Made by a program: the position numbers and the translations under genes
Part shown: one piece after another, positions 1-64,000 of the stretch
How the letters are laid out: the number at the start of each line of letters is the position of its first letter
Position numbering within the stretch: the first letter of the stretch is position 1
Source of the DNA: Minisyncoccota bacterium
GTDB taxonomy: Bacteria > Patescibacteriota > Minisyncoccia > Phycocordibacterales > GWA1-40-21
Assembly: GCA_041656855.1 (NCBI GenBank)
Contig: JBBACS010000001.1
Coordinates: 3,454 to 67,453, forward strand
DNA: 64,000 nucleotides
Reading direction: 5' to 3'
The notes under the pieces: model-generated
What the model was told of the DNA's origin: nothing
Database searches by the model: none
What the model saw: the letters and a program-made list of their open reading frames with translations, nothing else

Positions 1-518
1 CTTTTAAAAATGCGTCAGATATCTTAAAAATAATTGATAACACAGATACAGAAATAGAGATAAACTCAACAAAAAATCAAATATCTTTTGTTTTTAACGG
101 TATGTATTTGGTTTCAAGAGTAATTGATGGTGTTTTTCCTGATTATAAACAGATTTTACCAAAAGAAGAGAAGACAAAAGTGGTGCTTTTAAAGCAAGAT
201 CTTGTAAATTCATTAAAAATATCAAACATTTTTTCAGACAGCTTCAACCAAATGAATATAAGTGTTAAAAAAGGTGAAAAAATAATAAAAGTAAGAACAA
301 AAAACTCAAATGTTGGTGAAAACACTAATAAGATAGATGCAAACATAGAAGGGGAAGATATAGAGGTAAATTTTAATTATAAATATATTGTTGATTGTTT
401 GCCTTCTATAGTCTCTGATAGTGTATCTTTAATTTTTAACGGAATGAATAAAGCGCTGATTATTAGAGGAACTTCAGATAAGACATTCACATATCTTGTA
501 ATGCCTATGAATAGGTAA
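1..518 (+). CDS. dnaN: DNA polymerase III beta subunit (sliding clamp), C-terminal part; 5' end outside window
   Basis: Frame 3 is open from the window edge (FKNASDILKIIDNTDTEIEINSTKNQISFVFNG...) and runs into listed ORF 102..518; clamp C-terminal-domain-like sequence ending LIIRGTSDKTFTYLVMPMNR; stop TAA 516-518. Confidence 0.8.
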   Translation, partial: FKNASDILKIIDNTDTEIEINSTKNQISFVFNGMYLVSRVIDGVFPDYKQILPKEEKTKVVLLKQDLVNSLKISNIFSDSFNQMNISVKKGEKIIKVRTKNSNVGENTNKIDANIEGEDIEVNFNYKYIVDCLPSIVSDSVSLIFNGMNKALIIRGTSDKTFTYLVMPMNR

Positions 519-519
519 T

Positions 520-659
520 TCACCCGTTAAAGTTTTTGCCAATGTTTGTTAAAAATTCATTAAATAAACAAAATCATGGTTTTAGATAAAAGTAATTTGA
601 TAGTATTGGTTGTTATGTCAAAACAAACAATTTTTATTGGCAAAAATTTTCTCGGGTAA
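520..659 (+). repeat. CCCG/CGGG-clamped palindromic element, family A copy A1 (140 nt); 3' arm abuts ATG 660
   Basis: Left arm TTCACCCGTTAAAGTTTTTGCCAAT (520-544) and right arm ATTGGCAAAAATTTTCTCGGGTAA (636-659) are imperfect reverse complements; same termini at 4018-4157 (minus) and 28949-29181. Confidence 0.85.
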
Positions 660-914
660 ATGTTTGATATAGCAAAATATCTTGAAAAGTTTAAAGTGAT
701 GTCGCAGTCGCGAGGTTTTTTGAGAAATTCTGTAGTAGAAGCAATAAAAGAAGTTTGTAATATAGAAATAGAGCCAAATAAAATTGAAGTAAAAAATTAT
801 ATTGCCAGAATAAGCGAAAGACCAATAATAAAAACAGAGATTTTTCTAAAAAAAGTTAAGATATTGGAGATTTTAGATAAAAAAACTAGTGGAAAGGTAA
901 AGGAAATACTTTAA
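660..914 (+). CDS. small hypothetical protein downstream of dnaN (a position typical of DUF721/DciA-like genes; family not verifiable by eye)
   Basis: 84-aa ORF whose ATG directly follows element A1; no motif recognised. Confidence 0.5.
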   Translation: MFDIAKYLEKFKVMSQSRGFLRNSVVEAIKEVCNIEIEPNKIEVKNYIARISERPIIKTEIFLKKVKILEILDKKTSGKVKEIL

Positions 915-921
915 ACTAAAA

Positions 922-950
922 TTGACACCGCCGTTAAATTGTGGTAAAGT
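922..950 (+). promoter_or_regulatory. sigma70-type promoter for the lipoprotein gene
   Basis: TTGACA (922-927), 17-nt spacer, TGgTAAAGT (extended -10, 945-950). Confidence 0.55.
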
Positions 951-1012
951 TCAGAGCGAAAGAACTTTTAAAAATCTATTATCACTAAAGTGATAAAAAA
1001 CGGAGGATTAAA

Positions 1013-1378
1013 ATGAAGAGGACAATTGCTTTGGTAATTGTAATGTTTTTTGTGAGCAGTTTGTTTGGAGGTTGCAAGAAGGCTGTAGTGAATCCTGCAT
1101 ATATAATTCGTATAGATGTGGTAGGAGTTTCATCACCCGCTCCGGATATACAGATAACTGGTACATATGATGGAGGTACAACTGTGGCCACAAAAGTAAT
1201 AAGTGTGCCAGGTGGAATGGATTTGTATCTCAACGCTGGGCAAACGGTGCAGATACATGGACAAAATCTTTCCGTGGGGGAAGTTAAAATTTCGCTTTTT
1301 AAAGGAAACACGCCTTTGACAACACGCGACACAATAGGGGGAATTTTTGACTACACGGTAGATTATTATCAAAAGTAA
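1013..1378 (+). CDS. putative lipoprotein, function unknown
   Basis: Signal peptide with lipobox (MKRTIALVIVMFFVSSLFGG-C); strong SD GGAGGA 1002-1007; visibly GC-richer than neighbours. Confidence 0.7.
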   Translation: MKRTIALVIVMFFVSSLFGGCKKAVVNPAYIIRIDVVGVSSPAPDIQITGTYDGGTTVATKVISVPGGMDLYLNAGQTVQIHGQNLSVGEVKISLFKGNTPLTTRDTIGGIFDYTVDYYQK

Positions 1379-1385
1379 ACAAAAA

Positions 1386-1418
1386 AGGACTATTTGGAAT
1401 TTAATTCCAAATAGTCCT
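1386..1418. terminator. bidirectional intrinsic terminator between convergent genes
   Basis: 15-bp stem AGGACTATTTGGAAT/ATTCCAAATAGTCCT, 3-nt loop, A-run before and T-run after. Confidence 0.8.
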
Positions 1419-1425
1419 TTATTTT

Positions 1426-4017
1426 TTATTTAATTTTTATAGGGATTGTCGCCTCACCTTTATTATAGACACTATCATAAACTACCACCTTAAGTTCATT
1501 GATGCCTACAATAAAAGAATTAGTTCCTGATGGTACAAAATTTAATATATACGGATATGTCTCGGATGTTCCTATGAGCTCGTTATTTAAGTAAAAATTA
1601 GCTCTAGTAATGGGAAAACGTGCCATTGTAGAGAACACCACACCTAATCTATAATCCTTATCATATTCAAGATTTTGTAACGGAGCAAGAATTGTTACTT
1701 TTGGTTTATTTGCTTCGATGTGTATGTCATCATATGTGGTTGGTTTGCTAGTAGAAGCTTGCGGATGTGTTAGGAGCCAGTTTTGTACAGAAAATTCCCA
1801 AGCAAGAAATTGCGAATCATTCTCGGGGTTTATCGGGGCTGGACCTAAAGGATCATTTTTATCTACCCAATAAAGTATTGAGTGTATGTTTGGTATAGCC
1901 ACTTCTACTTTTGTTTCTTCCGGTGTCATATCCGTAGCAAGTTTACCTGATATTTTATCTATAAAATAAGTTTCATTTCCTTGCCATATTCCTCGGAGCA
2001 CTGGTTTGATTGTTTGATCAATTTCAGTGGGTTTTATAAAAGTTTCTCCTGTGGTACTTGCAAGAGCCGCTGCCATAACCTCATGCCACAATGGAGCCAA
2101 GATTGTTCCCGCAACTTTTTTTACCATAGGTTTGCCGCTATTGTTTCCAGCCCAAGCTCCTACAACTATTTCTGGTGTGTATCCAATAGTCCAAACATCT
2201 TTATAGTTATCCGTGGTTCCTGTTTTTGAGGCAACTTGTTTGCCATGAAAAAATAATGGAGAATTTATTCCATAAGCTGGAATTTTAGCAATGACATCAG
2301 ATAAAACATCGGAAATTGTTTCTGCAATGTTTGGATTAAGAACTGTTTGCGGATTTTGTGTGAAAGTTTCTAAAACATTTCCTTGTAAATCTTCCACAGA
2401 AAGAATTCCCGTATAAGGATTTCTGATTCCGTCGTTTGCAAAAACGCCATATGCACTCGTCATATCAAGCAAAGAAACTTCAGCGCCTCCAACAACTAAA
2501 GTTAAACCATATTGGTTTGAATCTTTAAGTCCTTTTACACCCATGGACGTTGCGGTTTCTATTGAATCTTTTATTCCAGCAAGATATAAAGTTTTTATAG
2601 CCGGAATGTTTCTAGATTGAGCCAAAGCATTTCTTAAAGATATGGGTCCTACATATTGGTTATCATAATCTTCGGGCATATAACATGCCGTAGAGGAAGA
2701 AATAACAGCAGTTGGATCTATAGGCAAACCTTCTGGAGTACAAGTGGTTTGAAATTCTGTTGGAAGATCGAAAACAACCGTGTCTGGCGTATATCCTTTT
2801 AGAAATGCAGTAGCATATACAAAAGGTTTAAATGTAGATCCTGGCTGTCTATTGCGTGCTATGGCCACATTAAAATTACCATCTATTTCTTTATCAAAAT
2901 AATCTCTAGAGCCGACCATGGCCAATATTTGTCCTGTTTTTGGATCTATTGCAACAACGGAAGCATTTTCTGCATCAAATTCTATTTTATTTTCAAGGGC
3001 TTTCCTTTTTGTTATTTCTTCAGCTTTTACTTGTAAATCATAATCAAGCGTGGTGATTATTTTAAATCCTTTTTGTTGTACTGCATCTTCACCGTATTTA
3101 TCTACTAAGTATTGTTTTATAAATTCTACAAAGTGTGGTGCCTTTATCCCGTATTTTTCTTGTGGAAGAAACGCTATTACTTCTTTTATTGCTTTGTCAT
3201 ATTCTTCTTGAGTGATGAATTTGTTTTCAAGCATCTTTGAAAGAATAAGTTTTTGTCTTGTATCTAACTGAACTTTATTTTGTCCATAAGGTGAATAATA
3301 AGTAGGTGCTTTTGGGATTGCAGCCAGATAGGCAGCCTCACCAAGAGTTACATCTAACGCTTTTTTACCAAAAAAAGTTTCACTTGCTTGTTCAACGCCA
3401 TAAATAGTTCCACCGTAGGGGTTTCCATTTAAATAAACAGATAATATTTCGTCTTTTGTCATTACTTTTTCAATTTCTATAGAAAGGACCCATTCTTTTA
3501 ATTTTCTAGAAATACTTTTTTCGGTTGTGAGCAATGAATTTTTGACTACTTGTTGTGTGATGGTGGAACCTCCTTGGCTAAAACTGCCAGAAAATATATT
3601 AGCAAACACAGCTCTTATGAAAGAAGAGATTTTTATTCCGCCATGTTGATAAAATTCAACATCTTCTATTGCTATCGTTGCATTTTTTATATCTTTAGAA
3701 ATATCTCCGAAAGGAACCACTGTTCTTTTTTTGCCCTCATGTATATCGTAAAGTAATATTTTCCCTGTGCGATCATATATTTTTGTAGACTGTGTTACGA
3801 TTCTTGTATCAAAAGATTGTAAGTCTGGCATTTGAAATGTGGAAATCCACAAAGCAATAAAACCACAAAAAACAAAAAATAAGGCAGATATTATAATAAA
3901 TATTTGCTTAGGATTCTTTTTTATAAAATGCAGAGTTTTTCTTGTTTTTGGTTTAATGTGGTGCTCAAAACTGTGCTTTATATGGTGTCTAGCTATCTCT
4001 AGCTTGTCTTTTAACAT
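1426..4017 (-). CDS. class A penicillin-binding protein (transglycosylase + transpeptidase) with C-terminal extension
   Basis: N-terminal TM; glycosyltransferase motifs EDVEFYQHGG, GGSTITQQ, RKLKEW; transpeptidase motifs STFKP, SRN, KTGTT. Confidence 0.9.
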   Translation of the reverse strand: MLKDKLEIARHHIKHSFEHHIKPKTRKTLHFIKKNPKQIFIIISALFFVFCGFIALWISTFQMPDLQSFDTRIVTQSTKIYDRTGKILLYDIHEGKKRTVVPFGDISKDIKNATIAIEDVEFYQHGGIKISSFIRAVFANIFSGSFSQGGSTITQQVVKNSLLTTEKSISRKLKEWVLSIEIEKVMTKDEILSVYLNGNPYGGTIYGVEQASETFFGKKALDVTLGEAAYLAAIPKAPTYYSPYGQNKVQLDTRQKLILSKMLENKFITQEEYDKAIKEVIAFLPQEKYGIKAPHFVEFIKQYLVDKYGEDAVQQKGFKIITTLDYDLQVKAEEITKRKALENKIEFDAENASVVAIDPKTGQILAMVGSRDYFDKEIDGNFNVAIARNRQPGSTFKPFVYATAFLKGYTPDTVVFDLPTEFQTTCTPEGLPIDPTAVISSSTACYMPEDYDNQYVGPISLRNALAQSRNIPAIKTLYLAGIKDSIETATSMGVKGLKDSNQYGLTLVVGGAEVSLLDMTSAYGVFANDGIRNPYTGILSVEDLQGNVLETFTQNPQTVLNPNIAETISDVLSDVIAKIPAYGINSPLFFHGKQVASKTGTTDNYKDVWTIGYTPEIVVGAWAGNNSGKPMVKKVAGTILAPLWHEVMAAALASTTGETFIKPTEIDQTIKPVLRGIWQGNETYFIDKISGKLATDMTPEETKVEVAIPNIHSILYWVDKNDPLGPAPINPENDSQFLAWEFSVQNWLLTHPQASTSKPTTYDDIHIEANKPKVTILAPLQNLEYDKDYRLGVVFSTMARFPITRANFYLNNELIGTSETYPYILNFVPSGTNSFIVGINELKVVVYDSVYNKGEATIPIKIK

Positions 4018-4157
4018 TTACCCGAGAAAATTTTTGTTGATGAAAATGTGTTGAGGTTATATGAGTAAGTAGTTTTTAAATAGATATACTCTTGTAAAAG
4101 AATACCTTCTATTTAACCCTCATTTTCAACACGTCAACAAAAACTTTAACGGGTGAA
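4018..4157 (-). repeat. family A palindromic element copy A2 (140 nt), minus orientation; 3' arm abuts PBP start codon
   Basis: Minus strand reads TTCACCCGTTAAAGTTTTTGTTGAC...CATCAACAAAAATTTTCTCGGGTAA-ATG; inner stem GTTGA/TCAAC differs from A1 but remains complementary. Confidence 0.85.
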
Positions 4158-4210
4158 TTATAGCATTTTGTCAGATAGAAAAAAACTATTTTTTATGATA
4201 GATTTGATGT

Positions 4211-5425
4211 ATGAAAATCAATACAGACCCAAAGAAAATTGAAGAAATTTTAAATAGGAGTGTTCAAAATATCTTACCTTCAAAGGATTTTTTCAGAAAA
4301 GAACTTTTGAGCGGTAGAAAATTAAAAATATATGTTGGGGCTGATGCTACCGGAACAAAACTTCATATAGGCCATGCTACAAACTTCATGATTATTGAAA
4401 GATTAAGACAGCTTGGACATGAAGTCATAATTCTTTTTGGTGATTTTACAGCGATGATAGGTGATCCTAGCGGAAAAGATTCAGCAAGAAAGGCACTTAC
4501 AAAAAATGATGTTAGTCAAAATCTAAAAAATTGGAAATCTCAAGTAAGTAAAGTTGTAAAAATCGGCGGAGTTGATAATGGAGCAAAGATAGTTACAAAT
4601 AGCACTTGGCTTTCAAAAATGAGCTTTGCAGATGTTGTAAAGCTTGCTTCAAATTTTACCGTACAGCAAATGCTTGAGAGAGATATGTTTCAAAAAAGGT
4701 TAGAAGAAAAGAAACCTATCTTTTTGCAGGAATTTTTATATCCATTAATGCAAGGATACGACAGTGTTGCTTTAGATGTTGATGTTGAAGTTGGAGGTAA
4801 TGATCAGACGTTTAATATGTTGGTGGGAAGAACTTTACAAAAAAATACAAGGAATAAAGAAAAATTTGTTGTTGCTACAACACTCTTAATTAATCCAAAA
4901 ACAGGAAGAAAATTAATGAGTAAAAGTGAAGGTAGTGTAATAGGTCTTGATGATGAATATCATGATATGTTTGGAAAGTGCATGTCACTTCCTGACGAAG
5001 CAATTATCTCAGTTTTCACAGACTGTACTTATGTTTCAATGGAGGAGATATCAGAAATTAAAAAACAGCTTGAAAATGGGGCCAATCCTCGTGATGCTAA
5101 ACTAAGATTGGGCAAAGAAATAGTAAAGATTTATTATAATCAAGAAAAAGCAGACAGTGCCGAAAAAGATTTTATAGAAACCTTTAAAAAAGGTGGTTTG
5201 CCAGAAAACATGGAAGAAATAAAAACAGAAAATGGGAAATCTCTCATGGAGCTTCTTGTTGAAAAGAAAATTGTTTCTTCAAAAACTGATTTTAGAAGGT
5301 TAATTTCTGAAAATGCAGTAAGTAATGCTGTAAATAGTGAAAAGATTACTGATGTAAATTTTAAAATACATAATGAAATAACATTAAAAATAGGGAAGAA
5401 GAGGTTTGTTAAAATTACTATATGA
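4211..5425 (+). CDS. tyrS: tyrosyl-tRNA synthetase
   Basis: HIGH motif (LHIGHATN), KMSKS motif (LMSKSEG), GDFTAMIGDPSGK, C-terminal S4-like domain. Confidence 0.9.
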   Translation: MKINTDPKKIEEILNRSVQNILPSKDFFRKELLSGRKLKIYVGADATGTKLHIGHATNFMIIERLRQLGHEVIILFGDFTAMIGDPSGKDSARKALTKNDVSQNLKNWKSQVSKVVKIGGVDNGAKIVTNSTWLSKMSFADVVKLASNFTVQQMLERDMFQKRLEEKKPIFLQEFLYPLMQGYDSVALDVDVEVGGNDQTFNMLVGRTLQKNTRNKEKFVVATTLLINPKTGRKLMSKSEGSVIGLDDEYHDMFGKCMSLPDEAIISVFTDCTYVSMEEISEIKKQLENGANPRDAKLRLGKEIVKIYYNQEKADSAEKDFIETFKKGGLPENMEEIKTENGKSLMELLVEKKIVSSKTDFRRLISENAVSNAVNSEKITDVNFKIHNEITLKIGKKRFVKITI

Positions 5426-5907
5426 AAGTTATAGCAATAGACCCAGGATATGAAAGAATGGGTGTAGCAGTAATAGAAAAAACTTCAAACAAAGAAGTTT
5501 TAGTTTTTTCTGAATGTTTTAAAACGAGTGCTATGATTCCGCATGAGGAACGTCTAAAATTAATTGGCCAGAAAATAGAAAGTTTAATTAAAAAACATAA
5601 GCCAGATGCAATGGCTATTGAGACATTGTTTTTTAAAAATAATCAAAAAACAGCTATGCATGTTTCTGAAGCGAGAGGTGTAATGCTTTATGTTGCTTCT
5701 GTTGCAGAAGTGGAAGTAAAAGAATTTTCTCCAATGGCGATAAAAATTGCCGTGACTGGATATGGAAGTAGCGAAAAAGGGCAAGTTACGGCTATGGTGC
5801 AAAAACTTATAAAAATAAATACCGATATAAAATATGATGACGAGTATGATGCAATAGCTGTAGGGCTAACTTTTTTTGCTTGTATAAAACAATTTTGTGA
5901 AAAATAG
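5422..5907 (+). CDS. ruvC: crossover junction endodeoxyribonuclease RuvC
   Basis: IAIDPGYERMGVAV, AIETLFF, DEYDAIAVG acidic motifs; ATGA overlap with tyrS. Confidence 0.85.
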   Translation: MKVIAIDPGYERMGVAVIEKTSNKEVLVFSECFKTSAMIPHEERLKLIGQKIESLIKKHKPDAMAIETLFFKNNQKTAMHVSEARGVMLYVASVAEVEVKEFSPMAIKIAVTGYGSSEKGQVTAMVQKLIKINTDIKYDDEYDAIAVGLTFFACIKQFCEK

Positions 5908-5911
5908 AAAA

Positions 5912-5929
5912 CGGGCCGTTTACGGCCCG
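5912..5929 (+). terminator. intrinsic terminator after ruvC
   Basis: CGGGCCG-TTTA-CGGCCCG hairpin followed by a T-rich tract. Confidence 0.65.
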
Positions 5930-5982
5930 CTTTCTGATTTGTATTTATGCTTTATTCTAAATCCTATCTTCTATATTCTAAT

Positions 5983-6249
5983 TTACCATTCATCATTAGC
6001 TTTGTAATCTCCAGAATCAATTTCATCTTCCTCCTCTTCTGCTAAGAGAGTTTCTTCTTCTAAAAGGGGATCTACGGGGGCCACTTCTTCAAAAGCATCT
6101 AGAACCCCATCTGATAAAGTTCCAGTTTCTTTTTCTGTCTCTTCTTCTCCTGCTACTTTTTTTATATCTTCCTTCTTCACTTTATCTTCTGTAATTTTTT
6201 TTGTTTTATGATTTTTAGGCATTGATTTTATGAAATCACGTAGCACCAC
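5983..6249 (-). CDS. small acidic hypothetical protein (listed ORF uses GTG 6249; ATG at 6222 more likely)
   Basis: Asp/Glu-rich ORF; ATG 6220-6222 is directly preceded on the minus strand by hairpin TGATTTCATAAAATCA, as for the gene at 25022. Confidence 0.5.
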   Translation of the reverse strand: MVLRDFIKSMPKNHKTKKITEDKVKKEDIKKVAGEEETEKETGTLSDGVLDAFEEVAPVDPLLEEETLLAEEEEDEIDSGDYKANDEW

Positions 6250-6468
6250 AGGGGTACTTCTTGTTTACTAAATCACTGAGTACAGCTCATAAGTAAACAA
6301 AGTTGCGCAACCATCTGATTAGCACTACAAATTTAAATTATTATTTTTTAATATACTGCTCTCTATGAGCTAGTAGGTACATTTTCCAAAATTTTCAGAA
6401 AAAAGCAACTGGTTTGACCTGTTGATAACTACCAAAATTCAAGAAACGAAGTTTCTATGAATTTTGAG

Positions 6469-6584
6469 TACCCCGTTAAAAGTCTTAACAAAATAATAAT
6501 TTATAATTAATATAGAGCCGAAGGCGGGTTTGTAAACAGCTTTTTCGTAAAAAATATACTCAATTTAGACTTTTTAATGGGGTC
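6469..6584. repeat. palindromic element related to families A/B (copy A4), intergenic
   Basis: TACCCCGTTAAAAGTCTTAA ... TTAGACTTTTTAATGGGGTC inverted arms about 75 nt apart. Confidence 0.7.
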
Positions 6585-6596
6585 TGAGATAATAAT

Positions 6597-6629
6597 AAAA
6601 GCCGTTTTTGTCTAGCAAAAACGGCTTTT
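6597..6629. terminator. bidirectional intrinsic terminator downstream of the 1409-aa gene
   Basis: 14-bp stem AAAAGCCGTTTTTG/CAAAAACGGCTTTT, 5-nt loop. Confidence 0.75.
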
Positions 6630-6652
6630 ATTTTCACAAAGATAATATGTGA

Positions 6653-9600
6653 TTAGACCACCAAATTCATATTTATAACTCCAGTCTTTATTTCTATAGC
6701 TTCTGTCTTGAACACTTCTGTATAAGTCCCATCATCCTTTTTCTTTTCTACTTTGATGGAATATTTTCCATTAGGTACAAGAGCATAATAAGCCCCAAAT
6801 TTGTCAGCAATTTTCTTTGTAAGCGGAGTATCTTCACCTTCTCTGAATATGGAGACGATAGCAAAGGATAGAGGAGCTTTTGTATGTTTTTCAGTAAGAG
6901 TACCTGATTTCTTAGTCTTGAGTACTACATAATTTAATATGTAAGCTACTATATAGAATCCTGCGATAATGAAGTTGTATGGTGCAGGTGCAAAGATAAC
7001 GGCAATGAAGGCAACTATGGCACCGATAAAGAAGATGACGCTTGATATCTTGGCCCAAGTAATATCTTTTTGCTTCATGAATTTATTTACATTCATCTTG
7101 GTCTTGGCAAATTCATTCCAATCAAATGATAGAGAGTCCATAGGAATATTTTTTGTAATAATTGCGCCTTCTGTTTCAACTGTCATCTCTTCACCAAAAT
7201 ATAAATCATTGTAGACTTCATCAAATGATCTACCTGCCATTTTCTTTGATGGCTGAATATAATTTGTTTTTGTTGCAACTATTTTGTATTTACCTGGTAA
7301 TACAAGGAATCCATATCTTCCATCTATATCTGTAATAGCTCCTGCTACTTCCTTTCCTGTCTCTATACTGATTAGAGATACATACACAGGGTCTAGAGGT
7401 CTCTTTGTGACTGAATCATAGACTGTACCCCATTGTCTTTGTTTTCTCTTTATACCAAGAGCACTGAGAAGCAAGGCAAGTATTCTTGCAGGAATCAACC
7501 ATATTTCAGAGAAAGATATTGGAGTAGCAAAGGCAATTGCTGATATAGATATTGTAGCTCCAGCAATTATACCTGTGGTTGAAATAACTTTTGTTACAGC
7601 AGATCCAGTAGGAGTATTTACTATTGCTCTTGTATTAGCGATTGCATTCTTGGCAATAGATATTACTTGGTCATAACCTTGTTTTGCAGATACACCTATA
7701 TCAGGAACAACGTTCTGATTTGTTTCTGTTCCTGCACTAGTTTCAGTTTGTTGTTCTTGAGTTGGAGTTTCTACTATATCGGTAATTACTTCTGGAATTG
7801 TATTTTCTGGAGCTTTTGGTGTTTCAACTTTTGGAATTACAGGAGCAGAAACTTCTGGAATTGTCTCACATCCTAAAATATCATTTGCTTTCTTTCTTGT
7901 AGCATTTCCAAAGTTTCCAGTTCCTTCTGCTAGACCAAATGGAGCTAATATATCATCTGCATAATATTCTTGGAATGAATGAACTGCAAGTATTGTTTTT
8001 GAACCATAGTAAGTTGTTTCTGAACCTTTTGTTGATGCATTAAATCCTTGGCTGTTTAGGAATATTTGTAGATTTTTTATATCTGAATCTGTTGTGTATT
8101 GATGAAGATTTTTAGTAAAGCAGAAGCCTGAAGGAAGATTAGGAGTTGATGTAACCCCCGGTGCTTCTTCTATTTCTTCAGTAGAAGAAGATGTTGCAAG
8201 TGCTAATGTTGTGGTTGTTGAAGGAACTGTAGAAACTTCTGTAGAGCCTGATGATGGAGAACGGTGTCCACTACTCAAAGCTAAAGTGGTGAATGTAGCA
8301 TCACTTGAATAAGTAGTACCTAAACGATCTGTGATGAAAGCTTGGTAGTGGTATGTGGTGCTAGCTGATAATCCCGTAATATCTGCAGAATATTCACCTG
8401 TAGAAAAAGATCCGGGTTCAGTATATACCGCGGCAACATTCATGCTTCCAATTTTATTTTTATTTACAGCAAATCCAGATGATTCTTTTGTGGTCATTGC
8501 ATATTCCGTGGTAGTACCATATCTGAAACCTCTTGCGGTTATTGTTTCTCCTGCTGTGCTTGTGATGTTTGCTTTCAATGTTGCTGATATATCAGCAACT
8601 ATAGGTGTTTCCAATTCCACATCACGAACAGAAATAATTGACCCGAAAACTGATGAAGAGAAATAACTAAAATTTCCCGCTGCATAAAGAGTGGACCCTG
8701 ATAAGGATAAAGTATATGCAGTAGTCATATGGTCACCTGATTGAGGATTCGGATTAAAACTTGTCGTGGTTGCGACGTCAAGATCATATGCCGCAAGACT
8801 ATTACGCGTTAGACCATTAAAAGTAGTAAAACTTCCTCCCACAAAAAGAATAGAGTCAAATATGGTCATCGTTCGTACAGAAGAACCTGTAGTTGGAATT
8901 ATATTTAAACTTGTCGTAGTTGCGTTTACAAGATCATATGATGCGATGCTTTTTCTAGGTAAACCACCGAAATTGGTAAAATATCCGCCAGCATAGAGAG
9001 TAGAGGTTGCTATTAATAAAGAATTTATTGTTGATGAGTCACCAGGATTTGGGATTGGACCAGGATTAAAATCTGTAGTGGTAGCGTTTGCAATATCATA
9101 TGCGGCAAGACGGTTACGATCGAGGTCTCCAAAAGTGGTAAAATTTCCTCCCACATAAAGAGTTGAACTTGATATGGTGAGAGCATTTACAACAGCAGGG
9201 GTACCTCCCACACCTGGATTAAAATCTGTCGTAGTAGCTGTGAGAATATTGTATGCAGCTATATTATTACGATTGAAACCACCAAAGGTATCAAATTGTC
9301 CTCCCGCGTATAAAATGTCATCTGATATCGCTATGGAATATACATAAGGGGAAAAGCCGGCTCTTGTTATTCCTGGATCAAAATCTGTAGTAGTGTCTGT
9401 GAGAAGATTATATGCCGCAAGGTCACTACGTGTCAGACCATCAAAAATATCAAACCAACCACCCACATAAAGTATATTGTCTGATATAGTCAAAGTGTAT
9501 ACGGCGTGTCCACTATACCATCCTACATTTGGATTAAAATCTGTTGTATTTCTATTTACAAGATCATATGCAGCTAGCCTGTTTCTTGTTTGGCTACCCA

Positions 9601-10882
9601 AAAGATCAAATGTACCCCCTATATAAAGAGTAGAATCTGATAAAGCTAATGTTTTAACTGCACTTCCCGCGTTCACAATCAAATCTGAAGTAGTAGCATT
9701 TGCAAGATCATAAATAGCAAAATTGGTGCGTGGCAGTCCTCCAAAAGTAGTAAATTCGCCACCAATATAAAGATAGGAATCTGATACAGCCAAAGTATAT
9801 ATGGCAGAATTAGCTCCTGCACCTGGATCAAAATCCGTAGTAGTAGCATTTACAAGATCATATGCGGCTATTTTAATACGATCTAATCCTTCAAAGGTAC
9901 TAAACTGACCCCCTACGTAAATAATACCATCTGATATAGTCAAAGCTTTTACGGCGTTGGCACCAATATTTAAACTAAAATCTGTAACGGTGTCTGTAAG
10001 GAGGTCATATGCTGCAAGATAATTACGTCCGAGTCCACCAAAGTTAGTAAAACCTCCACCAGCATAAAGAGTAGAGCTTGATACAGCCAAAGCATACACA
10101 GCAGCATTTGGGCTTGGATTAAAATCTGTAGTAGTCGCATTTATAAGATCGTATGCGGCAATATTGTTGCGTCCTAAATTACCGAAGTCAGAGAATTCAC
10201 CACCGACGTAAAGTGTAGAACTTGATACTACTAAAGAATATATTGACTGCCCTGTATAGGTACTATTTGGATTAAAGCTTGTTACTGTAGCATTTGTAAT
10301 ATCATATGCCGCTAAACTATTACGAGGCAGACCATAAAATGAAGGGAAAGCTCCACCAACATAAAGTATATTATCCGATATGGTCAAAGATCTCACGGCA
10401 TATTCTCCCATATCTGGATTAAAACTAGAATCTACGGTTCCATCAGCTAATATATGTGCCATACCATTTCTTGCTTGGTTATCAACATATGTAAAAGCTC
10501 CTCCTATATACCAGCCTCCTGCTCCATCGCTGACTGAAGCATAAACCTCACCTATAACCTGAGGATAAGAAGCCACCGCTTGTCCAGTAGAAACATTTAT
10601 AGGTACTCCCGCTCCCGTACATGCTCCAACTTCAGTGAAGCTTCCTCCGTAATATAAGATTGAGCCTTCTATTAATGATGTATATATGGATCCATTGGTA
10701 CAGACACCAAGTGATTCGGGTGAATCAAAAACTGCGGCGAGATTGTATGATTTAAGACTAAAAATCTTTTTCCAGTTTTCTTTTGGAACAGATATTAATG
10801 CTAAAGCAACAAGTATAAGTAGCAAAAAGAAAATCAGAAAAGAAGAGGATTTTGTTTTTGTTTGTGGTGTTTTATTTTCCAT
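6653..10882 (-). CDS. giant membrane-anchored surface protein: beta-propeller-type repeats, PG-binding-like domain, C-terminal CarboxypepD_reg-like domain and TM helices
   Basis: N-terminal TM; about 13 repeats of LYVGG.F..FGGL.RN.LAAYDL.NATTTDFNP (delta-60/DUF5122-like); NLQIFLNSQGF...YYGSKT (PG_binding_1-like); DIDGRYGFLVLPGKYKIVATK. Confidence 0.8.
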   Translation of the reverse strand: MENKTPQTKTKSSSFLIFFLLLILVALALISVPKENWKKIFSLKSYNLAAVFDSPESLGVCTNGSIYTSLIEGSILYYGGSFTEVGACTGAGVPINVSTGQAVASYPQVIGEVYASVSDGAGGWYIGGAFTYVDNQARNGMAHILADGTVDSSFNPDMGEYAVRSLTISDNILYVGGAFPSFYGLPRNSLAAYDITNATVTSFNPNSTYTGQSIYSLVVSSSTLYVGGEFSDFGNLGRNNIAAYDLINATTTDFNPSPNAAVYALAVSSSTLYAGGGFTNFGGLGRNYLAAYDLLTDTVTDFSLNIGANAVKALTISDGIIYVGGQFSTFEGLDRIKIAAYDLVNATTTDFDPGAGANSAIYTLAVSDSYLYIGGEFTTFGGLPRTNFAIYDLANATTSDLIVNAGSAVKTLALSDSTLYIGGTFDLLGSQTRNRLAAYDLVNRNTTDFNPNVGWYSGHAVYTLTISDNILYVGGWFDIFDGLTRSDLAAYNLLTDTTTDFDPGITRAGFSPYVYSIAISDDILYAGGQFDTFGGFNRNNIAAYNILTATTTDFNPGVGGTPAVVNALTISSSTLYVGGNFTTFGDLDRNRLAAYDIANATTTDFNPGPIPNPGDSSTINSLLIATSTLYAGGYFTNFGGLPRKSIASYDLVNATTTSLNIIPTTGSSVRTMTIFDSILFVGGSFTTFNGLTRNSLAAYDLDVATTTSFNPNPQSGDHMTTAYTLSLSGSTLYAAGNFSYFSSSVFGSIISVRDVELETPIVADISATLKANITSTAGETITARGFRYGTTTEYAMTTKESSGFAVNKNKIGSMNVAAVYTEPGSFSTGEYSADITGLSASTTYHYQAFITDRLGTTYSSDATFTTLALSSGHRSPSSGSTEVSTVPSTTTTLALATSSSTEEIEEAPGVTSTPNLPSGFCFTKNLHQYTTDSDIKNLQIFLNSQGFNASTKGSETTYYGSKTILAVHSFQEYYADDILAPFGLAEGTGNFGNATRKKANDILGCETIPEVSAPVIPKVETPKAPENTIPEVITDIVETPTQEQQTETSAGTETNQNVVPDIGVSAKQGYDQVISIAKNAIANTRAIVNTPTGSAVTKVISTTGIIAGATISISAIAFATPISFSEIWLIPARILALLLSALGIKRKQRQWGTVYDSVTKRPLDPVYVSLISIETGKEVAGAITDIDGRYGFLVLPGKYKIVATKTNYIQPSKKMAGRSFDEVYNDLYFGEEMTVETEGAIITKNIPMDSLSFDWNEFAKTKMNVNKFMKQKDITWAKISSVIFFIGAIVAFIAVIFAPAPYNFIIAGFYIVAYILNYVVLKTKKSGTLTEKHTKAPLSFAIVSIFREGEDTPLTKKIADKFGAYYALVPNGKYSIKVEKKKDDGTYTEVFKTEAIEIKTGVINMNLVV
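8695..10525 (-). repeat. in-frame tandem coding repeats (about 47 aa / 141 nt each) inside the 1409-aa gene
   Basis: Recurring ...STLYVGG.F..FGGL.RN.IAAYDL.NATTTDFNP... units in the translation; boundaries approximate. Confidence 0.75.
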
Positions 10883-11036
10883 AGTTTTGGTTTGCCAGAC
10901 ATTTTGTAATTGAAAATGTTTTAGGCTAAAAATTTATAAATATGACTAGACTCTTAATAGACCGAAATTAAGAGGCTATTTTTAATAATCTGGCTATATT
11001 GTATAACTTTTTTGAAATTAGAGCAAATAATATAAA

Positions 11037-11067
11037 ACGGGGATTTTGCCTTTGGCAAAATCCCCGT
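11037..11067 (-). terminator. intrinsic terminator after yebC
   Basis: ACGGGGATTTTGCC-TTT-GGCAAAATCCCCGT; minus strand hairpin followed by TTTTAT. Confidence 0.75.
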
Positions 11068-11082
11068 CTCTGAGTTTAATAT

Positions 11083-11613
11083 TTATTCAGCATTTGTATA
11101 AATCTCTTGTACTTCCTCGTTATTTTCCAAGTCCTCAATAAGTTTTTCAAGTTTTGAAACATCTTCTTCTGGAACTTGTATCATTGCTTTTGGCATCCAA
11201 CCTTCAGCTGTTTTTTCAAATGCCCAGGAAGCGCTTCCTTGAGTGGCTAAAGCCGAGTTATTTAAAGATAGAATATGCTTTACTTCTGCAGCCGCTTTAT
11301 TTCTATTTGATGTAAGAACATCAATAATCATCGCAACTCCGGCTGGTCCGTAGGCCTCATAAACAATTGTTTCCATATCAGCTTCGCCGGCACCCATAGC
11401 TTTTTTGATTGCTCTATCTATATTGTCATTTGGCATGTCTGCAGCTTTTGCTCTTTCAATTGCAGCTTTCAAACCTGGAGAAGTAATATTCCCTCCAGCT
11501 TTTTTTGCTTCCATTTGAAGCATTTTTGCCATTTTAGTAAAAACTGAACTCTTTTGTGCATCAGTCTTTGCTTTTAATCTTTTTATTTTTGAAAATTTAT
11601 TGTGGCCACTCAT
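11083..11613 (-). CDS. yebC: YebC/PmpR family protein, short form (176 aa)
   Basis: MSGHNKFSKIKRLKA..., DNIDRAIKKA, YEAYGPAGVAMIID, SNRNKAAAEVKH; about 60 aa shorter than typical family members. Confidence 0.8.
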   Translation of the reverse strand: MSGHNKFSKIKRLKAKTDAQKSSVFTKMAKMLQMEAKKAGGNITSPGLKAAIERAKAADMPNDNIDRAIKKAMGAGEADMETIVYEAYGPAGVAMIIDVLTSNRNKAAAEVKHILSLNNSALATQGSASWAFEKTAEGWMPKAMIQVPEEDVSKLEKLIEDLENNEEVQEIYTNAE

Positions 11614-11626
11614 ATTATTAAATTAA

Positions 11627-12766
11627 TTATAAACCCAATCCTTTCACTTTCTTTCCCAAATGCTTTCTTGCTCTGTCTGTTACTGTTCTTCCTCGTGGCG
11701 TTCTTTCTATAAGACCAAGTTTGAGAAGATAGGGTTCGTAAACATCTTCTATTGTTGCTTGTTCTTCTGAAAGGGCAGCTGCGAGTGTATTTAAACCAAC
11801 AGGACCACCATTAAACTTATCATCTATAATATTGAGCATCGCTCTATCTTCAGCGTTAAGGCCAAGTTCGTCGATATTAAGCATATTTAGAGCCTCTTTT
11901 ACTAGATTATTTGTAAGTGTTTGTTCTTTTACTTGAGCTAAATCACGCCCTCTTTTTAAAAGATAGTTTGCGGTTCTAGGTGTGCTTCTGCTTCTTTTTG
12001 CAATTTCAGATTTTGCTTCTTTATCAATTTCTACACCAAGAATTTTTGCAGAGCGTTCAATTATTTTTTCTATTTCTTCATCTGAATAAAATTCTAGTTT
12101 AAAAACACCGCCAGAAAAACGAGAGCGTAGTGGGGCAGAGAGCATTGCGATTCTTGTCGTAGCTGCTATCAAAGTAAATGGTGGAATATCAAGTTGTATT
12201 GTTCGAGCAGACGGACCTTTACCAATTATGATGTCTAATGAGCCGGATTCCATAGCAGGATAGAGAATTTCTTCAATTGTTTTGTTGAGTCTGTGAATCT
12301 CATCTATAAAAAGAATATCTCCAGGTGAAAGATTTGTAAGAATTGAAGCAAGATCACCAACTTTTTCTATTGCTGGACCCGAAGTTGATTTTAATTGTGC
12401 ACGAGTCTCTTTAGCGATAAGATTTGCCAAAGTAGTTTTTCCAAGTCCAGGCGGACCATAGAAAAGTAAATGTTCAGGAGGATGTTTTCTCTGTTCGGCA
12501 GCTTTAAGTAAAATTTTAAGATTATCTTTGATATTTTTTTGACCGATGTATTCTTCCCAAGAGTTTGGCCTTAGGGTTTGGTCTAGGAATTTTTCGTCAG
12601 TAGTTATATGGCCATTTTCTTTAGTATTCTGAGATTCAGTGGGTTTTTTATCATTTTTTCTTGACATAATGTTTTTCCATGATATACTCTTGGCAGAGCC
12701 TTGATGGGGCCTTTTTTGTTCCCCATTTTTATTTTGTTGCAGTTCTGAATATAAATCTCTAAACAA
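11627..12766 (-). CDS. ruvB: Holliday junction helicase RuvB (listed ORF starts at TTG 12766; ATG 12667, MSRKNDKK..., more plausible)
   Basis: RP..WEEYIGQ, Walker A GPPGLGKTT, DEIHRL, C-terminal winged helix; the first 33 codons overlap an inverted-repeat element. Confidence 0.9.
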   Translation of the reverse strand: MFRDLYSELQQNKNGEQKRPHQGSAKSISWKNIMSRKNDKKPTESQNTKENGHITTDEKFLDQTLRPNSWEEYIGQKNIKDNLKILLKAAEQRKHPPEHLLFYGPPGLGKTTLANLIAKETRAQLKSTSGPAIEKVGDLASILTNLSPGDILFIDEIHRLNKTIEEILYPAMESGSLDIIIGKGPSARTIQLDIPPFTLIAATTRIAMLSAPLRSRFSGGVFKLEFYSDEEIEKIIERSAKILGVEIDKEAKSEIAKRSRSTPRTANYLLKRGRDLAQVKEQTLTNNLVKEALNMLNIDELGLNAEDRAMLNIIDDKFNGGPVGLNTLAAALSEEQATIEDVYEPYLLKLGLIERTPRGRTVTDRARKHLGKKVKGLGL

Positions 12767-12901
12767 TTATGCTCGCAAGAGTTTACGGGTTCTTTTTCAA
12801 GGACATTTTGGTTTATTCCTCCGGGAATATTGCTGAGGTCATCCTTAAAGACTAATTTAACTTTTTACCGCCAGGTTTAAAGTATTGTTTAGAGATTTAT
12901 G
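12751..12901. repeat. 17-bp perfect inverted repeat pair ATAAATCTCTAAACAAT / ATTGTTTAGAGATTTAT flanking 117 nt
   Basis: 12751-12767 and 12885-12901 are exact reverse complements; related ATTGTTT(A/G)GA copies at about 12912 and 12955. Confidence 0.75.
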
Positions 12902-13170
12902 TTTTGAACATTGTTTGGAGTTTATTCCAAAACATCTCTTATGTTTTATATTAGTATTGTTTAGAACTTTTGCAAGCCCGCTTTTTTTTAAAACACGTTT
13001 AGGCTTGCTATTCAAGTAGGGTAGTGAATTTTGACACCGAAATTGTTTTTTCGTTTATATAGTTATCAGTTATTTTTTTAAATGAACTATCTATAAATAA
13101 AAAACATCATTTTGATTGATATCTCAAATAACGATGTCAAAATTTAATACCTTACAAAATATATTTAATA

Positions 13171-14940
13171 CTAGGCCTCTTGTTCAAGATCTATTACTCT
13201 GCCTAACTCATCCATGGAACTTATACCTTTTAATATTTTTATTATACCGTCTTGTTTCATATCAAGAATATTTTGTGATTCAGCGGCTTTTTTAATTTCT
13301 CTTTCACTGGAGTTATTTATAATTACTTCCTCCATCTCTTTTGTTGAAAGTATGGCTTCAACTATACATATTCTTCCTTTATATCCGGTGTTATTACATT
13401 TGTCACAACCTACAGCTTCAAATATTTTTGTTGTTTGTACTCCTTCCAAATATGTTTTATCGTGAATACTTTTTAAAGTATTATCAATTATTTTCTTTTC
13501 TCTTTCATTTACATCTCTTTCTTTTTTACAGAAAGGACACAGTTTTCTTAAAAGTCTTTGGGCAATCGCAACATTCATAGCAGACGGAATTGTTTTTGGA
13601 TTTACTTTTAAATCTATAAGTCTAGGAAAAGCGCCGGCGGCAGAGTTTGTGTGGAGTGTTGAAAAAACTAAGTGACCAGTAAGCGCAGCTTGAATGGCAG
13701 TCCCCGCGGTTTCTGCATCTCTAATTTCTCCTACCATTATTACATCAGGATCTTGTCTCATCGCAGCACGAAGTCCTGCAAGAAAAGTATATCCTTTATC
13801 GTCTTCAACTTGAGTTTGAACTATTCCATCCAAATGATATTCAATCGGATCTTCAATCGTAAGAATTTTCACTTCAGGAGAATAAATCTTTTTTATAAAG
13901 GCGTAAAGAGTTGTCGTTTTACCGCTACCTGTAGGACCAGTAATGAGAAGCATCCCATTTGGTCTATTGATTTGTTCAAGTAAAATATCAAGGGTTCTTT
14001 TTTCTATTCCAAGTTGTTCTAGCGATACAGATATAGATTTAGGATTTAAAAGTCTCATAACGACTGATTCATTGTATGCTCCAGGCAAAAGGGAAGTTCT
14101 GATTTCTATGTTGTTATCTTTAATTTTAATACTGAAACGTCCGTCTTGTGCCTCATCTTTTACATTTAATTTTAATCCTGAAAGAAGTTTTAACCTTGAA
14201 AGTATTAATGAATAAGTGGCTTTATCAAATTTAAATGCATCAAGAAGGACTCCATCAATTCTAAATCTCATTCTGACTTCAACTTCTTCTGGTTCAAGAT
14301 GAACGTCGGATGCGCCAAGAGCCAAAGCTCCGGCAAGCATGATTTCCATAATTTTTGAAATCCTGTAAGTTTGTTTTACTCCCAAAAGATCATTCGTGAG
14401 TTTTTCTATATCTGCGATGTGTTTGACTTGTTCCATCATTGCAAGAACTGCATCGCCTGCAATGTCAAAAGTTCCCGCTGTGCTTTCAGATGAATAAGAC
14501 AAATCTTTGTATCTGCTCCAAGCTTTTTCTAAACTTCTTTTAGATACCATATGTACAACAGGTATATAGCCTTGATCAGAAAGTCTGTTTATAACAGAAA
14601 TAGTTTTATCATCTTTAGGAGAAATTATAGCGACATCAATTTTTTTACTTACCATAGCAAATATAGCTACATTGGAAGCACGAGCCTCTTCCTCATTTAG
14701 TATACGAAGAGCATCGCTATTTATTGGAATAGCACTTAAATCTAAATAGTTGTAGCCATATCTTCCAGCTAGAATTCTAGAGACATCCTCCTCCTCGTTT
14801 TTACGCATTTCTTCTAGACGTTTATTTTGTTTTTCTTCATCAAAATCTACTGGCATATATCCACATGATAACATGATAATTCTTATAAATGAATAGAAAA
14901 CATCACGAAATAGGGGGTTTTGGGCTCTAGATACGATCAA
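13171..14940 (-). CDS. GspE/PilB-family secretion ATPase, paralogue 1 (start uncertain: TTG 14940 or ATG 14856)
   Basis: T2SSE N-domain, Walker A GPTGSGKTT, DPDVIMVGEIRD, GHLVFSTLHTN, tetracysteine CPFC...CDKC. Confidence 0.9.
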   Translation of the reverse strand: MIVSRAQNPLFRDVFYSFIRIIMLSCGYMPVDFDEEKQNKRLEEMRKNEEEDVSRILAGRYGYNYLDLSAIPINSDALRILNEEEARASNVAIFAMVSKKIDVAIISPKDDKTISVINRLSDQGYIPVVHMVSKRSLEKAWSRYKDLSYSSESTAGTFDIAGDAVLAMMEQVKHIADIEKLTNDLLGVKQTYRISKIMEIMLAGALALGASDVHLEPEEVEVRMRFRIDGVLLDAFKFDKATYSLILSRLKLLSGLKLNVKDEAQDGRFSIKIKDNNIEIRTSLLPGAYNESVVMRLLNPKSISVSLEQLGIEKRTLDILLEQINRPNGMLLITGPTGSGKTTTLYAFIKKIYSPEVKILTIEDPIEYHLDGIVQTQVEDDKGYTFLAGLRAAMRQDPDVIMVGEIRDAETAGTAIQAALTGHLVFSTLHTNSAAGAFPRLIDLKVNPKTIPSAMNVAIAQRLLRKLCPFCKKERDVNEREKKIIDNTLKSIHDKTYLEGVQTTKIFEAVGCDKCNNTGYKGRICIVEAILSTKEMEEVIINNSSEREIKKAAESQNILDMKQDGIIKILKGISSMDELGRVIDLEQEA

Positions 14941-14951
14941 TACCCAGGTAC

Positions 14952-14980
14952 TTGACTTTTTTTAGTATCTAGTATACAAT
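14952..14980 (+). promoter_or_regulatory. candidate promoter for the gene at 15062
   Basis: TTGACT, 17-nt spacer, TACAAT. Confidence 0.45.
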
Positions 14981-15061
14981 ATACCCAGCAATTATAAGTA
15001 CGTTTTAAATCCACATTTGGATAGATAGACGGATTTGTATTGGTAAAAATAAAAAACTTTT

Positions 15062-16045
15062 ATGGAAAAAATAATAAATACAACTAAATATATGAAAGCT
15101 ATAAAATTCGTTTTGATTGCGGTAGCTTTTGCTATAACTTCACCAGTAATGGTATTGGCAGATGAGTACACATACACAGATACTTATGTAAATGGTGAAA
15201 ATAATACTACTGATACTTACGTAAATGGAGAAACTTATACCTACACAGATACTTATATAGACGGTGAAAATTATACTTATGTTGATACATACGTAGATGG
15301 AGAAAATTATACTTATGCAGATACATATGTAGAGGGTGATTATGCTCAATCAACTTATTATCCAACTACTATGAGCCAAGTTTATTCTGGGGGTTATTCA
15401 TTGGGAACCTCTTATAGAACACCTTCAACATATTATTCTTATGGACAACCATCTACTGTTGTTTCAGGAGGTTTTTCAGCACCGCCAAGTTATTATGTAC
15501 AACCTCCAACATATTATGTACAACCATCTACTGTAACTTCAGGAAGTTTCAATGGAGCAAGTCCAACATACTACACTCAACCAGTTACACAGTATGTTCC
15601 AAATCAAGTTTTGGCTTACACAGACACAAACCCAAGCTTAGATTCAGTCTACTTGAGTGATATTCCAGCAACAGGTTTTGAGGATACACTTCCAATGATA
15701 ATTTTTATTTCATCTCTAGTACTTTGGAGTGCAATATTAGCCTATGTATTTTTGAAAAGAAAAATTGAGGCACAAACAATATTTGCTAGTGCTTATGTAA
15801 ATAAAGCCGAAGCAAAAGGTACTGACAATTCTGTAGTTTCAGAATTTATGAATCAAATTGCTTCTGACAATTCAGATATAAGCAAAGTTGAGGAATATGC
15901 AAGAACAAATAAAATATTACTTTCAGGAGATGCATCAGCTAAAATTGTAAAACTTTCAAGACTCGGACAAATCAATGCTTCTGACTATATAAGAGGTATT
16001 GCAACAGGTGAATGGATAGCAATAGGAGAAGCTCAAATCAAGTAA
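15062..16045 (+). CDS. secreted/membrane repeat protein, function unknown
   Basis: Signal peptide, YTY.DTYV.GEN tandem repeats, Y/P/S/T-rich segment (PPSYYVQPPTYYVQPSTV), one TM helix, cytoplasmic C-terminal domain. Confidence 0.7.
   Translation: MEKIINTTKYMKAIKFVLIAVAFAITSPVMVLADEYTYTDTYVNGENNTTDTYVNGETYTYTDTYIDGENYTYVDTYVDGENYTYADTYVEGDYAQSTYYPTTMSQVYSGGYSLGTSYRTPSTYYSYGQPSTVVSGGFSAPPSYYVQPPTYYVQPSTVTSGSFNGASPTYYTQPVTQYVPNQVLAYTDTNPSLDSVYLSDIPATGFEDTLPMIIFISSLVLWSAILAYVFLKRKIEAQTIFASAYVNKAEAKGTDNSVVSEFMNQIASDNSDISKVEEYARTNKILLSGDASAKIVKLSRLGQINASDYIRGIATGEWIAIGEAQIK
15166..15340 (+). repeat. in-frame tandem repeat of about 33-36 nt (YT(Y)xDTYVxGEN units)
   Basis: GATACTTATGTAAATGGTGAAAAT... 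recurs about five times with variation. Confidence 0.8.
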
Positions 16046-16050
16046 ATAGT

Positions 16051-16096
16051 ACGTCGCGCCTATAGGACGGTTGCGCGGCGTGACTCCGCAAAGTCA
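16051..16096 (+). repeat. GC-rich two-hairpin motif, family C copy C1
   Basis: ACGTCGCGCCTATAGGACGGTTGCGCGGCGTGACTCCGCAAAGTCA aligns with 24974-25021 and 33172-33217. Confidence 0.8.
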
Positions 16097-16126
16097 AAAA
16101 GCAGGCCTTAAATATGGCCTGCTTTT
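16097..16126 (+). terminator. intrinsic terminator
   Basis: AAAAGCAGGCC-TTAAATAT-GGCCTGCTTTT. Confidence 0.8.
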
Positions 16127-16130
16127 GTTA

Positions 16131-16159
16131 TTGACAAATATGCTTATTTGGTGTATACT
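16131..16159 (+). promoter_or_regulatory. sigma70-type promoter
   Basis: TTGACA (16131-16136), 17-nt spacer, TGTATACT extended -10 (16154-16159). Confidence 0.6.
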
Positions 16160-16197
16160 TTATTCAGAGTTTAAATTCTTGCGGGAGGTGAGACACA

Positions 16198-17061
16198 ATG
16201 GCTGATACAGCTTTTGAGCCTTACCTTCAAACAAAGGAAAGGCGTGAAAAGGAAGCAAAGGAAAAATTTAACGCCGAGCAAGAAGAAAAAGAAAAAATTA
16301 GAAAAGAAAGGGAGATAATTGAAGAGGAAGAAAGAAAAAAGGCTGAAAAAGCAAGAAAAATCCTTTTGAAAGAATCTCACTGGACGTCTGATTTTTTTGA
16401 AAAAGCAAAAGATGTACTTTCAAAAAAAAGCGCTGATTCCAGCGCAAAAAAACAGGAGGAAGATATGAAAAACTGGATTGTCTGGCTTATTGTTGCGGTA
16501 TTGGTAATTTTTATTGCAGTCGACAAAGGGTGCAACAAAAAAATGGGGAATGTAAACCCGACAGCGGCGGCAACAGTAACAGAAACAGTTATCCCCGTTC
16601 CTGAATCATCTACGATGATTAAGAATGGAGGATCTTCAGTTGAAGTGGACGTTAAGGTAAAAGTTTCTGGGATTTCTGGAAAATCTGCAGTTGTAAAATC
16701 AGCAGATGTTTCTGAAAAACCTGCAGTCGCAAAAGAAGTTGCTCCTGCACCGAAAGCAGTTTCCCGTCAGATTATAACGGGAAATGCAATCGCAGTATTT
16801 AATGATTACTCTTCCAATTTGACTGAAATCTGGGTATATGGAAAAGGAGGAGTGATTGCCAAGGTGCCCGCTAACGAAACTAATGTAATTCACTACAGGG
16901 GTGATACATTGGCGGTAAGAATCGAGCTTCACAAAGATCAGTGTTCTCCCAAAATCCTGTGGGAAAAGAAACTCACTGGAGGAGTATGCGTGATAAAATG
17001 CAGCGATGAAGGTTTTGTCGCATCAAACGATCAGAGCATTCTCCCCCTGAGAAAAGGATAA
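16198..17061 (+). CDS. hypothetical membrane protein (K/E-rich N-terminus, one TM, C-terminal domain)
   Basis: 287-aa ORF with strong SD GGGAGGTGA (16182-16190); visibly GC-richer. Confidence 0.65.
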   Translation: MADTAFEPYLQTKERREKEAKEKFNAEQEEKEKIRKEREIIEEEERKKAEKARKILLKESHWTSDFFEKAKDVLSKKSADSSAKKQEEDMKNWIVWLIVAVLVIFIAVDKGCNKKMGNVNPTAAATVTETVIPVPESSTMIKNGGSSVEVDVKVKVSGISGKSAVVKSADVSEKPAVAKEVAPAPKAVSRQIITGNAIAVFNDYSSNLTEIWVYGKGGVIAKVPANETNVIHYRGDTLAVRIELHKDQCSPKILWEKKLTGGVCVIKCSDEGFVASNDQSILPLRKG

Positions 17062-17079
17062 GGGATAATATCCCACAAA

Positions 17080-17105
17080 CCCCGCAAAGCGAAAGCAATG
17101 CGGGG
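17080..17105 (+). terminator. intrinsic terminator
   Basis: CCCCGCA...TGCGGGG followed by TTTTATTTTT. Confidence 0.75.
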
Positions 17106-17137
17106 TTTTATTTTTGTGTTAAAATTGAAATACTTGT

Positions 17138-17250
17138 CCCGTTATAAATAACGAGATGAATCAATAAATATATATTGGTTAGTAAAAAATATATAATTTA
17201 TAAAAAGAAGTAGATATGACATTAATAGGCATAAATAATTTATAACTGGG
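17138..17250 (+). repeat. leader inverted repeat whose 3' arm abuts the tsaE ATG
   Basis: CCCGTTATAAAT (17138-17149) pairs with ATTTATAACTGGG (17238-17250, one bulge); ATG at 17251. Confidence 0.65.
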
Positions 17251-17721
17251 ATGAAAATAGTTAGCAAAAGCCTTTCTGATACACAAAAAATAGCCGAGGA
17301 TTTCATAGGTAAAATATCTATGGAGGTTTATAATAATGCACTTGTTGTTGGGCTTTATGGAGATTTAGGTTCTGGAAAAACTACTTTTACTCAAGCTGTG
17401 GCAAAAATTTTTAGTATTAAAGAAGATATAACAAGTCCGACTTTTGTTATTGAAAAAATATATGATATTTCTCACCCCAGTCAAATAAAAAGCCAATTTG
17501 ACGGGGCAAGCAAAGATTTCAAAAAACTTATTCATATAGATGCATATCGTTTGGATTCTGCAAAAGAACTTTCTGCGCTTGATTGGGATAAAACATTAGC
17601 TGATTCAAGAAATATTATTTTTATAGAATGGCCAGAAAGAGTATTAGAAGTATTGCCAGAAAATCATGCAAAAATAAATTTTAAATTTTTGAGCGAGAAT
17701 GAAAGAGAAATTGAAATATAA
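17251..17721 (+). CDS. tsaE: tRNA t6A37 biosynthesis ATPase TsaE
   Basis: Walker A GDLGSGKTTF, SPTFVIEKIY, HIDAYRL. Confidence 0.85.
   Translation: MKIVSKSLSDTQKIAEDFIGKISMEVYNNALVVGLYGDLGSGKTTFTQAVAKIFSIKEDITSPTFVIEKIYDISHPSQIKSQFDGASKDFKKLIHIDAYRLDSAKELSALDWDKTLADSRNIIFIEWPERVLEVLPENHAKINFKFLSENEREIEI
17474..17506 (+). repeat. 33-nt family B palindromic element inserted in frame in tsaE
   Basis: ACCCCAGTCAAATAAAAAGCCAATTTGACGGGG; 32/33 identical to 50546-50578 in argS; encodes PSQIKSQFDGA. Confidence 0.9.
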
Positions 17722-17745
17722 ATAAAATATAATTATATCTTTATC

Positions 17746-17789
17746 ACTACTAACCTCATCTACGCCATGGCGTAGATGAGGTTAGTAGT
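17746..17789. repeat. 44-bp perfect palindrome P1 (core CATCTACGCCATGGCGTAGATG)
   Basis: ACTACTAACCTCATCTACGCCATGGCGTAGATGAGGTTAGTAGT; likely also the tsaE terminator hairpin. Confidence 0.9.
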
Positions 17790-17804
17790 ATATAATATTT
17801 ATAT

Positions 17805-18185
17805 ATGAATAAATCAAGAAGATATAAAGGTGTTCCAATAAATTCTTTTGGTATTCCAATACTTAATCCAACTAAAGAAAAAATAAAAGATAAGATTGAT
17901 AGAAGAATTTATCACGATAGTTTTTCAATAAATTTAACTAATTCTTCACCAAAGAATCTTATTGTTATGTATGATATTCCCCATGCACAGAAAAAGGAGA
18001 GAGATTGGTTTCGTAGACATTTAAAAAAGTTTGGTTACATAATGATTCAAAAAAGTGTTTGGGTCGGACCATCCCCGCTACAAAAAGATTTTTTGGAATA
18101 TGTTAAATCCATTGGTTTACTTGGCCAATTAAAATCTTTTAAATTAGCAAAATCATACACAGGTAAAGAAAACTTATTTAAATAA
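17805..18185 (+). CDS. orphan Cas2-fold (Cas2 / PaaX C-terminal-like) protein with about 50-aa N-terminal extension
   Basis: Ferredoxin-like pattern LIVMYDIP-(helix KKERDWFRRHLKKFG)-YIMIQKSVWVG typical of Cas2/PaaX_C; no cas1 or CRISPR array in window. Confidence 0.55.
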   Translation: MNKSRRYKGVPINSFGIPILNPTKEKIKDKIDRRIYHDSFSINLTNSSPKNLIVMYDIPHAQKKERDWFRRHLKKFGYIMIQKSVWVGPSPLQKDFLEYVKSIGLLGQLKSFKLAKSYTGKENLFK

Positions 18186-18204
18186 AAATATATACTATAT
18201 ATTT

Positions 18205-18230
18205 TACATCTACGCCATGGCGTAGATGTA
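18205..18230. repeat. 26-bp perfect palindrome P2 (same 22-bp core)
   Basis: TACATCTACGCCATGGCGTAGATGTA followed by GGGTGTGTTGTTTTTT. Confidence 0.9.
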
Positions 18231-18304
18231 GGGTGTGTTGTTTTTTACAAATTAGCCCTTAATCTTATTAAGAAAAATAAAGCTAAATTTGTTATAATGC
18301 ATAT

Positions 18305-20707
18305 ATGGCAAAAGAAAATAAAACTAAAACCCTGGTGTTGCTTGATGTTCATGCGATTATTCATCGTGCGTATCACGCACTTCCAGAATTTGCGACTTCA
18401 AAAGGGGAGCCGACTGGTGCACTTTACGGACTTTCAACAATGCTTTTGAAAATAATTTCTGATTTAAAACCTGATTATATTGCTGCATGTTACGATTTAC
18501 CAAAACCTACTTATAGGCACGAGGCATATAAGGACTATAAAGCTGGCAGAGCAAAAGCAGATGATGAACTTATTTCTCAATTGAAAAAATCTTATGATAT
18601 ATTCAAGGCGTTTAATATTCCAGTTTATTCAAAAGAGGGTTTTGAAGCCGATGACATGATAGGAACTATTGTAGAAAAAAATAGAAAAACAAAAGATTTA
18701 GATATTGTTATTGCTTCTGGAGATATGGACACACTTCAGCTTGTAGAAGGAGACAAGGTAAGAGTTTATACTTTGAAAAAAGGAATTAAAGATACAATTA
18801 TTTATGATGAGAAAGCTGTAAATGCACGATATGGTTTTGGTCCAAAACTTTTACCAGACTACAAAGGGCTTCGCGGAGACCCTTCAGATAATATTATTGG
18901 TATAAAAGGTATCGGAGAAAAAACAGCAACAGATTTGATAGTAAACTTTGGTTCCATTGAAGATATTTATAAAAAACTAGCTAAAGGCAAAAAACAATTT
19001 GAAGATGCAGGAATAAAAGAAAGAATAGTTGGATTACTAGAAGAAGGTGAAGAGGAAGCAAAGTTTTCTAAAATGCTTGGAACTATTCGCCGTGATGCAC
19101 CGATAGATTTTTCTATTCCAGATAAAACTTGGAAGGAAGCAGTAGATACAGAAAAAGTTATTGCAGTATGGAGTGATTTAGAGTTTAGAACCTTAGGAGC
19201 AAGACTCAAAGATGTTTTAGGACAAAAGCATAGCTTGGATTCAAGTGGAGAATTAACAAAAGAAGAAAAGACTGCAGATTTTAATGAAGGTTTGTTTGGA
19301 ACAAATATTGATCAAAATAAAGTTAAAGAGCTTTCTGTAATGCTTTGGCTTATAAACTCTAATCTTACGAACCCAACTCTTGAAGATATTTTTAATTTTA
19401 CAAAAGTAAAAAATATAGATGAGGCAGAAAAAATAATAATCGATGAATTAGAAAAGAGGGAACTTACAAAAGTTTGGGAGACAATAGAGAAGCCACTTAT
19501 TCCAATAATAGAAAAAATGCAGAAAGTTGGTGTGAAGATTGATAAGAAAGAGCTTGCGAAACTTTCAAAGATATATCATGAAAAGCTTTCTATTTTAGAA
19601 AAGAATATTTGGGATTTGGCAGGAGGGGAATTTAATATAAATTCACCAAAACAACTTGGAGAAATAATATTTGTGAAGCTCGGTTTAAAGCCAAAAAATC
19701 AGAAAAAGACTGGCTCTGGCGCTCTTTCAACAAAAGAATCAGAGTTAGAAAAAATGCGAGATATGCACCCAATAATTCCTTTTATTTTTGAATACAGAGA
19801 GTTTCAAAAACTTCTCTCTACTTATATAGATGTGATACCAACATTGCTTGATGATAATGATAGATTGCATGCGAAGTTTTTACAGGCTGGGACTACTACA
19901 GGGCGTCTTGCTTCTTCAGATCCAAACCTGCAAAATATTCCTAACTCAAGTGATTTAGGAAGAAATATTCGCGCAGCATTTATTGCAGAGAAAAATAATA
20001 TTCTTTTGTCATTGGACTATTCTCAAGTTGAACTTCGTATTGCAGCATTTCTTTCAGGTGATGAAAAACTTATAGATATTTTCAAAAATAAGGAAGATGT
20101 ACACACCGCAGTGGCCTCTGAAGTTTTTGGAGTTTCAAAAAATAAAGTTGATAAAGAAATGAGAAGAAAAGCTAAGGTAATAAACTTTGGAATTATGTAT
20201 GGAATGGGTGTGAACTCTTTGAAAGTTCAGCTTGGCTCTACTCGTGAAGAAGCACAAAAATATTTAGATGAGTATTTTAATAAGTTTAATGGTCTTGCCC
20301 GTTATCTTGAAAATGTAAAAGCTGAAACAGAACAAAGAGGATATACAGAAACATATTTTGGTAGAAGAAGATATTTTGAAGGTTTAAGAAGTAAGATTCC
20401 ATTTATAAGAGCAATGGCAGAAAGAATGGCTATCAATGCACCAATACAAGGAACAGAAGCAGACCTTATAAAACTTGCGATGGTAAAAATAGATGAGTTT
20501 ATTGTGAAAGAAAAACTTGAAGATAAAGTTAGGTTAATACTTAATGTTCATGATGAACTTGTTTATGAAGTTGCAGAAGATACTGTAGAAAAAATTGAAG
20601 ATAAACTTGAAAGTATAATGGAAAATATTATTCCAAAAGAAAAAATAAAAGGAATTGTTCTTGAATCAAAATATTCTGTAGGGAAGAATTGGAAGGAAAT
20701 GGAGTAA
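18305..20707 (+). CDS. polA: DNA polymerase I (5' nuclease + polymerase domains)
   Basis: 5'-3' exonuclease N-terminus, motif A DYSQVELR, motif B RRKAKVINFGIMYG, motif C VHDE; TGTTATAAT ends 6 nt before ATG. Confidence 0.9.
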   Translation: MAKENKTKTLVLLDVHAIIHRAYHALPEFATSKGEPTGALYGLSTMLLKIISDLKPDYIAACYDLPKPTYRHEAYKDYKAGRAKADDELISQLKKSYDIFKAFNIPVYSKEGFEADDMIGTIVEKNRKTKDLDIVIASGDMDTLQLVEGDKVRVYTLKKGIKDTIIYDEKAVNARYGFGPKLLPDYKGLRGDPSDNIIGIKGIGEKTATDLIVNFGSIEDIYKKLAKGKKQFEDAGIKERIVGLLEEGEEEAKFSKMLGTIRRDAPIDFSIPDKTWKEAVDTEKVIAVWSDLEFRTLGARLKDVLGQKHSLDSSGELTKEEKTADFNEGLFGTNIDQNKVKELSVMLWLINSNLTNPTLEDIFNFTKVKNIDEAEKIIIDELEKRELTKVWETIEKPLIPIIEKMQKVGVKIDKKELAKLSKIYHEKLSILEKNIWDLAGGEFNINSPKQLGEIIFVKLGLKPKNQKKTGSGALSTKESELEKMRDMHPIIPFIFEYREFQKLLSTYIDVIPTLLDDNDRLHAKFLQAGTTTGRLASSDPNLQNIPNSSDLGRNIRAAFIAEKNNILLSLDYSQVELRIAAFLSGDEKLIDIFKNKEDVHTAVASEVFGVSKNKVDKEMRRKAKVINFGIMYGMGVNSLKVQLGSTREEAQKYLDEYFNKFNGLARYLENVKAETEQRGYTETYFGRRRYFEGLRSKIPFIRAMAERMAINAPIQGTEADLIKLAMVKIDEFIVKEKLEDKVRLILNVHDELVYEVAEDTVEKIEDKLESIMENIIPKEKIKGIVLESKYSVGKNWKEME

Positions 20708-20717
20708 GCAAAGTAAA

Positions 20718-20745
20718 TTGACAGGTTGTTATATTTTGTTAGCAT
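20718..20745 (+). promoter_or_regulatory. sigma70-type promoter for the small-ORF pair
   Basis: TTGACA (20718-20723), 16-nt spacer, TGTTAGCAT extended -10. Confidence 0.55.
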
Positions 20746-20785
20746 TTAAATAAGTAGTTCTTAAATTAAAAAAGGGAGGTGTTTT

Positions 20786-20998
20786 ATGAAAAACCTAAGA
20801 CAGCATATAGATTTGGCTGTATTGGTTTTAAGCAAGGGAAATCTAAAATCAATAGTAGTTACCAATTTTCAAATGTGTCACGGGCATGGGGAGACAGTTT
20901 CTGAAATGATGAATCTGCTCAATGTTGAAGAGAAGAATATAGTGGAGGATAATTTTTTCATTAAGGTAAAAGAAAACAAGATATTGAAAAAAGAATAA
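20786..20998 (+). CDS. small hypothetical protein (70 aa)
   Basis: Strong SD GGGAGGTG 20774-20781; N-terminus MKNLRQHI resembles the next ORF. Confidence 0.55.
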   Translation: MKNLRQHIDLAVLVLSKGNLKSIVVTNFQMCHGHGETVSEMMNLLNVEEKNIVEDNFFIKVKENKILKKE

Positions 20999-21013
20999 AA
21001 AGGAGGTGGGCTC

Positions 21014-21217
21014 ATGAACATCAGGCAGTATATTGGCGCTCTTGAACAAAGTGGATATGGCAGGTCAAAATCAGTCGTCTATGCCATTGAAATTTTTCGC
21101 GAAGCTCTTCAGACACCGGTCAAAAATTTGTGGAAATTTTTGACCAAGGCAAGAAAGAGGATCGTTAAGAAATATTACGTTGTGAACGTAAAAAACAACG
21201 TCCTCGAAAAGAAATAA
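21014..21217 (+). CDS. small basic hypothetical protein (67 aa)
   Basis: Strong SD AGGAGGTGGG; N-terminus MNIRQYI. Confidence 0.55.
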   Translation: MNIRQYIGALEQSGYGRSKSVVYAIEIFREALQTPVKNLWKFLTKARKRIVKKYYVVNVKNNVLEKK

Positions 21218-21234
21218 GAGAGACAAATAAAAAA

Positions 21235-21253
21235 GGCGGGATAAACTCCCGCC
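21235..21253. terminator. bidirectional intrinsic terminator
   Basis: GGCGGGA-TAAAC-TCCCGCC flanked by A-run and T-run. Confidence 0.8.
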
Positions 21254-21258
21254 TTTTT

Positions 21259-22356
21259 CTATTTTTGTGATTCCAAGAATTTAATCACAGCATCATTTAT
21301 TAGAACCATTTCAACATAAGCTTTCACTCTTTCTGGATCGGCACCTTTATATTGTTCTATAAGATGTTTAATTTCTTTTTCCATCTGTTCTTTGTTTGGT
21401 TCTATTTTTTCTTCCAAAGATATTTTTTGCAAGATAAGCTGAGTTTTAGCTCTCTTTTCTGCATCAGGGTGCCACTCCTTTCTCAAGTCCTCCCAAGTCT
21501 TTTTGATATGTTTTAAATATTCTTCTGGTTGAAGTCCCATTTGTGCTATATCAGCTTTAAATTGTCCCTCCATTTTATCAAGCTCACTTTCAATGACGAC
21601 TTTTGGCATTTCTATTTTTGTTTCTGTAACAAGTTTTTCTAGCATCTTGCCTCTCTTCAGATCTTTTGCGTGAATTTCTTTTTCTTTCCCAATATTTATT
21701 TTTAGTTTTGCTCTAAAATCTGCTACGTCTTTAAAATCACCAAGTTTTTTTACAAACTCATCATTAATTTCAGGAAGTTCTATTTCATCATGCTTACAGT
21801 CAGGTCCATGGGTGTGACTTGCCCCGTGAAGTTCTGAATTCTCAGAACTTTTTACGGGGTTTTGTTCCGCGTACATTTTTCTTATCTGTTCAATCGTTTC
21901 CTCAACTTGTTTTTCAGTAACTTCCTCTACTTTTTCTTCCACAGAATTTTCTTTTTTAGCAATTTTTTTATAGTCAGGAAGTTTTACTTCTGGCATTATT
22001 GTCACTTTGATTTTGAATTCAATAGGGGAGCCAAGTGCAATCTTACTTATTGCAATACCCGGTCTTCCAAGAAAATTTACTTTTGATTCTACAAGTATTT
22101 CTATAACACAATCATTGATAGCCATTTCCCCAGCATCTTCAAGGATTCCCATTTCTCCAAATTTTTCTTTTAAAGTAGCATCAGGAACATGTCCTTTTCT
22201 AAAACCAGGAAGTTCTGCGACCTCTTTTATTTTTTTGAAAGCTTTTATTTTATAATCTTCCAAAGCCTTAGTTGTTATCTCTGCTGTTATTTCCACTTCA
22301 CAATCAGGAAGTTTCTTTGTGTCTTTTATTTTATATATTTTATCTTCATTTTTCAT
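21259..22356 (-). CDS. tig: trigger factor, short form apparently lacking the PPIase domain
   Basis: N-terminal ribosome-binding domain with PGFRKGHVP; C-terminal arm domain; 365 aa, no FKBP-like segment seen. Confidence 0.85.
   Translation of the reverse strand: MKNEDKIYKIKDTKKLPDCEVEITAEITTKALEDYKIKAFKKIKEVAELPGFRKGHVPDATLKEKFGEMGILEDAGEMAINDCVIEILVESKVNFLGRPGIAISKIALGSPIEFKIKVTIMPEVKLPDYKKIAKKENSVEEKVEEVTEKQVEETIEQIRKMYAEQNPVKSSENSELHGASHTHGPDCKHDEIELPEINDEFVKKLGDFKDVADFRAKLKINIGKEKEIHAKDLKRGKMLEKLVTETKIEMPKVVIESELDKMEGQFKADIAQMGLQPEEYLKHIKKTWEDLRKEWHPDAEKRAKTQLILQKISLEEKIEPNKEQMEKEIKHLIEQYKGADPERVKAYVEMVLINDAVIKFLESQK
21822..21859. repeat. palindromic element inserted in frame in tig
   Basis: CCCCGTGAAGTTCTGAATTCTCAGAACTTTTTACGGGG; minus-strand translation NPVKSSENSELHGAS parallels NPSQMKSQFDGAS in argS. 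Confidence 0.8.
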
Positions 22357-22393
22357 ATAAATGGCAGTTTATATTAAAAGTTAGAAAAAAGCA

Positions 22394-22428
22394 AAAGCCA
22401 AATTTTCGCTCTGAGAAAATTTGGCTTT
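22394..22428 (-). terminator. intrinsic terminator
   Basis: 14-bp stem AAAGCCAAATTTTC/GAAAATTTGGCTTT. Confidence 0.7.
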
Positions 22429-22441
22429 CTGATTTAGTCTT

Positions 22442-22714
22442 CTATAGATTATCTATTCCATTCCCTAGATTATCAAAATTCATAGAAGTAGCTGTATTTT
22501 CTATATCTACAATCTCATCTGAAAGCGTAGAGCTACTTTGTTCCATCGCAGCTTTAAATTCTCTGCTTTTTTCTATTCTTTGATTAATAAAATAAAAAGC
22601 TCCGACAAGAAGTACTATGACCACGAGAATGATTCCTATTATTGCTCCAAGGTCTTCTGTTTTTTTGTCTGTCATGTTTTTATTAATTATTTGTGCTTGT
22701 TGAAACTGTATCAC
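22442..22714 (-). CDS. small membrane protein (likely start ATG 22675, MTDKKTEDLG...)
   Basis: One TM helix; the listed start overlaps the upstream gene by 32 nt. Confidence 0.55.
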   Translation of the reverse strand: MIQFQQAQIINKNMTDKKTEDLGAIIGIILVVIVLLVGAFYFINQRIEKSREFKAAMEQSSSTLSDEIVDIENTATSMNFDNLGNGIDNL

Positions 22715-23366
22715 TTGTTGAGGCTGCTTCTTTTTCTTTTAATAATCCAACTTTTAGGGATGCAACAGTTTCAATTATTGATTTATGCGCTGTTTTTATT
22801 GCAGATTTTGTTTTTTCACTTTGTGAATTTATATTTTTTAATATAATTCTTCTTTCTGTGTTTTTTATGGTGCTTGTTGAAAATGAAGGAACTTCTTGCA
22901 CTAAAAGTTTTGCTAGATTTGTAAGTTCTGTTTCTGCAAGTGTAACGTTTATTTTGGCTATGTCTAGAAGATTTTTTGAAGCTGAAACATCAATATTGCT
23001 CGCCTCCATTTTTGATATTCTAGATTCTATTCTTGAAATTAAATCTTTTAAGTTTTGTATTGAATTTTCAAAAACATTGGCTATTTTTAATTTTTGCGTA
23101 TCTAATTTTTTACCAATTCTTATTTCTATTGAACTTTTTAGTTCTTGTTGTGTGTTTGCAGTTCCAGATGCTATCTGTTCTTTCAATATTTCTTTTTGTT
23201 CTGTGGCTTGTTGTTTAATATTTATAATTGTCTGTTTGATTGCATCAATTGTAGTAGTTGAATAAATTTCTGCAGAGGCCACCCTAGAAAGAAGAATTGT
23301 TAGAATTATTATAGAGGATAATAGATAAGTTTTTTTCATTGATTTTTGAGAATTGGTTGATAACAC
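22683..23366 (-). CDS. secreted coiled-coil hypothetical protein (likely start ATG 23339)
   Basis: Signal peptide MKKTYLLSSIIILTILLSRVASA; helical heptad-like sequence. Confidence 0.55.
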   Translation of the reverse strand: MLSTNSQKSMKKTYLLSSIIILTILLSRVASAEIYSTTTIDAIKQTIINIKQQATEQKEILKEQIASGTANTQQELKSSIEIRIGKKLDTQKLKIANVFENSIQNLKDLISRIESRISKMEASNIDVSASKNLLDIAKINVTLAETELTNLAKLLVQEVPSFSTSTIKNTERRIILKNINSQSEKTKSAIKTAHKSIIETVASLKVGLLKEKEAASTSDTVSTSTNN

Positions 23367-23401
23367 TTGTATTATATAATTGATTGATATTTATGCAAAC
23401 A

Positions 23402-23423
23402 AAAACCGCTCAAAAGCGGTTTT
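23402..23423 (-). terminator. intrinsic terminator after nusA
   Basis: AAAACCGCT-CAAA-AGCGGTTTT. Confidence 0.75.
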
Positions 23424-23431
23424 TGTTTTAA

Positions 23432-24625
23432 TTATTTTGTTTCTCCGGTCTCTTCAGCTTCGACATATTCTCCCTCTACTGAAATTATATCTATTTTCCA
23501 TCCTGTAAGTTTTGCTGCAAGTCTCACATTTTGACCACCTTTTCCTATAGCCAGTGATTGCTGATCTACAGCTACTTCTACTTCCGCTTTTTTCTCTGTT
23601 TCATCTACTGTAACAGAAAGTATTCTGGCAGGAGAAAGTGCTTCCTCAATAAACTTTTTAGGATCTGCTGACCATTCTATAATATCTATTTTTTCTCCAC
23701 CGAGTTCAGACATTACTGTAGAAACTCTTACTCCTCTTTGTCCGACTAGTGAGCCAACTGGATCTATGTGTTCATCTTTTGAAGCAACCGCGATTTTTGA
23801 TCTTGAGCCAGCTTCTCTTGCGATAGATTTTATTTCTATTGTTCCCGCTCCGAGTTCAGGTGATTCTATTCTAAATAACTCTTCTAAAAATTTTGGATGA
23901 GACCTTGAAAGTCTTAAAAATATTCCTTTTGGAGTTTCTTCAACTCTGTAAAGATAGCCTCTGATTCTTTCTCCTGGTTTATATTTTTCTCCTGGAATTT
24001 GTTCTTCAAATGGAAGTATGGCTGTTGCTCTTCCCATATCTACAAAAAGATTTCCTCTCTCAAGTCTTTGTACAATACCTGTGACGATAGTTCCTTCTTT
24101 TTCTCCATATTCATTGAACACAGAAACTTTTTCTGCCTCTCTAATTTTTTGAACAATGACTTGTTTTGCTGTTTGTGCAGCGATTCTTCCATAGTCTGAC
24201 TTTTCTTCAAGAGGGAATACAAGTTCATCTCCAACTTTTGCATCTTTTTTAATTCTTTTTGCATCTTCAAGAAAAATATGATGTTCAGGATTGTAATAGA
24301 CAATTTTTTCTCCATTCTCGTTTACTTCTACTTTTTCTTCTTCTATTCTTCTTGATCTTTTGAATCTTTCTTCAGCTTCAGTGTCTTCTTTTTCTTCACG
24401 AACAACAACGCTGTCTTTGTCCACAACAGTTTTTACTTGGATGAATTCCATTTTACCAGAAGCTAAATCTACTTTTGCTTTAATTATTTGGCCTCTTTTT
24501 CCGTATTCTTTTTTGTAGGCGGTGGCAAGAGCCATTTCAATAGCCTCAAGCATTTTGGCTTTAGGTATTCCTCTTTCTTGTTCCATTTGTTCTACCACAG
24601 AGTTTATTACTTTTAGGTCTATCAT
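23432..24625 (-). CDS. nusA: transcription termination/antitermination factor NusA
   Basis: S1 domain (IVTGIVQRLERGNLFVDMG), two KH domains (VGQRGVRV, IGKGGQNVRLA). Confidence 0.9.
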   Translation of the reverse strand: MIDLKVINSVVEQMEQERGIPKAKMLEAIEMALATAYKKEYGKRGQIIKAKVDLASGKMEFIQVKTVVDKDSVVVREEKEDTEAEERFKRSRRIEEEKVEVNENGEKIVYYNPEHHIFLEDAKRIKKDAKVGDELVFPLEEKSDYGRIAAQTAKQVIVQKIREAEKVSVFNEYGEKEGTIVTGIVQRLERGNLFVDMGRATAILPFEEQIPGEKYKPGERIRGYLYRVEETPKGIFLRLSRSHPKFLEELFRIESPELGAGTIEIKSIAREAGSRSKIAVASKDEHIDPVGSLVGQRGVRVSTVMSELGGEKIDIIEWSADPKKFIEEALSPARILSVTVDETEKKAEVEVAVDQQSLAIGKGGQNVRLAAKLTGWKIDIISVEGEYVEAEETGETK

Positions 24626-24667
24626 GATGATTTTCTTAGCGAACGATAGTGAGGTTAGAAAATCATC

Positions 24668-24702
24668 ACCCCGTCAAATTGTATTTTCATTTGACTGGGG
24701 TG
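24668..24702 (-). repeat. family B palindromic element (short form)
   Basis: CACCCCGTCAAATTGTATTTTCATTTGACTGGGGTG on plus strand = family B motif in reverse orientation. Confidence 0.85.
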
Positions 24703-24742
24703 GCTCCATATTCTTACCACCGTTCAATTAATTAATAATGTG

Positions 24743-24800
24743 ACCCCAGTCAAATACTTGCTACGCAAGTTTTTCGCTATACGCGAAAATTTGACGGGGT
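24743..24800 (+). repeat. family B palindromic element (58 nt, with nested hairpins)
   Basis: ACCCCAGTCAAAT...ATTTGACGGGGT; loop carries ACTTGC-TAC-GCAAGT and TTTTCGC-TATAC-GCGAAAA. Confidence 0.85.
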
Positions 24801-24898
24801 TTAGAAAAATATAGTCGCTATACTCCTTATTTTTCTAAAAAAACGAGCCCGCCTTTCGGGCGAACTTCAATAAACACATATTATCAGTATTTAGTCTT

Positions 24899-24927
24899 TT
24901 GTCAATTGTCTATATCTTTGGTACAAT
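24899..24927 (+). promoter_or_regulatory. candidate promoter for the 1271-aa gene
   Basis: TTGTCA, 17-nt spacer, TGGTACAAT extended -10. Confidence 0.5.
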
Positions 24928-24973
24928 ATTCGGTATAACTTGTCGTTATTTAATAACTTTATCAATTTAATTT

Positions 24974-25021
24974 ACGTCGCGCTTAATGAACGGCTGCGCT
25001 TGACGTGATTTTGCAAAATCA
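24974..25021 (+). repeat. family C two-hairpin motif, copy C2; second hairpin abuts ATG 25022
   Basis: ACGTCGCGCTTAATGAACGGCTGCGCTTGACGTGATTTTGCAAAATCA-ATG. Confidence 0.8.
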
Positions 25022-28000
25022 ATGAAAAAAATATTTATATCACTCCTTTCTGTATTTGTTCTCGGTGCAGTTTTTTGTAATGTTGCATCTGCACAAACGG
25101 TAGAGTCTATATCATATACTGTGGCTACAGTAAATATATATAATTCAAAAATAGTCTCAAGTAATGACAGGAACTACAAAATATCTTTTGACTTATCAAA
25201 TGATAGCGGCGTCCAATCTCAGATACGATATTCTGTACAACTTACAAAAACAGTATCAAGTTCATCGGATGTAGTAGTAGATGAGAAAATATATGACCCA
25301 ATATTCTCTATAGACGAAAAAACAACTATTCCCCAATCTGTAGTTTATTCAATACCAAGTTCGCTAGGGAAGGGTGATTACAAACTTTGGGTTTATAGTA
25401 AAAACAATAACGGTCTTATTTTAGCTGCTGCCTATGTTGGTGAAATAAAACTTACCACTGATCTTCCAAATACAGTAGAAATAATTCCAGAGTCTTGTTA
25501 TGTCACAATAAAAAATAATGCTAATTCAAGCAAGTATTATCTTGGAGATTTGGCAAGTATTGTTTCAAAAGATAGTTTGGTAATGAATTGTTCTGTTTCT
25601 AACAGATATACATCAGATGTATCACTTGTACCTTTGTTTGAAACAAGAGTTCGTTCTATGTATGGAGAAACAGTGTCACAGATAGAAGGAACACAGGGGA
25701 CAATTACTATAAAAAAAGGTAAAAATAATATCGAAGTAGCTTTGCCAAAAGCTTTAGTCCCACAAACATACGTAAATGTTTTTTCTTTGGTATCAGATGA
25801 CAAAAAAATATCTACAAACAATATTATTACAACTTATTCTTTGGAAGGAGAAAGTGGTTCTATAATGAATGCGGTTTTTGACAAAACTTCATACAAAAAG
25901 GGAGAAATCGCTAATGTTAAGATATTCTCAATGCTTGAATTGAGCGGAAGTACTTCCACTGCATCAACCGCTTCAATATCTGTCTCGGTCACCAATCAAG
26001 AAAACAGACTTTGTTCAGAAGTAATTAAAAAAGATGCATCTACTGCGCCGGTGGTAGAAATACCTGTTCCTGTGATAGAAGATTGTGTAAATCCAAAAGC
26101 TAACATTATTCTTTCTTCCACAAATACAAACGGAGAAAATCTCGCTCTAGATACCCAAAGTTTTGATGTCACTACACCAAAGAAAGATATTCCTATTGAT
26201 TATAAACAAATTGCCATTGCTTCTGTTATATTTATTTTATTAATTATTATTTTAACAATTATATACAGGAGGAAAAATGTTTCTGTAATAAAAGTTCTTG
26301 CACTATTTATCATTTGTGCCGGATTTATGCTAGGTATGACAAATAAGGCGGAAGCTTTAACGGAGTACATAAAATATCAGACGTCTAATAAATCCGACGA
26401 TAATTGTTATTATAATATGGCTGATTGTTACATGAATTTTACTTATAATTTAAATAAAGCTAGCACAGATTTTTATTTACCTGGTGAATCTATTATTGTT
26501 ACAGGTATAGTGGGGGGAGGTAAAGCGGATACCCCATCCTTGAATCCAGCCGGACGTCAATACCATACTGTGTACATGAAGGATTTAAAAATAGATAGTT
26601 CAAGTGATCAAAGAATATTAGTGCAAAGTGATGTCCAGGGGCCTTGGGATAAGTGTTCCGATAATTGGAACAGATCCTTTCCAAACAAAACAGGTACACA
26701 AACTTTCACAGCACCTTCTACTCCGGGGGTTCATAATATGAATGTTACATATTATAATAATTTTAGTTGGTTATCTTATGGATTGTTTTGTATAACGGGA
26801 CAAACCCAAAATTCTACTAATATCTTTGCTACAAGATCTTTGCCTTTTACAGTTAAAGATATTATTACTCCCACTTATTCATTAGATTTTCATCTTTCTA
26901 AGGACCCTTCTTATATTGGTGAAGTAGAAGGAAATACTGTGACCGTTTCTTTGTATACAACAAATGTTAGTAATGGAACTTTAGTTCCTTATACTATTAC
27001 TGGTGTGAGCCAAGCTGATATCGGAGTACCTCTCTCTGGACATTTTACCGCTGTTACCAACAATTATTATTCAGAACTACAAATACCAATTCTTACAGAT
27101 AATATAACTGAGGGCCAAGAGAAACTTGTTTTGTCAGTAGGAAATACTCAAGGAGGTTTCACTATTCTTGATAAGATTGTTGTTTCTGCCGATATATCAG
27201 CAAATCCGAACCCTGTTTTGGCAGGTAGTTCATCAACTATTTCTTGGACTTCAACAGGATTTGATTCCTGTACCATGACAAATGAGAATACTGGTTCTTT
27301 ATTAAATAATTTATCTTGGACTTCAATTCCAAACGCAGTTGGTTATGTATCAAAGGCGATAACTTATGGAAATGGTTTATTTGTTGCTGTGGAGGATAAT
27401 CACTATATAAATCCAATTCGAGGGGCAATTATGACTTCTCCTGACGGTCTAACGTGGACAGCACGTACCTCACCAACAACAAATGTTTTGTATTCTGTTG
27501 CTTATGGTAATGGAAGATTTGTTGCAGTTGGAGTCGGTAATAAAATTATTACATCTACAAATGGAATAGACTGGGTGGCAACCCCTGGTCCAATTGAACA
27601 AACCTCAACAACATGGGTATCCGTAACATATGGTCCACTTTTGTGGGTAGCTATTGGTGGTGCGGGTCAATCAATGACTTCTAGTGATGGATTAACTTGG
27701 AAATCACAGGGGAATGGAATGCGTTATGGACTGGAAGCAGTTATCTATGGCGCAGGATTTGTTGCTGTGGGAGAAGGGGGGGTACAAACTTCACTCAACG
27801 GTCTTAATTGGACTACTCAAACTCCAGCTGTTTCAGCACATTGGAATTCGGTAGCCTATAGCCCAACTGGAACCGTACGATATGTTGCTGTTTCCTATGG
27901 CGGTAAGATAATGACAGCCCCTGTTAGTGGAAATGTTTGGACACTAAGAAACACTCCAGTTACTTTTGATCCTAGTGATCTCGGTACTAATTATTTGAGT

Positions 28001-28837
28001 TCGGTTATTTATGCCGGTGGCAAATTTATTGCTTCTGGGCAAATCTCATCTGGCGATAGTATAACTTTGGTTTCAACAGATGGTATAAATTGGTCAAATT
28101 TTCCGGGTTTAACACCAGATCACTGTTTTAATCAACTCGCTTACGGAAATAATTCAATTGTTGGTGTTGGATGTAATACATTAACTACAGGAGTAGCTAC
28201 CACTAAATTTGGCTCAATTTCTTCAGGTAATCTCACCATCCCTACCACATTTTCTATTCACTGTACGAATAGTACAGGCGGGGTTCGAGATGATTCCGTA
28301 GAGGTTGGAATTTCTGGACCAGAATCACCTATTATTGGTTCAGAAGGTCGCACTATTGCTACTACAACTGAGGGAAATGAGATTGCCTGGACAGCTCTAC
28401 CAGATGATAAATGTACTTTATCAAAAAATGACGGTGCTTCAATAGACTTGCCTGGAGCTGCTGGTGGAACAATAGATGTGTTAGATACAGAAAGAGCAAC
28501 TGGTATGAAATATGACATGGTATGTATGAATGATTCTATTCCTTACGGGGTACAATTGATTGTACCTGGAATCTGCGCCCATTCTCAAGGAGGAGATACT
28601 GCTAATGTTTATGTAAATAGAAACACTATATGGACAAACTTGGGAATGTCAGGAAGTACTGTGTGGAGTGGTACAAATATAGCAGGCACCCCAAATGTAA
28701 ATCCATTAAATAAAATCTATACAACGGTGGGCCCAAAATCTATTCATGCTGAAACTACTGTTGGTGGAAAAGTTGTTTCAAGATGTGATGCCAATTTTAC
28801 TGTAAAGTTGGATAAGGGAACGAATACGGAGATATAA
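25022..28837 (+). CDS. giant surface protein (Ig-like N-terminal part, internal TM, C-terminal propeller-like repeats)
   Basis: Signal peptide; TM at about aa 395-415 followed by a second signal-peptide-like segment; repeats AYGNG.FVAVG / W..; single continuous ORF. Confidence 0.7.
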   Translation: MKKIFISLLSVFVLGAVFCNVASAQTVESISYTVATVNIYNSKIVSSNDRNYKISFDLSNDSGVQSQIRYSVQLTKTVSSSSDVVVDEKIYDPIFSIDEKTTIPQSVVYSIPSSLGKGDYKLWVYSKNNNGLILAAAYVGEIKLTTDLPNTVEIIPESCYVTIKNNANSSKYYLGDLASIVSKDSLVMNCSVSNRYTSDVSLVPLFETRVRSMYGETVSQIEGTQGTITIKKGKNNIEVALPKALVPQTYVNVFSLVSDDKKISTNNIITTYSLEGESGSIMNAVFDKTSYKKGEIANVKIFSMLELSGSTSTASTASISVSVTNQENRLCSEVIKKDASTAPVVEIPVPVIEDCVNPKANIILSSTNTNGENLALDTQSFDVTTPKKDIPIDYKQIAIASVIFILLIIILTIIYRRKNVSVIKVLALFIICAGFMLGMTNKAEALTEYIKYQTSNKSDDNCYYNMADCYMNFTYNLNKASTDFYLPGESIIVTGIVGGGKADTPSLNPAGRQYHTVYMKDLKIDSSSDQRILVQSDVQGPWDKCSDNWNRSFPNKTGTQTFTAPSTPGVHNMNVTYYNNFSWLSYGLFCITGQTQNSTNIFATRSLPFTVKDIITPTYSLDFHLSKDPSYIGEVEGNTVTVSLYTTNVSNGTLVPYTITGVSQADIGVPLSGHFTAVTNNYYSELQIPILTDNITEGQEKLVLSVGNTQGGFTILDKIVVSADISANPNPVLAGSSSTISWTSTGFDSCTMTNENTGSLLNNLSWTSIPNAVGYVSKAITYGNGLFVAVEDNHYINPIRGAIMTSPDGLTWTARTSPTTNVLYSVAYGNGRFVAVGVGNKIITSTNGIDWVATPGPIEQTSTTWVSVTYGPLLWVAIGGAGQSMTSSDGLTWKSQGNGMRYGLEAVIYGAGFVAVGEGGVQTSLNGLNWTTQTPAVSAHWNSVAYSPTGTVRYVAVSYGGKIMTAPVSGNVWTLRNTPVTFDPSDLGTNYLSSVIYAGGKFIASGQISSGDSITLVSTDGINWSNFPGLTPDHCFNQLAYGNNSIVGVGCNTLTTGVATTKFGSISSGNLTIPTTFSIHCTNSTGGVRDDSVEVGISGPESPIIGSEGRTIATTTEGNEIAWTALPDDKCTLSKNDGASIDLPGAAGGTIDVLDTERATGMKYDMVCMNDSIPYGVQLIVPGICAHSQGGDTANVYVNRNTIWTNLGMSGSTVWSGTNIAGTPNVNPLNKIYTTVGPKSIHAETTVGGKVVSRCDANFTVKLDKGTNTEI

Positions 28838-28890
28838 GAAACAGTATTTAGAATATAGTATATAGTATGTAGAAAATACTAAAACAAAAA

Positions 28891-28913
28891 GCGGGGCGAC
28901 TTCGTCGCCCCGC
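28891..28913 (+). terminator. intrinsic terminator
   Basis: GCGGGGCGAC-TTC-GTCGCCCCGC then TTTTT. Confidence 0.85.
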
Positions 28914-28948
28914 TTTTTGTTGTTTGGTTTTTTTGTATAAAAAAGATA

Positions 28949-29181
28949 TTCACCCGTTAAAGTTTTTACTAACGCATTATGCACGATACACCTGTTTTTA
29001 TAGTGTTTATTTTAATTTATATACCATTTTTATATATAAAACGAAACCGACTTATCGCATAATGCAAAAAAGTTATTTTTAGGTTAAAATATAGAGTAGT
29101 TATATGAATATGGTCTCTTCAAAAAATAGTATACAAAAAGTCGCCCATAACTTTTTTATTAGTAAAAATTTTCTCGGGTAA
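28949..29181 (+). repeat. family A palindromic element copy A3 (233 nt); 3' arm abuts pilB ATG
   Basis: TTCACCCGTTAAAGTTTTTACTAA ... TTAGTAAAAATTTTCTCGGGTAA-ATG; inner hairpin CGCATTATGC/GCATAATGCG-like. Confidence 0.85.
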
Positions 29182-30948
29182 ATGATATTAGAAAGCAAAC
29201 AGCTCAAAGATTTTTTAATAGATACAGGTCTTGTAACTAAGACCGAGTATGATGATATAGAAAATTTTATAAAAAAAGGCAAAAAAAAAGATTCTCCTGA
29301 AAAAGTTTTGGTAAGTCAAGGAAAAATTTCTGAAGATGATTTGCGCAGAGCACAAGCTTATGTGTTTGGTATACCTTTTGTAGATTTAAGAAATCAGAAA
29401 ATTGATTTTGCTGTTTTATCTCTAATTCCTGAACCTCTCGCTCGTAAAAACAATATAATTGCATTTAAGAAAAATGCCGATTCTCTTGAAGTTGCGATGC
29501 TAGATATTAATGATTTGCCGGCTATTGAATTTATAAAAAAGAAAGTTGGATTAAAAATTTTACCAAGGCTTACTGATTCAGTATCTATAAAAGGAGCTAT
29601 GCTTCAATATCAAAAAAGTTTGAAAGCAGAGTTTGGTGATTTGATACAAAAAGACGTCCAAGCTCTTAAAAATTCTGGCCATCTAGAAATAGGAATAAAA
29701 GATGAGACAATAGAGGAGTCATTGAAGAAAATGGCAGAAGACCTTCCAGTTGTTCGTATTGTGGAAACACTTCTTAAACATGCTGCATTACAAAATGCTT
29801 CTGATATTCACATAGAGGTTATGGAAAATGACGTACTCATTAGATATAGAATTGATGGAATCCTACATGATGCCATGGTTCTACCAAAAAATGCGGCAAC
29901 AAGCATTACCGCTAGAATAAAAGTTCTTTCAAATCTAAAGCTTGATGAAAAAAGATTGCCTCAAGATGGAAGATTCAAGATTGATATAAATGGAGAAAAG
30001 GTTTCATTTAGAGTTTCTGTCATTCCTACATATTTTGGGGAGAAAACCGTCATGAGATTGCTTCGAGAAAATGTTGGATCATATTCTTTGGAATCTATGG
30101 GTTTCCACGGGACAAATTTAGAAAGAATTCACGAGGCGATTAAAAAGGCAAATGGAATGATTCTCACAACTGGTCCTACGGGTTCTGGTAAAACAACAAC
30201 TCTTTATACAATTTTGGAATTATTAAATTCTGCTGATGTAAATATCGCCACCATTGAAGACCCTATTGAATATCAGGTAGCTAGAATAAATCAAACCCAA
30301 GTAAAGCCCGAAATTGGTTTCACTTTTGCAAATGGTCTGCGTTCTTTAGTCAGGCAGGATCCAGATATAATAATGGTAGGAGAAATTAGAGATAATGAAA
30401 CAGCATCTCTAGCGGTTAACGCAGCTCTTACAGGGCACATGGTGCTTTCAACTTTGCACACAAATTCTTCTGCGGGTGCTATTCCAAGACTTATGGATAT
30501 GAAAATAGAGCCGTTTCTTCTTGTTTCTACTATTAATATTATTTTGGCCCAGAGACTTATTAGAAAACTTACAAAAGAAAAAGAAAAATATCTTTTATCT
30601 AAAGCGGAATTATTATCCTTGGGGAGAATTGTAGATTTAAATAAAGTTTTAGAGACATTGAAAGCAGAAAATATAGTAGGAAAAGATGATACTTGGGAAA
30701 ATATTTATTTTTATAAAGCGAAAGAATCTATAGAATCAAAAGATGGTTATTCAAGCAGAATTGGTATTCACGAAATACTTAAGATGACCCCATCAATAAG
30801 AGACCTTGTCATGAAAGGCTCTACATCACAAGAGATAGAAGCACAGGCAAAAAAAGAAGGTATGCTGTCTATGATTGAAGATGGAATATTTAAATGTGTT
30901 ACAGGCATGACAACAATAGAAGAAGTGTTAAGGGTTGTTTCAGAATAA
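29182..30948 (+). CDS. pilB: type IV pilus assembly ATPase PilB/GspE family, paralogue 2
   Basis: T2SSE N-domain, Walker A GPTGSGKTT, DPDIIMVGEIRD, GHMVLSTLHTN; no tetracysteine motif. Confidence 0.9.
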   Translation: MILESKQLKDFLIDTGLVTKTEYDDIENFIKKGKKKDSPEKVLVSQGKISEDDLRRAQAYVFGIPFVDLRNQKIDFAVLSLIPEPLARKNNIIAFKKNADSLEVAMLDINDLPAIEFIKKKVGLKILPRLTDSVSIKGAMLQYQKSLKAEFGDLIQKDVQALKNSGHLEIGIKDETIEESLKKMAEDLPVVRIVETLLKHAALQNASDIHIEVMENDVLIRYRIDGILHDAMVLPKNAATSITARIKVLSNLKLDEKRLPQDGRFKIDINGEKVSFRVSVIPTYFGEKTVMRLLRENVGSYSLESMGFHGTNLERIHEAIKKANGMILTTGPTGSGKTTTLYTILELLNSADVNIATIEDPIEYQVARINQTQVKPEIGFTFANGLRSLVRQDPDIIMVGEIRDNETASLAVNAALTGHMVLSTLHTNSSAGAIPRLMDMKIEPFLLVSTINIILAQRLIRKLTKEKEKYLLSKAELLSLGRIVDLNKVLETLKAENIVGKDDTWENIYFYKAKESIESKDGYSSRIGIHEILKMTPSIRDLVMKGSTSQEIEAQAKKEGMLSMIEDGIFKCVTGMTTIEEVLRVVSE

Positions 30949-31463
30949 CATACGAATAATACACGAATGATACGAATGGATTACGAATAATCTTAATTTT
31001 TAGATGCAAAATAAAAAAGTTGGAGAAAAAGTTATATTTCCAGAATTATCTTATATTGTTAATGGTATTTTATTCTCTGTGCACAATGAGCTTGGTAGAT
31101 TTGCTAGAGAAAAACAGTACAGTGATCTTTTAGAAGGTAAATTAAAAGAAATTAAGTTGCCATATAAACGGGAATTATCTGTATCAGATTCAGGTAATAT
31201 AATAGATTTTATTATTGACAACAAAATTGTAATAGAAATTAAAGCTATCAGATTTCTGACAAAAGATTCTTATAGACAGATACAAAATTATTTGCAACAA
31301 ACAGGTTTTAAACTTGGTTTTCTCGTTAATTTTAGAAGTGAATTTCTGAAAATAGTTAGGATTATTAATATAAGTGAATAGTTTTTATTTGGGTGTTTGT
31401 AGTGTATAATTTGTTGTATTATTCGTAATCATTCGTAATATTCGCATAACATTCGCATCGTAT
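30949..31463 (+). mobile_element. candidate inserted cassette: GxxExxY gene bracketed by inverted arrays of ACGAAT-containing units
   Basis: 30949-30992 has 4x ACGAAT; 31418-31463 has 4x ATTCG (reverse complement); sits between pilB and pilC. Confidence 0.45.
31004..31381 (+). CDS. GxxExxY family protein (PD-(D/E)xK nuclease-like fold)
   Basis: 125 aa; ...FAREKQYSDLLEGKL..., IDFIIDNKIVIEIKA, QIQNYLQQTGFKLGFLVNF match the family pattern as I recall it. Confidence 0.7.
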   Translation: MQNKKVGEKVIFPELSYIVNGILFSVHNELGRFAREKQYSDLLEGKLKEIKLPYKRELSVSDSGNIIDFIIDNKIVIEIKAIRFLTKDSYRQIQNYLQQTGFKLGFLVNFRSEFLKIVRIINISE

Positions 31464-32669
31464 ATGAAGTTTAAATTTAAAGCAATAAAAAAGAATGGTG
31501 ATAAATATATTGGGACAAAAGAATCCAATGATAAATTTTCTTTATATGAAGAGCTGAAATCTGAAGGCAATACACTAATCTCCGCTTCTGAAATAACAAA
31601 GTCAAGATTTGAAATCGATCTTCCTTTTATAAATTCTGTTCCAGAACATCAAAAAATAATTTTTGCTAAAAATTTGGGCTTAATGATAAAAGCGGGTCTT
31701 CCACTCGCTAAAGGATTGGACATTTTAGAAAAACAGATTACTAATAAAAGATTTAAAAAAATCATTGAATTATTACAGGCGGAAATTAGGAAAGGTAATC
31801 CTCTGAGTGAAGCCTGCTCTGCATATCCAGAAGTTTTTCCAAAATTATTTGTATCTATGGTCAGGGCTGGAGAAGAATCTGGTAAACTTTCTGAATCATT
31901 ACAGATTGTTGCAAATCAAATGGATGGAAGTTACAAACTTAAGGAAAAAATAAAGGGTGCGATGGTATATCCTGGAGTTATTGTTTCTATCATGATTATT
32001 ATAGGTGTACTTATGCTAGTCTATGTTGTTCCTGGCATTACAGCCACTTTCAAAGATTTAAAAGTAGAGTTGCCGTTACTTACTAGAATTTTAATCAATA
32101 CAAGTGATTTCTTAAAAAATAATATTCTTTTGTGTTTATTTGCGGTTATTTTAATTATTATTTCTTTTTATTTCTTTATTCGTTCAAAACCGGGTAAAAG
32201 AGTTTTTGATTTGGTCGTTTTAAAACTTCCTGTTATCGGCGATCTTGTAAGAGAAACAAATTCTGCCAGGATTACAAGGACAATCTCCTCACTTTTGTCT
32301 TCAGGAGTTGCTTATGCAGAAGCTATATCTATTACCAGAGATGTCGTTCAAAATGAATATTTTAAAGATGTCTTAACTACTGCAATAAGTACTGTAGAAA
32401 AAGGAGGAACTATATCTAGTGTATTTATGAAAAATGTAAAATTATGCCCTATATTTGTAACCGAAATGATGGTAGTAGGAGAGGAAACAGGAAGTCTCCC
32501 TTCTACGCTTATGGAAGTGGCCACTTTTTATGAGGAATCTATTGATCAAAAGACAAAAAATATGTCCACAATAATTGAGCCGGTGCTTATGGTAATCATT
32601 GGAGTTGCTGTAGGATTTTTTGCACTGGCTATGATTAAGCCGATTTATTCTTTAATGGATTCAATATAG
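31464..32669 (+). CDS. pilC: type IV pilus platform protein PilC/GspF family
   Basis: 401 aa, two T2SSF repeats, three TM helices. Confidence 0.85.
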   Translation: MKFKFKAIKKNGDKYIGTKESNDKFSLYEELKSEGNTLISASEITKSRFEIDLPFINSVPEHQKIIFAKNLGLMIKAGLPLAKGLDILEKQITNKRFKKIIELLQAEIRKGNPLSEACSAYPEVFPKLFVSMVRAGEESGKLSESLQIVANQMDGSYKLKEKIKGAMVYPGVIVSIMIIIGVLMLVYVVPGITATFKDLKVELPLLTRILINTSDFLKNNILLCLFAVILIIISFYFFIRSKPGKRVFDLVVLKLPVIGDLVRETNSARITRTISSLLSSGVAYAEAISITRDVVQNEYFKDVLTTAISTVEKGGTISSVFMKNVKLCPIFVTEMMVVGEETGSLPSTLMEVATFYEESIDQKTKNMSTIIEPVLMVIIGVAVGFFALAMIKPIYSLMDSI

Positions 32670-32704
32670 AAAATTCAAAATATAAAATTAAATTAATCTA
32701 TAAA

Positions 32705-33169
32705 ATGTGGAGGAACTCAAAAAAACAAACTTACAATCAAGGATTTTCTATTTTAGAATTGGTAATTGTCTTAGCAGTAATTTCTATATTAGTTTCAATG
32801 ATTGTTCCATCTTTCGGCAAAGTCGGAGGCAGTGAAGCTTTGGATACAACAACCGTGTCTATAATTGCTGTTTTGAATGAAGCAAAGTCACAGGCGGTTT
32901 CTTCTCAAAATGCTACATCATCTGGCGTTAGGATTTTTAATAACAAATTAGTTTCCTTCAAAGGTAATTATGGAAATTTAAATAAAGAGACTAGTTTATC
33001 AAATCTTATAGGTATCAGTACTTCAACCGGGTTAGGAGCTGATATAATTTTTTCAAATGTGACTGGTGAATCAAACGCTAGTGGCACGATTACTATTACT
33101 GTTTTGAGAGAACCAACAAAAACTAATACGATAAGAATATATTCTACAGGAGTAATAGAAAAAAATTAA
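32705..33169 (+). CDS. prepilin-type N-terminal cleavage/methylation domain protein (pilin)
   Basis: NQG-FSILELVIVLAVISIL: Gly-1, Phe+1, Glu+5. Confidence 0.85.
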   Translation: MWRNSKKQTYNQGFSILELVIVLAVISILVSMIVPSFGKVGGSEALDTTTVSIIAVLNEAKSQAVSSQNATSSGVRIFNNKLVSFKGNYGNLNKETSLSNLIGISTSTGLGADIIFSNVTGESNASGTITITVLREPTKTNTIRIYSTGVIEKN

Positions 33170-33171
33170 TC

Positions 33172-33217
33172 TCGTCGCGCTTAAATGACGGTTGCGCGAC
33201 GTGATTTCGCAAAATCA
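33172..33217 (+). repeat. family C two-hairpin motif, copy C3
   Basis: TCGTCGCGCTTAAATGACGGTTGCGCGACGTGATTTCGCAAAATCA; perfect 8-bp stem CGTCGCGC/GCGCGACG. Confidence 0.85.
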
Positions 33218-33223
33218 ACCTGT

Positions 33224-33324
33224 CCCGTGTGAAATTCATCGGATGTAATATAAAGTTTCGTAAGAATAAGAATAAAAAATATAAAATGTTAAAAAGTATC
33301 AATAATTTAAAATTTCTTTGCGGG
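33224..33324 (+). repeat. leader inverted repeat (family A' subtype, 101 nt); 3' arm abuts ATG 33325
   Basis: CCCGTGTGAAATTC ... AAAATTTCTTTGCGGG-ATG; near-identical arms at 45892-45991 (minus). Confidence 0.8.
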
Positions 33325-33822
33325 ATGAAAATCAATTTTAAAAAAGGTTCAGGACTGGTTGAGATTCTTGTTGCCGTTTTTGTATTTTCTATAGTTTTGG
33401 GTTCACTCATTACAGCTAGCAGCATGTATCTTTCAGGAGCTTCAGATAATCTAAAATCTGCTAAAGGCGCATATCTTGCACAGGAGGGGATAGAAGCTGT
33501 AAAAATAATACGAGACAGAAGCTGGACTAATATAAGCAGTCTTTCAACTAGCACGGATTATTATTTATATTGGAATACGTCTTCATCTACCAATAATACC
33601 TGGTCAACAACCACAACAGTTTCTGTTATTGATAATATTTTTTTTAGAACATTTAAAGTATATCCAGTTTATAGAAATTCAGATGGAGATTCTACAACAA
33701 CTCCAACTGTAAATTTTAATTTAGATAATCATACTAAAAAGGTCACAGTATCAGTTTCTTGGAAGTCAAAAACAGCAACTACAACAAAAAAATTATCAAC
33801 ATATATTGCTGACATTATTTAA
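33325..33822 (+). CDS. prepilin-type pseudopilin (listed ORF starts at GTG 33229; ATG 33325 preferred)
   Basis: MKINFKKG-SGLVEILVAVFVFSIVLG (Glu+5); the start is supported by the leader element ending at 33324. Confidence 0.75.
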   Translation: MKINFKKGSGLVEILVAVFVFSIVLGSLITASSMYLSGASDNLKSAKGAYLAQEGIEAVKIIRDRSWTNISSLSTSTDYYLYWNTSSSTNNTWSTTTTVSVIDNIFFRTFKVYPVYRNSDGDSTTTPTVNFNLDNHTKKVTVSVSWKSKTATTTKKLSTYIADII

Positions 33823-34341
33823 ATGAATAATAAAATTATAAAACAGAATAATAATTTAGGTTTTACCCTCGTTGAGATGATGATATACGTGGCTCTTATG
33901 ACAATTATTACTCTTGTTGTAGTTCAGTCATTAATCGTCGTTTTAAAATCAAACAGAACTTCTTTTGCTGAAATAAATCTTAGAAATGCTGGATATTCTG
34001 CAATGGAGAGTATGCTTAGAGAAATATATGCATCAGATAGTATAACTACAGCTTCTGGCATACTGCAGATGAATCAAGGAACAAACATAGTTAAGTTTGC
34101 CACATCAACTTTATCTTCTGCTAGCACAACCTTATATTTTTATGAAGGAGTTGGAACTCCAGTTCCAACAATAGGCCCGCTTACTTCTAAAAGTGTTTTA
34201 GTAAAAAGTTTAACTTTTACAAAAATCAGTACAGGAAAGTCATATGCAGTAAAAATTCAAATGGGATTAGAAACTACTGTGAATGGGATAACAAAAAGCG
34301 AGACATTCCAATCAACAGCAATATTAAGAGGTTCTTATTAA
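33823..34341 (+). CDS. prepilin-type pseudopilin
   Basis: NLG-FTLVEMMIYVALMTII, canonical G/F...E motif. Confidence 0.8.
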   Translation: MNNKIIKQNNNLGFTLVEMMIYVALMTIITLVVVQSLIVVLKSNRTSFAEINLRNAGYSAMESMLREIYASDSITTASGILQMNQGTNIVKFATSTLSSASTTLYFYEGVGTPVPTIGPLTSKSVLVKSLTFTKISTGKSYAVKIQMGLETTVNGITKSETFQSTAILRGSY

Positions 34342-34347
34342 AACAAA

Positions 34348-36147
34348 ATGAATTTTAAAAAATTTAAAAATGGATTTGTAATGCTTTTGACCACAATGGT
34401 ATTTATGATGGTTTCTCTTATTATTATTTTTGGTCTTACTACTCCTATAATTAAACAACTTCTTGTATCAAGAGATATTTGGAGTGCTAAACAAAGCTAT
34501 TATCTATCAGAGGCTGGGGCAGAAGATGTAATGTATAGATTGAAAGATAGTAATTTCAGTTCAAAATTAAGTGATGCAGTACCAGAAATTTTAATTATAG
34601 ATGGCTATCAAGCTGTTACTGAGATTAGTGGAGATATTTATTCTGGAAGAACAATAATTACACAATCAAATCAAGATGGATATAAAAAAACAATAGAAAC
34701 ATCTGTCATTCAAGGTGCCGGTACCTCTTTTAATTATGGGATACTTACAGGAGAAGGAGGCTTCGTTCTTACGGGAGGTTCTAGCGTAGTAGGAAATATT
34801 TATTCTAACGGGAACATTTTTGGAGGTTCAGGAGTACATATCACTGGTTCTGCTATAGCAGCTTCTGCCGGGGAAATTTTTAAAGATGAGACAAATGAAA
34901 CACCGACAACTCCTCCAAATGGTATTGTTTTTAATAATACTAAAGATACAAGTAGAGATTTTGCTCAAAGCTTTCAACCGGGGACTACCTCAGCTGTTCA
35001 AAGAATAAGTATTTATATTAAAAAAACAAATTCTCCAGGTAATTTTGTTGTAAATTTAATGTCTAACAGTTCTGGTAATCCTGGTTCTGTATTAACAACA
35101 GGTACTCTTTTAGCAAATCAGGTTACAACTAATTATGGGTGGGTAGATTTAACTTTTGCACAGAACATAACTTTAACTAAAGACACTACTTATTGGTTGG
35201 TTATTCAGGGTACAGCTAATAATAATTCTTCTGATACATATACAATTGCAGCAAATAATACATATTCAAAAGGTATGGCAAAAGTTGGAAAAGTAGGAAG
35301 TACTTGGTATAACACAAACCCGACGGGACTTGATGGATATTTTTCTGTTTATCTCGGTTCAACCCCATCAAGAATTTTTGGAAATGAAGGAGACTATTTT
35401 TATATTGGTTCAAGTTCTACGGACATAGCTTGGGCATATGATGTAAGCCACGTGAGCATGACGGGAAGTTTAAGGTGCAAGATAGGAACAAATAATGCAA
35501 ATGGAAAAGTTTGCAATACAAGTTATGATATTCCAGACACTTTGCCAATGCCAGTCTCCCAAGCAAATATAGATCAGTGGAAAGCTGAAGCTGTTGCTGG
35601 AGGAGCGCCTTATAATGGAAATTTTGTAGTTGATTGGGACGGAGATATTCTTGGTCCAAGAAAAATTACTGGAAATCTTACAGTAAATGGCGGAGGAACT
35701 CTTCTGGTAACTGGTACTTTGTGGGTACAAGGATATATTATTGTAACTGGTGGAGGAAAAATAAAATTGTCACCATCTCTTGGTGGGAATAGTGTGATAA
35801 TTTTATCCGATAAATATGTGCAGGTTGATGGAGGGGGACAGTTTGAAGGTTCGGGTACAGTAGGCAGTTATCCAGTAATAGTATCAACTTCTATTTGTCC
35901 GAATACGACACCGTGTTCAAATGGTTCGGCAGTTTCTCTTTCTGGTGGAGCCGGTGCCGTAGTTTTGAATGCTCCTTTTGGAAAAGTAAGTATTAATGGT
36001 GGATCTGGTGCACGTTCAGTAAGTGGAAATTCAATATATATAAGTGGTGGAGGCTCAGTGACTTATGAGACAGGTCTTGCCAATTTATCATTCACTAGTG
36101 GTCCATCTGGAGGTTGGGAGATATCAGGATGGGGAGAAACATATTAA
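34348..36147 (+). CDS. large pilus-associated protein (PilX/GspK-like hydrophobic N-terminus, no Glu+5)
   Basis: KNG-FVMLLTTMVFMMVSLIIIFGL; Gly-rich beta-helix-like C-terminal part. Confidence 0.6.
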   Translation: MNFKKFKNGFVMLLTTMVFMMVSLIIIFGLTTPIIKQLLVSRDIWSAKQSYYLSEAGAEDVMYRLKDSNFSSKLSDAVPEILIIDGYQAVTEISGDIYSGRTIITQSNQDGYKKTIETSVIQGAGTSFNYGILTGEGGFVLTGGSSVVGNIYSNGNIFGGSGVHITGSAIAASAGEIFKDETNETPTTPPNGIVFNNTKDTSRDFAQSFQPGTTSAVQRISIYIKKTNSPGNFVVNLMSNSSGNPGSVLTTGTLLANQVTTNYGWVDLTFAQNITLTKDTTYWLVIQGTANNNSSDTYTIAANNTYSKGMAKVGKVGSTWYNTNPTGLDGYFSVYLGSTPSRIFGNEGDYFYIGSSSTDIAWAYDVSHVSMTGSLRCKIGTNNANGKVCNTSYDIPDTLPMPVSQANIDQWKAEAVAGGAPYNGNFVVDWDGDILGPRKITGNLTVNGGGTLLVTGTLWVQGYIIVTGGGKIKLSPSLGGNSVIILSDKYVQVDGGGQFEGSGTVGSYPVIVSTSICPNTTPCSNGSAVSLSGGAGAVVLNAPFGKVSINGGSGARSVSGNSIYISGGGSVTYETGLANLSFTSGPSGGWEISGWGETY

Positions 36148-36205
36148 AATAGGTGGACCAAGCCCCTTCTTTTAAAAAACATTATTAAGTGCTATCATTT
36201 ATTTT

Positions 36206-37371
36206 ATGGAAAAGGAAACTAAAGCGATAAATATAAATATTACTCCAGAATCTATTTTTCAAGGAATAGGACTCATTTTGTTGATTTGGTTTTTATACTT
36301 TATAAAAGATTTGGTTTTAGTAGTTTTGGTAGCAGTTGTTATAGCTTCTGGAATGGAGCCTTTAATTTCTTGGTTTAATAAATATAAGATAAGCCGACTC
36401 CCTGCATCAATTATCTCTTATCTAGGAATATTTGGTGTTTTTGCAGGCCTTATATTTTTCTTTGTACCACCAGTATTGGATGAAGCTGCATCTTTGCTCA
36501 CAGAGTTACCAAAATATTTGGAATCAACAACCCTTTGGAATCCATTAAACATCAATAGTGAGAGCGTTTCAGTATCTCAAAAAGTAGTCAGTACTTTATC
36601 TGATAGCATAAATAATCCAAGCCAATTAGTTCGTGATGCTCAAAGTCAAATAAAAACAAATATTCCTAGCACCAATTTTGGATTAGGCGACCTCGTACAA
36701 AGTCTCCAAGAGATTTCTTCAAATGTTTCTAATGGTTTTATAAAAATAGTTAGCTCAATTTTCGGAGGACTCTTATCTTTTATCTTGATAGTCGTTTTAT
36801 CTTTTTATCTTCTTGTTCAAGAAGATGGAGTCGCTAATTTTCTACGTTTGGTTACACCAATGAAATATGAAAAGTATATTGTAGATTTGTGGAAGAGATC
36901 ACAAAGAAAAATCGGACAATGGATGCAAGGACAGTTTTTGCTCGGGATTATTGTTGGTGTTTTAGTATATTTAGGTCTTATGATACTTGGTGTAAAAAAT
37001 GCTTTGCTTTTTGCAGTGTTAGCTGGATGTCTTGAGATTATTCCAGTATTCGGTCCTATTTTGTCAGCTATTCCTGCTATACTCATGGCTTTTGTAAGTG
37101 GAGGTTTTACTTCAGCAATTCTTGTTTTGGGACTTTATATAATTATTCAGCAGTTTGAAAACCACCTAATATATCCTTTAGTTGTAAAAAAGGTGGTTGG
37201 AGTTTCTCCTGTCATAGTGATACTTGCTCTATTGTCGGAGCAAAATTAGCTGGATTTTTGGGTGTAGTCTTGTCAGTACCTATGGTCTCTGCTCTAATGG
37301 AATTTGTTGATGATATAGGGAAAAGCAAATCACTTTTATGGAAAAAAGCAGAAGGTCTAGAAAAAGTTTAG
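36206..37371 (+). pseudogene. AI-2E family (PerM/UPF0118) transporter interrupted by a frameshift near 37230
   Basis: ORF 36206..37249 ends ...VIVILALLSEQN*; the other frame continues IVGAKLAGFLGVVLSVPMVSALMEFVDD...EKV* to stop 37369-37371, the expected conserved C-terminus. Confidence 0.7.
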
Positions 37372-37378
37372 TAAAATA

Positions 37379-38833
37379 ATGTCTGATTCACTCTCAAAAA
37401 AATTCTATATAACGACAACCTTGCCGTATGTGAATTCTGATCCACATATTGGTTTTGCTATGGAAATTATTCGTGCGGACATGATAGCTCGTTATAAAAA
37501 GATTCAAGGATTTGATGTATTTTTTAATACTGGTACAGATGAACATGGTTTAAAAATTTTTAGAAATTCAGAAGTGAGAGGGATAAGCCCACAAAAATAT
37601 GTTGATGAGTATGCTGACAAATTTAAAGTGCTGATTCCTCTTCTTGGAATATCCAAAGATGTTGTTTTTACAAGAACTACAGATGAACACCATATAAAAT
37701 CAGCTCAGGCATTTTGGAAAGTTTGTAATGATAACGGTTTTATATACAAAAAGAATTACACTATAAATTATTGTGTAGGTTGTGAGCTTGAAAAAGCAAA
37801 TTCAGAACTAGTAAACGGATGCTGTCCTCTTCATCCAAATACAGAAATCGAACATATAAATGAAGAAAATTATTTCTTTAAGTTTTCATCTTTTCAATTC
37901 AAACTTTCAGAATTATATAAAAATCATCCAGAGTTTGTCATACCAAAACATAGACTAAATGAAATAGATGCATTTGTTGAAAGAGGATTGCAAGATTTTA
38001 GTATTTCACGATTAAAGTCAAAAATGCCGTGGGGAATAGAAGTGCCTGGGGACTCAACTCAAGTAATGTATGTTTGGTTTGATGCGCTTGTAAATTACAT
38101 TTCTGCTATTGGCTGGCCGGATGATTTGAAAAAATTTGATAAATGGCAGAGAGAAACAGGTGGAATGGTTCAATATTGCGGAAAGGACAATCTTCGTCAA
38201 CAAGCGGGAATGTGGCAAGCAATGCTTATGGCTGCAGATTTGCCTCATTCAAAAACAATCATCATCGATGGTTTTGTTACGGGTGCTGGGGGAATAAAAA
38301 TGAGTAAAAGTCTTGGAAATACGATAGATCCAAATGAAATTGTTGCCGAATATGGTACAGATGCTTTGAGATATTACGTTGCACGCGAGATTGCTCCTTT
38401 TGAAGATTCTCCATTTACAAAAGAAATGTTTAAGGATGCTTATAATGCAAACTTGGCAAATGGTCTTGGAAATTTAGTTTCAAGAGTGATGACGATGGCA
38501 CAGAATAATCTAGAAAAAGCAGTAAAAGTTGAAAAAAATCTTTTGGCAGAAGTCTTTAAATTTGAAATAGAAAAATATAATTTACAAAAAGCCACAGACA
38601 TAGTTTTTGAAAAAGTTAAAGAACTGGATGCAAAAATCCAAACAACCCAGCCTTTCAAACTTATAAAGACAGACAAAGAAAGAGCAATTGAAATAATAAA
38701 AGAATTGGTACAGGGAGTTTATGAAATAGCTGTTCACTTAGAAGCTATTCTCCCAGAGACCTCAGAGAAAATTAAACAACTTGTAAAAGAAAATAAAAAA
38801 CCAGATATTCCTTTGTTTGTAAGAAAAGACTAG
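37379..38833 (+). CDS. metG: methionyl-tRNA synthetase
   Basis: PYVNSDPHIGF (HIGH-type), KMSKSLGN, Cys-rich zinc knuckle. Confidence 0.9.
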   Translation: MSDSLSKKFYITTTLPYVNSDPHIGFAMEIIRADMIARYKKIQGFDVFFNTGTDEHGLKIFRNSEVRGISPQKYVDEYADKFKVLIPLLGISKDVVFTRTTDEHHIKSAQAFWKVCNDNGFIYKKNYTINYCVGCELEKANSELVNGCCPLHPNTEIEHINEENYFFKFSSFQFKLSELYKNHPEFVIPKHRLNEIDAFVERGLQDFSISRLKSKMPWGIEVPGDSTQVMYVWFDALVNYISAIGWPDDLKKFDKWQRETGGMVQYCGKDNLRQQAGMWQAMLMAADLPHSKTIIIDGFVTGAGGIKMSKSLGNTIDPNEIVAEYGTDALRYYVAREIAPFEDSPFTKEMFKDAYNANLANGLGNLVSRVMTMAQNNLEKAVKVEKNLLAEVFKFEIEKYNLQKATDIVFEKVKELDAKIQTTQPFKLIKTDKERAIEIIKELVQGVYEIAVHLEAILPETSEKIKQLVKENKKPDIPLFVRKD

Positions 38834-38835
38834 CT

Positions 38836-39648
38836 ATGGATATTAAATACATAGATATTCATTCTCATTTAGGTTTTGGTGATTATCAAAATGATTTTTC
38901 TGATGTTCTAAAAAGAATGGAAGACGCAGAAGTTGAAACTATCACTGTTGGTACAGATTTGGAAAGTTCAAAAGAAGCGATAAAAATTGCTGATGAAAAT
39001 GAAAATGTTTGGGCTTGTATCGGTTCTCACCCAGCTGATAAAAGAGATTTTATATTTGAAGAAAAAGATTTTGAAAGTCTAGTAAAAAATCCGAAAGTCG
39101 TAGCAATAGGTGAATGCGGTTTGGATTATTTTCATATTGAAAAAGAATTTGGAGACGGGGAAGTTTCTGAAAATAATATCAATAAAGAAAAAGAACGCCA
39201 AAAAAAAGAATTTATTAAACAGATTGAATTTTCAATAAAACACAATAAACCACTAATGTTGCATCTACGCCATGGCGTAGATGATGTTTTTGCTGATGCT
39301 TATAATATACTAAATAAATATAAAGGAAAAGTAAGAGCAAATATGCATTTTTTTGCAGGAAGCTTGGATTGGGCGAAAAAGTTCATAGAGCTAGGTTTTA
39401 ATATTTCTTTCACTGGTGTCATTACATTTGCAAGACAATATGATGAAATTATTAAAAATATTTCTTTAGATAAAATACAAGCAGAAACAGATTCTCCTTA
39501 TGTAGCGCCAATTCCTTATAGAGGAGAGAGAAATGAACCATCTTATGTTATAGAAGTTGTTAAAAAGATTGCAGAAATACGCGGGGAAAATTTTGAAACA
39601 GTACGAAAACAACTTTTACAAAATTCTAAAGACTTTTTTGGCGTTTAA
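38836..39648 (+). CDS. tatD: TatD family metal-dependent hydrolase
   Basis: DIHSHL, GECGLDY, MLHLRH, ETDSPY. Confidence 0.85.
   Translation: MDIKYIDIHSHLGFGDYQNDFSDVLKRMEDAEVETITVGTDLESSKEAIKIADENENVWACIGSHPADKRDFIFEEKDFESLVKNPKVVAIGECGLDYFHIEKEFGDGEVSENNINKEKERQKKEFIKQIEFSIKHNKPLMLHLRHGVDDVFADAYNILNKYKGKVRANMHFFAGSLDWAKKFIELGFNISFTGVITFARQYDEIIKNISLDKIQAETDSPYVAPIPYRGERNEPSYVIEVVKKIAEIRGENFETVRKQLLQNSKDFFGV
39262..39283. repeat. 22-bp perfect palindrome P3 inside tatD (same core as P1/P2)
   Basis: CATCTACGCCATGGCGTAGATG, encodes HLRHGVDD. Confidence 0.9.
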
Positions 39649-39695
39649 TTAATTCTTTGTGCTTTTTCGCTTAAATTGATATAGTTATTTTTATT

Positions 39696-40568
39696 ATGGA
39701 ACCAAAAATTCTAACAACTAAACCAAGCGCGGATTATGAGCTCATAGATAGTGGAAACGAAGAAAAGCTTGAACGCTATGGTAAATATATTGTGAGAAGA
39801 CCAGATCCACAAGCTTTGTGGAAAAAATCCCAATCTGAAACTGAATGGAAAAATGCTGATGCTATTTTTGATGCAGACAGAAAAGTTTGGAAAAAGAAAA
39901 ATGAAAGTATGCAAAATGAATGGCAGATTTCATTTGATAATCTTAAATTTAATATTAAGCCGACAGCATTCAAACACACTGGAGTTTTCCCTGAACAAGA
40001 ACCAAATTGGCAATTTATAAAATCTAAAATTAAAGATGCAAAAAGACCGGTAAAAGTTTTGAATCTTTTTGGTTATACTGGCGGAGCAACAATGGCTGCT
40101 CTTTCTGCTGGAGCTGAAGTTACTCATGTTGATGGTTCAAAATCTGCAATCACTTGGGCAAAAGAAAATGCGCAGCTTAGTGGATTGATAAATAAATCAG
40201 TTAGATGGATTATTGATGACGCTAGAAAATTTGTAATGAGAGAAATAAAAAGAGGAGGAAAATATGATGGAATAATAATGGACCCGCCATCTTTTGGAAG
40301 AGGAGGAAAAGGTGAAATATGGAAAATTGAATCTGACTTTATAAAGCTATTAGATGAATGTCAGAAAATTCTTTCTAATAAACCTTTACTTTTTATAGTA
40401 AACGGCTACGCTGCAGGATATTCTTCAAATGCTTATTATAATGCGTTGAAACCTATAGTTCTAAAATACGGAGGAATATTTGAAATAGGGGAACTTACAA
40501 TATTAGAATCAAAGGGTAAAAGACTTTTACCTTGCGGTATTTTTGCAAGATGGAGTGCTGTGATATAA
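39696..40568 (+). CDS. class I SAM-dependent methyltransferase (RlmI/RlmK-like, PF10672-type)
   Basis: LNLFGYTGGATMAALSAGA, DPPSFGRG. Confidence 0.7.
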   Translation: MEPKILTTKPSADYELIDSGNEEKLERYGKYIVRRPDPQALWKKSQSETEWKNADAIFDADRKVWKKKNESMQNEWQISFDNLKFNIKPTAFKHTGVFPEQEPNWQFIKSKIKDAKRPVKVLNLFGYTGGATMAALSAGAEVTHVDGSKSAITWAKENAQLSGLINKSVRWIIDDARKFVMREIKRGGKYDGIIMDPPSFGRGGKGEIWKIESDFIKLLDECQKILSNKPLLFIVNGYAAGYSSNAYYNALKPIVLKYGGIFEIGELTILESKGKRLLPCGIFARWSAVI

Positions 40569-40607
40569 TATAGTTCGTTTATTAGTTTTAATTAATCAAA
40601 TAAAAAA

Positions 40608-41408
40608 ATGGAAGATAAAAATATGTGTGGTGGAGATATGGGAATGATGAAACATCATATGTGCAAAAAAATAATTTTTGTTGTGATTGTAATCGCATTA
40701 ATTTTTGTATGTGGTAAAACTTTGTTTAATGACAACAATGATATCCAGAAAGATACAATAGTAGTAAGTGGAAAAGGTGAACTTACAGTTAAGCCAGATA
40801 TAGCAACAGTTTCTTTTTCAGTAATGGAAGAAAATATGGATGTGTCAAAAGCTACTGATGCTGTAAATAAACAGATTACGAATGTCATCACTGCTTTGAA
40901 AGCTGATGGAGTTGAGGAAAAAGATATTAAGACAACAGGATATAGTGTTTATCCAAGATACGATTATATAAATACTCCAGTATCTTCAGCATATCCATAT
41001 GGTGGTGGAGGAAAACAAGTGTTAGCTGGATATGATGTTACTCAAAGTATAGAAGTAAAAATTAGAGATTTATCTAAAGCTGGTAAAGTTGTAACAGATC
41101 TTGGAACTTTGAAAGTCACAAATATCAGTGGATTAAATTTTACAAATGATAAGTATGATGATTTGGTAAAACAAGCGAGAGATGAAGCTATAACTAATGC
41201 AAGAGCTGAAGCAACGAAACTTGCAAAGGCGCTTGGAGTGAGGTTGGTTAAAATAATTGGATATTCAGAGGGCGGAAGTTACCCTTATCCTGTTAAGTAT
41301 GATAGCAGAACTGTCTCTATGGGTTCTTCAATGAAATCAGAAGCAGTATTGCCAACAGGGGAAAACAAGATTACGTCTAATGTAAGCATTACTTACGAAA
41401 TAAAGTAA
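40608..41408 (+). CDS. SIMPL (DUF541) domain protein
   Basis: TM anchor; GELTVKPDIATVSFSV, GYDVTQSIEVKIRDL, ARAEATKLAKALG. Confidence 0.75.
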   Translation: MEDKNMCGGDMGMMKHHMCKKIIFVVIVIALIFVCGKTLFNDNNDIQKDTIVVSGKGELTVKPDIATVSFSVMEENMDVSKATDAVNKQITNVITALKADGVEEKDIKTTGYSVYPRYDYINTPVSSAYPYGGGGKQVLAGYDVTQSIEVKIRDLSKAGKVVTDLGTLKVTNISGLNFTNDKYDDLVKQARDEAITNARAEATKLAKALGVRLVKIIGYSEGGSYPYPVKYDSRTVSMGSSMKSEAVLPTGENKITSNVSITYEIK

Positions 41409-41431
41409 GTTTTCCTAAATAAATACTAAAA

Positions 41432-41468
41432 AGCAATGGACGGGCTCTAAAAGAGCCCGTCCATTGCT
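41432..41468 (+). terminator. intrinsic terminator
   Basis: 17-bp stem AGCAATGGACGGGCTCT/AGAGCCCGTCCATTGCT then TTTTT. Confidence 0.85.
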
Positions 41469-41567
41469 TTTTGTTTGTATTTTATGGTACTATATTTTAG
41501 TAGCCCCCTCGGGGGTTTTTAAATACAAATTTAATAAATTCACGAGCGAAGCGACTATAATTTATTA

Positions 41568-41621
41568 ATCCATCCCCACTTTTATTTTTAAATGTTTTTA
41601 AAAATAAAAGTGGGGATGGAT
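41568..41621 (+). promoter_or_regulatory. 54-nt perfect hairpin upstream of secE
   Basis: 23-nt arms ATCCATCCCCACTTTTATTTTTA / TAAAAATAAAAGTGGGGATGGAT, 8-nt loop; 3' arm overlaps ATG 41620. Confidence 0.7.
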
Positions 41622-41661
41622 GATGATTTTAAAATTCACTTCGTTCATAATAAAATCAATC

Positions 41662-41841
41662 ATGTCAAAACTATCAAATTATATTTCAGAGACAAAGGAA
41701 GAGATGAAACACGTCAGCTGGCCAACAAAAAAACAAACTTTAATGTTTACTATACTTGTGATTTTTATTTCAATCGGAGTAGCAGCATACTTGGGAGTTT
41801 TTGACTTTTTATTCCAGTTAGGACTTAAGAGCATTATATAA
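41662..41841 (+). CDS. secE: preprotein translocase subunit SecE (listed ORF starts at 41620)
   Basis: MSKLSNYISETKEEMKHVSWPTKKQ + one TM; precedes nusG. Confidence 0.8.
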   Translation: MSKLSNYISETKEEMKHVSWPTKKQTLMFTILVIFISIGVAAYLGVFDFLFQLGLKSII

Positions 41842-41850
41842 AATTATAAT

Positions 41851-42396
41851 ATGGCAAAACAAACAATAGAAAGTGGAAGACATTGGTATGCTATCCATAC
41901 ATATGCAGGTTATGAAAATGCAGTTGCAAGAAATCTAAAACAAAGAATAGATTCTTTGAACATGAACGACAAAATTTTCAATGTCGTTGTTCCTGTTGAG
42001 AAGAAAATAAAAATAAAAGGAAATAAAAGAGTTGAGGAAGAGGAAAAGATATATCCAGGTTATATTTTAGTAGATATGATAGTCACAGATGAATCATGGT
42101 TCGTAGTTAGAAATACACCAAGAGTTACAGGATTTGTTGGGACAGGAGTTCACCCAGTACCACTTTCACAAAAAGAGGTAGATTTTTTCCTAGGAAATAT
42201 GGATGTGAACAAAGTGTCTCATGCTGTAGATTTCGTTACTGGAGATACAGTAAAAATAGTAGATGGACCATTCAAAGATCTTGAGGGTAAAATAAGTGAA
42301 ATAGATGGAGAAAAAGGTAAAGCAAGAGTAATGGTGCTTATGTTTGGAAGAGAAACATCAGTAGAATTAGACCTTTTACAGATTCGCAAAGCGTAG
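41851..42396 (+). CDS. nusG: transcription antitermination factor NusG
   Basis: NGN domain (HWYAIHTYAGYEN), KOW motif GDTVKIVDGPFKDLEGKI. Confidence 0.9.
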   Translation: MAKQTIESGRHWYAIHTYAGYENAVARNLKQRIDSLNMNDKIFNVVVPVEKKIKIKGNKRVEEEEKIYPGYILVDMIVTDESWFVVRNTPRVTGFVGTGVHPVPLSQKEVDFFLGNMDVNKVSHAVDFVTGDTVKIVDGPFKDLEGKISEIDGEKGKARVMVLMFGRETSVELDLLQIRKA

Positions 42397-42466
42397 TTTG
42401 TTTCTTTACTTTTCAGATTATATTTGATAAGTTAGACAAGCCTCTGATTAACTAAATAACAAAAAA

Positions 42467-42889
42467 ATGGCAAAGAAAATACTAAAAAAATTAAAACTTC
42501 AAATTCCAGCAGGAAAAGCTACACCAGCTCCACCTATTGGACCAGCTCTTGGACAGGCAGGTATAAACATTGGTGATTTCGTCAACAAGTTTAATACTGC
42601 TACAAAATCACAAATAGGAGATACATTACCTGTAGTTATTACAGTTTATGAAGATAGATCTTATGATTTTATCTTAAAGACTCCGCCAACCGCTGGAATG
42701 ATATTGAAAGCTATTGGAAAGGAGAAAGGTTCTGGAAAGCCAAATACAGATAAAGTTGGAACCATAACAAAGGCCCAAATCAAAGCGATTGCTGAAAAGA
42801 AAATGGTAGATATGAACGCAAATGATATAAATGCAGCAATGAAAATGGTAGAAGGAGCAGCAAGAAGTATGGGTGTTGATGTAAAATAG
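42467..42889 (+). CDS. rplK: 50S ribosomal protein L11
   Basis: [22 protein letters not shown]. Confidence 0.95.
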
Positions 42890-42911
42890 TTAAAATATAA
42901 AAATACAAAAA

Positions 42912-42932
42912 GGCGGGCCGTAAAGGCCCGCC
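42912..42932 (+). terminator. intrinsic terminator after rplK
   Basis: GGCGGGCC-GTAAA-GGCCCGCC then TTTTT. Confidence 0.85.
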
Positions 42933-42974
42933 TTTTTGATTGTATTTCTTTTTAAAAGTTATAAAATTGTAGTT

Positions 42975-43469
42975 ATGGAAAATGCCAAACACACAAGGCC
43001 AAGTTGGGATGAATATTTTATGAATATTGCTCATACAGTTGGAGAGCGTGCAACTTGTGATCGTGGCAGGACGGGCTGTGTGATAGTAAAAGATAAACAT
43101 ATTATTTCTACCGGATATGTTGGAGCACCCGCTGGGTGTGAGAGTTGTGATGATTCAGGCCATGAGATGAATACTGTTATTCATGAAGATGAATCTCAAA
43201 CTAGACACTGCATAAGAACCACTCATAATGAACAAAATGCTATTTGTCAGGCAGCCAGATTTGGTGTTAGTACTGATGGCTCAACTTTATATTGTATGAT
43301 GACTCCTTGTTATACATGCGCAAAATTAATAATAAATGCGGGCATAAAGAGAGTAGTAGCTGAGAAAGATTATCATGCGGGAACACGAAGCAAAGAAATT
43401 CTTAAAGAAGCTGGGGTGAAATATGAATTGTTAAATGAAGAAACAATTACTTATTCTGATATGAAATAA
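42975..43469 (+). CDS. dCMP deaminase (listed ORF starts at 42936)
   Basis: Cytidine/deoxycytidylate deaminase zinc motifs HNEQNA and PCYTCAKLI. Confidence 0.85.
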   Translation: MENAKHTRPSWDEYFMNIAHTVGERATCDRGRTGCVIVKDKHIISTGYVGAPAGCESCDDSGHEMNTVIHEDESQTRHCIRTTHNEQNAICQAARFGVSTDGSTLYCMMTPCYTCAKLIINAGIKRVVAEKDYHAGTRSKEILKEAGVKYELLNEETITYSDMK

Positions 43470-43471
43470 AT

Positions 43472-44032
43472 ATGTCAAAAATAATTATTGGTCTTGTTGG
43501 ACAAGTTGCGTGTGGGAAAGAAGCTGTAAAAAAATATATAGCTCAAAAATACAATACAGAAGATTGTAAATTTTCCAATCCGTTAAGAGATGTTGTAAGA
43601 AGATTGGATATTACTGAAAGTAGAGAAAACCTTCAGAAACTCTCTACAATATTGCGTGGAAGTTTTGGCGAAGATATACTAGCGAAAGTTATTGCCATTG
43701 ATGCATCAAAATTAAAAGCAGAAATTGTGATAATAGATGGGGTAAGAAGAATGGCAGATATAAAATTTCTGAAAGATTTACCAAACTTCTACCTTATAAA
43801 AGTTGATGCAGATGAAAAAACTAGATACGAAAGAATGAAAGCAAGGAATGAAAATGCGGGAGATTCTGGAAAAACATTTGAACAATTTTTAACTGATCAG
43901 AATAATGAAGCTGAAAAAGAAATACCCATTGTTATGGATTTTGCAAAAATAAGTATAGATAATAATGGCACCTTGGAAGAATTATATTCTAAAGCTGATA
44001 GAATAATTGCTGAAATTTTGTCTAAATATTAA
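43472..44032 (+). CDS. P-loop kinase-like protein (dNMP kinase-like; low confidence)
   Basis: IIGLVGQVACGKE Walker A-like; sits within the pyrimidine nucleotide cluster. Confidence 0.45.
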   Translation: MSKIIIGLVGQVACGKEAVKKYIAQKYNTEDCKFSNPLRDVVRRLDITESRENLQKLSTILRGSFGEDILAKVIAIDASKLKAEIVIIDGVRRMADIKFLKDLPNFYLIKVDADEKTRYERMKARNENAGDSGKTFEQFLTDQNNEAEKEIPIVMDFAKISIDNNGTLEELYSKADRIIAEILSKY

Positions 44033-44110
44033 TAATTTTCTTCTTGCTTTTTACCTTGATAAGAATTATCCTTAAGCTAGGAAAGTTCTCAAAAAATATG
44101 GAGGTGATAT

Positions 44111-44758
44111 ATGCAGTCCAGTAAAAAATGGATTTTTATCGCGTTAGAAGGGGTAGACAAATCGGGTAAATCTACTGTGTGGAAAAAGCTCAAGGAGGAG
44201 TATGGAGATTCTTTTGTTTTCACTAAAGAACCAGGAGGTTCTGATTGCGGAAAAGAAATAAGAAGAATGGTTTTAGAGCTACCATACACAGATCAGATGG
44301 ATGAAACAGCACGTATGTTTCTTTTTTGGGCCGACCGCAGGATTCATATGTTGAATGTAATTATTCCGGCCCTTGATGCTGGTAAAATTGTAATTACAGA
44401 CAGATTTGATGGTTCAACATATGCATACCAGGTTTTCAAAAAGGGGGATGAAGAACTCAAAAAACATTTTTGGTTGAGCCGAGATTTGACTGTCGGTGAT
44501 TATAAACCAAATTTGTATCTTTTGTTTGATACTCTTCCTCAAACGTCTATTGCAAGGAGTAATAAACCAGGAGAGAAACAGAATCATTATGACAAAAGCA
44601 AGTTGGACGAACTTGAAAAAAGGCGTGATGGATTCTGGGAATTTACAAAGCATGTTCCACACGAAGTCATTATTACGGAACAGCCAGAATCACAGGTTTA
44701 TTTTGAAGCAAAAACGATAATAGATAAATATATTGCCAAAAGAAGAGGCTCGGAGTAA
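44111..44758 (+). CDS. tmk: thymidylate kinase
   Basis: FIALEGVDKSGKST, DRF; strong SD GGAGGTGA 44100-44107. Confidence 0.85.
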   Translation: MQSSKKWIFIALEGVDKSGKSTVWKKLKEEYGDSFVFTKEPGGSDCGKEIRRMVLELPYTDQMDETARMFLFWADRRIHMLNVIIPALDAGKIVITDRFDGSTYAYQVFKKGDEELKKHFWLSRDLTVGDYKPNLYLLFDTLPQTSIARSNKPGEKQNHYDKSKLDELEKRRDGFWEFTKHVPHEVIITEQPESQVYFEAKTIIDKYIAKRRGSE

Positions 44759-44767
44759 TCCGAGCCT
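44746..44767 (+). terminator. intrinsic terminator overlapping the tmk stop
   Basis: AGGCTCGGA-GTAA-TCCGAGCCT then TTTTTT. Confidence 0.8.
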
Positions 44768-44797
44768 TTTTTATTTAAAATATAGTAGAATAGATAT

Positions 44798-45220
44798 ATG
44801 AAACTTAAAATTAAGAAACTTCACACAGATGCAAAAGTTCCAAACTATGCCCATTATGATGATGCAGGGTTTGATTTGTTTTCTGTAGAAAATATTATTT
44901 TAAAAGCTGGAATGCGAGCTATGATACCAACAGGAATAGCTATGGAAATTCCTGAAGGTTACGTTGGTCTTGTTTGGGATAAGAGCGGGCTTGCAATGAA
45001 ACACGGAATAAAAACTATTGGTGGGGTTGTTGACTCAGCATACCGTGGCGAGGTAATAATTGGTGTGATGAATCTTGGAAAAGAAGATTATACATTTGAA
45101 AAAGGTCATAAAGTTGCGCAGATGATAATTCAGAAAAAAGAATTTGTAGATTTTCTTGAGGTGAGTGAATTGTCTGAGACAAAAAGGGGATCGGGAGGAT
45201 TTGGAAGTACAGGGAGGTAG
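44798..45220 (+). CDS. dut: dUTP diphosphatase
   Basis: AGFDLFS, GGVVDSAYRGEV, RGSGGFGSTG. Confidence 0.9.
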   Translation: MKLKIKKLHTDAKVPNYAHYDDAGFDLFSVENIILKAGMRAMIPTGIAMEIPEGYVGLVWDKSGLAMKHGIKTIGGVVDSAYRGEVIIGVMNLGKEDYTFEKGHKVAQMIIQKKEFVDFLEVSELSETKRGSGGFGSTGR

Positions 45221-45261
45221 CAAAAGATAATATATAGTAGATAATAGAAAATAATAATATA

Positions 45262-45290
45262 AAGGACGGTTTGCGAAGCAAACCGTCCTT
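45262..45290. terminator. bidirectional intrinsic terminator
   Basis: 13-bp stem AAGGACGGTTTGC/GCAAACCGTCCTT, GAA loop. Confidence 0.85.
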
Positions 45291-45303
45291 TAATATCTAT
45301 TCA

Positions 45304-45891
45304 CTAATTTCTTTTTCCTATTATTATATCAATTTCTTTCCAAGATTTTACCCTTATAACATTTGGTGGAAGTTTGTCAGTTTGATTCCATGGATAATCT
45401 ATTAAGAATGCTTTTCTATTTGACCCAATACATTCTAAAATATTATTTATATCATCTTCTATAAAGATATCTATATCAAGATCGTCGCAAACCTTTTTCT
45501 TTGTGATTGTTTGTGTCTTATCTTTTGCAAACTGACTTGTAAAATAAATTCCAGAGAAAATGTTTGGAAAATGTTTATTAATCCAATCCTCAGTTTCTTT
45601 TTTGATATCATATGCTCTAGCTGTGATTATAAAAAGCTCATTATTTTTTTTAAGTTTTTTTAAGACCTCTTGTGAGTATGGAAGTGGTTTTGCTTCTTTT
45701 GCATAATCTGACCTATGAAATTCATGGACTTCTTTAACCCTATCTTCTCTGGTCTGACCAAGAATTTCCCAGATATTAAAATGTTTTATATCTTTTACAT
45801 TAAAATTCGTATGATGTATATCATTGTGAAATCTAATTACCTGTTGCATCGATTGGCTTATTGTATCATCTAAATCTATTCCTATTTTCAT
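45304..45891 (-). CDS. HAD-family 5'(3')-deoxyribonucleotidase-like protein
   Basis: DxDxT motif (IDLDDTIS), NT5C-like layout. Confidence 0.6.
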   Translation of the reverse strand: MKIGIDLDDTISQSMQQVIRFHNDIHHTNFNVKDIKHFNIWEILGQTREDRVKEVHEFHRSDYAKEAKPLPYSQEVLKKLKKNNELFIITARAYDIKKETEDWINKHFPNIFSGIYFTSQFAKDKTQTITKKKVCDDLDIDIFIEDDINNILECIGSNRKAFLIDYPWNQTDKLPPNVIRVKSWKEIDIIIGKRN

Positions 45892-45991
45892 CCCGTAAAG
45901 AAATTTTAATGTTTTGATAATGTCGACAACTTGATCAATTGATTCTACACTTATTCAGTAATATTTTAATTTAGGTTGAATTTCACACGGG
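45892..45991 (-). repeat. leader inverted repeat (family A' subtype, 100 nt); 3' arm abuts ATG 45891
   Basis: Minus strand CCCGTGTGAAATTC ... AAAATTTCTTTACGGG-ATG, same arms as 33224-33324. Confidence 0.8.
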
Positions 45992-46078
45992 ACAAGTATT
46001 CTTAGAGTTTATCAAAAAATAATATAAAAACTAGTTAAAATTCGCTTTTTATTGAATTTTGCTCTAATATGTGTGGTA

Positions 46079-47434
46079 ATGAAAAAGAAAGAGATAAAAC
46101 CAAGTATTTGGGATGTCGCTGTTATCGGAGGTGGCCCTGCAGGGCTTATTTCTGCTGGAATTGCTGCTCAAAATGGTACAAAGGTGATTCTCATTGAGAA
46201 GAATGAAACCATGGGAAATAAGCTACTTTTGACTGGTGGAGGACGCTGTAATCTTACAAATGTTGAACCAGACGAAAGAAGTTTTGTTTCAAAATATGGA
46301 AAGAAGGGAAGTTTTCTTTTTTCTCCACTTTCTGTTTTTGGAGTGCAAGATACGATAAGATTTTTTGAAAAAATTGGTTTAAAAACAAAAGTTGAAGCCG
46401 GGTATAGAGTCTTTCCAGAAAGTGGTAGTGCTATGGATGTACTTGGTGTACTTACAAAATTTGGAATGAATAATAAAGTTGAATACATGACGGGAGCAAA
46501 TGTTATTGGTATAAAAAAAAATCGAGGTAAGATTATTTCAGTTGTTGTTGAAGATGGTTCACCCGAAAAAATTTTGCCTGACGCATTTGCTAAGGCAAAT
46601 GCAAGAAAAATCTCAGATTTTTCATCAGGCAAAACTTTAGCGGGTAAAGAAATAAAAGCTAAAAATTTTATTCTTGCTACTGGTGGAAAGTCATATCCAG
46701 AAACTGGTTCAACAGGAGATGGTTTTAAGTGGTTGAGAGAAATTGGACACAAAGTTGCAGAACCGAACCCTTCCCTTGTTCCTATTAAAGTAAAAGAAAA
46801 TTGGATTAGTGATTTTGCAGGAATATCTTTAGATAATGTTGGTATATCTATCTGGCAAAATGATAAAAAAGTATTTGGAAAAGTTGGAAGAGTTTTGATT
46901 ACTCATGATGGTTTTTCTGGCCCAACAATCTTGAATATGAGCAAAGACATCGGCGAATTACTTGCAAATGGTGAAGTTAAAATTGCTATAGATTTTTTCC
47001 CAGGAGTAGGACTTGATATTATGAATCAAATGATGATAAAAGCTTTTGAAGGGAATGCTACTAAAAAAATAAAAAATCTTGTTTTTAAAGAAGTCCCAGA
47101 AAAAATTTATTTTAAAATATTAGATATTATGGGAATGGATGGAGAATGGCTTGCAAATGAAGTTAAAAAAGCAGAAAGAATGGCAATCATGGATGAATTT
47201 AAAAAGTTTGATTTTGTAGTTGAAGGTCTTCATGGATTTGAAAAATCAATTGTTTCAAGTGGTGGTGTAGATTTGTCTGAAGTTGATTTCAAAACAATGC
47301 AGTCAAAACTTTATGACAACTTGTATTTGGTAGGGGATATTTTAGATTTTGATAGAAATTCTGGTGGTTACTCATTGCAACTCTGTTGGACGAGTGGTTA
47401 TATTGCAGGTAAATCGGCTGCTAAAAATATCTAA
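46079..47434 (+). CDS. BaiN/HI0933-family FAD-dependent oxidoreductase (listed ORF starts at 46052)
   Basis: VIGGGPAG dinucleotide-binding motif, GGGRCN, ILATGGKSYPETGSTGDGF. Confidence 0.8.
   Translation: MKKKEIKPSIWDVAVIGGGPAGLISAGIAAQNGTKVILIEKNETMGNKLLLTGGGRCNLTNVEPDERSFVSKYGKKGSFLFSPLSVFGVQDTIRFFEKIGLKTKVEAGYRVFPESGSAMDVLGVLTKFGMNNKVEYMTGANVIGIKKNRGKIISVVVEDGSPEKILPDAFAKANARKISDFSSGKTLAGKEIKAKNFILATGGKSYPETGSTGDGFKWLREIGHKVAEPNPSLVPIKVKENWISDFAGISLDNVGISIWQNDKKVFGKVGRVLITHDGFSGPTILNMSKDIGELLANGEVKIAIDFFPGVGLDIMNQMMIKAFEGNATKKIKNLVFKEVPEKIYFKILDIMGMDGEWLANEVKKAERMAIMDEFKKFDFVVEGLHGFEKSIVSSGGVDLSEVDFKTMQSKLYDNLYLVGDILDFDRNSGGYSLQLCWTSGYIAGKSAAKNI
46560..46647. repeat. family A-type palindromic element (about 88 nt) inserted in frame in the flavoprotein gene
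   Basis: CACCCGAAAAAATTTTGCCTGA ... TCAGGCAAAACTTTAGCGGGTAA, nested hairpins GCATTTGC/GCAAATGC and GAAAAATC/GATTTTTC; encodes SPEKILPDAFAKANARKISDFSSGKTLAGK. Confidence 0.85.
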
Positions 47435-47465
47435 AAGTCGATATCTAGTTATAAATTAGTGTGCT

Positions 47466-47777
47466 ATGCTTTCTTTAAGTATGAAACCATATTTAATGAA
47501 CTATTTTTTGTGCGTTATATTTGCGATAGCTTTCTTTTCTATTTTGGGTGCTTTAAAGTGGGTAACACCTAGTTTTTTTTATGTGCCAACGAATATAATC
47601 ACTATTCTTTCTATACTTTTATTTCCAGGAATTACTAGATTTTTTCTAGATAAGGCGAGAGAGGTTGGAAAATATTCTAAAAATAAAGCTCTAGCATTAA
47701 GAATGCTTTCTTATGTTTTTTTTGTTCCTTTTATTTTATATTTTACTTATATTTTAATTAGTAAATGGAGTTTTTAA
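47466..47777 (+). CDS. small integral membrane protein, unknown function
   Basis: 103 aa, about three hydrophobic helices. Confidence 0.5.
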   Translation: MLSLSMKPYLMNYFLCVIFAIAFFSILGALKWVTPSFFYVPTNIITILSILLFPGITRFFLDKAREVGKYSKNKALALRMLSYVFFVPFILYFTYILISKWSF

Positions 47778-47785
47778 ATATGTGT

Positions 47786-47813
47786 TTGACAATATCTTTG
47801 CTAGAGGTAGTAT
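47786..47813 (+). promoter_or_regulatory. sigma70-type promoter
   Basis: TTGACA, 16-nt spacer, TAGTAT. Confidence 0.55.
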
Positions 47814-47857
47814 CTGATATAGAGAAAGCACACTAATATAAAGGAGGAAAATATTTT

Positions 47858-48058
47858 ATGGTATTTCCAAATTTAATTGAAGCAGTAAGTTCATTTTTCA
47901 AGAAAAAGTGTATTTGTCCTAAGACATGTGACTGCCAGAATCCGCCACCGAATAACTGGAATGGCAAATCGGGAGTTTATCACATCAGTAATGGATGCCC
48001 CGTGCATAATGTTTCCCCCGATCCTGATCCCGATTGCGAAGCGACAGTTCATGGGTGA
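47858..48058 (+). CDS. small Cys/Pro-rich hypothetical protein (66 aa)
   Basis: Strong SD AGGAGG 47842-47847; KKCICPKTCDCQNPPP...GCPVHN...DCE; own promoter and terminator. Confidence 0.6.
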   Translation: MVFPNLIEAVSSFFKKKCICPKTCDCQNPPPNNWNGKSGVYHISNGCPVHNVSPDPDPDCEATVHG

Positions 48059-48061
48059 ATA

Positions 48062-48088
48062 AAAACCGGAGATTTGATCTCCGGTTTT
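48062..48088. terminator. bidirectional intrinsic terminator
   Basis: AAAACCGGAGAT-TTG-ATCTCCGGTTTT. Confidence 0.85.
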
Positions 48089-48098
48089 TAATTGTGTT

Positions 48099-49049
48099 TT
48101 AGAATTTATTGTTTACACCTCCTATTGGATAAAGTTTTTCATCTATTACTCTTATAAAACAAGTTGTTGTAGCTTTGTGGAACCAATTTTCATTATCTGA
48201 ACCATATGGATATGGAGTAGAAACCCTTTTGCCTGTTATAGAATTTAATGTAGTAGTTGCTACTGTTTTAAAATCTGCACAAAGTTGGAAACTATTTTTT
48301 GAAATTTTCTTGTATCCATAATTGGCTTGTGTTTCAGGATCTGTTGGTAATGTAAAGCCACTGATAGGATCTTTTAGGGCCTCTAAACTTGTAGGTACTG
48401 TACCTTTGTTTTGCCATTGTGAATAAACTATCTGACTTTGAATATTATTCAAGTCGTTTACTCTTTGGTCGTCAAGTTGTTTTGCTTTTTGTTTTGCTGG
48501 AGAACCGATTATTACTATCCCGTAAATTACAGCAGAAAGTATCACCACAGAAATTATTCCTATAGAGATTTTCATCCATTTTGCAATTTCAAAAGAAGTT
48601 CTTTTTAGGTCTGCAAAAGTAAACTTGAATATTGTGACAGCCACAGCTAGGACGAACAAGACTTTCAAGAAAAATCTTAATGTTAAATCTTCAGCACCTA
48701 GGAGTCTATATAAAAGAGTTGAAAGGTCTATTGCTACTGTTAGTCCAGAAATAAAAAGGGTTAGATAAATCATCCATCTTCTGACCCACATATCTTTTTT
48801 CTCTGGGTTTGCTTTCAAATCTTTATTTGCAATAAGCCCAATATAAATAAAAGCAGGGAAGAATATTATAAGTGCAGCCAAACTTCCACGGATTGAATAA
48901 TCAATATTTCCGGCGTATTCTCCGGCTAGTGGAAATAGTTTTTCAATAATTTGAAATATGAGCATTAAGAAACTGACTGAACTCACATAAAGTCCTATGA
49001 TTACTCCTAGATATAGGAAGAAATCTTTTGCTGTTGTTTTTTGATTCAT
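48099..49049 (-). CDS. multi-pass membrane protein (DUF5671-like N-terminus) with pilin-like C-terminal domain
   Basis: Several TM helices; C-terminus ...LPTDPETQANYGYKK...FQLCADF resembles pseudopilin globular domains. Confidence 0.5.
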   Translation of the reverse strand: MNQKTTAKDFFLYLGVIIGLYVSSVSFLMLIFQIIEKLFPLAGEYAGNIDYSIRGSLAALIIFFPAFIYIGLIANKDLKANPEKKDMWVRRWMIYLTLFISGLTVAIDLSTLLYRLLGAEDLTLRFFLKVLFVLAVAVTIFKFTFADLKRTSFEIAKWMKISIGIISVVILSAVIYGIVIIGSPAKQKAKQLDDQRVNDLNNIQSQIVYSQWQNKGTVPTSLEALKDPISGFTLPTDPETQANYGYKKISKNSFQLCADFKTVATTTLNSITGKRVSTPYPYGSDNENWFHKATTTCFIRVIDEKLYPIGGVNNKF

Positions 49050-49131
49050 TCTTAATATTGTTAAATTGATAATGGATTTATTATACCACGACTGGCTTTA
49101 TGTTGATACTTGCTTATGTTAATATTACTTT

Positions 49132-50838
49132 GTGATTAAAAACATACTAGAAAATTCAATAAAGACCGCGCTTTGGTCTCTCAAGATAGATGAAAAGAAA
49201 GTTTCTAAGATAAATTTGGAACATCCAGAGGAACTATCTCATGGAGATTATTCTTGTAATATCGCGATGATTCTTGCAAAACAAGTTGCTCAAAATCCGC
49301 GAGAACTTGCAGAAAAGATTGTTGCAGAAATAAATGAAAGAAAACCAGAAGAGATTTCAAGAGTAGAAGTTGCCGGTCCCGGATTTATAAACTTTTATTT
49401 GTCTTCTGAATTTTTTGTTAATGAAAGTAAAGAAATACTTTGTGACTGTAATGATTTTGGTAGAAGCAAGATTGGAGAAGGAAAGAAGGTAGTTGTTGAA
49501 TATTCTTCTCCGAACATCGCAAAGCCATTTACTATTGGGCACTTGCGCTCAACTGTTATAGGCGATGCCATTGCAAACATTTTAGATTACTCAGGATATA
49601 AAGTAATCCGTGACAATCACTTGGGAGATTGGGGAACACAGTTTGGTAAGCTTATTGTAGCTATAAAAACTTGGTCATCACTTGATAAAATAAAAAAATC
49701 AAAACAACCTATAAAAGATTTGGTAGATTTGTATGTAAAATTTCATGATGAAGCAGAAAAAGATTTAGCTTTAGATAATGAGGCTCGAGATTGGTTTACA
49801 AAGCTTGAAAAAAATAATAAAGAAGCAAAAAATATATGGAATGTATGTGTAAAGCTTTCAATGAAAGAATTTGAAAAAATATATAAACGCCTTGGGGTAA
49901 AATTTGATACTGCATATGGTGAAAGTTACTTTGAAAAGAAAATGCAAGAGGTTTTGAAAGATATAAATAAACTAAATCTTGCAAAGGAGAGTGAAGGAGC
50001 ATACCTGGTATTTTTCAAAGATGATAAATATCCTCCGATGATGCTTTTGAAAAAAGATGGCTCAACAATATATGCTCTTCGTGATTTAGCTACGGATAAA
50101 TTTAGAAAGGAGAAGTATGGAAAAGATGTCGTAATCATAAATGAAGTTGGAATGGAACAGAGTTTGCACTTCGAACAGATTTTTGAGACGGAAAGATTGC
50201 TTGGATATTCAAATGGTGCAGACAGAATACATGTTAAACATGGTTTTTATCGTTTTCCAGAAGGTAAGATGAGTACGAGAAAGGGAAATGGTATCTGGCT
50301 AGATGAAGTTCTTGATGAAGCAGTCGTAAAAGCTGCAGCGTTTGATAAAAATACAGCAGAGGTAGTTGGAATCGGTGCAATAAAGTTTAACGATCTAAAA
50401 AGAGAAAGTTCAAAAGATATAATTTTTAATTGGGATGAGATATTAAACTTGAAAGGGGATTCAGGACCATATTTACAATATTCATATGCCCGTGCGAAAT
50501 CTATTTTGAGAAAAGCTAAAGAGGATGGTGTAAAAGCTAAAGTTAACCCCAGTCAAATGAAAAGCCAATTTGACGGGGCGAGTATTACAATACTCGAAAA
50601 ATTACTTTATAGATTTCCTGAGGTTGTGGAAAGGGCAGGAGCTGAATATTCACCACACTACATTGCAACTTATCTTATTGAGCTTGCCTCATCATTTAAT
50701 AATTTTTACGGACAAGGAAAGATTGTAGATAAAACAGATGCAAATTCCCCATACAAAGTTGCACTTACAGAAGCTTTCTCAATTGTTTTGAAAAATGGAC
50801 TTAATCTTTTGGGTATTTCCGCTCCAGAAAAAATGTGA
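49132..50838 (+). CDS. argS: arginyl-tRNA synthetase (GTG start)
   Basis: SSPNIAKPFTIGHLRS, MSTRKG, DALR anticodon-binding C-terminus. Confidence 0.9.
   Translation: MIKNILENSIKTALWSLKIDEKKVSKINLEHPEELSHGDYSCNIAMILAKQVAQNPRELAEKIVAEINERKPEEISRVEVAGPGFINFYLSSEFFVNESKEILCDCNDFGRSKIGEGKKVVVEYSSPNIAKPFTIGHLRSTVIGDAIANILDYSGYKVIRDNHLGDWGTQFGKLIVAIKTWSSLDKIKKSKQPIKDLVDLYVKFHDEAEKDLALDNEARDWFTKLEKNNKEAKNIWNVCVKLSMKEFEKIYKRLGVKFDTAYGESYFEKKMQEVLKDINKLNLAKESEGAYLVFFKDDKYPPMMLLKKDGSTIYALRDLATDKFRKEKYGKDVVIINEVGMEQSLHFEQIFETERLLGYSNGADRIHVKHGFYRFPEGKMSTRKGNGIWLDEVLDEAVVKAAAFDKNTAEVVGIGAIKFNDLKRESSKDIIFNWDEILNLKGDSGPYLQYSYARAKSILRKAKEDGVKAKVNPSQMKSQFDGASITILEKLLYRFPEVVERAGAEYSPHYIATYLIELASSFNNFYGQGKIVDKTDANSPYKVALTEAFSIVLKNGLNLLGISAPEKM
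50546..50578 (+). repeat. 33-nt family B palindromic element inserted in frame in argS
   Basis: ACCCCAGTCAAATGAAAAGCCAATTTGACGGGG; encodes PSQMKSQFDGA. Confidence 0.9.
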
Positions 50839-50873
50839 TATATTGATAGAAGAAAATAAAAGGAGGTCATGTT

Positions 50874-50969
50874 ATGGGTATGAAAAGAAAAGAAATTGTT
50901 CTTTCGTGCGATGAGTGCTCGGGATGTGGTGGATGCTGCAAAAGAGGCGGAAGACATGGGCCGAAATAG
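50874..50969 (+). CDS. 31-aa Cys-rich micro-ORF (not in the supplied ORF track)
   Basis: AAGGAGGT SD 7 nt upstream; ATG GGT ATG AAA ... = MGMKRKEIVLSCDECSGCGGCCKRGGRHGPK*; a terminator follows at once. Confidence 0.5.
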   Translation: MGMKRKEIVLSCDECSGCGGCCKRGGRHGPK

Positions 50970-50974
50970 TTATT

Positions 50975-50997
50975 GGGCGGATGTGAAGCATCCGCCC
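50975..50997 (+). terminator. intrinsic terminator
   Basis: GGGCGGATG-TGAAG-CATCCGCCC then T-rich tract. Confidence 0.75.
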
Positions 50998-51033
50998 TTC
51001 CCTTTTTCCATTTAATTGATAACATATAATAAT

Positions 51034-54000
51034 ATGACTGAAAATAGTAAAGAAAAGCTTGTACTAAAAAATAAAGTTGCCGAAAGAGAAGAAGAAATAT
51101 TAAAATTTTGGCAAGAAAAAGAAATTTTCAAAAAAACTTTAGAAAAACCAGCTCCAAATGGTGAATTTGTATTTTATGATGGGCCTCCTTTTGCAACAGG
51201 GCTTCCACACTTTGGTCATATTTTGCCCGGAACAATGAAAGATTATATGGGTAGATATGAGACCATGAAAGGTAAGCATGTCTCTAGGAGATGGGGTTGG
51301 GATACACACGGTCTTCCTATAGAAAATATTGTTGAAAAAGAGATGGGTTTCAAATCTAAGAAAGACATTGAGGATTTTGGTCTTGAAGAATTTAATGATA
51401 TTGCAAGAAGCAAGGTTTTTACATATGTAGATGAATGGAAAAAAATAGTTCCAAGGCTTGGACGCTTTGTTGATATGGAAAATGATTACAGAACTCTAAA
51501 CCCATCTTATACAGAAACTGTTTGGTGGATTTTCAAGGAATTACATAAAAAAGGTTTAGTTTATGAAGGTTTTAAATCTATGCATCTTTGTCCTCATTGT
51601 GGAACAACCCTTTCCAATTTTGAAGTTGGACAAGGATATAAAGATATCACTGATATTTCTGTTACGGTCAAATTTGAGCTTGTAGATGAGCCAGGAACAT
51701 ATTTCCTTGCTTGGACCACAACACCATGGACACTTCCTGGAAACGTGGCTCTTGCAGTAAATCCAGATATTGATTATGTAAAAATAAAAGTAGGTAATAT
51801 TAAATTAATTTTAGCTGAATTAAGACTTTCAGTAATTAAAGAGCCTTATGATATTGTAGAAAAAGTAGAAGGTAATGCTTTGGTTGGTTTGTCATATAAA
51901 CCTATCTTTGATTATTATAATAATGATGATTTAAAGAATAAAGAGAACGGTTTTAAAGTTTATGACGCAGCTTTTGTAACAACAGAAGATGGTACGGGTA
52001 TAGTTCATATTGCCCCTGCATTTGGAGAAGATGATATGAATCTTGGCAAAGAAAAAAAGTTGCCATTTATACAACATGTAACAGTTGATGGAAGATTTAA
52101 AACCGAAGTCGAAGATTTTGCTGGTCAAAAAGTAAAGCCGATAGAAAATTCGCAACTTGCAGATATTGAAATAATAAAATATTTAGCTGGAAAAGGAACA
52201 CTTTATGCAAAAGAAAAATTTATACACTCATACCCACATTGTTATAGGTGTGACACTCCACTTTTAAACTACGCAGCAAGTTCCTGGTTTGTAGAAGTAA
52301 CAAAATTTAAGGATAAACTTGTAGAAGCAAATAAAAAAATAAAGTGGGTTCCAAAAGAAGTTGGAGAAGGGAGATTTGGTAAGTTGCTTGAAGGAGCTCC
52401 AGATTGGGCTATTTCAAGAAGCAGATTTTGGGGTGCACCTCTTCCAGTATGGAAATGTTCTTGTTGTCCAGTAAAAGAATTTATTGGTTCAATAGATGAA
52501 ATAAAAGAAAGAACAAAAAGCACAAATAAATTTTTGGTAGTTAGACATGGAGAAGCCAAAAGTAATGTATTGGATATTCTCAGTTCAAATCCAAAGACTG
52601 TGAATCATCTTACAGAAAAAGGAAGAGAACAAGCTGTGGAAGCTTCAAAAAATCTTAAAGATAAAGTGGATATTATTTACTGTTCTCCTTTTATGAGAAC
52701 AAAAGAAACTGCAGATATAATTGCTGAAAATATTGGATATCCTAAAGACAAAATTCTTTATGATGATAGACTTCATGAAATAAATGGAGGAGAAATGGAT
52801 GGAAGACCTGATCCGGAATATCAAGCATTTTTTACGAATAGGAAAGAAAAATTCTTTAGATCTCCAAAAGGCGGAGAAACATATACAGATGCAAAAAAGA
52901 GAATGACAGATTTTTTGTATGATATAGATAAAAAATATGAAGGAAAAAATATTTTGATTGTTTCCCATAATACTCCAATATGGCTAATGTTTTCAGGCGC
53001 ACTCGGGCTTAATAGAGAACAAACGCTTGCGACAAGAGTAGCTGGTACCCCTTTTATTCACAATTCGGAAATAAAAGAAATTCCTTTTGCACCAATTCCG
53101 CATAACAGAGAATATGAACTTGATATGCATAGACCTTTCATTGATGAAATTACTTTGAAATGTCCTTGTGGGGGAGATATGAAAAGAATTCCTGAAGTAT
53201 TTGATTGCTGGTTTGAGTCAGGTTCTATGCCTTACGCTCAAGTTCATTATCCTTTTGAAAATTTAGACAAATTTAATCCAGAAAAAGGAATTGGTTTTCC
53301 AGCAGATTTTATTGCAGAAGGGGTTGATCAGACAAGAGGCTGGTTTAATTCATTGTTAATTATTGGAATAGCACTATTTGATAAATCTCCATATAAAAGC
53401 GTTGCAACAAACGGCATACTTCTTGCTGAGGATGGACAAAAAATGTCAAAACATTTGAAGAATTATTCCGATCCTATGGGGGTTGTTGATATGTATAGTG
53501 CTGATGCAATGAGATATTATCTTTTATCTTCTTCAGCGACTAGAGCAGAAGACCTAAAATTTTCAAATAAGGGCGTTGATGAAGTTTTGAAGAAAATAAT
53601 TATGAGATTACAAAATGTTTATACATTCTTTGAAATGTATGGAGGTTTTGATTTAGATTTGACAAAAAAGGATGAATACAAAAAACCAAAAAATATTTTG
53701 GATAAATGGATTCTCGCAAGATTGAAAGAGACTGCAACTCAAATAACAAAAGCTACTGATGGGCATGAGTTTGATCGTGCAACTAGACCTATTGGAGACT
53801 TTGTTGATGACCTTTCCACATGGTATTTGAGAAGATCTCGCGATAGATTCAAGTCTGAAGATGTCCCCGATAGAAATTCTGCGATGTTCACTACGAGGAC
53901 TGTAATATTAGAGTTTTCAAAACTTTTGGCACCGGGAATGCCTTTCTTGGCTGAAGATTTATATTTAAAAATCACTGGAGGAATGGAAAAGGAGAGTGTA

Positions 54001-54540
54001 CATTTGGAAAATTGGACAGAAGAATTTGTTGGAGAACTTTCTGCTGAAGAAACTGAAGTTTTAGAAAAAATGAGAGAAACGAGAATCATAGTTTCTGTCG
54101 GACTTGAGGCTCGCGCAAAAGCAGGTATAAAAGTCAGACAGCCTCTTGCTAGCTTGAAAGTTAAAAGTGTGAAGCTTATGGGCAGTGAAGAATATTTGGA
54201 ACCCATTAAAGATGAAGTAAATGTTAAAGAAGTAATTTTTGAAGAAATGATTGCTGGAGATGTGGAACTCGATACTGTTCTTACAGAAAGATTGAAAGAT
54301 GAAGGTGCAAGCAGAGATATTATAAGGGCAATACAGGAAATGAGAAAAAATAAAAAACTAAATCCGTCTGATCAAGTTGAACTTTTTGTTGAAACGAGCG
54401 ATGATGGAAAAGAATTGATAAATAAGTTCTATAATGAAATTTCAAAAGTTGCTGGACTAAAATCGATATCTTTCAAAGAGTTTAAAGAAGGGGAAGTAGT
54501 TGAATTGGAAACTATGAAGTTTAAAATTCATATAAAATAA
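51034..54540 (+). CDS. ileS: isoleucyl-tRNA synthetase (type 2-like) with an embedded histidine-phosphatase domain (listed ORF starts at TTG 51016)
   Basis: PHFGH (HIGH), editing CP1 region, DMHRPFID, CWFESGSMPYA, KMSKH. Confidence 0.9.
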   Translation: MTENSKEKLVLKNKVAEREEEILKFWQEKEIFKKTLEKPAPNGEFVFYDGPPFATGLPHFGHILPGTMKDYMGRYETMKGKHVSRRWGWDTHGLPIENIVEKEMGFKSKKDIEDFGLEEFNDIARSKVFTYVDEWKKIVPRLGRFVDMENDYRTLNPSYTETVWWIFKELHKKGLVYEGFKSMHLCPHCGTTLSNFEVGQGYKDITDISVTVKFELVDEPGTYFLAWTTTPWTLPGNVALAVNPDIDYVKIKVGNIKLILAELRLSVIKEPYDIVEKVEGNALVGLSYKPIFDYYNNDDLKNKENGFKVYDAAFVTTEDGTGIVHIAPAFGEDDMNLGKEKKLPFIQHVTVDGRFKTEVEDFAGQKVKPIENSQLADIEIIKYLAGKGTLYAKEKFIHSYPHCYRCDTPLLNYAASSWFVEVTKFKDKLVEANKKIKWVPKEVGEGRFGKLLEGAPDWAISRSRFWGAPLPVWKCSCCPVKEFIGSIDEIKERTKSTNKFLVVRHGEAKSNVLDILSSNPKTVNHLTEKGREQAVEASKNLKDKVDIIYCSPFMRTKETADIIAENIGYPKDKILYDDRLHEINGGEMDGRPDPEYQAFFTNRKEKFFRSPKGGETYTDAKKRMTDFLYDIDKKYEGKNILIVSHNTPIWLMFSGALGLNREQTLATRVAGTPFIHNSEIKEIPFAPIPHNREYELDMHRPFIDEITLKCPCGGDMKRIPEVFDCWFESGSMPYAQVHYPFENLDKFNPEKGIGFPADFIAEGVDQTRGWFNSLLIIGIALFDKSPYKSVATNGILLAEDGQKMSKHLKNYSDPMGVVDMYSADAMRYYLLSSSATRAEDLKFSNKGVDEVLKKIIMRLQNVYTFFEMYGGFDLDLTKKDEYKKPKNILDKWILARLKETATQITKATDGHEFDRATRPIGDFVDDLSTWYLRRSRDRFKSEDVPDRNSAMFTTRTVILEFSKLLAPGMPFLAEDLYLKITGGMEKESVHLENWTEEFVGELSAEETEVLEKMRETRIIVSVGLEARAKAGIKVRQPLASLKVKSVKLMGSEEYLEPIKDEVNVKEVIFEEMIAGDVELDTVLTERLKDEGASRDIIRAIQEMRKNKKLNPSDQVELFVETSDDGKELINKFYNEISKVAGLKSISFKEFKEGEVVELETMKFKIHIK
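52531..53040 (+). other. inserted histidine phosphatase (PGAM-like, branch 1) domain within ileS
   Basis: Ordered motifs VVRHGEAKSN (RHG 52543-52551), CSPFMRTKETA, HEINGGEMDG, LIVSHNTPI (His 52966-52968). Confidence 0.75.
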
Positions 54541-54547
54541 AAGAAAA

Positions 54548-54572
54548 AGAGCGGCGCCGTAGGCGCCGCTCT
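54548..54572 (+). terminator. intrinsic terminator after ileS
   Basis: AGAGCGGCGCC-GTA-GGCGCCGCTCT then TTTTT. Confidence 0.9.
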
Positions 54573-54579
54573 TTTTCTT

Positions 54580-54608
54580 TTGACAATATTTGCTTCCGAC
54601 TCTAGACT
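54580..54608 (+). promoter_or_regulatory. promoter predicted to give a leaderless recO mRNA
   Basis: TTGACA, 17-nt spacer, TAGACT, then 6 nt to ATG 54615. Confidence 0.6.
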
Positions 54609-54614
54609 AGTTGT

Positions 54615-55199
54615 ATGCATCACATTTATACTACCAAAGCTATAATCATAAAAAGTGTTCCTATTGGAGAGGCAAATAAATATTACTTTTTACTTACAGA
54701 AGATTTAGGCTTTGTAAGGGCTAGTGCACAGAGTGTTCGCTTGGAAAAATCAAAGTTGAAAGGGCACTTGCAGGATTTTTGTTTTATTGAAGTATCTCTG
54801 GTAAAAGGAAAAGATATTTGGCGTATTATAGGTGTTGAAACTATACAGTCTGGGTATTTTATAAATAATATAAATAAACTTGTCGCAATTAAAAATATAT
54901 TTTCTTTGCTTCTCAGATTGCTTCATGGGGAGGAAAAAAATGAGCTTCTTTTTAATAGTATTAAGTCTTTTTATGATTTTTTGCTAAAGGATGAATTGTC
55001 ACAAAATAATATAAAAAATCTAGAAACAATCACGGTACTCAGAATCTTATATCATCTAGGCTATTTTAAAAAGTCTTTTGATTTGTCTGATTATGTTATG
55101 GACGATAAATTATCAATAGAGATATTAGATTTATTTGAATCAAAGAATAAAATTGCAATTTTGGATATAAATAATGCGCTTAATGAAACCCATTTGTAA
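54615..55199 (+). CDS. recO: DNA repair protein RecO (short form)
   Basis: N-terminal OB-fold pattern (TKAIIIKSVPIGEANKYYFLLTEDLGFVRASAQSVR). Confidence 0.7.
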   Translation: MHHIYTTKAIIIKSVPIGEANKYYFLLTEDLGFVRASAQSVRLEKSKLKGHLQDFCFIEVSLVKGKDIWRIIGVETIQSGYFINNINKLVAIKNIFSLLLRLLHGEEKNELLFNSIKSFYDFLLKDELSQNNIKNLETITVLRILYHLGYFKKSFDLSDYVMDDKLSIEILDLFESKNKIAILDINNALNETHL

Positions 55200-55231
55200 T
55201 AGTATTTCTACCGCAATAACAATATGATATA

Positions 55232-57169
55232 ATGTTATTCACATTTATGTATAATCCAAACGAGAAAAAAGACAATATAGATAAAATACAAGAATCTCTT
55301 TATTCTAAAACTACGGATGGAATCTTTCTAAAAAGGAGACATTCTTTACAAGATAAAACTAGTACAGGTACGCCTACTGCTTGGAATGTGGAAGAAGAAA
55401 AAGCAGAAAGTTCTTTCCAACTTCCTTACACTAAAATATTTTTAGGAGCTTTTATATTTTTTATTTTAGCTCTTGGTTTTGCTTTTTCAAAATTCTTTTT
55501 TGGAGCTAACGTCGTGTCTGGTGATAATATAAATATATTGGTTAGTGGTCCTGTTTCTATAGCCGGTGGGGAAGAATTACCTTTAGACATAGAAGTAAAA
55601 AACAATAATAATATAGATTTAAAAGTTGTGGATTTGCGCATAGAATTTCCAGACGGTACAAAAAGTGCGACTGACCAATCTGTTGACATGAAAAGGTTCA
55701 ATGAAGTTTTAGGAGACATAAGTATAGGTAAAAGTGTTAAGCGTTTAGTAAAAGCGGTTCTTTATGGAGAAGAAAATTCTCAAAAGACTATAAAAATAAC
55801 TGTGGAGTATAGGGTTACTGGTTCCAGCGCAGTTTTTAGTAAAGTAAAAGATTTTAATGTTCTAATTTCTTCTTCACCTGTAAATATAAAAGTGAGCGGA
55901 CCAACTGAAATAAATTCAAATCAGCTGGTTGATTTTTCAGTAGATATTAACTCAAATTCAGTGAATATTGTTAAAAATCTAATATTGAAAGTAGATTATC
56001 CTTTTGGTTTTACTTTATCTTCTTCTAATCCAAAGTCATCAGGTTCTTTTGGTAGCGTTTTTGCTATCGGAGATTTGGCTCCGGGTGCAAAGAGAACCGT
56101 AAGAATTTCAGGTACTATTCAGGGACAAGATGGAGAACAGCGAGTATTTAAATTTACAGTTGGTACTCCAAGCAAGGATGACAACACTGTTGTTGGAACA
56201 CCGCTAGCTTTATATCTGTCCACAGTTTCTATAAGAAAATCTGCTATTGGTCTTGATTTGTCTGTGAATGACCAGTTTGATAAGGAGGTGGCTATTGATA
56301 CAGGAAGTAAAAATAGAGCAAATATTCTTTGGAAAAATAATTTGACTGAAAAAATTTACGATGTAACCGTAAAGATAAAGATTAGCGGACAAATCTTAAA
56401 CAAAGAGTCTGTAAATGTTGAAAAAGGTTTTTATAGTTCCTTTGATAACACAATCATTTTTGATAAGAGTACCAACCCATTGCTAAGCATTACAAACCCC
56501 GGAGATGAAGGAGATATGCAATTTGATTTTAATGCATTATCACCTTCTACAAAGTCGTCAATTTCTTTTGGCAACTCTGTTATAAAACTTGATATAACTG
56601 TTTTAGGTAATAGGGCTGGACTTGATGGAACAGCTGCTCAAGAAATTTTATATTCTGATACAAAAACATTAAAAATATCTTCTGGTCTAAAACTTTTGTC
56701 TAGAGGATTCAGAACAGTGGGACCTTTTGAGAACAGTGGACCATTTCCACCTCAAGTCGATAATGAAACGACATATACTATTACTTGGACAGCATCTGAC
56801 TCATTTAATAATATAAATTCAGCAAGAGTTTCAGCTTTTCTTCCTCCAAATGTAAAATGGACGGGATATACAAGCCCTGATACAGAAAAAATAACTTATG
56901 ATAAGGGAACAGGAGAAGTCGTGTGGAATATCGGAGATATGAGAGCTGGAGTAGGAGGTAGTTCTCCTTCTAGAGATGTGTCTTTCCAGATTGCTATCAC
57001 ACCATCTATTACACAGTTAGGATCAGAAATAAATTTATTAAATGAAGCTACAATAAGTGGAATAGACGCTTTTTCAGGAGCAAGAGTCGGTGAAGTTAAA
57101 AATCCTGTAACGACAAACATTACTTCAGATCCAGAATATGTTGATGATATAGGGATAGTTACTAGATAA
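55232..57169 (+). CDS. large membrane-anchored hypothetical protein (Ig/CARDB-like repeats)
   Basis: One N-terminal TM, beta-rich extracellular sequence; start uncertain. Confidence 0.55.
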   Translation: MLFTFMYNPNEKKDNIDKIQESLYSKTTDGIFLKRRHSLQDKTSTGTPTAWNVEEEKAESSFQLPYTKIFLGAFIFFILALGFAFSKFFFGANVVSGDNINILVSGPVSIAGGEELPLDIEVKNNNNIDLKVVDLRIEFPDGTKSATDQSVDMKRFNEVLGDISIGKSVKRLVKAVLYGEENSQKTIKITVEYRVTGSSAVFSKVKDFNVLISSSPVNIKVSGPTEINSNQLVDFSVDINSNSVNIVKNLILKVDYPFGFTLSSSNPKSSGSFGSVFAIGDLAPGAKRTVRISGTIQGQDGEQRVFKFTVGTPSKDDNTVVGTPLALYLSTVSIRKSAIGLDLSVNDQFDKEVAIDTGSKNRANILWKNNLTEKIYDVTVKIKISGQILNKESVNVEKGFYSSFDNTIIFDKSTNPLLSITNPGDEGDMQFDFNALSPSTKSSISFGNSVIKLDITVLGNRAGLDGTAAQEILYSDTKTLKISSGLKLLSRGFRTVGPFENSGPFPPQVDNETTYTITWTASDSFNNINSARVSAFLPPNVKWTGYTSPDTEKITYDKGTGEVVWNIGDMRAGVGGSSPSRDVSFQIAITPSITQLGSEINLLNEATISGIDAFSGARVGEVKNPVTTNITSDPEYVDDIGIVTR

Positions 57170-57218
57170 AAACTGAGGACTAGCCAAAAAATTAGTTTTA
57201 AAGTAGATTAGAATAATA

Positions 57219-58538
57219 ATGAAAAAGGAATCAAACCAAAAAATGGAGAATATAATCTCTCTTTGCAAGAGAAGAGGTTTTATTTTTCAAGGTTCTGAAA
57301 TATATGGAGGACTAGCTGGTACCTGGGACTATGGTCATTTTGGTGTGGCTCTAAAAAACAATATTAAGGCACTTTGGTGGAGAAAGTTTGTCACAGACCG
57401 CGATGATATGTATGGAGTTGATGCAGATATTTTGATGAATCAAAAAGTTTGGCAAGCTACTGGTCATGCTGAAAATTTTTCTGATCCTTTGATAGAATGT
57501 AAGAAATGTAAAAAAAGATTTAGAGCTGATAAAATTACTGATGCAAAAAAGTGTCCTGATTGTGGTGGGGTAATGGGTGAACCGAAACAATTTAATATGA
57601 TGTTTAAAACTCATGTTGGAGCAATAGAGAATACAACATCTATCTCATATCTCAGACCAGAAACTGCTCAAGGTATGTTTGTGAACTACAAAAATGTTAT
57701 TGATGCTTATCATCCAAAACTTTCCTTTGGTATGGCTCAAGTAGGTAAAGCTTTTAGAAACGAAATTTCACCTGGGGATTTTACTTTTCGTTCAAGAGAG
57801 TTTGAACAAATGGAAATTGAATATCTTATTAAACCAGATTCTTGGAAAGAAACTTTTGAACATTTTAGAAAAGAAATGCTTGATTGGACCAAATTGATAG
57901 GTTTGAATCAAAAACATGTTCATGAACACGAGATATCAGATGAAGATAGAGCATTTTATTCTAAAAGAACAATAGATTTTGAATTTGATTTTCCTTTTGG
58001 ACAAGAAGAACTTTACGGTTTAGCTTATAGAACGGATTATGACTTGAAGAGACATTCAGATTTTAGTGGAATCGATTTGAGTTATTTGGATGAAGAAACA
58101 AAAGAGAAATTTATTCCTCATTGTATAGAACCATCTTTTGGTTTGGATAGGTCAGCTCTTGCAGTTCTTTCAGATGCTTACACAGAAGATGAGCTTGGAG
58201 GAGAAAAAAGAATATATATGAAGTTTGCTCCAATAGTTGCTCCAGTAAAAATTGCAGTATTTCCACTTTTAAAAAATAAACCAAATCTTGTAGAAAAGGC
58301 AAAAGAAGTTTACAAAAATTTGAAAAAAGAGTTTGATGCAGTGATGTTTGATGATAATGGAAACATTGGAAAGAGATACAGAAGACAAGATGAAATAGGA
58401 ACTCCATATTGTGTTACTGTAGATTTTGAAACAATAGAGAAAGATAATATGGTTACAGTAAGAGATAGAGATTCAGGAAACCAAGAAAGAGTAAAAATAG
58501 AGGATTTGAATGAGTATTTTGGTAAAAAATTGAAATAA
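57219..58538 (+). CDS. glyQS: glycyl-tRNA synthetase (dimeric class II type)
   Basis: CKRRGFIFQGSEIYGG, class II motifs, Zn-like CKKC...CPDCG, anticodon-binding C-terminus. Confidence 0.9.
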   Translation: MKKESNQKMENIISLCKRRGFIFQGSEIYGGLAGTWDYGHFGVALKNNIKALWWRKFVTDRDDMYGVDADILMNQKVWQATGHAENFSDPLIECKKCKKRFRADKITDAKKCPDCGGVMGEPKQFNMMFKTHVGAIENTTSISYLRPETAQGMFVNYKNVIDAYHPKLSFGMAQVGKAFRNEISPGDFTFRSREFEQMEIEYLIKPDSWKETFEHFRKEMLDWTKLIGLNQKHVHEHEISDEDRAFYSKRTIDFEFDFPFGQEELYGLAYRTDYDLKRHSDFSGIDLSYLDEETKEKFIPHCIEPSFGLDRSALAVLSDAYTEDELGGEKRIYMKFAPIVAPVKIAVFPLLKNKPNLVEKAKEVYKNLKKEFDAVMFDDNGNIGKRYRRQDEIGTPYCVTVDFETIEKDNMVTVRDRDSGNQERVKIEDLNEYFGKKLK

Positions 58539-58543
58539 CAAAA

Positions 58544-58574
58544 AGACGAGCAGCACCAAAGGTGCTGCTCGTCT
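58544..58574 (+). terminator. intrinsic terminator
   Basis: AGACGAGCAGCACC-AAA-GGTGCTGCTCGTCT then TTTTTTT. Confidence 0.9.
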
Positions 58575-58596
58575 TTTTTTATGATAAAATTGTCAT

Positions 58597-59865
58597 ATGA
58601 ATTACACTAGAAAGAAATTAAAAAACGGAATAAGAATAATCACGGTTCCAATGAAAGATAATCCAACTGTGACGGTGCTTGTACTCATTGAAACAGGCTC
58701 TAGCTATGAAAATAAAGAGAACAATGGAATTTCTCATTTTCTTGAGCATATGTGTTTTAAGGGCACTGCAAGAAGACCAAGTTCAGCGGAAATTTCAAAA
58801 GAATTAGACAGTATCGGTTCACATTACAATGCGTTTACAAGCATGGAATACACAGGATATTATGCAAAAGCTGAACACAAGAGTTTTGATAAGATTTTGG
58901 ATGTTGTTTCAGACCTATATTTAAATCCTATTTTTCCGGAAAAAGATATAGAAAAAGAGAAAGGAGTCATAATAGAGGAAATAAATATGTATCAGGATTT
59001 GCCTCAAAGCCTTGTTGTGTATGATTTTTTTAATCTACTTTATGGAAATCAGCCAGCGGGCTGGAAGATTATTGGGACAAAAGAAAATGTTCAAAAAATA
59101 AACAGAACGGACCTTATTGATTATCGCAGTAAGCATTATGTAGCGTCTGCCACAACAATAATCGTTGCAGGGAAGATTGATGAAAAGTCAGTAACAAAAA
59201 AAATAGTAAAAACTTTCAAAGATGTTGGAACTTGGAAAAAAGATTTTAAAGAAAAAGTTGTTGAACATCAAAAAATACCACAAGTATCTTTATCCAATAA
59301 ATTCCCAGATCAAACCCATATGATTTTGGGTGTTCGCACATTTAATACCTACAATAAATATAATTCTATAATAAGAGTTATGAATTCTGTATTGTCTGGC
59401 GGAATGAGTTCAAGATTGTTCCAAAAAATGAGAGATGAACTAGGACTTTGTTATTATGTAGGTTCAGACAACGACACTTTTACTGACCATGGATTTTTTG
59501 CAGTTTCTGCCGGAGTAGATACAAAAAGAATAAAAGAGGCCATTTCAGCAATTTTGAAAGAAATGAACAAACTTAAAACTACTTTAGTAAAACCTGAAGA
59601 ATTAAATAAGGCAAAACAATATCTGATAGGTAATTTAAATCTTGGATTAGAATCTTCCGATTCTCTAGCAAGTTTCTTAGGAGAGCAGGAAATTTTAAGG
59701 AAAGATTTAAAAACAGACGCGGATATAATAAAAGAAATTAAAGCTGTTACTGCAGAAGAAATAAAATTTGTAGCTGAAAGAATCTTTAAGGATTCTGGCC
59801 TAAATTTGGCCATAGTGGGGAAGTTCAAAGATGAAAAAGAATTTAGAGATATTCTACACTTCTAA
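58597..59865 (+). CDS. M16 family (pitrilysin-like) zinc peptidase
   Basis: HFLEHMCFKG (HxxEH); TAAAAT ends 6 nt before ATG. Confidence 0.85.
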   Translation: MNYTRKKLKNGIRIITVPMKDNPTVTVLVLIETGSSYENKENNGISHFLEHMCFKGTARRPSSAEISKELDSIGSHYNAFTSMEYTGYYAKAEHKSFDKILDVVSDLYLNPIFPEKDIEKEKGVIIEEINMYQDLPQSLVVYDFFNLLYGNQPAGWKIIGTKENVQKINRTDLIDYRSKHYVASATTIIVAGKIDEKSVTKKIVKTFKDVGTWKKDFKEKVVEHQKIPQVSLSNKFPDQTHMILGVRTFNTYNKYNSIIRVMNSVLSGGMSSRLFQKMRDELGLCYYVGSDNDTFTDHGFFAVSAGVDTKRIKEAISAILKEMNKLKTTLVKPEELNKAKQYLIGNLNLGLESSDSLASFLGEQEILRKDLKTDADIIKEIKAVTAEEIKFVAERIFKDSGLNLAIVGKFKDEKEFRDILHF

Positions 59866-59916
59866 ATTAGGCTGTTTTTGTTGCAATAAGGCTAGTATTA
59901 TGATAGGATTTCGCCT

Positions 59917-60426
59917 ATGAGTAAAAAGGCAAAAGTTGCAAAAAATAGCGAAGAAAAGATATACGAAGTCGGATATCATATTGTTTCCTCTGTATCAGAA
60001 GAGAATATTCCATCTGAAGTAGAGAAAATCAAAGGATATTTAGCTAAAGAAAAAGCAATTATTATTTCTGAAGAAGCTCCAAAGCTTAGACCTTTGGCAT
60101 ATTCTATTAAAAAAGCTTCTGGCGGTTCATACAAAGTATATGACAAAGCTTATTTTGGTTTTATAAAATTTGAACTTGGTGAAGATGGAGATATCAGAAA
60201 TATTGATTTGTCTATGAAGAATAATGAATCAGTATTAAGATATTTGGTTATCAAAACTGTCAGAGAGAACACTATGTATTCTCCAAAGATTACTATTTTC
60301 TCAGATAAAGATGCAAAAATAAAAACAACATTTAAAGAAGACAAAATTATAAAAGGAGAAAAGACAGCAACTGCAGAAGAAATCGATAAATCAATCGATG
60401 CACTCGTTGCAGATGAAGTAATATAA
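59917..60426 (+). CDS. rpsF: 30S ribosomal protein S6 with terminal extensions
   Basis: YEVGYHIVSS...LRPLAYSIKK; followed by ssb and rpsR. Confidence 0.75.
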   Translation: MSKKAKVAKNSEEKIYEVGYHIVSSVSEENIPSEVEKIKGYLAKEKAIIISEEAPKLRPLAYSIKKASGGSYKVYDKAYFGFIKFELGEDGDIRNIDLSMKNNESVLRYLVIKTVRENTMYSPKITIFSDKDAKIKTTFKEDKIIKGEKTATAEEIDKSIDALVADEVI

Positions 60427-60434
60427 TATCAACT

Positions 60435-60890
60435 ATGTATTTAAACAAAGCATTTTTATTTGGAAATTTAACAAGAGACCCAGAATTGAAGTCTCTTCCG
60501 TCTGGTATTAAAGTTGTTTCATTTGGTCTTGCTACAAACAGGACATGGAAAGATAAAAATGGGGTCAAACAAGAGAGCACAAGTTTTCATAACATAGTGG
60601 CTTTTGGTAGAACAGCAGAAGTAATGGCTCAATATTTAAAAAAGGGAAGCAGTGTTTTTGTAGAAGGAAGAATTGAAACAAGAAGCTGGGATGACAAAAA
60701 TGATGGAACAAAGAAATATAGAACAGAGATAATAGTTGATAATTTTCAGTTTGGACCAAGTACAGGAGGACCAAGAACTGAGGGTTCACCAAAGACTCAT
60801 AAAGAGGAAGCACCAGTAGCAAAAGGAAAGCAGATGGACACAATAGAATATCCAACAGAAGAAATTAATCCAGAAGACATACCATTCTAA
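60435..60890 (+). CDS. ssb: single-stranded DNA-binding protein
   Basis: OB fold (LFGNLTRDPELK, FHNIVAFGRTAE, VFVEGRIETRSW), acidic tail EDIPF. Confidence 0.9.
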   Translation: MYLNKAFLFGNLTRDPELKSLPSGIKVVSFGLATNRTWKDKNGVKQESTSFHNIVAFGRTAEVMAQYLKKGSSVFVEGRIETRSWDDKNDGTKKYRTEIIVDNFQFGPSTGGPRTEGSPKTHKEEAPVAKGKQMDTIEYPTEEINPEDIPF

Positions 60891-60951
60891 AAAGTCTAAA
60901 AGTTGAAAGTCAAAAGTTATAAAGTAAATACAATTTAAATACAATAAAATT

Positions 60952-61152
60952 ATGAAACAATGTTTTTTTTCACAAAATAATATAAAGTATGTAGATTACA
61001 AAGATATAGAGCTCTTGAAGAAATTTTTGAATCCACACGCAAGAGTACAAGGCAAGAAAAAGACCTGTGTAAGAGCAAGAAGCCAAAGACAGCTTGCAGA
61101 AGCTATCAAGAGAGCAAGATTTATGGCACTTTTGCCGTTTGTTGCTAGGTAA
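60952..61152 (+). CDS. rpsR: 30S ribosomal protein S18
   Basis: VDYKDIELLKKFL, QRQLAEAIKRARFMALLPF. Confidence 0.9.
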   Translation: MKQCFFSQNNIKYVDYKDIELLKKFLNPHARVQGKKKTCVRARSQRQLAEAIKRARFMALLPFVAR

Positions 61153-61156
61153 TTTT

Positions 61157-61735
61157 ATGGCTATATTAGACTACAGTGAAGCAGTAGAAAGAAAAATCAT
61201 TCTTTATGAGGGTGCACCTTATGAAGTTTTGCATTCCCATGTTTTTAGAAAACAACAGAGAAAGCCGGTAAATGCTACAAAACTAAAGAACCTTATTACA
61301 GGTAAAATTACCGAAGTTTCTTTTCACCAGTCAGAAAAGATTGAAGAAGCAGATATTGCATACAAAGATGCAAAGTTTCTTTACAAAAGCAAAGGTGAGC
61401 TTTGGTTTTGTGAACCAACTAATCCAGCAAATAGATTTAAGCTTGATGGGGAAATGATTGGCAACCCAGCAAACTTTATGAAAGCTAATTCTCTTGTTGA
61501 GACAATGATTTTTAATGAAAAAGTTATAGGAGTAAAACTTCCAATCAAAGTAGATTTGAAAGTAACAGAAGCTCCACCGGCAGTAAAGGGAGATACATCA
61601 AGTGGTGGACAGAAACAAATCACTCTTGAGACAGGAGCAATTATAAATGCACCCTTATTTATTACAGACGGAGAAATAATTACAGTAAACACAGAAACAG
61701 GGGATTATGTAGGAAGAGCTGGTAAAAATAATTAA
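61157..61735 (+). CDS. efp: elongation factor P (listed ORF starts at 61094)
   Basis: Three-domain EF-P pattern (KLKNLITGK, VKLPIKVDLKVTEAPPAVKGDT, GDYVGRA). Confidence 0.85.
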   Translation: MAILDYSEAVERKIILYEGAPYEVLHSHVFRKQQRKPVNATKLKNLITGKITEVSFHQSEKIEEADIAYKDAKFLYKSKGELWFCEPTNPANRFKLDGEMIGNPANFMKANSLVETMIFNEKVIGVKLPIKVDLKVTEAPPAVKGDTSSGGQKQITLETGAIINAPLFITDGEIITVNTETGDYVGRAGKNN

Positions 61736-61746
61736 AATAATAAAAA

Positions 61747-61765
61747 GCGGCGCCTATGGCGCCGC
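61747..61765. terminator. bidirectional intrinsic terminator
   Basis: GCGGCGCC-TAT-GGCGCCGC flanked by A5 and T5. Confidence 0.9.
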
Positions 61766-61778
61766 TTTTTATTATTGT

Positions 61779-62855
61779 TTATATTTCTTTTAGCTTAGCT
61801 CTAATTACTTTCAATATCTCATTTGAAACTTTTGTATTCTCCTTCAAGAAAGTTCTTGCAGAGTCATATCCACGGCCGATTTTTTCTCCATTGTATTCAT
61901 ATGAAGAACCTGATTTTTTAATAATTTCCATTTTTTCTCCGAGAGCCAATATTTCTCCTTCCTTTGAGATACCTTCATTGTACATAAGATCAAACTCAGT
62001 TTGTTTGAATGGGGCAGCGACTTTATTTTTTACAACCTTCACTCTGATACGTCCGCCCATTATTTCGTCACCTTTCTTTATTTGAGCGATTCTTCTTATA
62101 TCAAGTCTGACAGAGGTGTAGAACTTTAAAGCTTTTCCTCCAGGAGTTGTTTCTGGGTTACCAAACATCATTCCAATCTGCATTCTGATTTGGTTGATGA
62201 AGATAACTATCGTTTTTGACTTAGCGACTATTGCTGTGAGTTTTCGAAGCGCCTGTGACATGAGACGCGCCTGTTTACCTACGTGATATGCACCCATATC
62301 GCCCTCAATTTCGTCTTTGGGTGTAAGCGCAGCGACAGAGTCTACTACTATGATGTCTATTTTTCCTGAGCGAACTAAGCTGTCTACAATGTCTAAAGCT
62401 TGCTCTCCATTGTCTGGTTGAGATATTAAAAGCTGGTCAATTTTTACTCCAAGCTTTTTTGCATATTCAGGATCCATGGCATGTTCAGCATCAATGTATG
62501 CACAAACTCCACACATTTTTTGTGCTTCAGCTACTGCATGAAGGGCGAGAGTGGTCTTTCCAGAAGATTCGGGACCAAAGATTTCAATTATTCTTCCACG
62601 AGGAAGTCCTCCGACTCCAAGTGCGGCATCAAGACCAATAGAGCCAGTAGGAATGACATTTATGTTGAGACGAGGTTTATCTCCGAGCATCATAATAGAA
62701 TCATCACCGAATTTGGTTTTGATTTCATCAATAGCATCTTCTATTTTGCTTTCTCTTTTTTCAGCTTTTGACTTCGTTGTTTCTTCTGTAGTTTCCTCAC
62801 ATGAGATTTCTGCCTCTTCACCTGTCACTTTCTTCTCCTTTGTCTTTTTTACCAT
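61779..62855 (-). CDS. recA: recombinase RecA with acidic/basic N-terminal extension
   Basis: Walker [26 protein letters not shown]. Confidence 0.95.
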
Positions 62856-62941
62856 TGTTTAATTTATTAAAACTTATAAAATATATTTCATTAAAATTAT
62901 ATCATATCTGTTGCTTTTATTGTATTTTGCATTTTCACTAA

Positions 62942-63047
62942 CGAGCGAGGTTATACATTTTCAAAATATTGCGCAGGCTGACGAGCCGAGCGTAGTAAAT
63001 TTTCAGCAGAAAATTATACGTGTTTTGAAAAGGCATAACCGAGCGAG
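62942..63047. mobile_element. MITE-like element: 90 bp with 17-bp imperfect terminal inverted repeats and 8-bp direct flanking duplication
   Basis: CGAGCGAG (62942-62949) | GTTATACATTTTCAAAA ... TTTTGAAAAGGCATAAC (62950-63039) | CGAGCGAG (63040-63047). Confidence 0.6.
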
Positions 63048-63050
63048 TCT

Positions 63051-63404
63051 TTATTTATAAATAACTTCAATTATTTTTTCTGTATTTCTGCCGAATTTAT
63101 CACTTGCCTTTATTGTAATTACATTATATCCGTATGAAAGCAACACCTCTTCCTTAAAATTTCCTTGTTCATCTATAAAGATTTTTCTGTCATTTAAGCT
63201 GATACTGTTTATATTCTTGGCAATTCCCGATACCTCAGTTAATGAATTTGATATCAATGACCCATTTTGGGGGGAGAGAACTTCTATTCTTGGTCCAAAT
63301 ATTATTCTTTGTATTTCATAAGCAGTATAACCAAAAATAAATAATATAATTGCAGAGATAAGAATTATTTGCAGTAATTTCCTTGTTGTGTGCCGGTCAG
63401 TCAT
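63051..63404 (-). CDS. membrane-anchored Ig-like domain protein, unknown function
   Basis: N-terminal TM, beta-rich domain (RIEVLSPQNGS...VITIKASDKFG). Confidence 0.55.
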   Translation of the reverse strand: MTDRHTTRKLLQIILISAIILFIFGYTAYEIQRIIFGPRIEVLSPQNGSLISNSLTEVSGIAKNINSISLNDRKIFIDEQGNFKEEVLLSYGYNVITIKASDKFGRNTEKIIEVIYK

Positions 63405-63442
63405 GGCTGATTTTTAATGAACGAAGTGAATGTAAAAATCGC

Positions 63443-63585
63443 CACCCAGTCAAATAAGGTTTGAGTGCTTTTTGAAAATTTGTGTTAATTGCTGATTTTA
63501 TGTTATTCATAATTTTGGTCTATTCTTCACCTGCTCAAACCTTAGAATTAATTTTTATTAAAAAATTAATTCTATTTGACGGGGT
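63443..63585 (+). repeat. family B palindromic element, long form (143 nt)
   Basis: CACCCAGTCAAAT ... ATTTGACGGGGT; nested stems AAGGTTTGAG/CTCAAACCTT and AGAATTAATTTTT/AAAAATTAATTCT; followed by the 46-nt module also seen at 24790-24835. Confidence 0.8.
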
Positions 63586-63617
63586 ATGTAAAAATATAGT
63601 CACTTTGTTCCTTATTT

Positions 63618-64000
63618 TTATATATAGTCTCCATCTTTATGCATTTCATCCACCTTTTCTTCTTCTTCAGATTTTTCTATATTTTCTCCATTTCCAATAA
63701 CTTCTCTTGCTTTTGCTCCGTCGCCTGGCCCTATAACCCCTCTCTGTTCTAACAAATCTATTAGCCTAGCTGCACGTGAGTATCCAACTCTAAGTTTTCT
63801 TTGTATATATGAAGTTGATGCTTTTCCTGCTTGTATAACTTCTGCTTTTGCTTGTTCATATAATTCATCTCCACCATCATCTTCTAAATCATTGAATATT
63901 CCAACTCCTCCACTTTCATCACTTCCACCTTTAGCTACTTCAGCTAGGTCTATCTCACCTCCAATGAGTTCATCTCTATATGCATCTGCTAGATATTTAA
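63618..64000 (-). CDS. ftsK: DNA translocase FtsK/SpoIIIE, C-terminal (gamma, winged-helix) part; 5' end outside window
   Basis: My minus-strand translation is open to the window edge: ...DELYEQAKAEVIQAGKASTSYIQRKLRVGYSRAARLIDLLEQRGVIGPGDGAKAREVI...DYI*; stop complement 63618-63620; absent from the ORF track (no Met in window). Confidence 0.8.
   Translation of the reverse strand, partial: KYLADAYRDELIGGEIDLAEVAKGGSDESGGVGIFNDLEDDGGDELYEQAKAEVIQAGKASTSYIQRKLRVGYSRAARLIDLLEQRGVIGPGDGAKAREVIGNGENIEKSEEEEKVDEMHKDGDYI

Follow-up and report, generated by a model that had tools for sequence, protein, structure and literature searches.

A probable MITE-like family of palindromic repeats, many of them at start codons, in Patescibacteria

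The repeats described here are best read, with a probability of about 0.7, as a lineage-specific, MITE-like family of short, non-coding, foldback mobile repeats in Patescibacteria that have been co-opted as promoter and 5'UTR modules. The family is previously undescribed, and it adds a new member to an established type of element instead of being a new RNA switch. It shows several hallmarks of MITEs: terminal inverted repeats, small size, lack of coding capacity, multiple dispersed copies, and orthologous sites that are filled in one genome and empty in another. In what it does, the family unites traits of Correia elements and of Rickettsia palindromic elements, which between them offer a precedent for each trait (PMC10969869, PMC2649163). 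Under this reading, copies of three longer classes (I-III) would be placed exactly between an upstream stop codon or a native -10 box and the next ATG, where they would supply the promoter and/or the whole SD-less 5'UTR to ordinary housekeeping genes. Copies of a fourth class (IV), a bare three-way hairpin, would land by the 3' ends of genes or in-frame in ORFs, to be translated as about 30 residues. Full-text searching of the literature found no description of MITE-like or palindromic repeats in Patescibacteria. An Rfam scan of the whole window, that is, the entire 64-kb stretch of DNA analysed, gave no match at the gathering score and, at a permissive threshold, only chance matches to miRNA-like hairpins (E up to 5).

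Four copies of the family lie in the window. These copies, two associated promoter-like boxes and two sites that are empty in the window are listed below.

519..659, plus strand: class I copy of 141 nt, identified from its conserved ends, an inverted-repeat finder and folding
598..606, plus strand: weakened extended -10 TGATAGTAT within the class I copy, located by class I/II alignment; putative promoter element
4018..4157, minus strand: class II copy of 140 nt, ending directly before the start codon (ATG) of the PBP1A gene (1426-4017, minus strand)
4157..4165, minus strand: extended -10 TGCTATAAT, the last T of which is the first T of the class II copy
28949..29181, plus strand: class III copy of 233 nt, directly 5' of the pilB ATG (29182)
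46559..46648, minus strand: class IV copy of 90 nt, a three-way hairpin inside the gene for an HI0933-like flavoprotein (46052-47434, plus strand)
54163..54181, plus strand: empty site in the IleRS gene (51016-54540); the orthologue at locus L009 holds a 90-nt class IV copy
54580..54617, plus strand: empty site before recO; the orthologue at locus L009 holds a 142-nt class I copy

In a scan of the window, the 5' end motif TTCACCCGTTAAAGTTTTT was exact at 519-537 (plus), 4139-4157 (minus) and 28949-28967 (plus), and was present with three mismatches at 46630-46648 (minus). These four matches to a 19-nt motif compare with 0.06 expected, and none of 100 shuffles reached four. The 18-nt 3' end motif AAAAATTTTCTCGGGTAA, for which 0.41 matches are expected by chance in the window, was exact at 642-659 (plus), 4018-4035 (minus) and 29164-29181 (plus), again with three mismatches in the intragenic copy (46559-46576, minus). 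A repeat finder independently picked all four copies as inverted repeats of 24-26 nt with 83-85% complementarity, in line with the original prediction that the termini can pair; the predicted closing helix has 23 pairs. Folding compared with shuffled sequences gave z values of -4.5 for 519..659, -6.9 for 4018..4157 and -2.9 for 28949..29181, and of -9.8 and -8.2 on the two strands of 46559..46648. The three long copies had been placed at 520-659, 4018-4157 and 28949-29181; all three sites stand, except that the first copy begins at 519 rather than 520. The copy-specific inner stems that had been described (GCCAAT/ATTGGC, GTTGA(C)/(A)TCAAC, ACTAA/TTAGT and GCCTGA/TCAGGC) are all present, and ATG follows directly after each of the three full copies, as expected if the 3' arm ends at the start codon. 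The genes behind them do lack an SD, as had been noted, but so do most genes in the window.

The class I copy takes up all the sequence from the dnaN stop codon (516-518) to the start of ORF 660-914 at its ATG, with its 5' arm and stem at 519-543 and its stem and 3' arm at 636-659; its interior is about 80% identical to copies at other genes in other genomes. The interior of the class II copy is 66-73% identical to copies before unrelated genes elsewhere. Upstream, the class III copy neighbours the terminator (28886-28918) of ORF 25022-28837. The class IV copy is an in-frame, antisense insertion that accounts for about 28-30 extra residues in the HI0933-like flavoprotein, in which residues 170-197 (28 residues) find no counterpart in the solved homologue PDB 2i0z.

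To place these copies in a wider context, a reference set of one genome per species was scanned with the query TTYACCCGYTAAAGTTTT, and at least 114 loci matched. About half of the listed loci were chance matches in unrelated phyla without a partner arm. Complete elements were extracted by a tolerant search for the partner arm; the loci make up a small sample chosen by the arm motif itself. The matches listed yielded at least 83 distinct complete copies, several per genome, from the window and about 19 Patescibacteria genomes; 58 belong to classes I-III and 25 to class IV. The carriers are metagenome-assembled genomes titled Paceibacterota, Taylorbacteria, Minisyncoccia or similar, with a few labelled Saccharibacteria and one Nanoarchaeota. 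The genome of the window itself is absent from the scanned representatives, and its best matches are 73-82% identical in coding DNA. Viral contigs in IMG/VR contained no complete copy. A phage origin was considered and rejected: the 12 IMG/VR matches to the 5' arm all lacked a partner arm, and at least four of these 12 (L126-L129) appear to sit in ubiquitin-like genes encoding KTLTGK.

The listed copies measure 73-322 nt, contain no conserved ORF, and enclose AT-rich cargo with promoter-like boxes. Their conserved ends, about 19 nt each, are TTYACCCGYTAAAGTTTT(T) and (A)AAAATTTTYTCGGGTRA, and three irregularities recur in every pairing of these ends: an identical 2x2 pyrimidine mismatch, a single G.T pair and a single C.A (or T.G) mismatch. 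From the outside inward, the closing helix comprises ACCCG/CGGGT, the 2x2 pyrimidine mismatch, AAAG/TTTT with the invariant G.T, a T-run/A-run, and a sub-terminal stem of 5-7 bp whose sequence is free and whose two sides are always complementary.

Four cargo classes occur between this one kind of arms among the listed copies, classes I-III extending over about 130-320 nt. Class I elements are about 141 nt long with a GCCAAT-type stem and include the window copy at 519..659; class II elements are about 139 nt long with a GCTGAC or GTTGAC stem and include 4018..4157. Class III, to which 28949..29181 belongs, ranges from 150 to 322 nt, has an ACTAAC stem, and contains a GCATTATGC hairpin of variable length together with a AAAAAAGTTAT...ATAACTTTTTT hairpin. 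Class IV, represented by the intragenic window copy, is about 90 nt long and forms a three-way junction with two small hairpins. Within a class, copies from different genomes share 66-86% identity along their full length although the genes behind them are unrelated, and the interiors thus constitute subfamilies. The claim that the interiors are unrelated is true only among the window copies, each of which belongs to such a subfamily elsewhere. Furthermore, the cargo drifts but the arms barely vary between genomes that share only 73-82% identity in coding DNA.

The longer classes are concentrated at start codons. ATG immediately follows the element in 33 of the 58 listed class I-III copies; 30 of them have an ORF of 70 aa or more that begins at offset 0, and an ORF start lies no more than 14 nt away in 43. 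A same-strand upstream stop codon abuts the element in nine of these 58 copies, and in three further ones the stop codon falls within the TAA of the 5' arm. Class IV behaves differently: of its 25 listed copies, not one abuts an ATG, five are embedded in ORFs of the opposite strand, and for seven a convergent gene ends no more than 40 nt away. Class IV copies are antisense to the genes containing or preceding them. According to Pfam, the genes downstream of long copies include pilB, pilC, PBP1A, trmD, ftsW, murG, rnc, dnaX and a ribonucleotide reductase gene; others, which we take from their N-terminal sequences to be recG, murB and ychF, extend this set. In one genome trmD is preceded by a class I copy and in another by a class II copy. 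A gene for RNase III is present in an element-carrying genome.

Putative promoter boxes occupy consistent positions relative to the elements. A near-perfect extended -10 of the form TGnTATAAT occurs at a fixed place in about 20 of 26 aligned class I copies, the place where the window copy has its box at 598..606; class I -10-like hexamers are concentrated 55-59 nt before the element's 3' end. Because class I carries this internal box, its main transcript would lack the 5' arm. In class II, many copies have a -10 box directly against their 5' end; the extended -10 TGCTATAAT that abuts the window copy also abuts a copy at an unrelated gene (L103), and L087 has TGCTATAC, with one mismatch. Transcription from this box at 4157..4165 (minus) would begin some 7 nt inside the 5' arm, and the copy at 4018..4157 is probably transcribed as a leader from it. 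More generally, a TAnnnT hexamer ends on the first base of the element in 19 of the 58 listed long copies, compared with at most nine at any other offset. Across the window, -10-like hexamers peak 6 nt before start codons (10 of 51 ORFs), and only 3-5 SD-like sites were found, which indicates that leaderless or SD-less initiation is normal here. The -10 boxes are taken to be active as promoters on the strength of their sequence and position.

Comparison of filled and empty sites supports mobility. In the IleRS gene, the class IV copy of L009 corresponds to an exact 30-codon gap in the window gene. The window recO gene has a promoter of the ordinary leaderless type (TTGACA, 17 nt, TAGACT, 6 nt, ATG), and in L009 a class I copy sits between TAGACT-AA and the same ATG. 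The pilB genes of L048 and L054 are 93% identical and have in common an upstream terminator and a promoter, TTGAAC-17-TGATATAAT; in L048, a 300-nt class III copy lies exactly between the conserved 19-nt leader and the ATG, while the L054 site is empty. At the pilB-pilC junction, where L054 and L048 have the same flanks, the copy is of class I in the former and of class III in the latter. Two copies within one genome are 94% identical, and their similarity ends a few nucleotides beyond the arms. In addition, class IV copies are inserted in-frame and antisense in four protein families (the HI0933-like protein, a pseudouridine synthase, RNase H and IleRS), and the encoded peptide PEKILPDGKS.IF.ALDKKSNASGKTLAGK, or its flipped-cargo variant, occurs in all four. 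A 63-aa concatenated query with this peptide gave no match in the protein database at E <= 0.01, a threshold that matches this short would not reach. In these sequence comparisons, the filled and empty sites show gain or loss at the DNA level, although empty sites could also reflect loss through slippage rather than gain, and the mobility of the elements is deduced from comparing metagenome-assembled genomes. The original prediction had set selection on a helix against simple duplication; the elements are in fact dispersed and duplicative, as the filled and empty sites and the in-frame insertions in four unrelated genes attest.

Several other candidate relationships were considered, and most were discarded. 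The window class II copy before the PBP gene is not orthologous to those at L103, L087, L090 and L021: the proteins downstream are just 22-31% identical, and the copies therefore lie at different genes. Orthology of the copy downstream of dnaN with those at L004 and L096 was rejected likewise, as those copies too lie at different genes. A possible autonomous parent in L015, with arm pairs 1.4 kb apart, proved to be two short copies, one before a membrane-protein gene and one before nusA. At the loci examined, arm pairs up to several kilobases apart revealed no longer element with the same ends, and a Pfam search of 58 window ORFs found no transposase or recombinase. No consistent target-site duplication was found at the long copies, at class IV copies or at the three filled/empty sites. 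TAA directly precedes 18 of the 58 listed long copies, whereas other offsets average 2.2, and it is a mirror of the TAA at the end of the element. A 3-bp TAA target duplication is nevertheless doubtful: the flanking TAA is nearly absent in class IV, never matches TGA-type 3' ends, and is often part of an upstream stop codon or a -10 box. We know of no transposition mechanism that accounts for insertion exactly flush with an ATG. Integron attC sites look similar, with paired boxes, an unpaired spacer and a variable top, but GTTAAAG faces TTTTCTC, and the two are not complementary R boxes of the RYYYAAC/GTTRRRY type; moreover, the neighbours are core housekeeping genes and no integrase was found.

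The complementarity of the arms is strongly maintained. Taken over 38 distinct class I-III arm pairs, pairing holds in 96.7% of cells, and compensatory change is seen at six pairs. Changes on both sides affect 43 cells, compared with 15.4 +/- 2.9 in shuffles (0 of 500 reaching the observed value), and shifting the partner by 1-3 columns reduces pairing to 34-62%. The five inner stem positions show two to four pair types each, giving 40 stem haplotypes among 78 copies, while in four copies the outer stem has changed from ACCCG/CGGGT to ATCCG/CGGAT. In class IV, 16 of 35 predicted pairs show compensatory change, cargo hairpins included. The compensatory variation asserted for the sub-terminal stem is thus real (43 double-changed cells against 15.4 +/- 2.9 in shuffles), and the wider set of copies displays both features that the original prediction had staked itself on, a bias towards start codons (33 of 58 listed long copies flush with ATG) and compensatory changes in excess of all 500 shuffles.

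The strand on which this complementarity acts can be judged from its exceptions and its orientation. G.U and A.C exceptions number six and five in the sub-terminal stem, and about nine and nine in class IV. At position 3, C.A occurs in 50 copies, T.G in 18 and C-G in none; C.A and T.G here are one mismatch viewed from either strand. Cargo and sub-terminal stem are inverted relative to the asymmetric part of the arms in 2 of about 20 class III copies and 6-7 of about 24 class IV copies, and three further class III copies in this state (L115-L117) came from a search of metagenomes; none of 39 aligned class I/II copies has reversed cargo. In all five reversed class III copies (L095, L097, L115-L117), the ATG of the gene abuts the other arm. 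The cargo therefore always faces the gene, and either arm can be gene-proximal. In the sense RNA of the reversed copies, the G.U becomes A.C and the pyrimidine loop becomes a purine loop. Strand bias is absent, the arms can be swapped, class I has an internal promoter and class IV is antisense; together these findings point to a palindrome that matters as DNA rather than as strand-specific RNA. The selection on a helix that had been proposed is accordingly unsupported in its sense-strand RNA form: G.U shows no excess over A.C, the five reversed copies remain ATG-flush, and class IV is antisense.

Under the mobile-repeat reading, arm complementarity would be a property of the DNA element, needed for its propagation as a hairpin or cruciform, or templated repair inside the palindrome may maintain it; presumably, some protein would recognise the arms. 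Several of the results above count against this reading: no transposase or recombinase among the window ORFs, no longer element with the same ends at the loci examined, no consistent target-site duplication, and insertion exactly flush with an ATG. So does the constraint on the arms. Between the orthologous pilB genes of the window and L048, the arms are 92% identical, their differences including the compensatory ATCCG/CGGAT change, while the cargo is 59% identical and third codon positions are 55% identical. With 92% set against 59%, the latter near the level of third codon positions, the arms are constrained in place and most of the cargo is not. A dead selfish repeat would not show such constraint.

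A cis-acting RNA leader offers a different explanation, in which selection would act on the helix as RNA: arms transcribed into the mRNA would hide the start region or form a site for RNase III or another double-strand-specific enzyme, and so produce a near-leaderless mRNA in an organism where translation of leaderless mRNAs is already common. We regard it as unlikely, though it draws on several of the observations above. The predicted hairpins are long and stable, with their 3' strand ending at the AUG, and they combine strong compensatory variation with an invariant G.U pair and a conserved internal loop. An extended -10 abuts the 5' arm of 4018..4157 and many other copies, so the whole element would be 5'UTR there; similarly, the L048 element lies 3' of the native pilB promoter and must therefore be transcribed. 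The arms are kept in place between true orthologues, the -10 boxes of the window peak 6 nt before starts with very few SD sites, and RNase III is encoded in these genomes. RNase III is retained across the candidate phyla radiation (PMC12641178), and in Correia elements it cleaves at the inverted repeats (PMC10969869, PMC2649163). Set against this, G.U is not in excess over A.C among the exceptions, five copies that are still ATG-flush have their asymmetric arms the other way round with respect to the gene, class IV has the same arms antisense to its host genes, and no Rfam family matches. Moreover, the internal promoter of class I leaves the 5' arm out of the main transcript, and a start about 7 nt past an abutting -10 omits the outer ACCCG, yet that segment shows the ATCCG/CGGAT compensation in four copies. 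An RNA-level consequence of the arms, as a hairpin or in an RNase III role, is nevertheless plausible within the mobile-repeat reading, because some copies must be fully transcribed and RNase III is present. In a fully transcribed element, pairing of the arms would give an imperfect duplex (about 24 bp) that stops 0-3 nt short of the AUG and that the RNase III of these genomes could cut.

The constraint on the arms might also be explained if the repeats were a domesticated system, with the arms as handles for a dedicated host protein (REPIN/RAYT-like or a site-specific recombinase) that inserts, excises and exchanges cassettes at start codons and thereby maintains the arms. The near-invariance of the arms while the cargo drifts would fit, as would the occurrence of different cargo classes between identical arms at one junction (L048/L054) and likewise before trmD, the repeated inversion of cargo with break points within the perfectly complementary T-run and stem, and ATG-flush insertion without target duplication. 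We consider it quite unlikely, as no candidate protein was found among the window ORFs, the loci are few and were selected by the arm motif itself, and RecA, RuvABC and RecO are present, so that ordinary recombination or template switching between short repeats could yield the swaps and inversions. A bolder version, in which the arms are recognition sites of dedicated machinery that places, exchanges and occasionally flips promoter-leader cassettes at start codons, and cutting of the arm duplex might regenerate a leaderless-type mRNA, is speculative and in our judgement improbable; if true, bacteria that otherwise rely on leaderless genes would possess a promoter-cassette system spanning the whole genome. 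Invertons, in which a recombinase would flip cargo between the inverted repeats and so switch pilB and other genes ON or OFF, are very improbable. Their appeal lies in a promoter-bearing segment flanked by inverted repeats, in the occurrence of both cargo orientations relative to the arms in classes III and IV, and in pilB being a typical target of phase variation; Correia elements, too, can invert (PMC10969869). But each of the five reversed class III copies has a gene to face, the 58 listed long copies include no OFF state, and cargo that always faces the gene argues against ON/OFF phase variation. No class I/II copy is reversed among the 39 aligned, the window has no invertase gene, and the targets are essential housekeeping genes. 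The cargo of class IV (about 42 nt) is, besides, too short for recombinase-mediated looping.

The mobile-repeat reading carries several implications. Patescibacteria (the candidate phyla radiation) are described as streamlined, yet a small selfish palindrome can spread there. Judging from sequence, essential genes such as pilB, ftsW, murG, trmD, rnc and that for a penicillin-binding protein may be served by promoters or 5'UTRs of the family. The repeats could act as landmarks for annotating promoters and start codons in SD-less genomes, and are likely break points for assembly and synteny. Additionally, the natural arm variants and their compensatory counterparts are ready for testing whether RNase III processing feeds leaderless translation in bacteria that are still uncultured.

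Among known systems, the early genes of phage T7 are separated by intercistronic imperfect hairpins with an internal loop, where RNase III cleavage separates the cistrons and defines where the downstream mRNA begins. The copy at 519..659 looks similar in filling the dnaN-ORF660 spacer exactly, a resemblance only; unlike the Patescibacteria family, T7 RNase III sites are not mobile repeats. REP/REPIN elements, which go with a RAYT transposase, are inverted doublets forming a long imperfect hairpin, cause no target duplication, are vertically inherited with arms conserved over long times, and are thought to act as single-stranded DNA hairpins, which the lack of strand bias in the covariation of the Patescibacteria repeats fits. 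They differ in that the Patescibacteria family has no GTAG-type 5' motif, whereas REPINs are without promoter cargo and are not start-codon-flush. No RAYT (HUH Y1) domain was found among the 58 window ORFs scanned.

Another likeness is to the Correia elements (CREE/NEMIS) of Neisseria, which are non-coding, about 100-160 bp long with inverted repeats of about 26 bp, and dispersed in hundreds of copies, mostly immediately upstream of genes (PMC2649163, PMC10969869). They carry promoters inside the element and at the element/flank junction, occur in long and short forms with variant inverted-repeat combinations, have been reported to invert, and give rise to transcripts that fold and serve as RNase III substrates, with cleavage at the inverted repeats (PMC2649163, PMC10969869). 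The Patescibacteria family appears to behave alike, but its arm sequence and host phylum are unrelated, so it is not a member. Correia elements also duplicate a TA target, whereas the present family has no consistent duplication; and, unlike them, it combines one arm pair with four unrelated cargo classes, has a sub-terminal stem that is free in sequence yet complementary, and ends exactly at the start codon in 33 of its 58 listed long copies. Class IV, in turn, recalls the Rickettsia palindromic elements (RPEs), palindromic repeats of about 100-150 bp in a host-dependent bacterium with a reduced genome (PMC10969869), which lie in-frame in unrelated housekeeping genes, are translated as a conserved extra peptide, and have no known transposase (PMC10969869). 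Like RPEs, class IV inserts a peptide in-frame, here in four gene families, although sequence and host are unrelated; only the short class IV occurs in ORFs (5 of 25 listed copies), and the long promoter/leader classes at gene starts are not an RPE trait. In its addition of peptides to enzymes, the Patescibacteria family thus parallels the Correia and RPE elements of Neisseria and Rickettsia.

Many genes in the window look leaderless. In 10 of the 51 ORFs a TAnnnT box ends precisely 6 nt upstream of the start codon, the distance at which such boxes are most frequent, and SD-like GGAG/GAGG motifs are present in only 3-5 ORFs. Leaderless-looking starts are located, for example, at 17805, 18305, 36206, 44798, 54615, 58597 and 60435.

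Besides the Family A elements, the palindromic and probably mobile repeats of Patescibacteria, a second leader type is repeated in the window, with the pattern CGTCGCGCTTAA(A)TGA(A)CGGYTGCGC..GACGTGATTTYGCAAAATCA. Its two copies are exactly identical in their 3' halves (25002-25021 versus 33198-33217), and this leader can form a hairpin of its own. Two long-range inverted repeats, both within the 400-nt spacer from ruvB to a second pilB-like ATPase gene, may represent further foldback repeat families. These features are listed together with two ORFs associated with other repeats.

Repeats and repeat-associated ORFs (window coordinates)
12742-12909, long-range inverted repeat, arms of 26 nt separated by 116 nt
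13016-13155, long-range inverted repeat, arms of 29 nt separated by 82 nt
17805-18185, orphan ORF of 126 aa with Cas2/PaaX_M-like domains
24962-25021, second repeated leader, directly before ORF 25022 (1271 aa, no Pfam hit)
31004-31381, PD-(D/E)XK_3 ORF between pilB and pilC
33169-33217, second repeated leader, directly before ORF 33229 (pilin cluster)

A 39-nt perfect-type palindrome (17729-17806) lies in front of the Cas2/PaaX_M-like ORF, and no Cas-family domains were detected among the other window ORFs scanned. Short ATTCG-rich repeats occur on both sides of the PD-(D/E)XK_3 ORF (region 30950-31463); resembling them, ATTCGTAGCCATTCG sequences flank class IV (~90-nt) Family A copies at two loci in other genomes, L010 and L069. 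At L048 and L054, loci with pilB genes 93% identical, the pilB-pilC junction contains a Family A element only.

A domain insertion was identified in the window isoleucyl-tRNA synthetase (51016-54540), where a histidine-phosphatase domain (His_Phos_1) occupies aa 507-674 inside the catalytic domain; this insertion is kept in the orthologue at L009 (3556-7227).

Of the IMG/VR viral-contig loci that matched the Family A 5' arm pattern, four (L126-L129) share a common flanking sequence whose reverse complement reads as a ubiquitin-like N-terminus, MQIFVKTLTGK in L129. The KTLTGK of the ubiquitin-like sequence is encoded by AAAACTTTAACGGGTAAA. These loci were rejected as Family A elements and are regarded as chance matches.

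Among the long Family A copies in other genomes, locus L094 (2080-2540) carries class I and class III elements in tandem, with an overlapping arm common to both and a TTAAAG-type arm on both ends of the second element. The class I copies of L031 and L098 are 98% identical and have identical upstream flanks and different downstream sequences: the L098 copy is followed by trmD, the L031 copy by no long ORF. At these loci the element may mark a rearrangement break point.

Follow-up and report, generated by a model that had tools for sequence, protein, structure and literature searches.

The question raised by this locus is why an inverted repeat in front of tsaE should stop exactly where the gene begins. 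In the 64,000-nt stretch of Minisyncoccota DNA that was analyzed (the window; G+C content of ~33%), CCCGTTATAAAT (17138 to 17149) pairs with ATTTATAACTGGG (17238 to 17250), giving 12 pairs and one bulged T with 88 nt in between, and the tsaE ATG follows at position 17251. The repeat is thus as the first-pass annotation had described it. That annotation had also read the repeat as one instance of a recurring design, listing ten gene starts at which the 3' arm of a helix stops 0 to 3 nt before a start codon lacking a Shine-Dalgarno (SD) sequence. Taken as a claim that initiation helices were built for translation and selected gene by gene, this reading was not supported by comparison with orthologous loci, most of which are leaderless and have no such leader in front of tsaE.

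The tsaE leader and the leaderless state of its relatives

Coordinates of the features discussed are collected in Table 1. Relatives of the encoded TsaE protein belong to Candidatus Paceibacterota, Parcubacteria, or Patescibacteria, which places the window in a Paceibacteria-like CPR genome. The terminator-like hairpin behind the preceding gene has a helix energy of −16.7 kcal/mol and an equivalent at the same place in relatives. A scan of the whole window at Rfam gathering thresholds returned no matches, and a tRNA scan of the window was likewise empty.

Table 1. Features of the window and flanking duplications at related loci
Feature	Location	Strand	Remarks
Terminator-like hairpin with T run	17080..17109	+	Ends upstream gene 16198-17061; CCCCGCAAAGCGAAAGCAATGCGGGG, then TTTT
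Extended −10 promoter box TGTTAAAAT of tsaE	17117..17125	+	TGnTAAAAT conserved in >20 relatives
Six-nt spacer TGAAAT	17126..17131	+	Comparison with L010, L002, L208, and L209; joins ATG directly in leaderless relatives
119-nt inserted palindromic element (probable MITE-like relic), the whole tsaE "leader"	17132..17250	+	
5' arm CCCGTTATAAAT, terminal inverted repeat	17138..17149	+	
3' arm ATTTATAACTGGG	17238..17250	+	Final nt is position −1 of tsaE
Nine-codon uORF MTLIGINNL-stop	17216..17245	+	Read from sequence; stop 5 nt 5' of tsaE ATG
tsaE, host gene	17251..17721	+	Pfam TsaE, E = 5e-29
F1 element, 141 nt	519..659	+	Fills whole gap from dnaN stop (518) to ATG 660; z = −4.4
F1 element, 140 nt	4018..4157	-	Adjoins PBP1 start 4017; z = −7.4
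F1 element, 233 nt	28949..29181	+	Adjoins pilB-like start 29182; 26 GIY-YIG C-terminus codons kept
F3 element	33218..33324	+	Adjoins ATG 33325
F3 element	45892..45997	-	Adjoins 5'-nucleotidase gene start 45891
F1-like copy, read through in frame	46558..46647	-	Inside HI0933-like flavoprotein coding sequence (46052-47434, +)
Duplication ATGGAT/ATGGAT	L130		
Duplication ATGGA	L033		
Duplication ATGTAT/ATGTAT	L210		
Duplication ATGT	L143, L202		
Duplication ATGAA	L001, L071, L078, L205, L218		
Duplication ATGA	L006, L008, L206, L207		

The tsaE genes of more than 20 relatives are leaderless, with the TGnTAAAAT box followed by 6 to 7 nt and then the ATG. For example, L010 reads tgtgttaaaattgaaat directly joined to ATG; the same 17 nt are present in the window, identical up to position 17131, and are followed by 119 nt before the ATG is reached. 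This comparison indicates that tsaE is ancestrally leaderless and that its "leader" (17132 to 17250) is an insertion. The site was empty in L002, L006, L008, L010, L208, L209, and others, including two loci with TsaE identities of 82 to 83% (L208 and L209), and filled in the window, L001, L009, L012, L206, and L207. The filling itself varied. In L206 (TsaE 95% identical), ATGAT-CCCGTACGAAAT...ATTTCGTACGGG stands in front of the ATG and encloses an unrelated interior, CCCGTTAGAGAT...ATCTCTAACGGG takes this position in L207, and a third type, CCCGTAGTAGAATTTC...GAAATTTCACTACGGG, occupies the site in L001, L009, and L012; in close relatives, one tsaE site has been independently filled by differing elements. 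Arms at this site carry compensatory changes (TTATAAAT with ATTTATAA, TACGAAAT with ATTTCGTA, and TTAGAGAT with ATCTCTAA), a pattern also expected of the inverted repeats of a mobile element.

The recO site provides a second case: L167 has an element there and the window has none. Leaderless starts are common in this genome, given that 13 of 52 window genes have a −10-like hexamer 5 to 8 nt upstream of the ATG, most often at 6 nt. A 36-nt insertion also occurs within tsaE and within another coding sequence. The flanks of the window tsaE element, TGAAAT-ACTTGT at the 5' junction and CTGGG-ATGAAA at the 3' junction, contain no direct repeat.

Folding energy and sequence homology at start codons

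By energy alone, the tsaE repeat is barely above chance. The arms form a duplex of −10.3 to −11.4 kcal/mol, a helix as good and ending 0 to 3 nt before the ATG was found in 13% of dinucleotide shuffles (P = 0.13), and the fold of the whole leader (z = −2.26) was equaled by 4 of 200 shuffles. The first-pass annotation had proposed a comparison of folding energies with shuffled controls and had named an absence of stable-helix enrichment as evidence against its reading. In this window, where the best helix with a 3' strand ending 0 to 3 nt upstream of the start codon was scored for 52 gene starts, 6 starts reached P ≤ 0.05 against dinucleotide shuffles, compared to 2.6 expected. There was no enrichment relative to ATGs that are not starts, as 31% of non-start ATGs, versus 27% of starts, could pair at −10 kcal/mol or better with a segment no more than 260 nt away; such an absence is nearly what the window presents. 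A generic enumeration of helices at all starts placed nine 3' ends at −1 to +3 versus approximately four expected, which was not convincing. Because the excess over shuffles was weak and there was none over non-start ATGs, folding energy was dropped as the main evidence. A sigma-70 consensus scan for transcript starts gave fewer matches than in shuffles and was uninformative.

Among the ten listed starts, the leaders of 660 and 4017(−) have the strongly negative fold scores given in Table 1, and these two starts and 29182 are preceded by long-range helices of −19 to −25 kcal/mol. A local 13-bp hairpin adjoins 24625(−) (z = −3.6). Related helices of 12 to 14 bp precede 17251, 33325, and 45891(−), with z scores of −2.3, −0.6, and −1.3, and the helix energies at these three starts are not significant singly. 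The helices at 25022 and 6222(−) were rejected, having only −2.3 kcal/mol and z scores above 0, and the start at 41620 is doubtful: a perfect 25-bp hairpin adjoins its ATG, the SecE domain of this open reading frame (ORF) does not begin until residue 20, and a second ATG at 41662 may be the true start. Two further start-codon helices, at 63404(−) (z = −2.6) and 31464, were absent from the list. The claim that these starts lack an SD agreed with a search for GGAG, GAGG, AGGA, and AAGG, none of which occurred within 20 nt upstream of the nine listed starts that were scanned (all except 41620).

The recurrence of helices at start codons is far from random, as the first-pass annotation had supposed, and the signal is one of sequence homology and not of folding energy. 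Counting all repeat families, six copies in the window adjoin an ATG. The tsaE element has 63 to 66% identity over its full length to copies in L009, L152, and L199, which stand in front of pilB-like, rpsU-like, and prepilin-peptidase-like genes. It belongs to the F3/tsaE type, AC(T/C)TGTCCCGT...AC(T)GGG followed by ATG; the F3 copies before 33325 and 45891(−) read AC(T/C)TGTCCCGTGTGAAATT...AAATTTCTTT(A/G)CGGG followed by ATG, and have in common with the tsaE element the ACTTGTCCCGT start and an end in which GGG is joined to ATG. A search of 1.94 Mb of sequence gave 37 CCCGT...AC(T)GGG pairs of at least 11 bp, of which 22 adjoin an ATG. A chance match in AT-rich intergenic DNA, an explanation that the 13% of shuffles and the 31% of non-start ATGs would by themselves accommodate, is very improbable in view of the homology over all 119 nt, the shared termini at 33325 and 45891, and the frequency with which such pairs adjoin an ATG.

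A second family, F1, has the form TTCACCCGTTAAAG...CTCGGGTAA followed by ATG, or more fully TTCACCCGTTAAAGTTTTT, a variable stretch, an interior, a matching variable stretch, and AAAAATTTTCTCGGGTAA joined to ATG. When the F1 5' arm was used by itself to scan metagenome contigs, 47 unique complete elements of 95 to 300 nt were obtained. An ATG lies directly 3' of the element in 43 of the 47, opening a long ORF wherever enough sequence exists, and the shortest forms (~95 nt) account for three of the four exceptions. F1 copies precede approximately 30 different genes, always in the same orientation (47/47). Among 36 distinct arm pairs, 23 positions pair, with pairing in 93.6% of cells; five pairs have double changes (e.g., AU in 17 and GC in 16, or UA in 20 and CG in 15), and the covariation score was reached by no shuffle and was far lower in all slid controls. 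No flanking duplication was seen among F1 copies, and their flanks do not fit insertion of the IS200/IS605 type or insertion with TA or TAA duplication. One F1-like copy in the window lies within a coding sequence (89 nt; helix energy, −25.2 kcal/mol), at approximately residues 170 to 199 of a protein in which the first Pfam HI0933 stretch ends at residue 167; among the loci collected, no orthologues of this HI0933-like gene were found to prove in-frame insertion.

Several of these properties could point to a purpose-built RNA leader, in which the 5' end of the mRNA pairs just before the AUG to regulate or enable initiation without an SD, with the families representing copies of a module. The arms of F1 covary and keep a G.U pair in 35 of 36 copies, helices on the sense strand are 3 to 6 kcal/mol better than on the antisense strand, orientation is fixed, the leaders of F1 copies, tsaE, and nusA form more stable folds than their shuffles (z = −7.4 to −2.3), and none of the nine listed starts that were scanned has an SD. 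The fixed orientation, the conserved G.U pair, and the better sense-strand energies would be expected from selection on RNA structure as well. However, the leader is missing from most tsaE orthologues and is not conserved at orthologous loci, different elements fill the same tsaE site in close relatives, copies also lie inside coding sequences, no Rfam family matches, and the generic enrichment of abutting helices is weak. In addition, the first base of many F1 copies is part of a −10-like hexamer; transcription would then start within the 5' arm, and some of that arm may be missing from the transcript.

GIY-YIG cassettes and their probable relics

Full-length relatives of these elements are 275 to 300 bp long and contain a single ORF for a GIY-YIG nuclease of 86 to 89 amino acids. 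In the 300-nt F1 copies of L146 and L165, an 89-aa ORF starts just 3' of the 5' arm, matches Pfam GIY-YIG above the curated cutoff (E = 1e-13 and 5e-14), and ends in ...SKNFLG-TAA, with the TAA being the last triplet before the host ATG. The F3-type cassettes L122, L210, and L218 have TCCCGTACGAAAT, 4 to 8 nt, and then an ORF of 86 to 88 aa, which lies between TCCCGTACGAAAT and ATTTCGTACGGGA; its last codons, TTT CGT ACG GGA, make up the 3' arm, and the ORF stops at a TGA shared with the host ATGA. A longer coding element with the same ends was thus seen for F1 and for the TCCCGTACGAAAT type, and no full-length cassette with ACNTGT-CCCGTTRTAAA (tsaE-type) arms was found.

Homologues of the cassette ORF numbered at least 4,591 at E ≤ 1e-5, and among the best 120 of these the named sources are almost all Patescibacteria. 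The C termini of the same 120 are FLFRTG in 79 and FLSLTG in 11, with the TGA of the host ATGA as the stop. Most of the others have two to four extra codons (...TG-C-I, ...TG-W-N-I, and similar), run-ons that correspond to reading through GGG-ATGN and that are expected when ...ACG GGA is followed by a host ATG(T/G/C) and not by ATGA. Among proteins of solved structure, the UPF0213 protein 1zg2 (BH0048; E = 4e-9 over residues 3 to 63) is the closest relative in sequence, the NCBIfam "group I intron endonuclease" model matches weakly and below its cutoff (E = 4e-5), and the 86-aa protein is without any DNA-binding domain. No sign of recent movement was detected across samples, each identical GIY-YIG protein being present at one locus only.

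Traces of this ORF persist in shorter copies. By tblastn, positions 29101 to 29178 encode a segment 62% identical to residues 64 to 89 of the L146 ORF (E = 2e-4), the only GIY-YIG ORF remnant in the window; none was detected in 17132 to 17250. In L206, the tsaE leader has exactly the arms of TCCCGTACGAAAT-type cassettes, and its decayed frame still ends in ...ALFRTG-stop. The 3' arm of the window tsaE element is homologous to 3' arms that encode the C terminus ...TG-stop of GIY-YIG ORFs, and the nine-codon upstream ORF (uORF) lies in the frame in which the TGA of the host ATGA would be read as a stop, the frame that in full-length cassettes overlaps the host start. No uORF was present in the F3-type copies at 33325 and 45891. 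Likewise, a uORF ending at the F1 TAA was rejected as a general coupling device, since an ATG-initiated uORF is kept in only about half of the copies.

Flanking sequences connect these elements to insertion at leaderless starts. Copies of the TCCCGTACGAAAT and TCCCGTTAGAGAT subfamilies have on their 5' side a repeat of the start of the host gene itself, and at the level of the family 4- to 6-bp repeats matching the host start amount to a target-site duplication in 14 or more copies (Table 1). Where the upstream sequence is visible (L218, L210, L206, and L001), the 5' copy of the duplication lies 6 to 7 nt past the −10 box, so that the element was inserted within the first nucleotides of a leaderless gene. 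In the ACNTGT subfamily of the tsaE element, whose ACCTGT flank is also that of the copy at 33325, none of the five ATG-adjoining copies listed has a target-site duplication.

Together, these comparisons suggest that the tsaE leader is probably a decayed, nonautonomous copy (a MITE-like relic) of a GIY-YIG cassette of Paceibacteria/Patescibacteria that targets start codons. The tsaE element would be tied to the coding cassettes by its arms (TCCCGT...AC(T)GGGATGA), its position, and the L206 orthologue. Hairpins ending at ATG are accordingly more likely insertion scars than a purpose-built translation signal: in full-length copies, the sequence of the 3' arm is set by the reading frame of the encoded nuclease, and flanking duplications exist, both of which add to the case against the RNA leader and make that explanation unlikely.

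A mechanism consistent with these data can be outlined. An intact cassette consists of a 5' arm, an ORF comprising essentially only the GIY-YIG domain, and a complementary 3' arm formed by the last four to six codons of that ORF. It lies immediately 5' of the start codon of a host gene, usually a leaderless one, and so directly downstream of the host −10 box, from which it is presumably transcribed. The ORF ends on the host start, either with ...ACG GGA TGA overlapping ATGA or with ...GGG TAA directly followed by ATG. The inverted repeat would stop at the ATG because the ORF runs through the 3' arm and ends on or beside the start codon of the host and, in one subfamily, because insertion duplicates the ATGNN of the host itself. 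Overlap of stop and start (ATGA or TAAATG) could keep the host gene translated by termination-reinitiation. The GIY-YIG protein, as the product of the only ORF, presumably mobilizes the cassette, although the mobilizing factor may instead be a helper acting in trans. Decay of the ORF and deletion of the interior would then leave two arms as a MITE-like relic of 100 to 230 nt. If transcription begins at approximately 17132, as the conserved promoter predicts, the tsaE RNA would be able to form the 12-bp helix, and translation of the uORF could unmask that helix and hand ribosomes on to tsaE. We infer from this arrangement that the helix and the nine-codon uORF may now influence tsaE translation.

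The helices could alternatively act as processing signals, with a double-strand-specific or structure-specific RNase cutting at the helix base to regenerate an mRNA whose 5' end is the AUG or lies within a few nt of it, and so restoring leaderless translation after the insertion. Such starts are widespread in the host lineage, judging from the hexamers described above, and the F1 and F3b helices reach 23 and 20 bp. RNase III, RNase J, and PNPase are reported to be retained in CPR genomes (PMC12641178), and action of RNase III on repeat-derived mRNA hairpins has a precedent in the Correia elements of Neisseria (PMC2649163). In L167, an F1 element stands between two cistrons with no obvious promoter. 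The tsaE and F3 helices of 12 to 14 bp, however, are short for RNase III, a cut inside the helix would leave no exact 5' AUG, and processing would account for a consequence of insertion but not for the presence of the elements. This alternative is distinctly unlikely as an explanation of the repeats.

Beyond the relic at tsaE, it is quite possible, as a tentative reading, that the family represents a hitherto undescribed class of minimal bacterial transposon of ~275 to 300 bp with 12- to 25-bp inverted repeats and an 86- to 89-aa GIY-YIG nuclease as its sole gene. Such a transposon would insert at +1 to +5 of leaderless genes with duplication of ATGNN, borrow the host promoter, hand translation over through ATGA or TAAATG, and decay to relics, and it would have thousands of members across Patescibacteria.

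Relation to known elements and biological implications

Among MITEs, the Correia elements (CREE/NEMIS) of Neisseria are the nearest functional parallel. These dispersed elements of ~100 to 150 bp have inverted repeats at both ends and often lie immediately 5' of genes with which they are cotranscribed; their ends can contribute −10 boxes, and the repeats form mRNA hairpins (PMC2649163, PMC2229807, PMC10969869). Elements of the window are also short, dispersed, bounded by inverted repeats, and 5' of genes. They differ in that the 3' repeat of ~90% of F1 copies runs exactly up to the ATG, orientation is fixed, the full-length parent encodes a GIY-YIG nuclease, and the flanks are ATGNN repeats or nothing, with no TA duplication. 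Correia elements duplicate TA and lie at variable distances from start codons, and we know of no autonomous parent for them.

Selfish GIY-YIG homing endonuclease genes, free-standing or intron-borne, are familiar from phage T4 (Seg proteins and I-TevI); like the cassettes, they are inserted between host genes and depend on host transcription. Those enzymes have 200 to 250 aa with a separate DNA-binding domain and home to one cognate site by double-strand-break repair, with no inverted repeats or duplications. In contrast, the proteins described here consist of the catalytic domain only (86 to 89 aa), the cassettes have inverted repeats and precede approximately 30 different genes, and one subfamily has 4- to 6-bp flanking duplications. 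Homing to one cognate site was rejected on the basis of the many target genes and the duplications, the latter counting against homing because break repair would not produce them.

Within the CPR, rRNA genes contain GIY-YIG ORFs in insertions that are neither group I nor group II introns and that were judged not to have spread by homing (PMC11270868). The present cassettes come from the same phylum and also carry GIY-YIG ORFs outside group I or II introns; the insertions in that report lie in rRNA genes, and arms, a relation to start codons, and short derivatives were not described there. Proteins of the UPF0213/YhbQ type, such as PDB entry 1zg2, resemble the cassette product as stand-alone, single-domain GIY-YIG proteins of ~100 aa. 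To our knowledge, they are encoded by ordinary chromosomal genes of unknown function, for which no mobility, flanking repeats, or stop-start overlap has been described. Rickettsia palindromic elements (RPE) are similar in being palindromic repeats that also survive in frame within coding sequences, and we know of neither a nuclease-encoding parent nor a start-codon preference for them.

A literature search covering translation of leaderless mRNAs in Patescibacteria, MITEs located at start codons, and inverted-repeat GIY-YIG elements did not return a description of this arrangement, nor of GIY-YIG cassettes that have inverted repeats, adjoin start codons, or are flanked by ATGNN duplications, and the cassette family is apparently undescribed. 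No bacterial insertion-sequence family is known to us that uses a GIY-YIG nuclease or targets start codons.

The element family is of more interest than the translational-helix hypothesis from which the analysis began. If the proposed model is correct, few known autonomous mobile elements would be as small as this one, with its 280 bp and single 86-aa protein. It would be a parasite rendered harmless in a compact genome with almost no spare intergenic DNA, taking over a leaderless promoter and giving translation back through a stop-start overlap. Thousands of CPR genes annotated as "GIY-YIG nuclease" or "excinuclease ABC subunit C" may then be selfish cassettes, and relics would cause N-terminal misannotation, as in "TsaE" models of 163 to 181 aa. 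By turning leaderless genes into genes with structured leaders, these relics would also supply raw material for new regulation.

A second kind of nuclease cassette

Immediately 3' of the pilB-like gene is a nuclease cassette of a second kind, in which a PD-(D/E)XK_3 ORF of 125 amino acids (Pfam E = 1.6e-20) lies inside inverted arms made of TACGAAT repeats. The cassette extends from the pilB stop, where its 5' arm begins, to the last nucleotide (position −1) before the ATG at 31464, where its 3' arm finishes. An ORF-less short form of this cassette adjoins the nusA ATG in L010, a metagenome contig from a relative. On the minus strand of another contig, L093 (approximately 3000 to 3340), a duplicated tRNA-like 5' half is present on either side of a GIY-YIG ORF, and on the minus strand of L133 (7745 to 8040), a short (95-nt) element of the dispersed palindromic family F1 is followed by a G+C-rich stretch without a long ORF and not by an ATG.

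Palindromes and repeats in and between genes

Several palindromes were located inside coding sequences (see the table). The tsaE coding sequence contains an in-frame palindrome of 32 to 36 nt, (A)CCCCAGTCAAAT...ATTTGACGGGG(C), which gives the encoded TsaE 12 extra amino acids (HPSQIKSQFDGA) that are absent from 144-amino-acid homologues. Its CCC(A)GT...ACGGG ends are shared with the tsaE leader read on the opposite strand. This palindrome family, with further copies both coding and intergenic, is probably the one that the first-pass annotation named family B. In the HI0933-like flavoprotein gene, an F1-like palindromic element on the opposite strand is read through in frame and corresponds to approximately residues 170 to 199, with the first Pfam stretch ending just before it, at residue 167. 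The trigger-factor gene has an internal 38-nt palindrome, CCCCGTGAAGTTCTGA...CAGAACTTTTTACGGGG, separating the N- and C-terminal Pfam domains.

Other short repeats included the family CGTCGCGC...GCGCGRCGTGAYTYCGCAAARTCA, the perfect 22-nt palindrome CATCTACGCCATGGCGTAGATG (three copies), and tandem coding repeats. The CGTCGCGC...GCGCGRCGTGAYTYCGCAAARTCA copy beginning at 16052 has a CTCCGCA variant, and potential base pairing (−17.6 kcal/mol; P = 0.01 versus shuffles) is predicted between this variant and TGCGGGAGG, the Shine-Dalgarno region 5' of the 16198 start.

Repeat and leader features, in window coordinates
Feature	Position	Strand	Location or detail
32-36-nt palindrome	17474-17510		tsaE
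	50546-50582		within CDS 49132-50838
	24669-24799, 63444-63584		intergenic
F1-like element	46558-46647	opposite to gene	flavoprotein gene
38-nt palindrome	21822-21859		trigger-factor gene
CGTCGCGC...GCGCGRCGTGAYTYCGCAAARTCA	16052-16097, 24975-25021, 33173-33218		3' of stop codons or 5' of starts
22-nt palindrome	17757-17778, 18207-18228		flanking small gene 17805-18185
	39262-39283		within CDS 38836-39648
Tandem repeats, ~150-nt units	8661-10401	-	1409-aa ORF 6653-10882
Tandem repeats, 36-nt units	15167-15349		327-aa ORF 15062-16045
PD-(D/E)XK_3 cassette	30945-31463		arms 30945-30991 (5'), 31415-31463 (3'); ORF 31004-31381
nusA leader	24626-24905	-	promoter 24905-24878; attenuator-like hairpin 24866-24846
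secE hairpin	41565-41622		25 bp
GATTTT-motif leaders	63405-63446	-	63404(-) gene
	41620-41661	+	secE
	24626-24668	-	nusA

Start codons and their leaders

A leaderless appearance was common, with a TATAAT-like box 6 to 7 nt 5' of the ATG (18305, 44798, 54615, 58597, 60435, and others). For example, the recO start (54615) reads TTGACA, 17 nt, TAGACT, 6 nt, ATG. A clear GGAGG was present at only three or four genes in the window (1013, 16198, 44111).

A gene with a true leader is nusA, whose promoter and attenuator-like hairpin are arranged in the same way in relatives. Beyond the attenuator-like hairpin, palindromic repeats occupy approximately 200 nt, and a 13-bp hairpin then extends to the ATG. 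In its 3' strand, AAAATCATC, this 13-bp hairpin matches the A-rich ancestral leader that relatives have (aaaaatcaac directly before ATG). Between secE and a TATAAT box there is a perfect hairpin, with an energy of −36.7 kcal/mol and z = −10; it overlaps the first in-frame ATG in the secE ORF. The leaders of the 63404(-) gene, secE, and nusA share the motif GATTTT...A(T/C)TCACT(A)TCGTTC...AAAATCANC, directly followed by ATG. This motif points to what may be another repeat or regulatory family adjoining start codons.

Follow-up and report, generated by a model that had tools for sequence, protein, structure and literature searches.

A 36-nt bulged-hairpin repeat inserted in frame in tsaE and argS of a Patescibacteria genome

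Rickettsia palindromic elements (RPEs) are palindromic sequences of about 150 bp, described in ten families from Rickettsia, that reside in frame within many unrelated housekeeping genes as well as between genes, and whose mobilising enzyme is unknown (PMC10969869). MITEs (e.g. Correia, ERIC and Nezha) are small, non-autonomous elements with inverted repeats that are sometimes intragenic and in frame (PMC10969869). PARCELs also consist of coding DNA with dyad symmetry and have a patchy distribution resembling that of horizontally transferred DNA; they form tandem 25-residue repeats in proteins of unknown function that are often membrane-targeted (PMC2996958). Protein-coding palindromes have hitherto been treated as a peculiarity of Rickettsia. 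An earlier note on the DNA examined here knew of no comparable report for this kind of organism, and our full-text searches of the literature on palindromic elements, MITEs and in-frame inverted repeats in Patescibacteria/CPR agree, as they returned nothing relevant and, specifically, no report of in-frame palindromic repeats.

Several other systems depend on the folding of short DNA segments. REPs, imperfect palindromes 20-40 nt in length, lie outside genes and have GTAG on their 5' side. Elements of the IS200/IS605 group possess hairpins that are recognised as single-stranded DNA (ssDNA), have two different end hairpins, extend over hundreds of bases and use targets of 4-5 nt. Folded ssDNA elements that are handled by HUH/Y1 enzymes (IS200/IS605 and REP-RAYT) are characterized by the absence of duplication beside a fixed base, an extrahelical base, co-varying stems and a strand bias. 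Integron attC sites also fold into a stem with an extrahelical base, and their terminal structures range from a small loop to a branched form.

The window analysed here, meaning the whole 64-kb stretch of DNA, begins within dnaN, has a G+C content of 33% and exhibits positive GC skew throughout. The 33-mer ACCCCAGTCAAATAAAAAGCCAATTTGACGGGG resides inside tsaE at 17474-17506 on the plus strand, where its architecture is ACCCCAGTCAAAT-N9-ATTTGACGGGG. A second copy inside argS (50546-50578, plus strand) is identical at 32 of 33 positions, and a third on the minus strand (24669-24701) has three mismatches relative to the tsaE 33-mer; judging from 100 shuffles of the sequence, no 33-mer match is expected by chance. 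Searching the window with the arms alone adds two long-loop copies whose outer stem matches that of the short copies. The earlier note had reported the tsaE palindrome and its near-identical argS counterpart, the peptides HPSQIKSQFDGAS and NPSQMKSQFDGAS encoded by them in the two enzymes, and intergenic copies at 24668, 24743 and 63443. All of these were recovered, with the three intergenic copies located at 24669-24701, 24743 and 63443. The features concerned are as follows.

17251..17721, plus strand: tsaE host gene, 156 aa, intact (Pfam PF02367, E 5e-29, profile positions 3-128 of 128)
17475..17510, plus strand: 36-nt unit in tsaE, composed of the hairpin CCCCAGTCAAAT-AAAAAGCCA-ATTTGACGGGG (17475-17506) and the tail CAAG (17507-17510)
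24669..24701, minus strand: short intergenic copy, 44 nt upstream of the nusA start (24625)
24743 to about 24799/24800, plus strand: long-loop copy of 57 nt, with the usual outer stem and two small hairpins in place of the loop
49132..50838, plus strand: argS host gene, 568 aa, with three of three Pfam domains intact
50547..50582, plus strand: 36-nt unit in argS, CCCCAGTCAAAT-GAAAAGCCA-ATTTGACGGGG followed by CGAG
63443 to about 63584/63585, plus strand: copy of 142 nt, the 5' arm of which (CACCCAGTCAAAT) is slightly degenerate and the interior of which contains two inverted repeats

Ten arm matches occur in the 64 kb, and every one lies within a paired hairpin. When the window was scanned with a covariance model of the hairpin, only the known copies were recovered and no decayed copies were found. 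The long-loop copy at 24743 is predicted to form a three-way junction (-25.2 kcal/mol), its inner hairpins are not repeated elsewhere in the window, and together with the copy at 24669-24701 it makes an inverted doublet. On the minus strand, the latter copy is followed by a second conserved hairpin, here called the module, that extends to the ATG. Module sequence also occurs on both flanks of the 63443 copy, which lies upstream of a minus-strand gene starting at 63404.

The extent of the inserted unit can be read from related genes that lack it. Scanning one genome per species with the protein as a guide yielded 80 tsaE loci, and eleven related genomes (L153-L163; TsaE 64-84% identical) have an empty site with exactly 12 codons fewer. 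At the DNA level, empty relatives read CAC|AAA (L154, L157 and L167), whereas the tsaE gene of the window reads CAC-[CCC AGT CAA ATA AAA AGC CAA TTT GAC GGG GCA AGC]-AAA. Three further pairs of filled and empty sites were identified: an RsmE-like gene supplied one (L019/L020), and a RecJ-like gene supplied two reciprocal ones (L023/L042). In all four pairs, excising exactly CCCCAGTCAAAT-N9-ATTTGACGGGG(C/T)AAG, or 36 nt, regenerates the sequence of the empty relative. Therefore, the unit comprises 12 codons; the earlier description of an insert that preserves the frame stands, but its length of 11 codons does not.

The same comparisons define how the unit is joined to its surroundings. It consists of a 32-nt hairpin and a 4-nt tail, usually CAAG, and it always lies 3' of a resident A, which the empty site also has (tsaE CA^C, L019 GA^C, L042 AA^G, L023 CA^A); in tsaE this is the A at 17474. 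No target-site duplication is present in any of the four filled/empty pairs. An alignment of the flanks of 31 coding copies likewise contains a conserved 5' A and a CAAG-like 3' tail, with no other conserved flanking sequence. The one-base target is weaker than the 4-5-nt targets of IS200/IS605 elements. No insertion in progress was caught.

Alignment with TsaE orthologues bears out the earlier proposal that the insert is lineage-specific, as clean empty sites exist in related genomes. In a large protein database, the insert was also found in TsaE relatives that are 75-95% identical (P0001-P0005 and P0008), and it is missing from others at 83-85% identity (P0010 and many proteins of 144 residues). 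It occupies the matching site of TsaE in these same six proteins and in L282 and L289, and the matching site of ArgRS in L013, L015, L068, L241, L254, L298 and L301. Because independent assemblies have the insert at both sites, an assembly artefact, which had been named as a possible refutation, is excluded. The other proposed refutation required the peptide to be specified by unrelated DNA, and no such case was encountered; it is the DNA that is conserved, and one diverged copy (L033) keeps the hairpin with a changed peptide. Filled TsaE alleles are scattered among empty ones in a tree that was built from the flanking sequence and is poorly resolved, and therefore a hot spot, repeated precise excision or exchange of alleles by recombination is needed.

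In TsaE, the insert contributes residues P76-S87. The AlphaFold2 model of the protein (pLDDT 85.5, pTM 0.84; TM-score 0.74 against H. influenzae YjeE, 1HTW) places these residues between strands 68-72 and 92-97 with pLDDT values of 60-72, and alignments to solved TsaE structures in the PDB have a gap at the insert. It is thus predicted to form an extended loop of low confidence in an otherwise confident and intact fold, in keeping with the surface-loop position that the earlier note proposed to test by modelling. The ArgRS insert contributes residues 473-484 and falls where the DALR anticodon-binding domain begins, in a linker whose length and sequence differ among 80 orthologues. Compatibility of the insert position with the fold was examined only in these two hosts.

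The history of the argS site is less simple than that of tsaE. The closest ArgRS relative (L073, 84% identical) lacks the element, and the difference is not a clean indel. The ArgRS proteins of L013, L015 and L068 carry the element at the same site as the window, yet are only 48-54% identical to it overall. A sliding-window comparison revealed that these three genes are mosaic relative to that of the window: their N- and C-terminal domains are mostly 75-92% identical at the protein level, with flanking DNA at 81-87%, and their catalytic core is only 17-50% identical. By comparison, L073-L075 are uniformly similar to the window. Deep conservation of the DNA at this site was therefore rejected, because the C-terminal domain that bears the element is itself this similar. 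The mosaic structure makes the shared site compatible with either common descent or transfer of a gene segment, and the pattern of identities indicates recombination within element-carrying argS genes.

We conducted an arm-pattern search, allowing loops of 5-35 nt, of a species-representative genome collection, which yielded 72 loci from about 30 assemblies. Nearly all are Patescibacteria (Paceibacterota, Taylorbacteria, Moranbacteria and MAGs), and two copies reside in one Desulfovermiculus MAG. Another 104 metagenome contigs match the arm pattern, and the exact-arm copies in public genomes and metagenomes total 189. These counts derive from exact-arm searches, and orthologous copies among them are not independent. 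No match was found among 2.9 million viral contigs, and a phage vector was rejected on that ground. The family is patchy: across 325 kb drawn from 98 other related genomes, the covariance model recovered a canonical copy only once. In the genomes that carry it, copies are near-identical. Spread across classes cannot be claimed, since many third-party MAG labels, such as ‘Saccharibacteria’ and ‘Gammaproteobacteria’, conflict with close gene similarity to Paceibacteria.

Where the family is present, copies can be numerous: the sampled parts of four genomes contain 8-12 exact copies each, and further inverted doublets were found in L038, L026 and L303. Of the 9 loop positions, 7.39 match when copies of one genome are compared and 6.46 when copies of different genomes are (permutation p < 0.0005). 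For example, one MAG has the loop AAAAAGCCA in eight of nine sampled copies, and another has mostly AAAAAATCA. This likeness, as far as loop sequences can tell, fits amplification or homogenisation inside each genome. The lack of decayed copies in the window, the near-absence of the family from the 98 relatives and the loop likeness within genomes are signs of recent spread.

Long ORFs contain 93 of the 189 exact-arm copies; another 79 are non-coding, and the status of the other 17 is unclear. The ORF copies fall into 57 site families, and the hosts identified with Pfam include GatA amidase, RsmE, RecJ, asparagine synthase (AsnB), DNA polymerase I (PolA), RF2 (prfB), an AlkD-like repair protein, RNase H (rnhA), ComEC and UvrA. 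The canonical element is free of stop codons in only three of six frames, of which the sense frame encodes the hydrophilic PSQIKSQFDG and the two antisense frames encode the hydrophobic PVKLAFYLTG and PRQIGFLFDWG. Most ORF copies use the sense frame and give the peptide (N/H/D)PSQIKSQFDGA(S/R/G). When orthologues are grouped, canonical coding sites number 37 in the sense and nine in the antisense direction (P = 7e-11 if one third is expected in the sense frame). The sense orientation also prevails among non-coding copies located between co-directional genes (29 sense, 11 antisense) and among the long-loop forms (15 versus 2). However, these two counts include orthologous copies and are indicative only.

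The hairpin itself is formed by 4 bp, one bulged A, 7 bp and an A-rich loop of 9 nt, with an additional closing A-T pair in some copies. Folded as RNA, it reaches -13 to -15 kcal/mol, with a z-score of about -4 relative to shuffled sequences. The diverged copy in L033, ACCACAGTCAGAC...GTCTGACGTGGC, has undergone three double changes that keep the stem; it resides within an ORF of 298 codons, where the peptide now reads HSQTKSQSDV. One double change each was found in L019, L001, L026 and L171, and the bulged A is retained in most diverged copies. When 16 distinct arm pairs were aligned, 96.6% of cells were paired, and changes on both sides were evident in six of 11 stem pairs; none of 500 shuffles, and no slid register, reached the observed pairing. 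Long-loop variants from five genomes share a conserved outer stem and two small hairpins that are unrelated in sequence.

Familiar functions for such a hairpin were evaluated and set aside. No Rfam 15 family matches the window at gathering score, with only chance-level hits at 24600-25050, and a known RNA family was rejected accordingly. The 3' arm contains TTGACG, but only 13 nt separate this from a TATAAT in the flanking module, less than a promoter needs. A terminator was likewise rejected, as neither strand has a T-run after the hairpin. Immediately upstream of some start codons, intergenic copies recur at a constant position within a conserved leader; because this context applies to only about seven of the 189 copies, a general role in 5' leaders was also rejected.

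The insertions are real and precise, the family is multicopy and patchy among relatives, and its stem and bulge are maintained. We interpret the element as a non-autonomous mobile repeat of very small size and hairpin shape, with the behaviour of an RPE, a reading to which we assign a probability of roughly 0.6. According to this model, the 36-nt unit would be copied to new sites directly after an A without duplication of the target. Because its length equals 12 codons, the reading frame is never shifted. The copies that survive in genes would mostly be those in the sense frame at positions that tolerate an extra loop, and others would presumably be purged. We infer that a structure-specific enzyme, encoded elsewhere, acts on the unit while it is folded as a single strand. 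An HUH/Y1 transposase of the IS200/IS605-RAYT type would be the best fit and is proposed on the grounds of the missing target duplication, the extrahelical base, which is conserved, the co-varying stems and the strand bias, although no such gene was found among the 26 window ORFs scanned. That the element is selfish is an inference and has not been demonstrated, and a role of the hairpin as DNA or RNA stays possible in view of the conserved bulge and of the orientation bias among non-coding copies.

Of the window ORFs, 26 were scanned against Pfam, and none of them encodes a transposase or another mobilising protein. Nor do the arms clearly bracket an ORF: no such pair was found at the 72 genome loci, leaving aside a few isolated arms. 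A Cas2-like ORF resides beside tsaE. It is flanked by a different palindrome and is missing from the interval between tsaE and polA in L157, and as a mobiliser it was rejected on these two observations.

Comparison with the systems described above supports the likeness to RPEs that the earlier note had drawn. Both are dispersed palindromes inserted without loss of frame into many unrelated housekeeping genes, with a fold-compatible peptide (a loop in TsaE), additional intergenic copies and no known mobilising enzyme. However, the unit described here is a single bulged hairpin of 36 nt (12 aa) from Patescibacteria, whereas RPEs are about 100-150 bp. Like a REP or REPIN, the element is an imperfect palindrome that forms a hairpin, occurs in many copies per genome and occasionally in inverted doublets, and has co-varying stems, such that recognition by shape is plausible. 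Unlike REPs, which are extragenic, 93 of its 189 copies lie inside long ORFs, its hairpin foot has no GTAG, and no RAYT/Y1 gene is present among the 26 scanned ORFs. The lack of target duplication beside a short target, the extrahelical base and the strand bias are reminiscent of IS200/IS605 elements, and precise excision may be possible, but with a target of only an A the likeness in target use is weak. In contrast to those elements, the entire unit is one 32-nt hairpin with a 4-nt tail, and no TnpA was found among the 26 scanned ORFs.

The remaining systems are more distant. MITEs resemble the element in being small, non-autonomous and built on inverted repeats, and differ from it in that it has no target-site duplication, is smaller than the usual MITE range and has no known parent insertion sequence. 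PARCELs share with it dyad-symmetric coding DNA and a patchy distribution, but the element occurs as single insertions in housekeeping enzymes rather than as tandem arrays. As in attC sites, there is a stem with an extrahelical base that occurs in forms from a small loop to a branched structure; however, the element has no R/L box consensus, cassette array or nearby integrase, and its copies lie within genes.

The maintenance of the stem could also mean that the hairpin, as RNA or ssDNA, is bound by a host protein (e.g. for mRNA processing, stability or replication) and is kept by selection, with coding copies tolerated because the sense frame is benign; its dispersal and retention would then serve a function, and it would not be a parasite. 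Compensatory stem changes and the conserved bulged A accord with this possibility, as does the L033 coding copy, in which the peptide was sacrificed and the hairpin kept, although compensatory change would also be expected of a palindrome that is recognised by a transposase or homogenised between its arms. The sense bias of non-coding and long-loop copies, the outer stem and two hairpins common to long-loop variants of different genomes, and the pair of copies in a Desulfovermiculus genome point the same way. Some intergenic copies have a fixed leader position before start codons, but this association is confined to the few copies counted above, and the nusA leader region has copies in both orientations. 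Furthermore, sites in essential genes are variably filled among close relatives, most related genomes lack the element entirely, the host genes have no pathway in common, and no Rfam family was matched. Patchy presence and unrelated hosts count against this explanation, which we regard as unlikely although it deserves to be kept in mind. A far weaker candidate is that the arms serve as a DNA-uptake signal, as in Neisseria and Haemophilus, or as the palindromic operator of a conserved repressor, as with CIRCE. In its favour are the conserved arms, a spacer that is constant in length (9 nt) but not in sequence, and the predicted competence of the hosts. DNA-uptake signals have a density of about one per kb and are mostly single, whereas the density here is about five per 64 kb and single arms almost never occur. 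Both density and location are thus wrong, as about half of the copies are insertions within unrelated coding sequences and most relatives have no copies, and the 13-nt spacing of TTGACG and TATAAT is too short for a promoter. We give this idea very little credence.

Spread might instead have required no dedicated transposition, if a few founder insertions made by template switching or similar accidents were disseminated among related cells by DNA uptake and homologous recombination of gene segments and were homogenised by gene conversion. The argS mosaics in L013, L015 and L068, the filled TsaE alleles scattered among empty ones and the presence of ComEC in these genomes are all consistent with such a history, and a palindrome within tatD is partly made of native codons. 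Nevertheless, recombination alone cannot place one 36-nt unit into 57 site families of unrelated genes, and the precise boundaries and common CAAG tail at independent sites imply a defined inserted molecule. We consider recombination-only spread improbable and retain the mobile hairpin repeat as the preferred reading.

The behaviour ascribed to Rickettsia also occurs in ultra-small Patescibacteria of free-living habitats, which makes it a wider means by which reduced genomes evolve protein loops. In this case, the length is only 36 nt, insertion is precise and without target duplication, and the bulged hairpin is conserved. The element offers a well-delimited substrate, A^CCCC...GGGGCAAG^, for identifying the enzyme responsible. 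Some unexplained protein insertions in CPR bacteria are accounted for in this manner, and annotators should regard such segments as repeat-derived rather than as lineage-specific functional motifs.

Other, unrelated palindromes reside in frame in the same TsaE loop in other Paceibacteria lineages, and thus in-frame palindromic insertion looks like a general feature of these genomes, with the element studied here apparently one family among several. A bolder proposal, which we offer only tentatively, is that no smaller self-contained mobile DNA is known than this element, which would consist of one bulged hairpin and be moved as folded ssDNA, without target duplication, by an unidentified structure-specific enzyme of Patescibacteria, and that it and the unrelated palindrome families in the same loops constitute a major loop-adding route in essential proteins. 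Alternatively or additionally, the hairpin might act as a dispersed RNA or DNA signal for protein binding, under selection even within coding sequence. The palindromes in the TsaE loop are diverse. That of L187 contains AACCAAGGCCCGGCCTTGG..., and its whole loop segment folds at -35.7 kcal/mol; L205 and L221 carry CCTGCCTGCCGGCAGGCAGG, L208 and L228 carry CCCTCTCCTT...AAGGAGAGGG, L220 carries CCTCCCCCTTGGTAAGGGGGAGG, and the palindromes of L170 and L180 are AT-rich. Among close relatives, the loop also contains the peptide families TWTLSVQV and PIRT...SNGTG.

At least six further in-frame inserts were found in other Paceibacteria at the same TsaE loop, situated between two strands of the predicted model, that carries the 36-nt hairpin element in the window (tsaE loci L187, L205, L221, L208, L228, L220, L170 and L180; proteins P0006, P0025, P0081, P0016, P0029 and P0073). 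At the DNA level these inserts are unrelated palindromes; some are GC-rich and have folding energies for the loop segment of -18 to -36 kcal/mol. The TsaE loop is a hot spot for the insertion of palindromes.

Copies of the element with exact arms (both hairpin arms unchanged) and a 20-nt loop occupy two intergenic sites in a Desulfovermiculus metagenome-assembled genome (MAG), the sole carrier found outside Patescibacteria. Both reside on contigs of >200 kb with a non-CPR composition, and their 5ʹ flanks are alike. A Taylorbacteria MAG carries the element nested within a longer shared repeat that occurs in three different contexts, one of which is uvrA, with an identical 24-nt 5ʹ flank (GTACTCTTGTGGTACAACGGGATG) and the 3ʹ flank CAGGCAGA.

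Copies of the element in two MAGs
L057 7438-7480, Desulfovermiculus, intergenic
L059 6805-6847, Desulfovermiculus, intergenic
L045 5724-5790, Taylorbacteria long repeat
L049 5913-5980, Taylorbacteria long repeat
L055 1-70, Taylorbacteria long repeat

Coding copies read in the antisense frame are few and recur at orthologous sites (L234, L293, L299, L014; L056, L275, L329, L330). One site belongs to a VirD4/TraD-like ATPase, within its C-terminal tail (peptide YPVKLDSHLTG), and the other lies in an unidentified protein (peptide LPRQIEFLFDWGG).

The window argS gene (49132-50838), which also hosts the element, is a mosaic relative to loci L013, L015 and L068. The N-terminal (residues 1-90) and C-terminal (429-568) domains of ArgRS mostly share 75-92% identity with these homologues, whereas the catalytic core shares only 17-50%; the ArgRS proteins of L073-L075 resemble that of the window uniformly along their length. 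This contrast implies that either the catalytic core or the flanking domains were replaced through recombination.

Three additional kinds of repeat were observed in the window.

Additional repeats in the window
17757-17783, 22-nt palindrome
18207-18233, 22-nt palindrome
39262-39288, 22-nt palindrome
24625-24668 (-), module preceding a start codon
41617-41665 (+), module preceding a start codon
63404-63442 (-), module preceding a start codon
16052-16097, third repeat
33173-33218, third repeat
24973-25021, third repeat

Two copies of the perfect 22-nt palindrome CATCTACGCCATGGCGTAGATG enclose a small Cas2-like/PaaX_M ORF (17805-18185) that sits between tsaE and polA; in L157, polA lies directly 3ʹ of tsaE. 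The third copy is within tatD. Its left arm supplies the codons for the conserved H-x-R motif, and its right arm matches four codons (HGVD) that have no counterpart in solved TatD structures.

A conserved module, TGATGATTTTTATA(A/G)TCGCTTCGCTCATTAAAAATCAATC, abuts the ATG start codon in genes that are unrelated to one another (nusA, a secE-like ORF, and ftsE-like, rplJ-like and yebC-like genes), and also occurs in L003, L016, L018, L027, L034, L039, L040 and L067. The module folds into a hairpin that has one A bulged out, and co-variation links the two arms (GATGA/TCATC in one form, GGCGA/TCAGCC in another). A different palindrome, of 25 bp, is flanked by the module at 41530-41665.

The third repeat, ACGTCGCGC-N-GCGCGACGTGAnTTnGCAAAnTCAA, contains an inverted repeat, and all three copies are intergenic. 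For two of them, the distance to the start of an ORF (25022, 33229) is 0-10 nt; the remaining copy is ~100 nt upstream of the ORF start at 16198. An Rfam search with one copy returned no match.

Upstream of nusA, a promoter-like site (TTGACA-16-TAATAT) stands directly before a strong hairpin on the same strand that resembles a terminator and has a T-run (24838-24905, -). This region is possibly an attenuator in a ~245-nt leader that also holds both hairpin elements. NusA itself (23432-24625, -) has an insertion of ~40 residues in its N-terminal domain, where the match covers 158 residues but 115 profile positions. Elsewhere, a 1409-codon ORF (6653-10882, -) carries approximately ten diverged tandem repeats of ~150 nt each (8748-10401).
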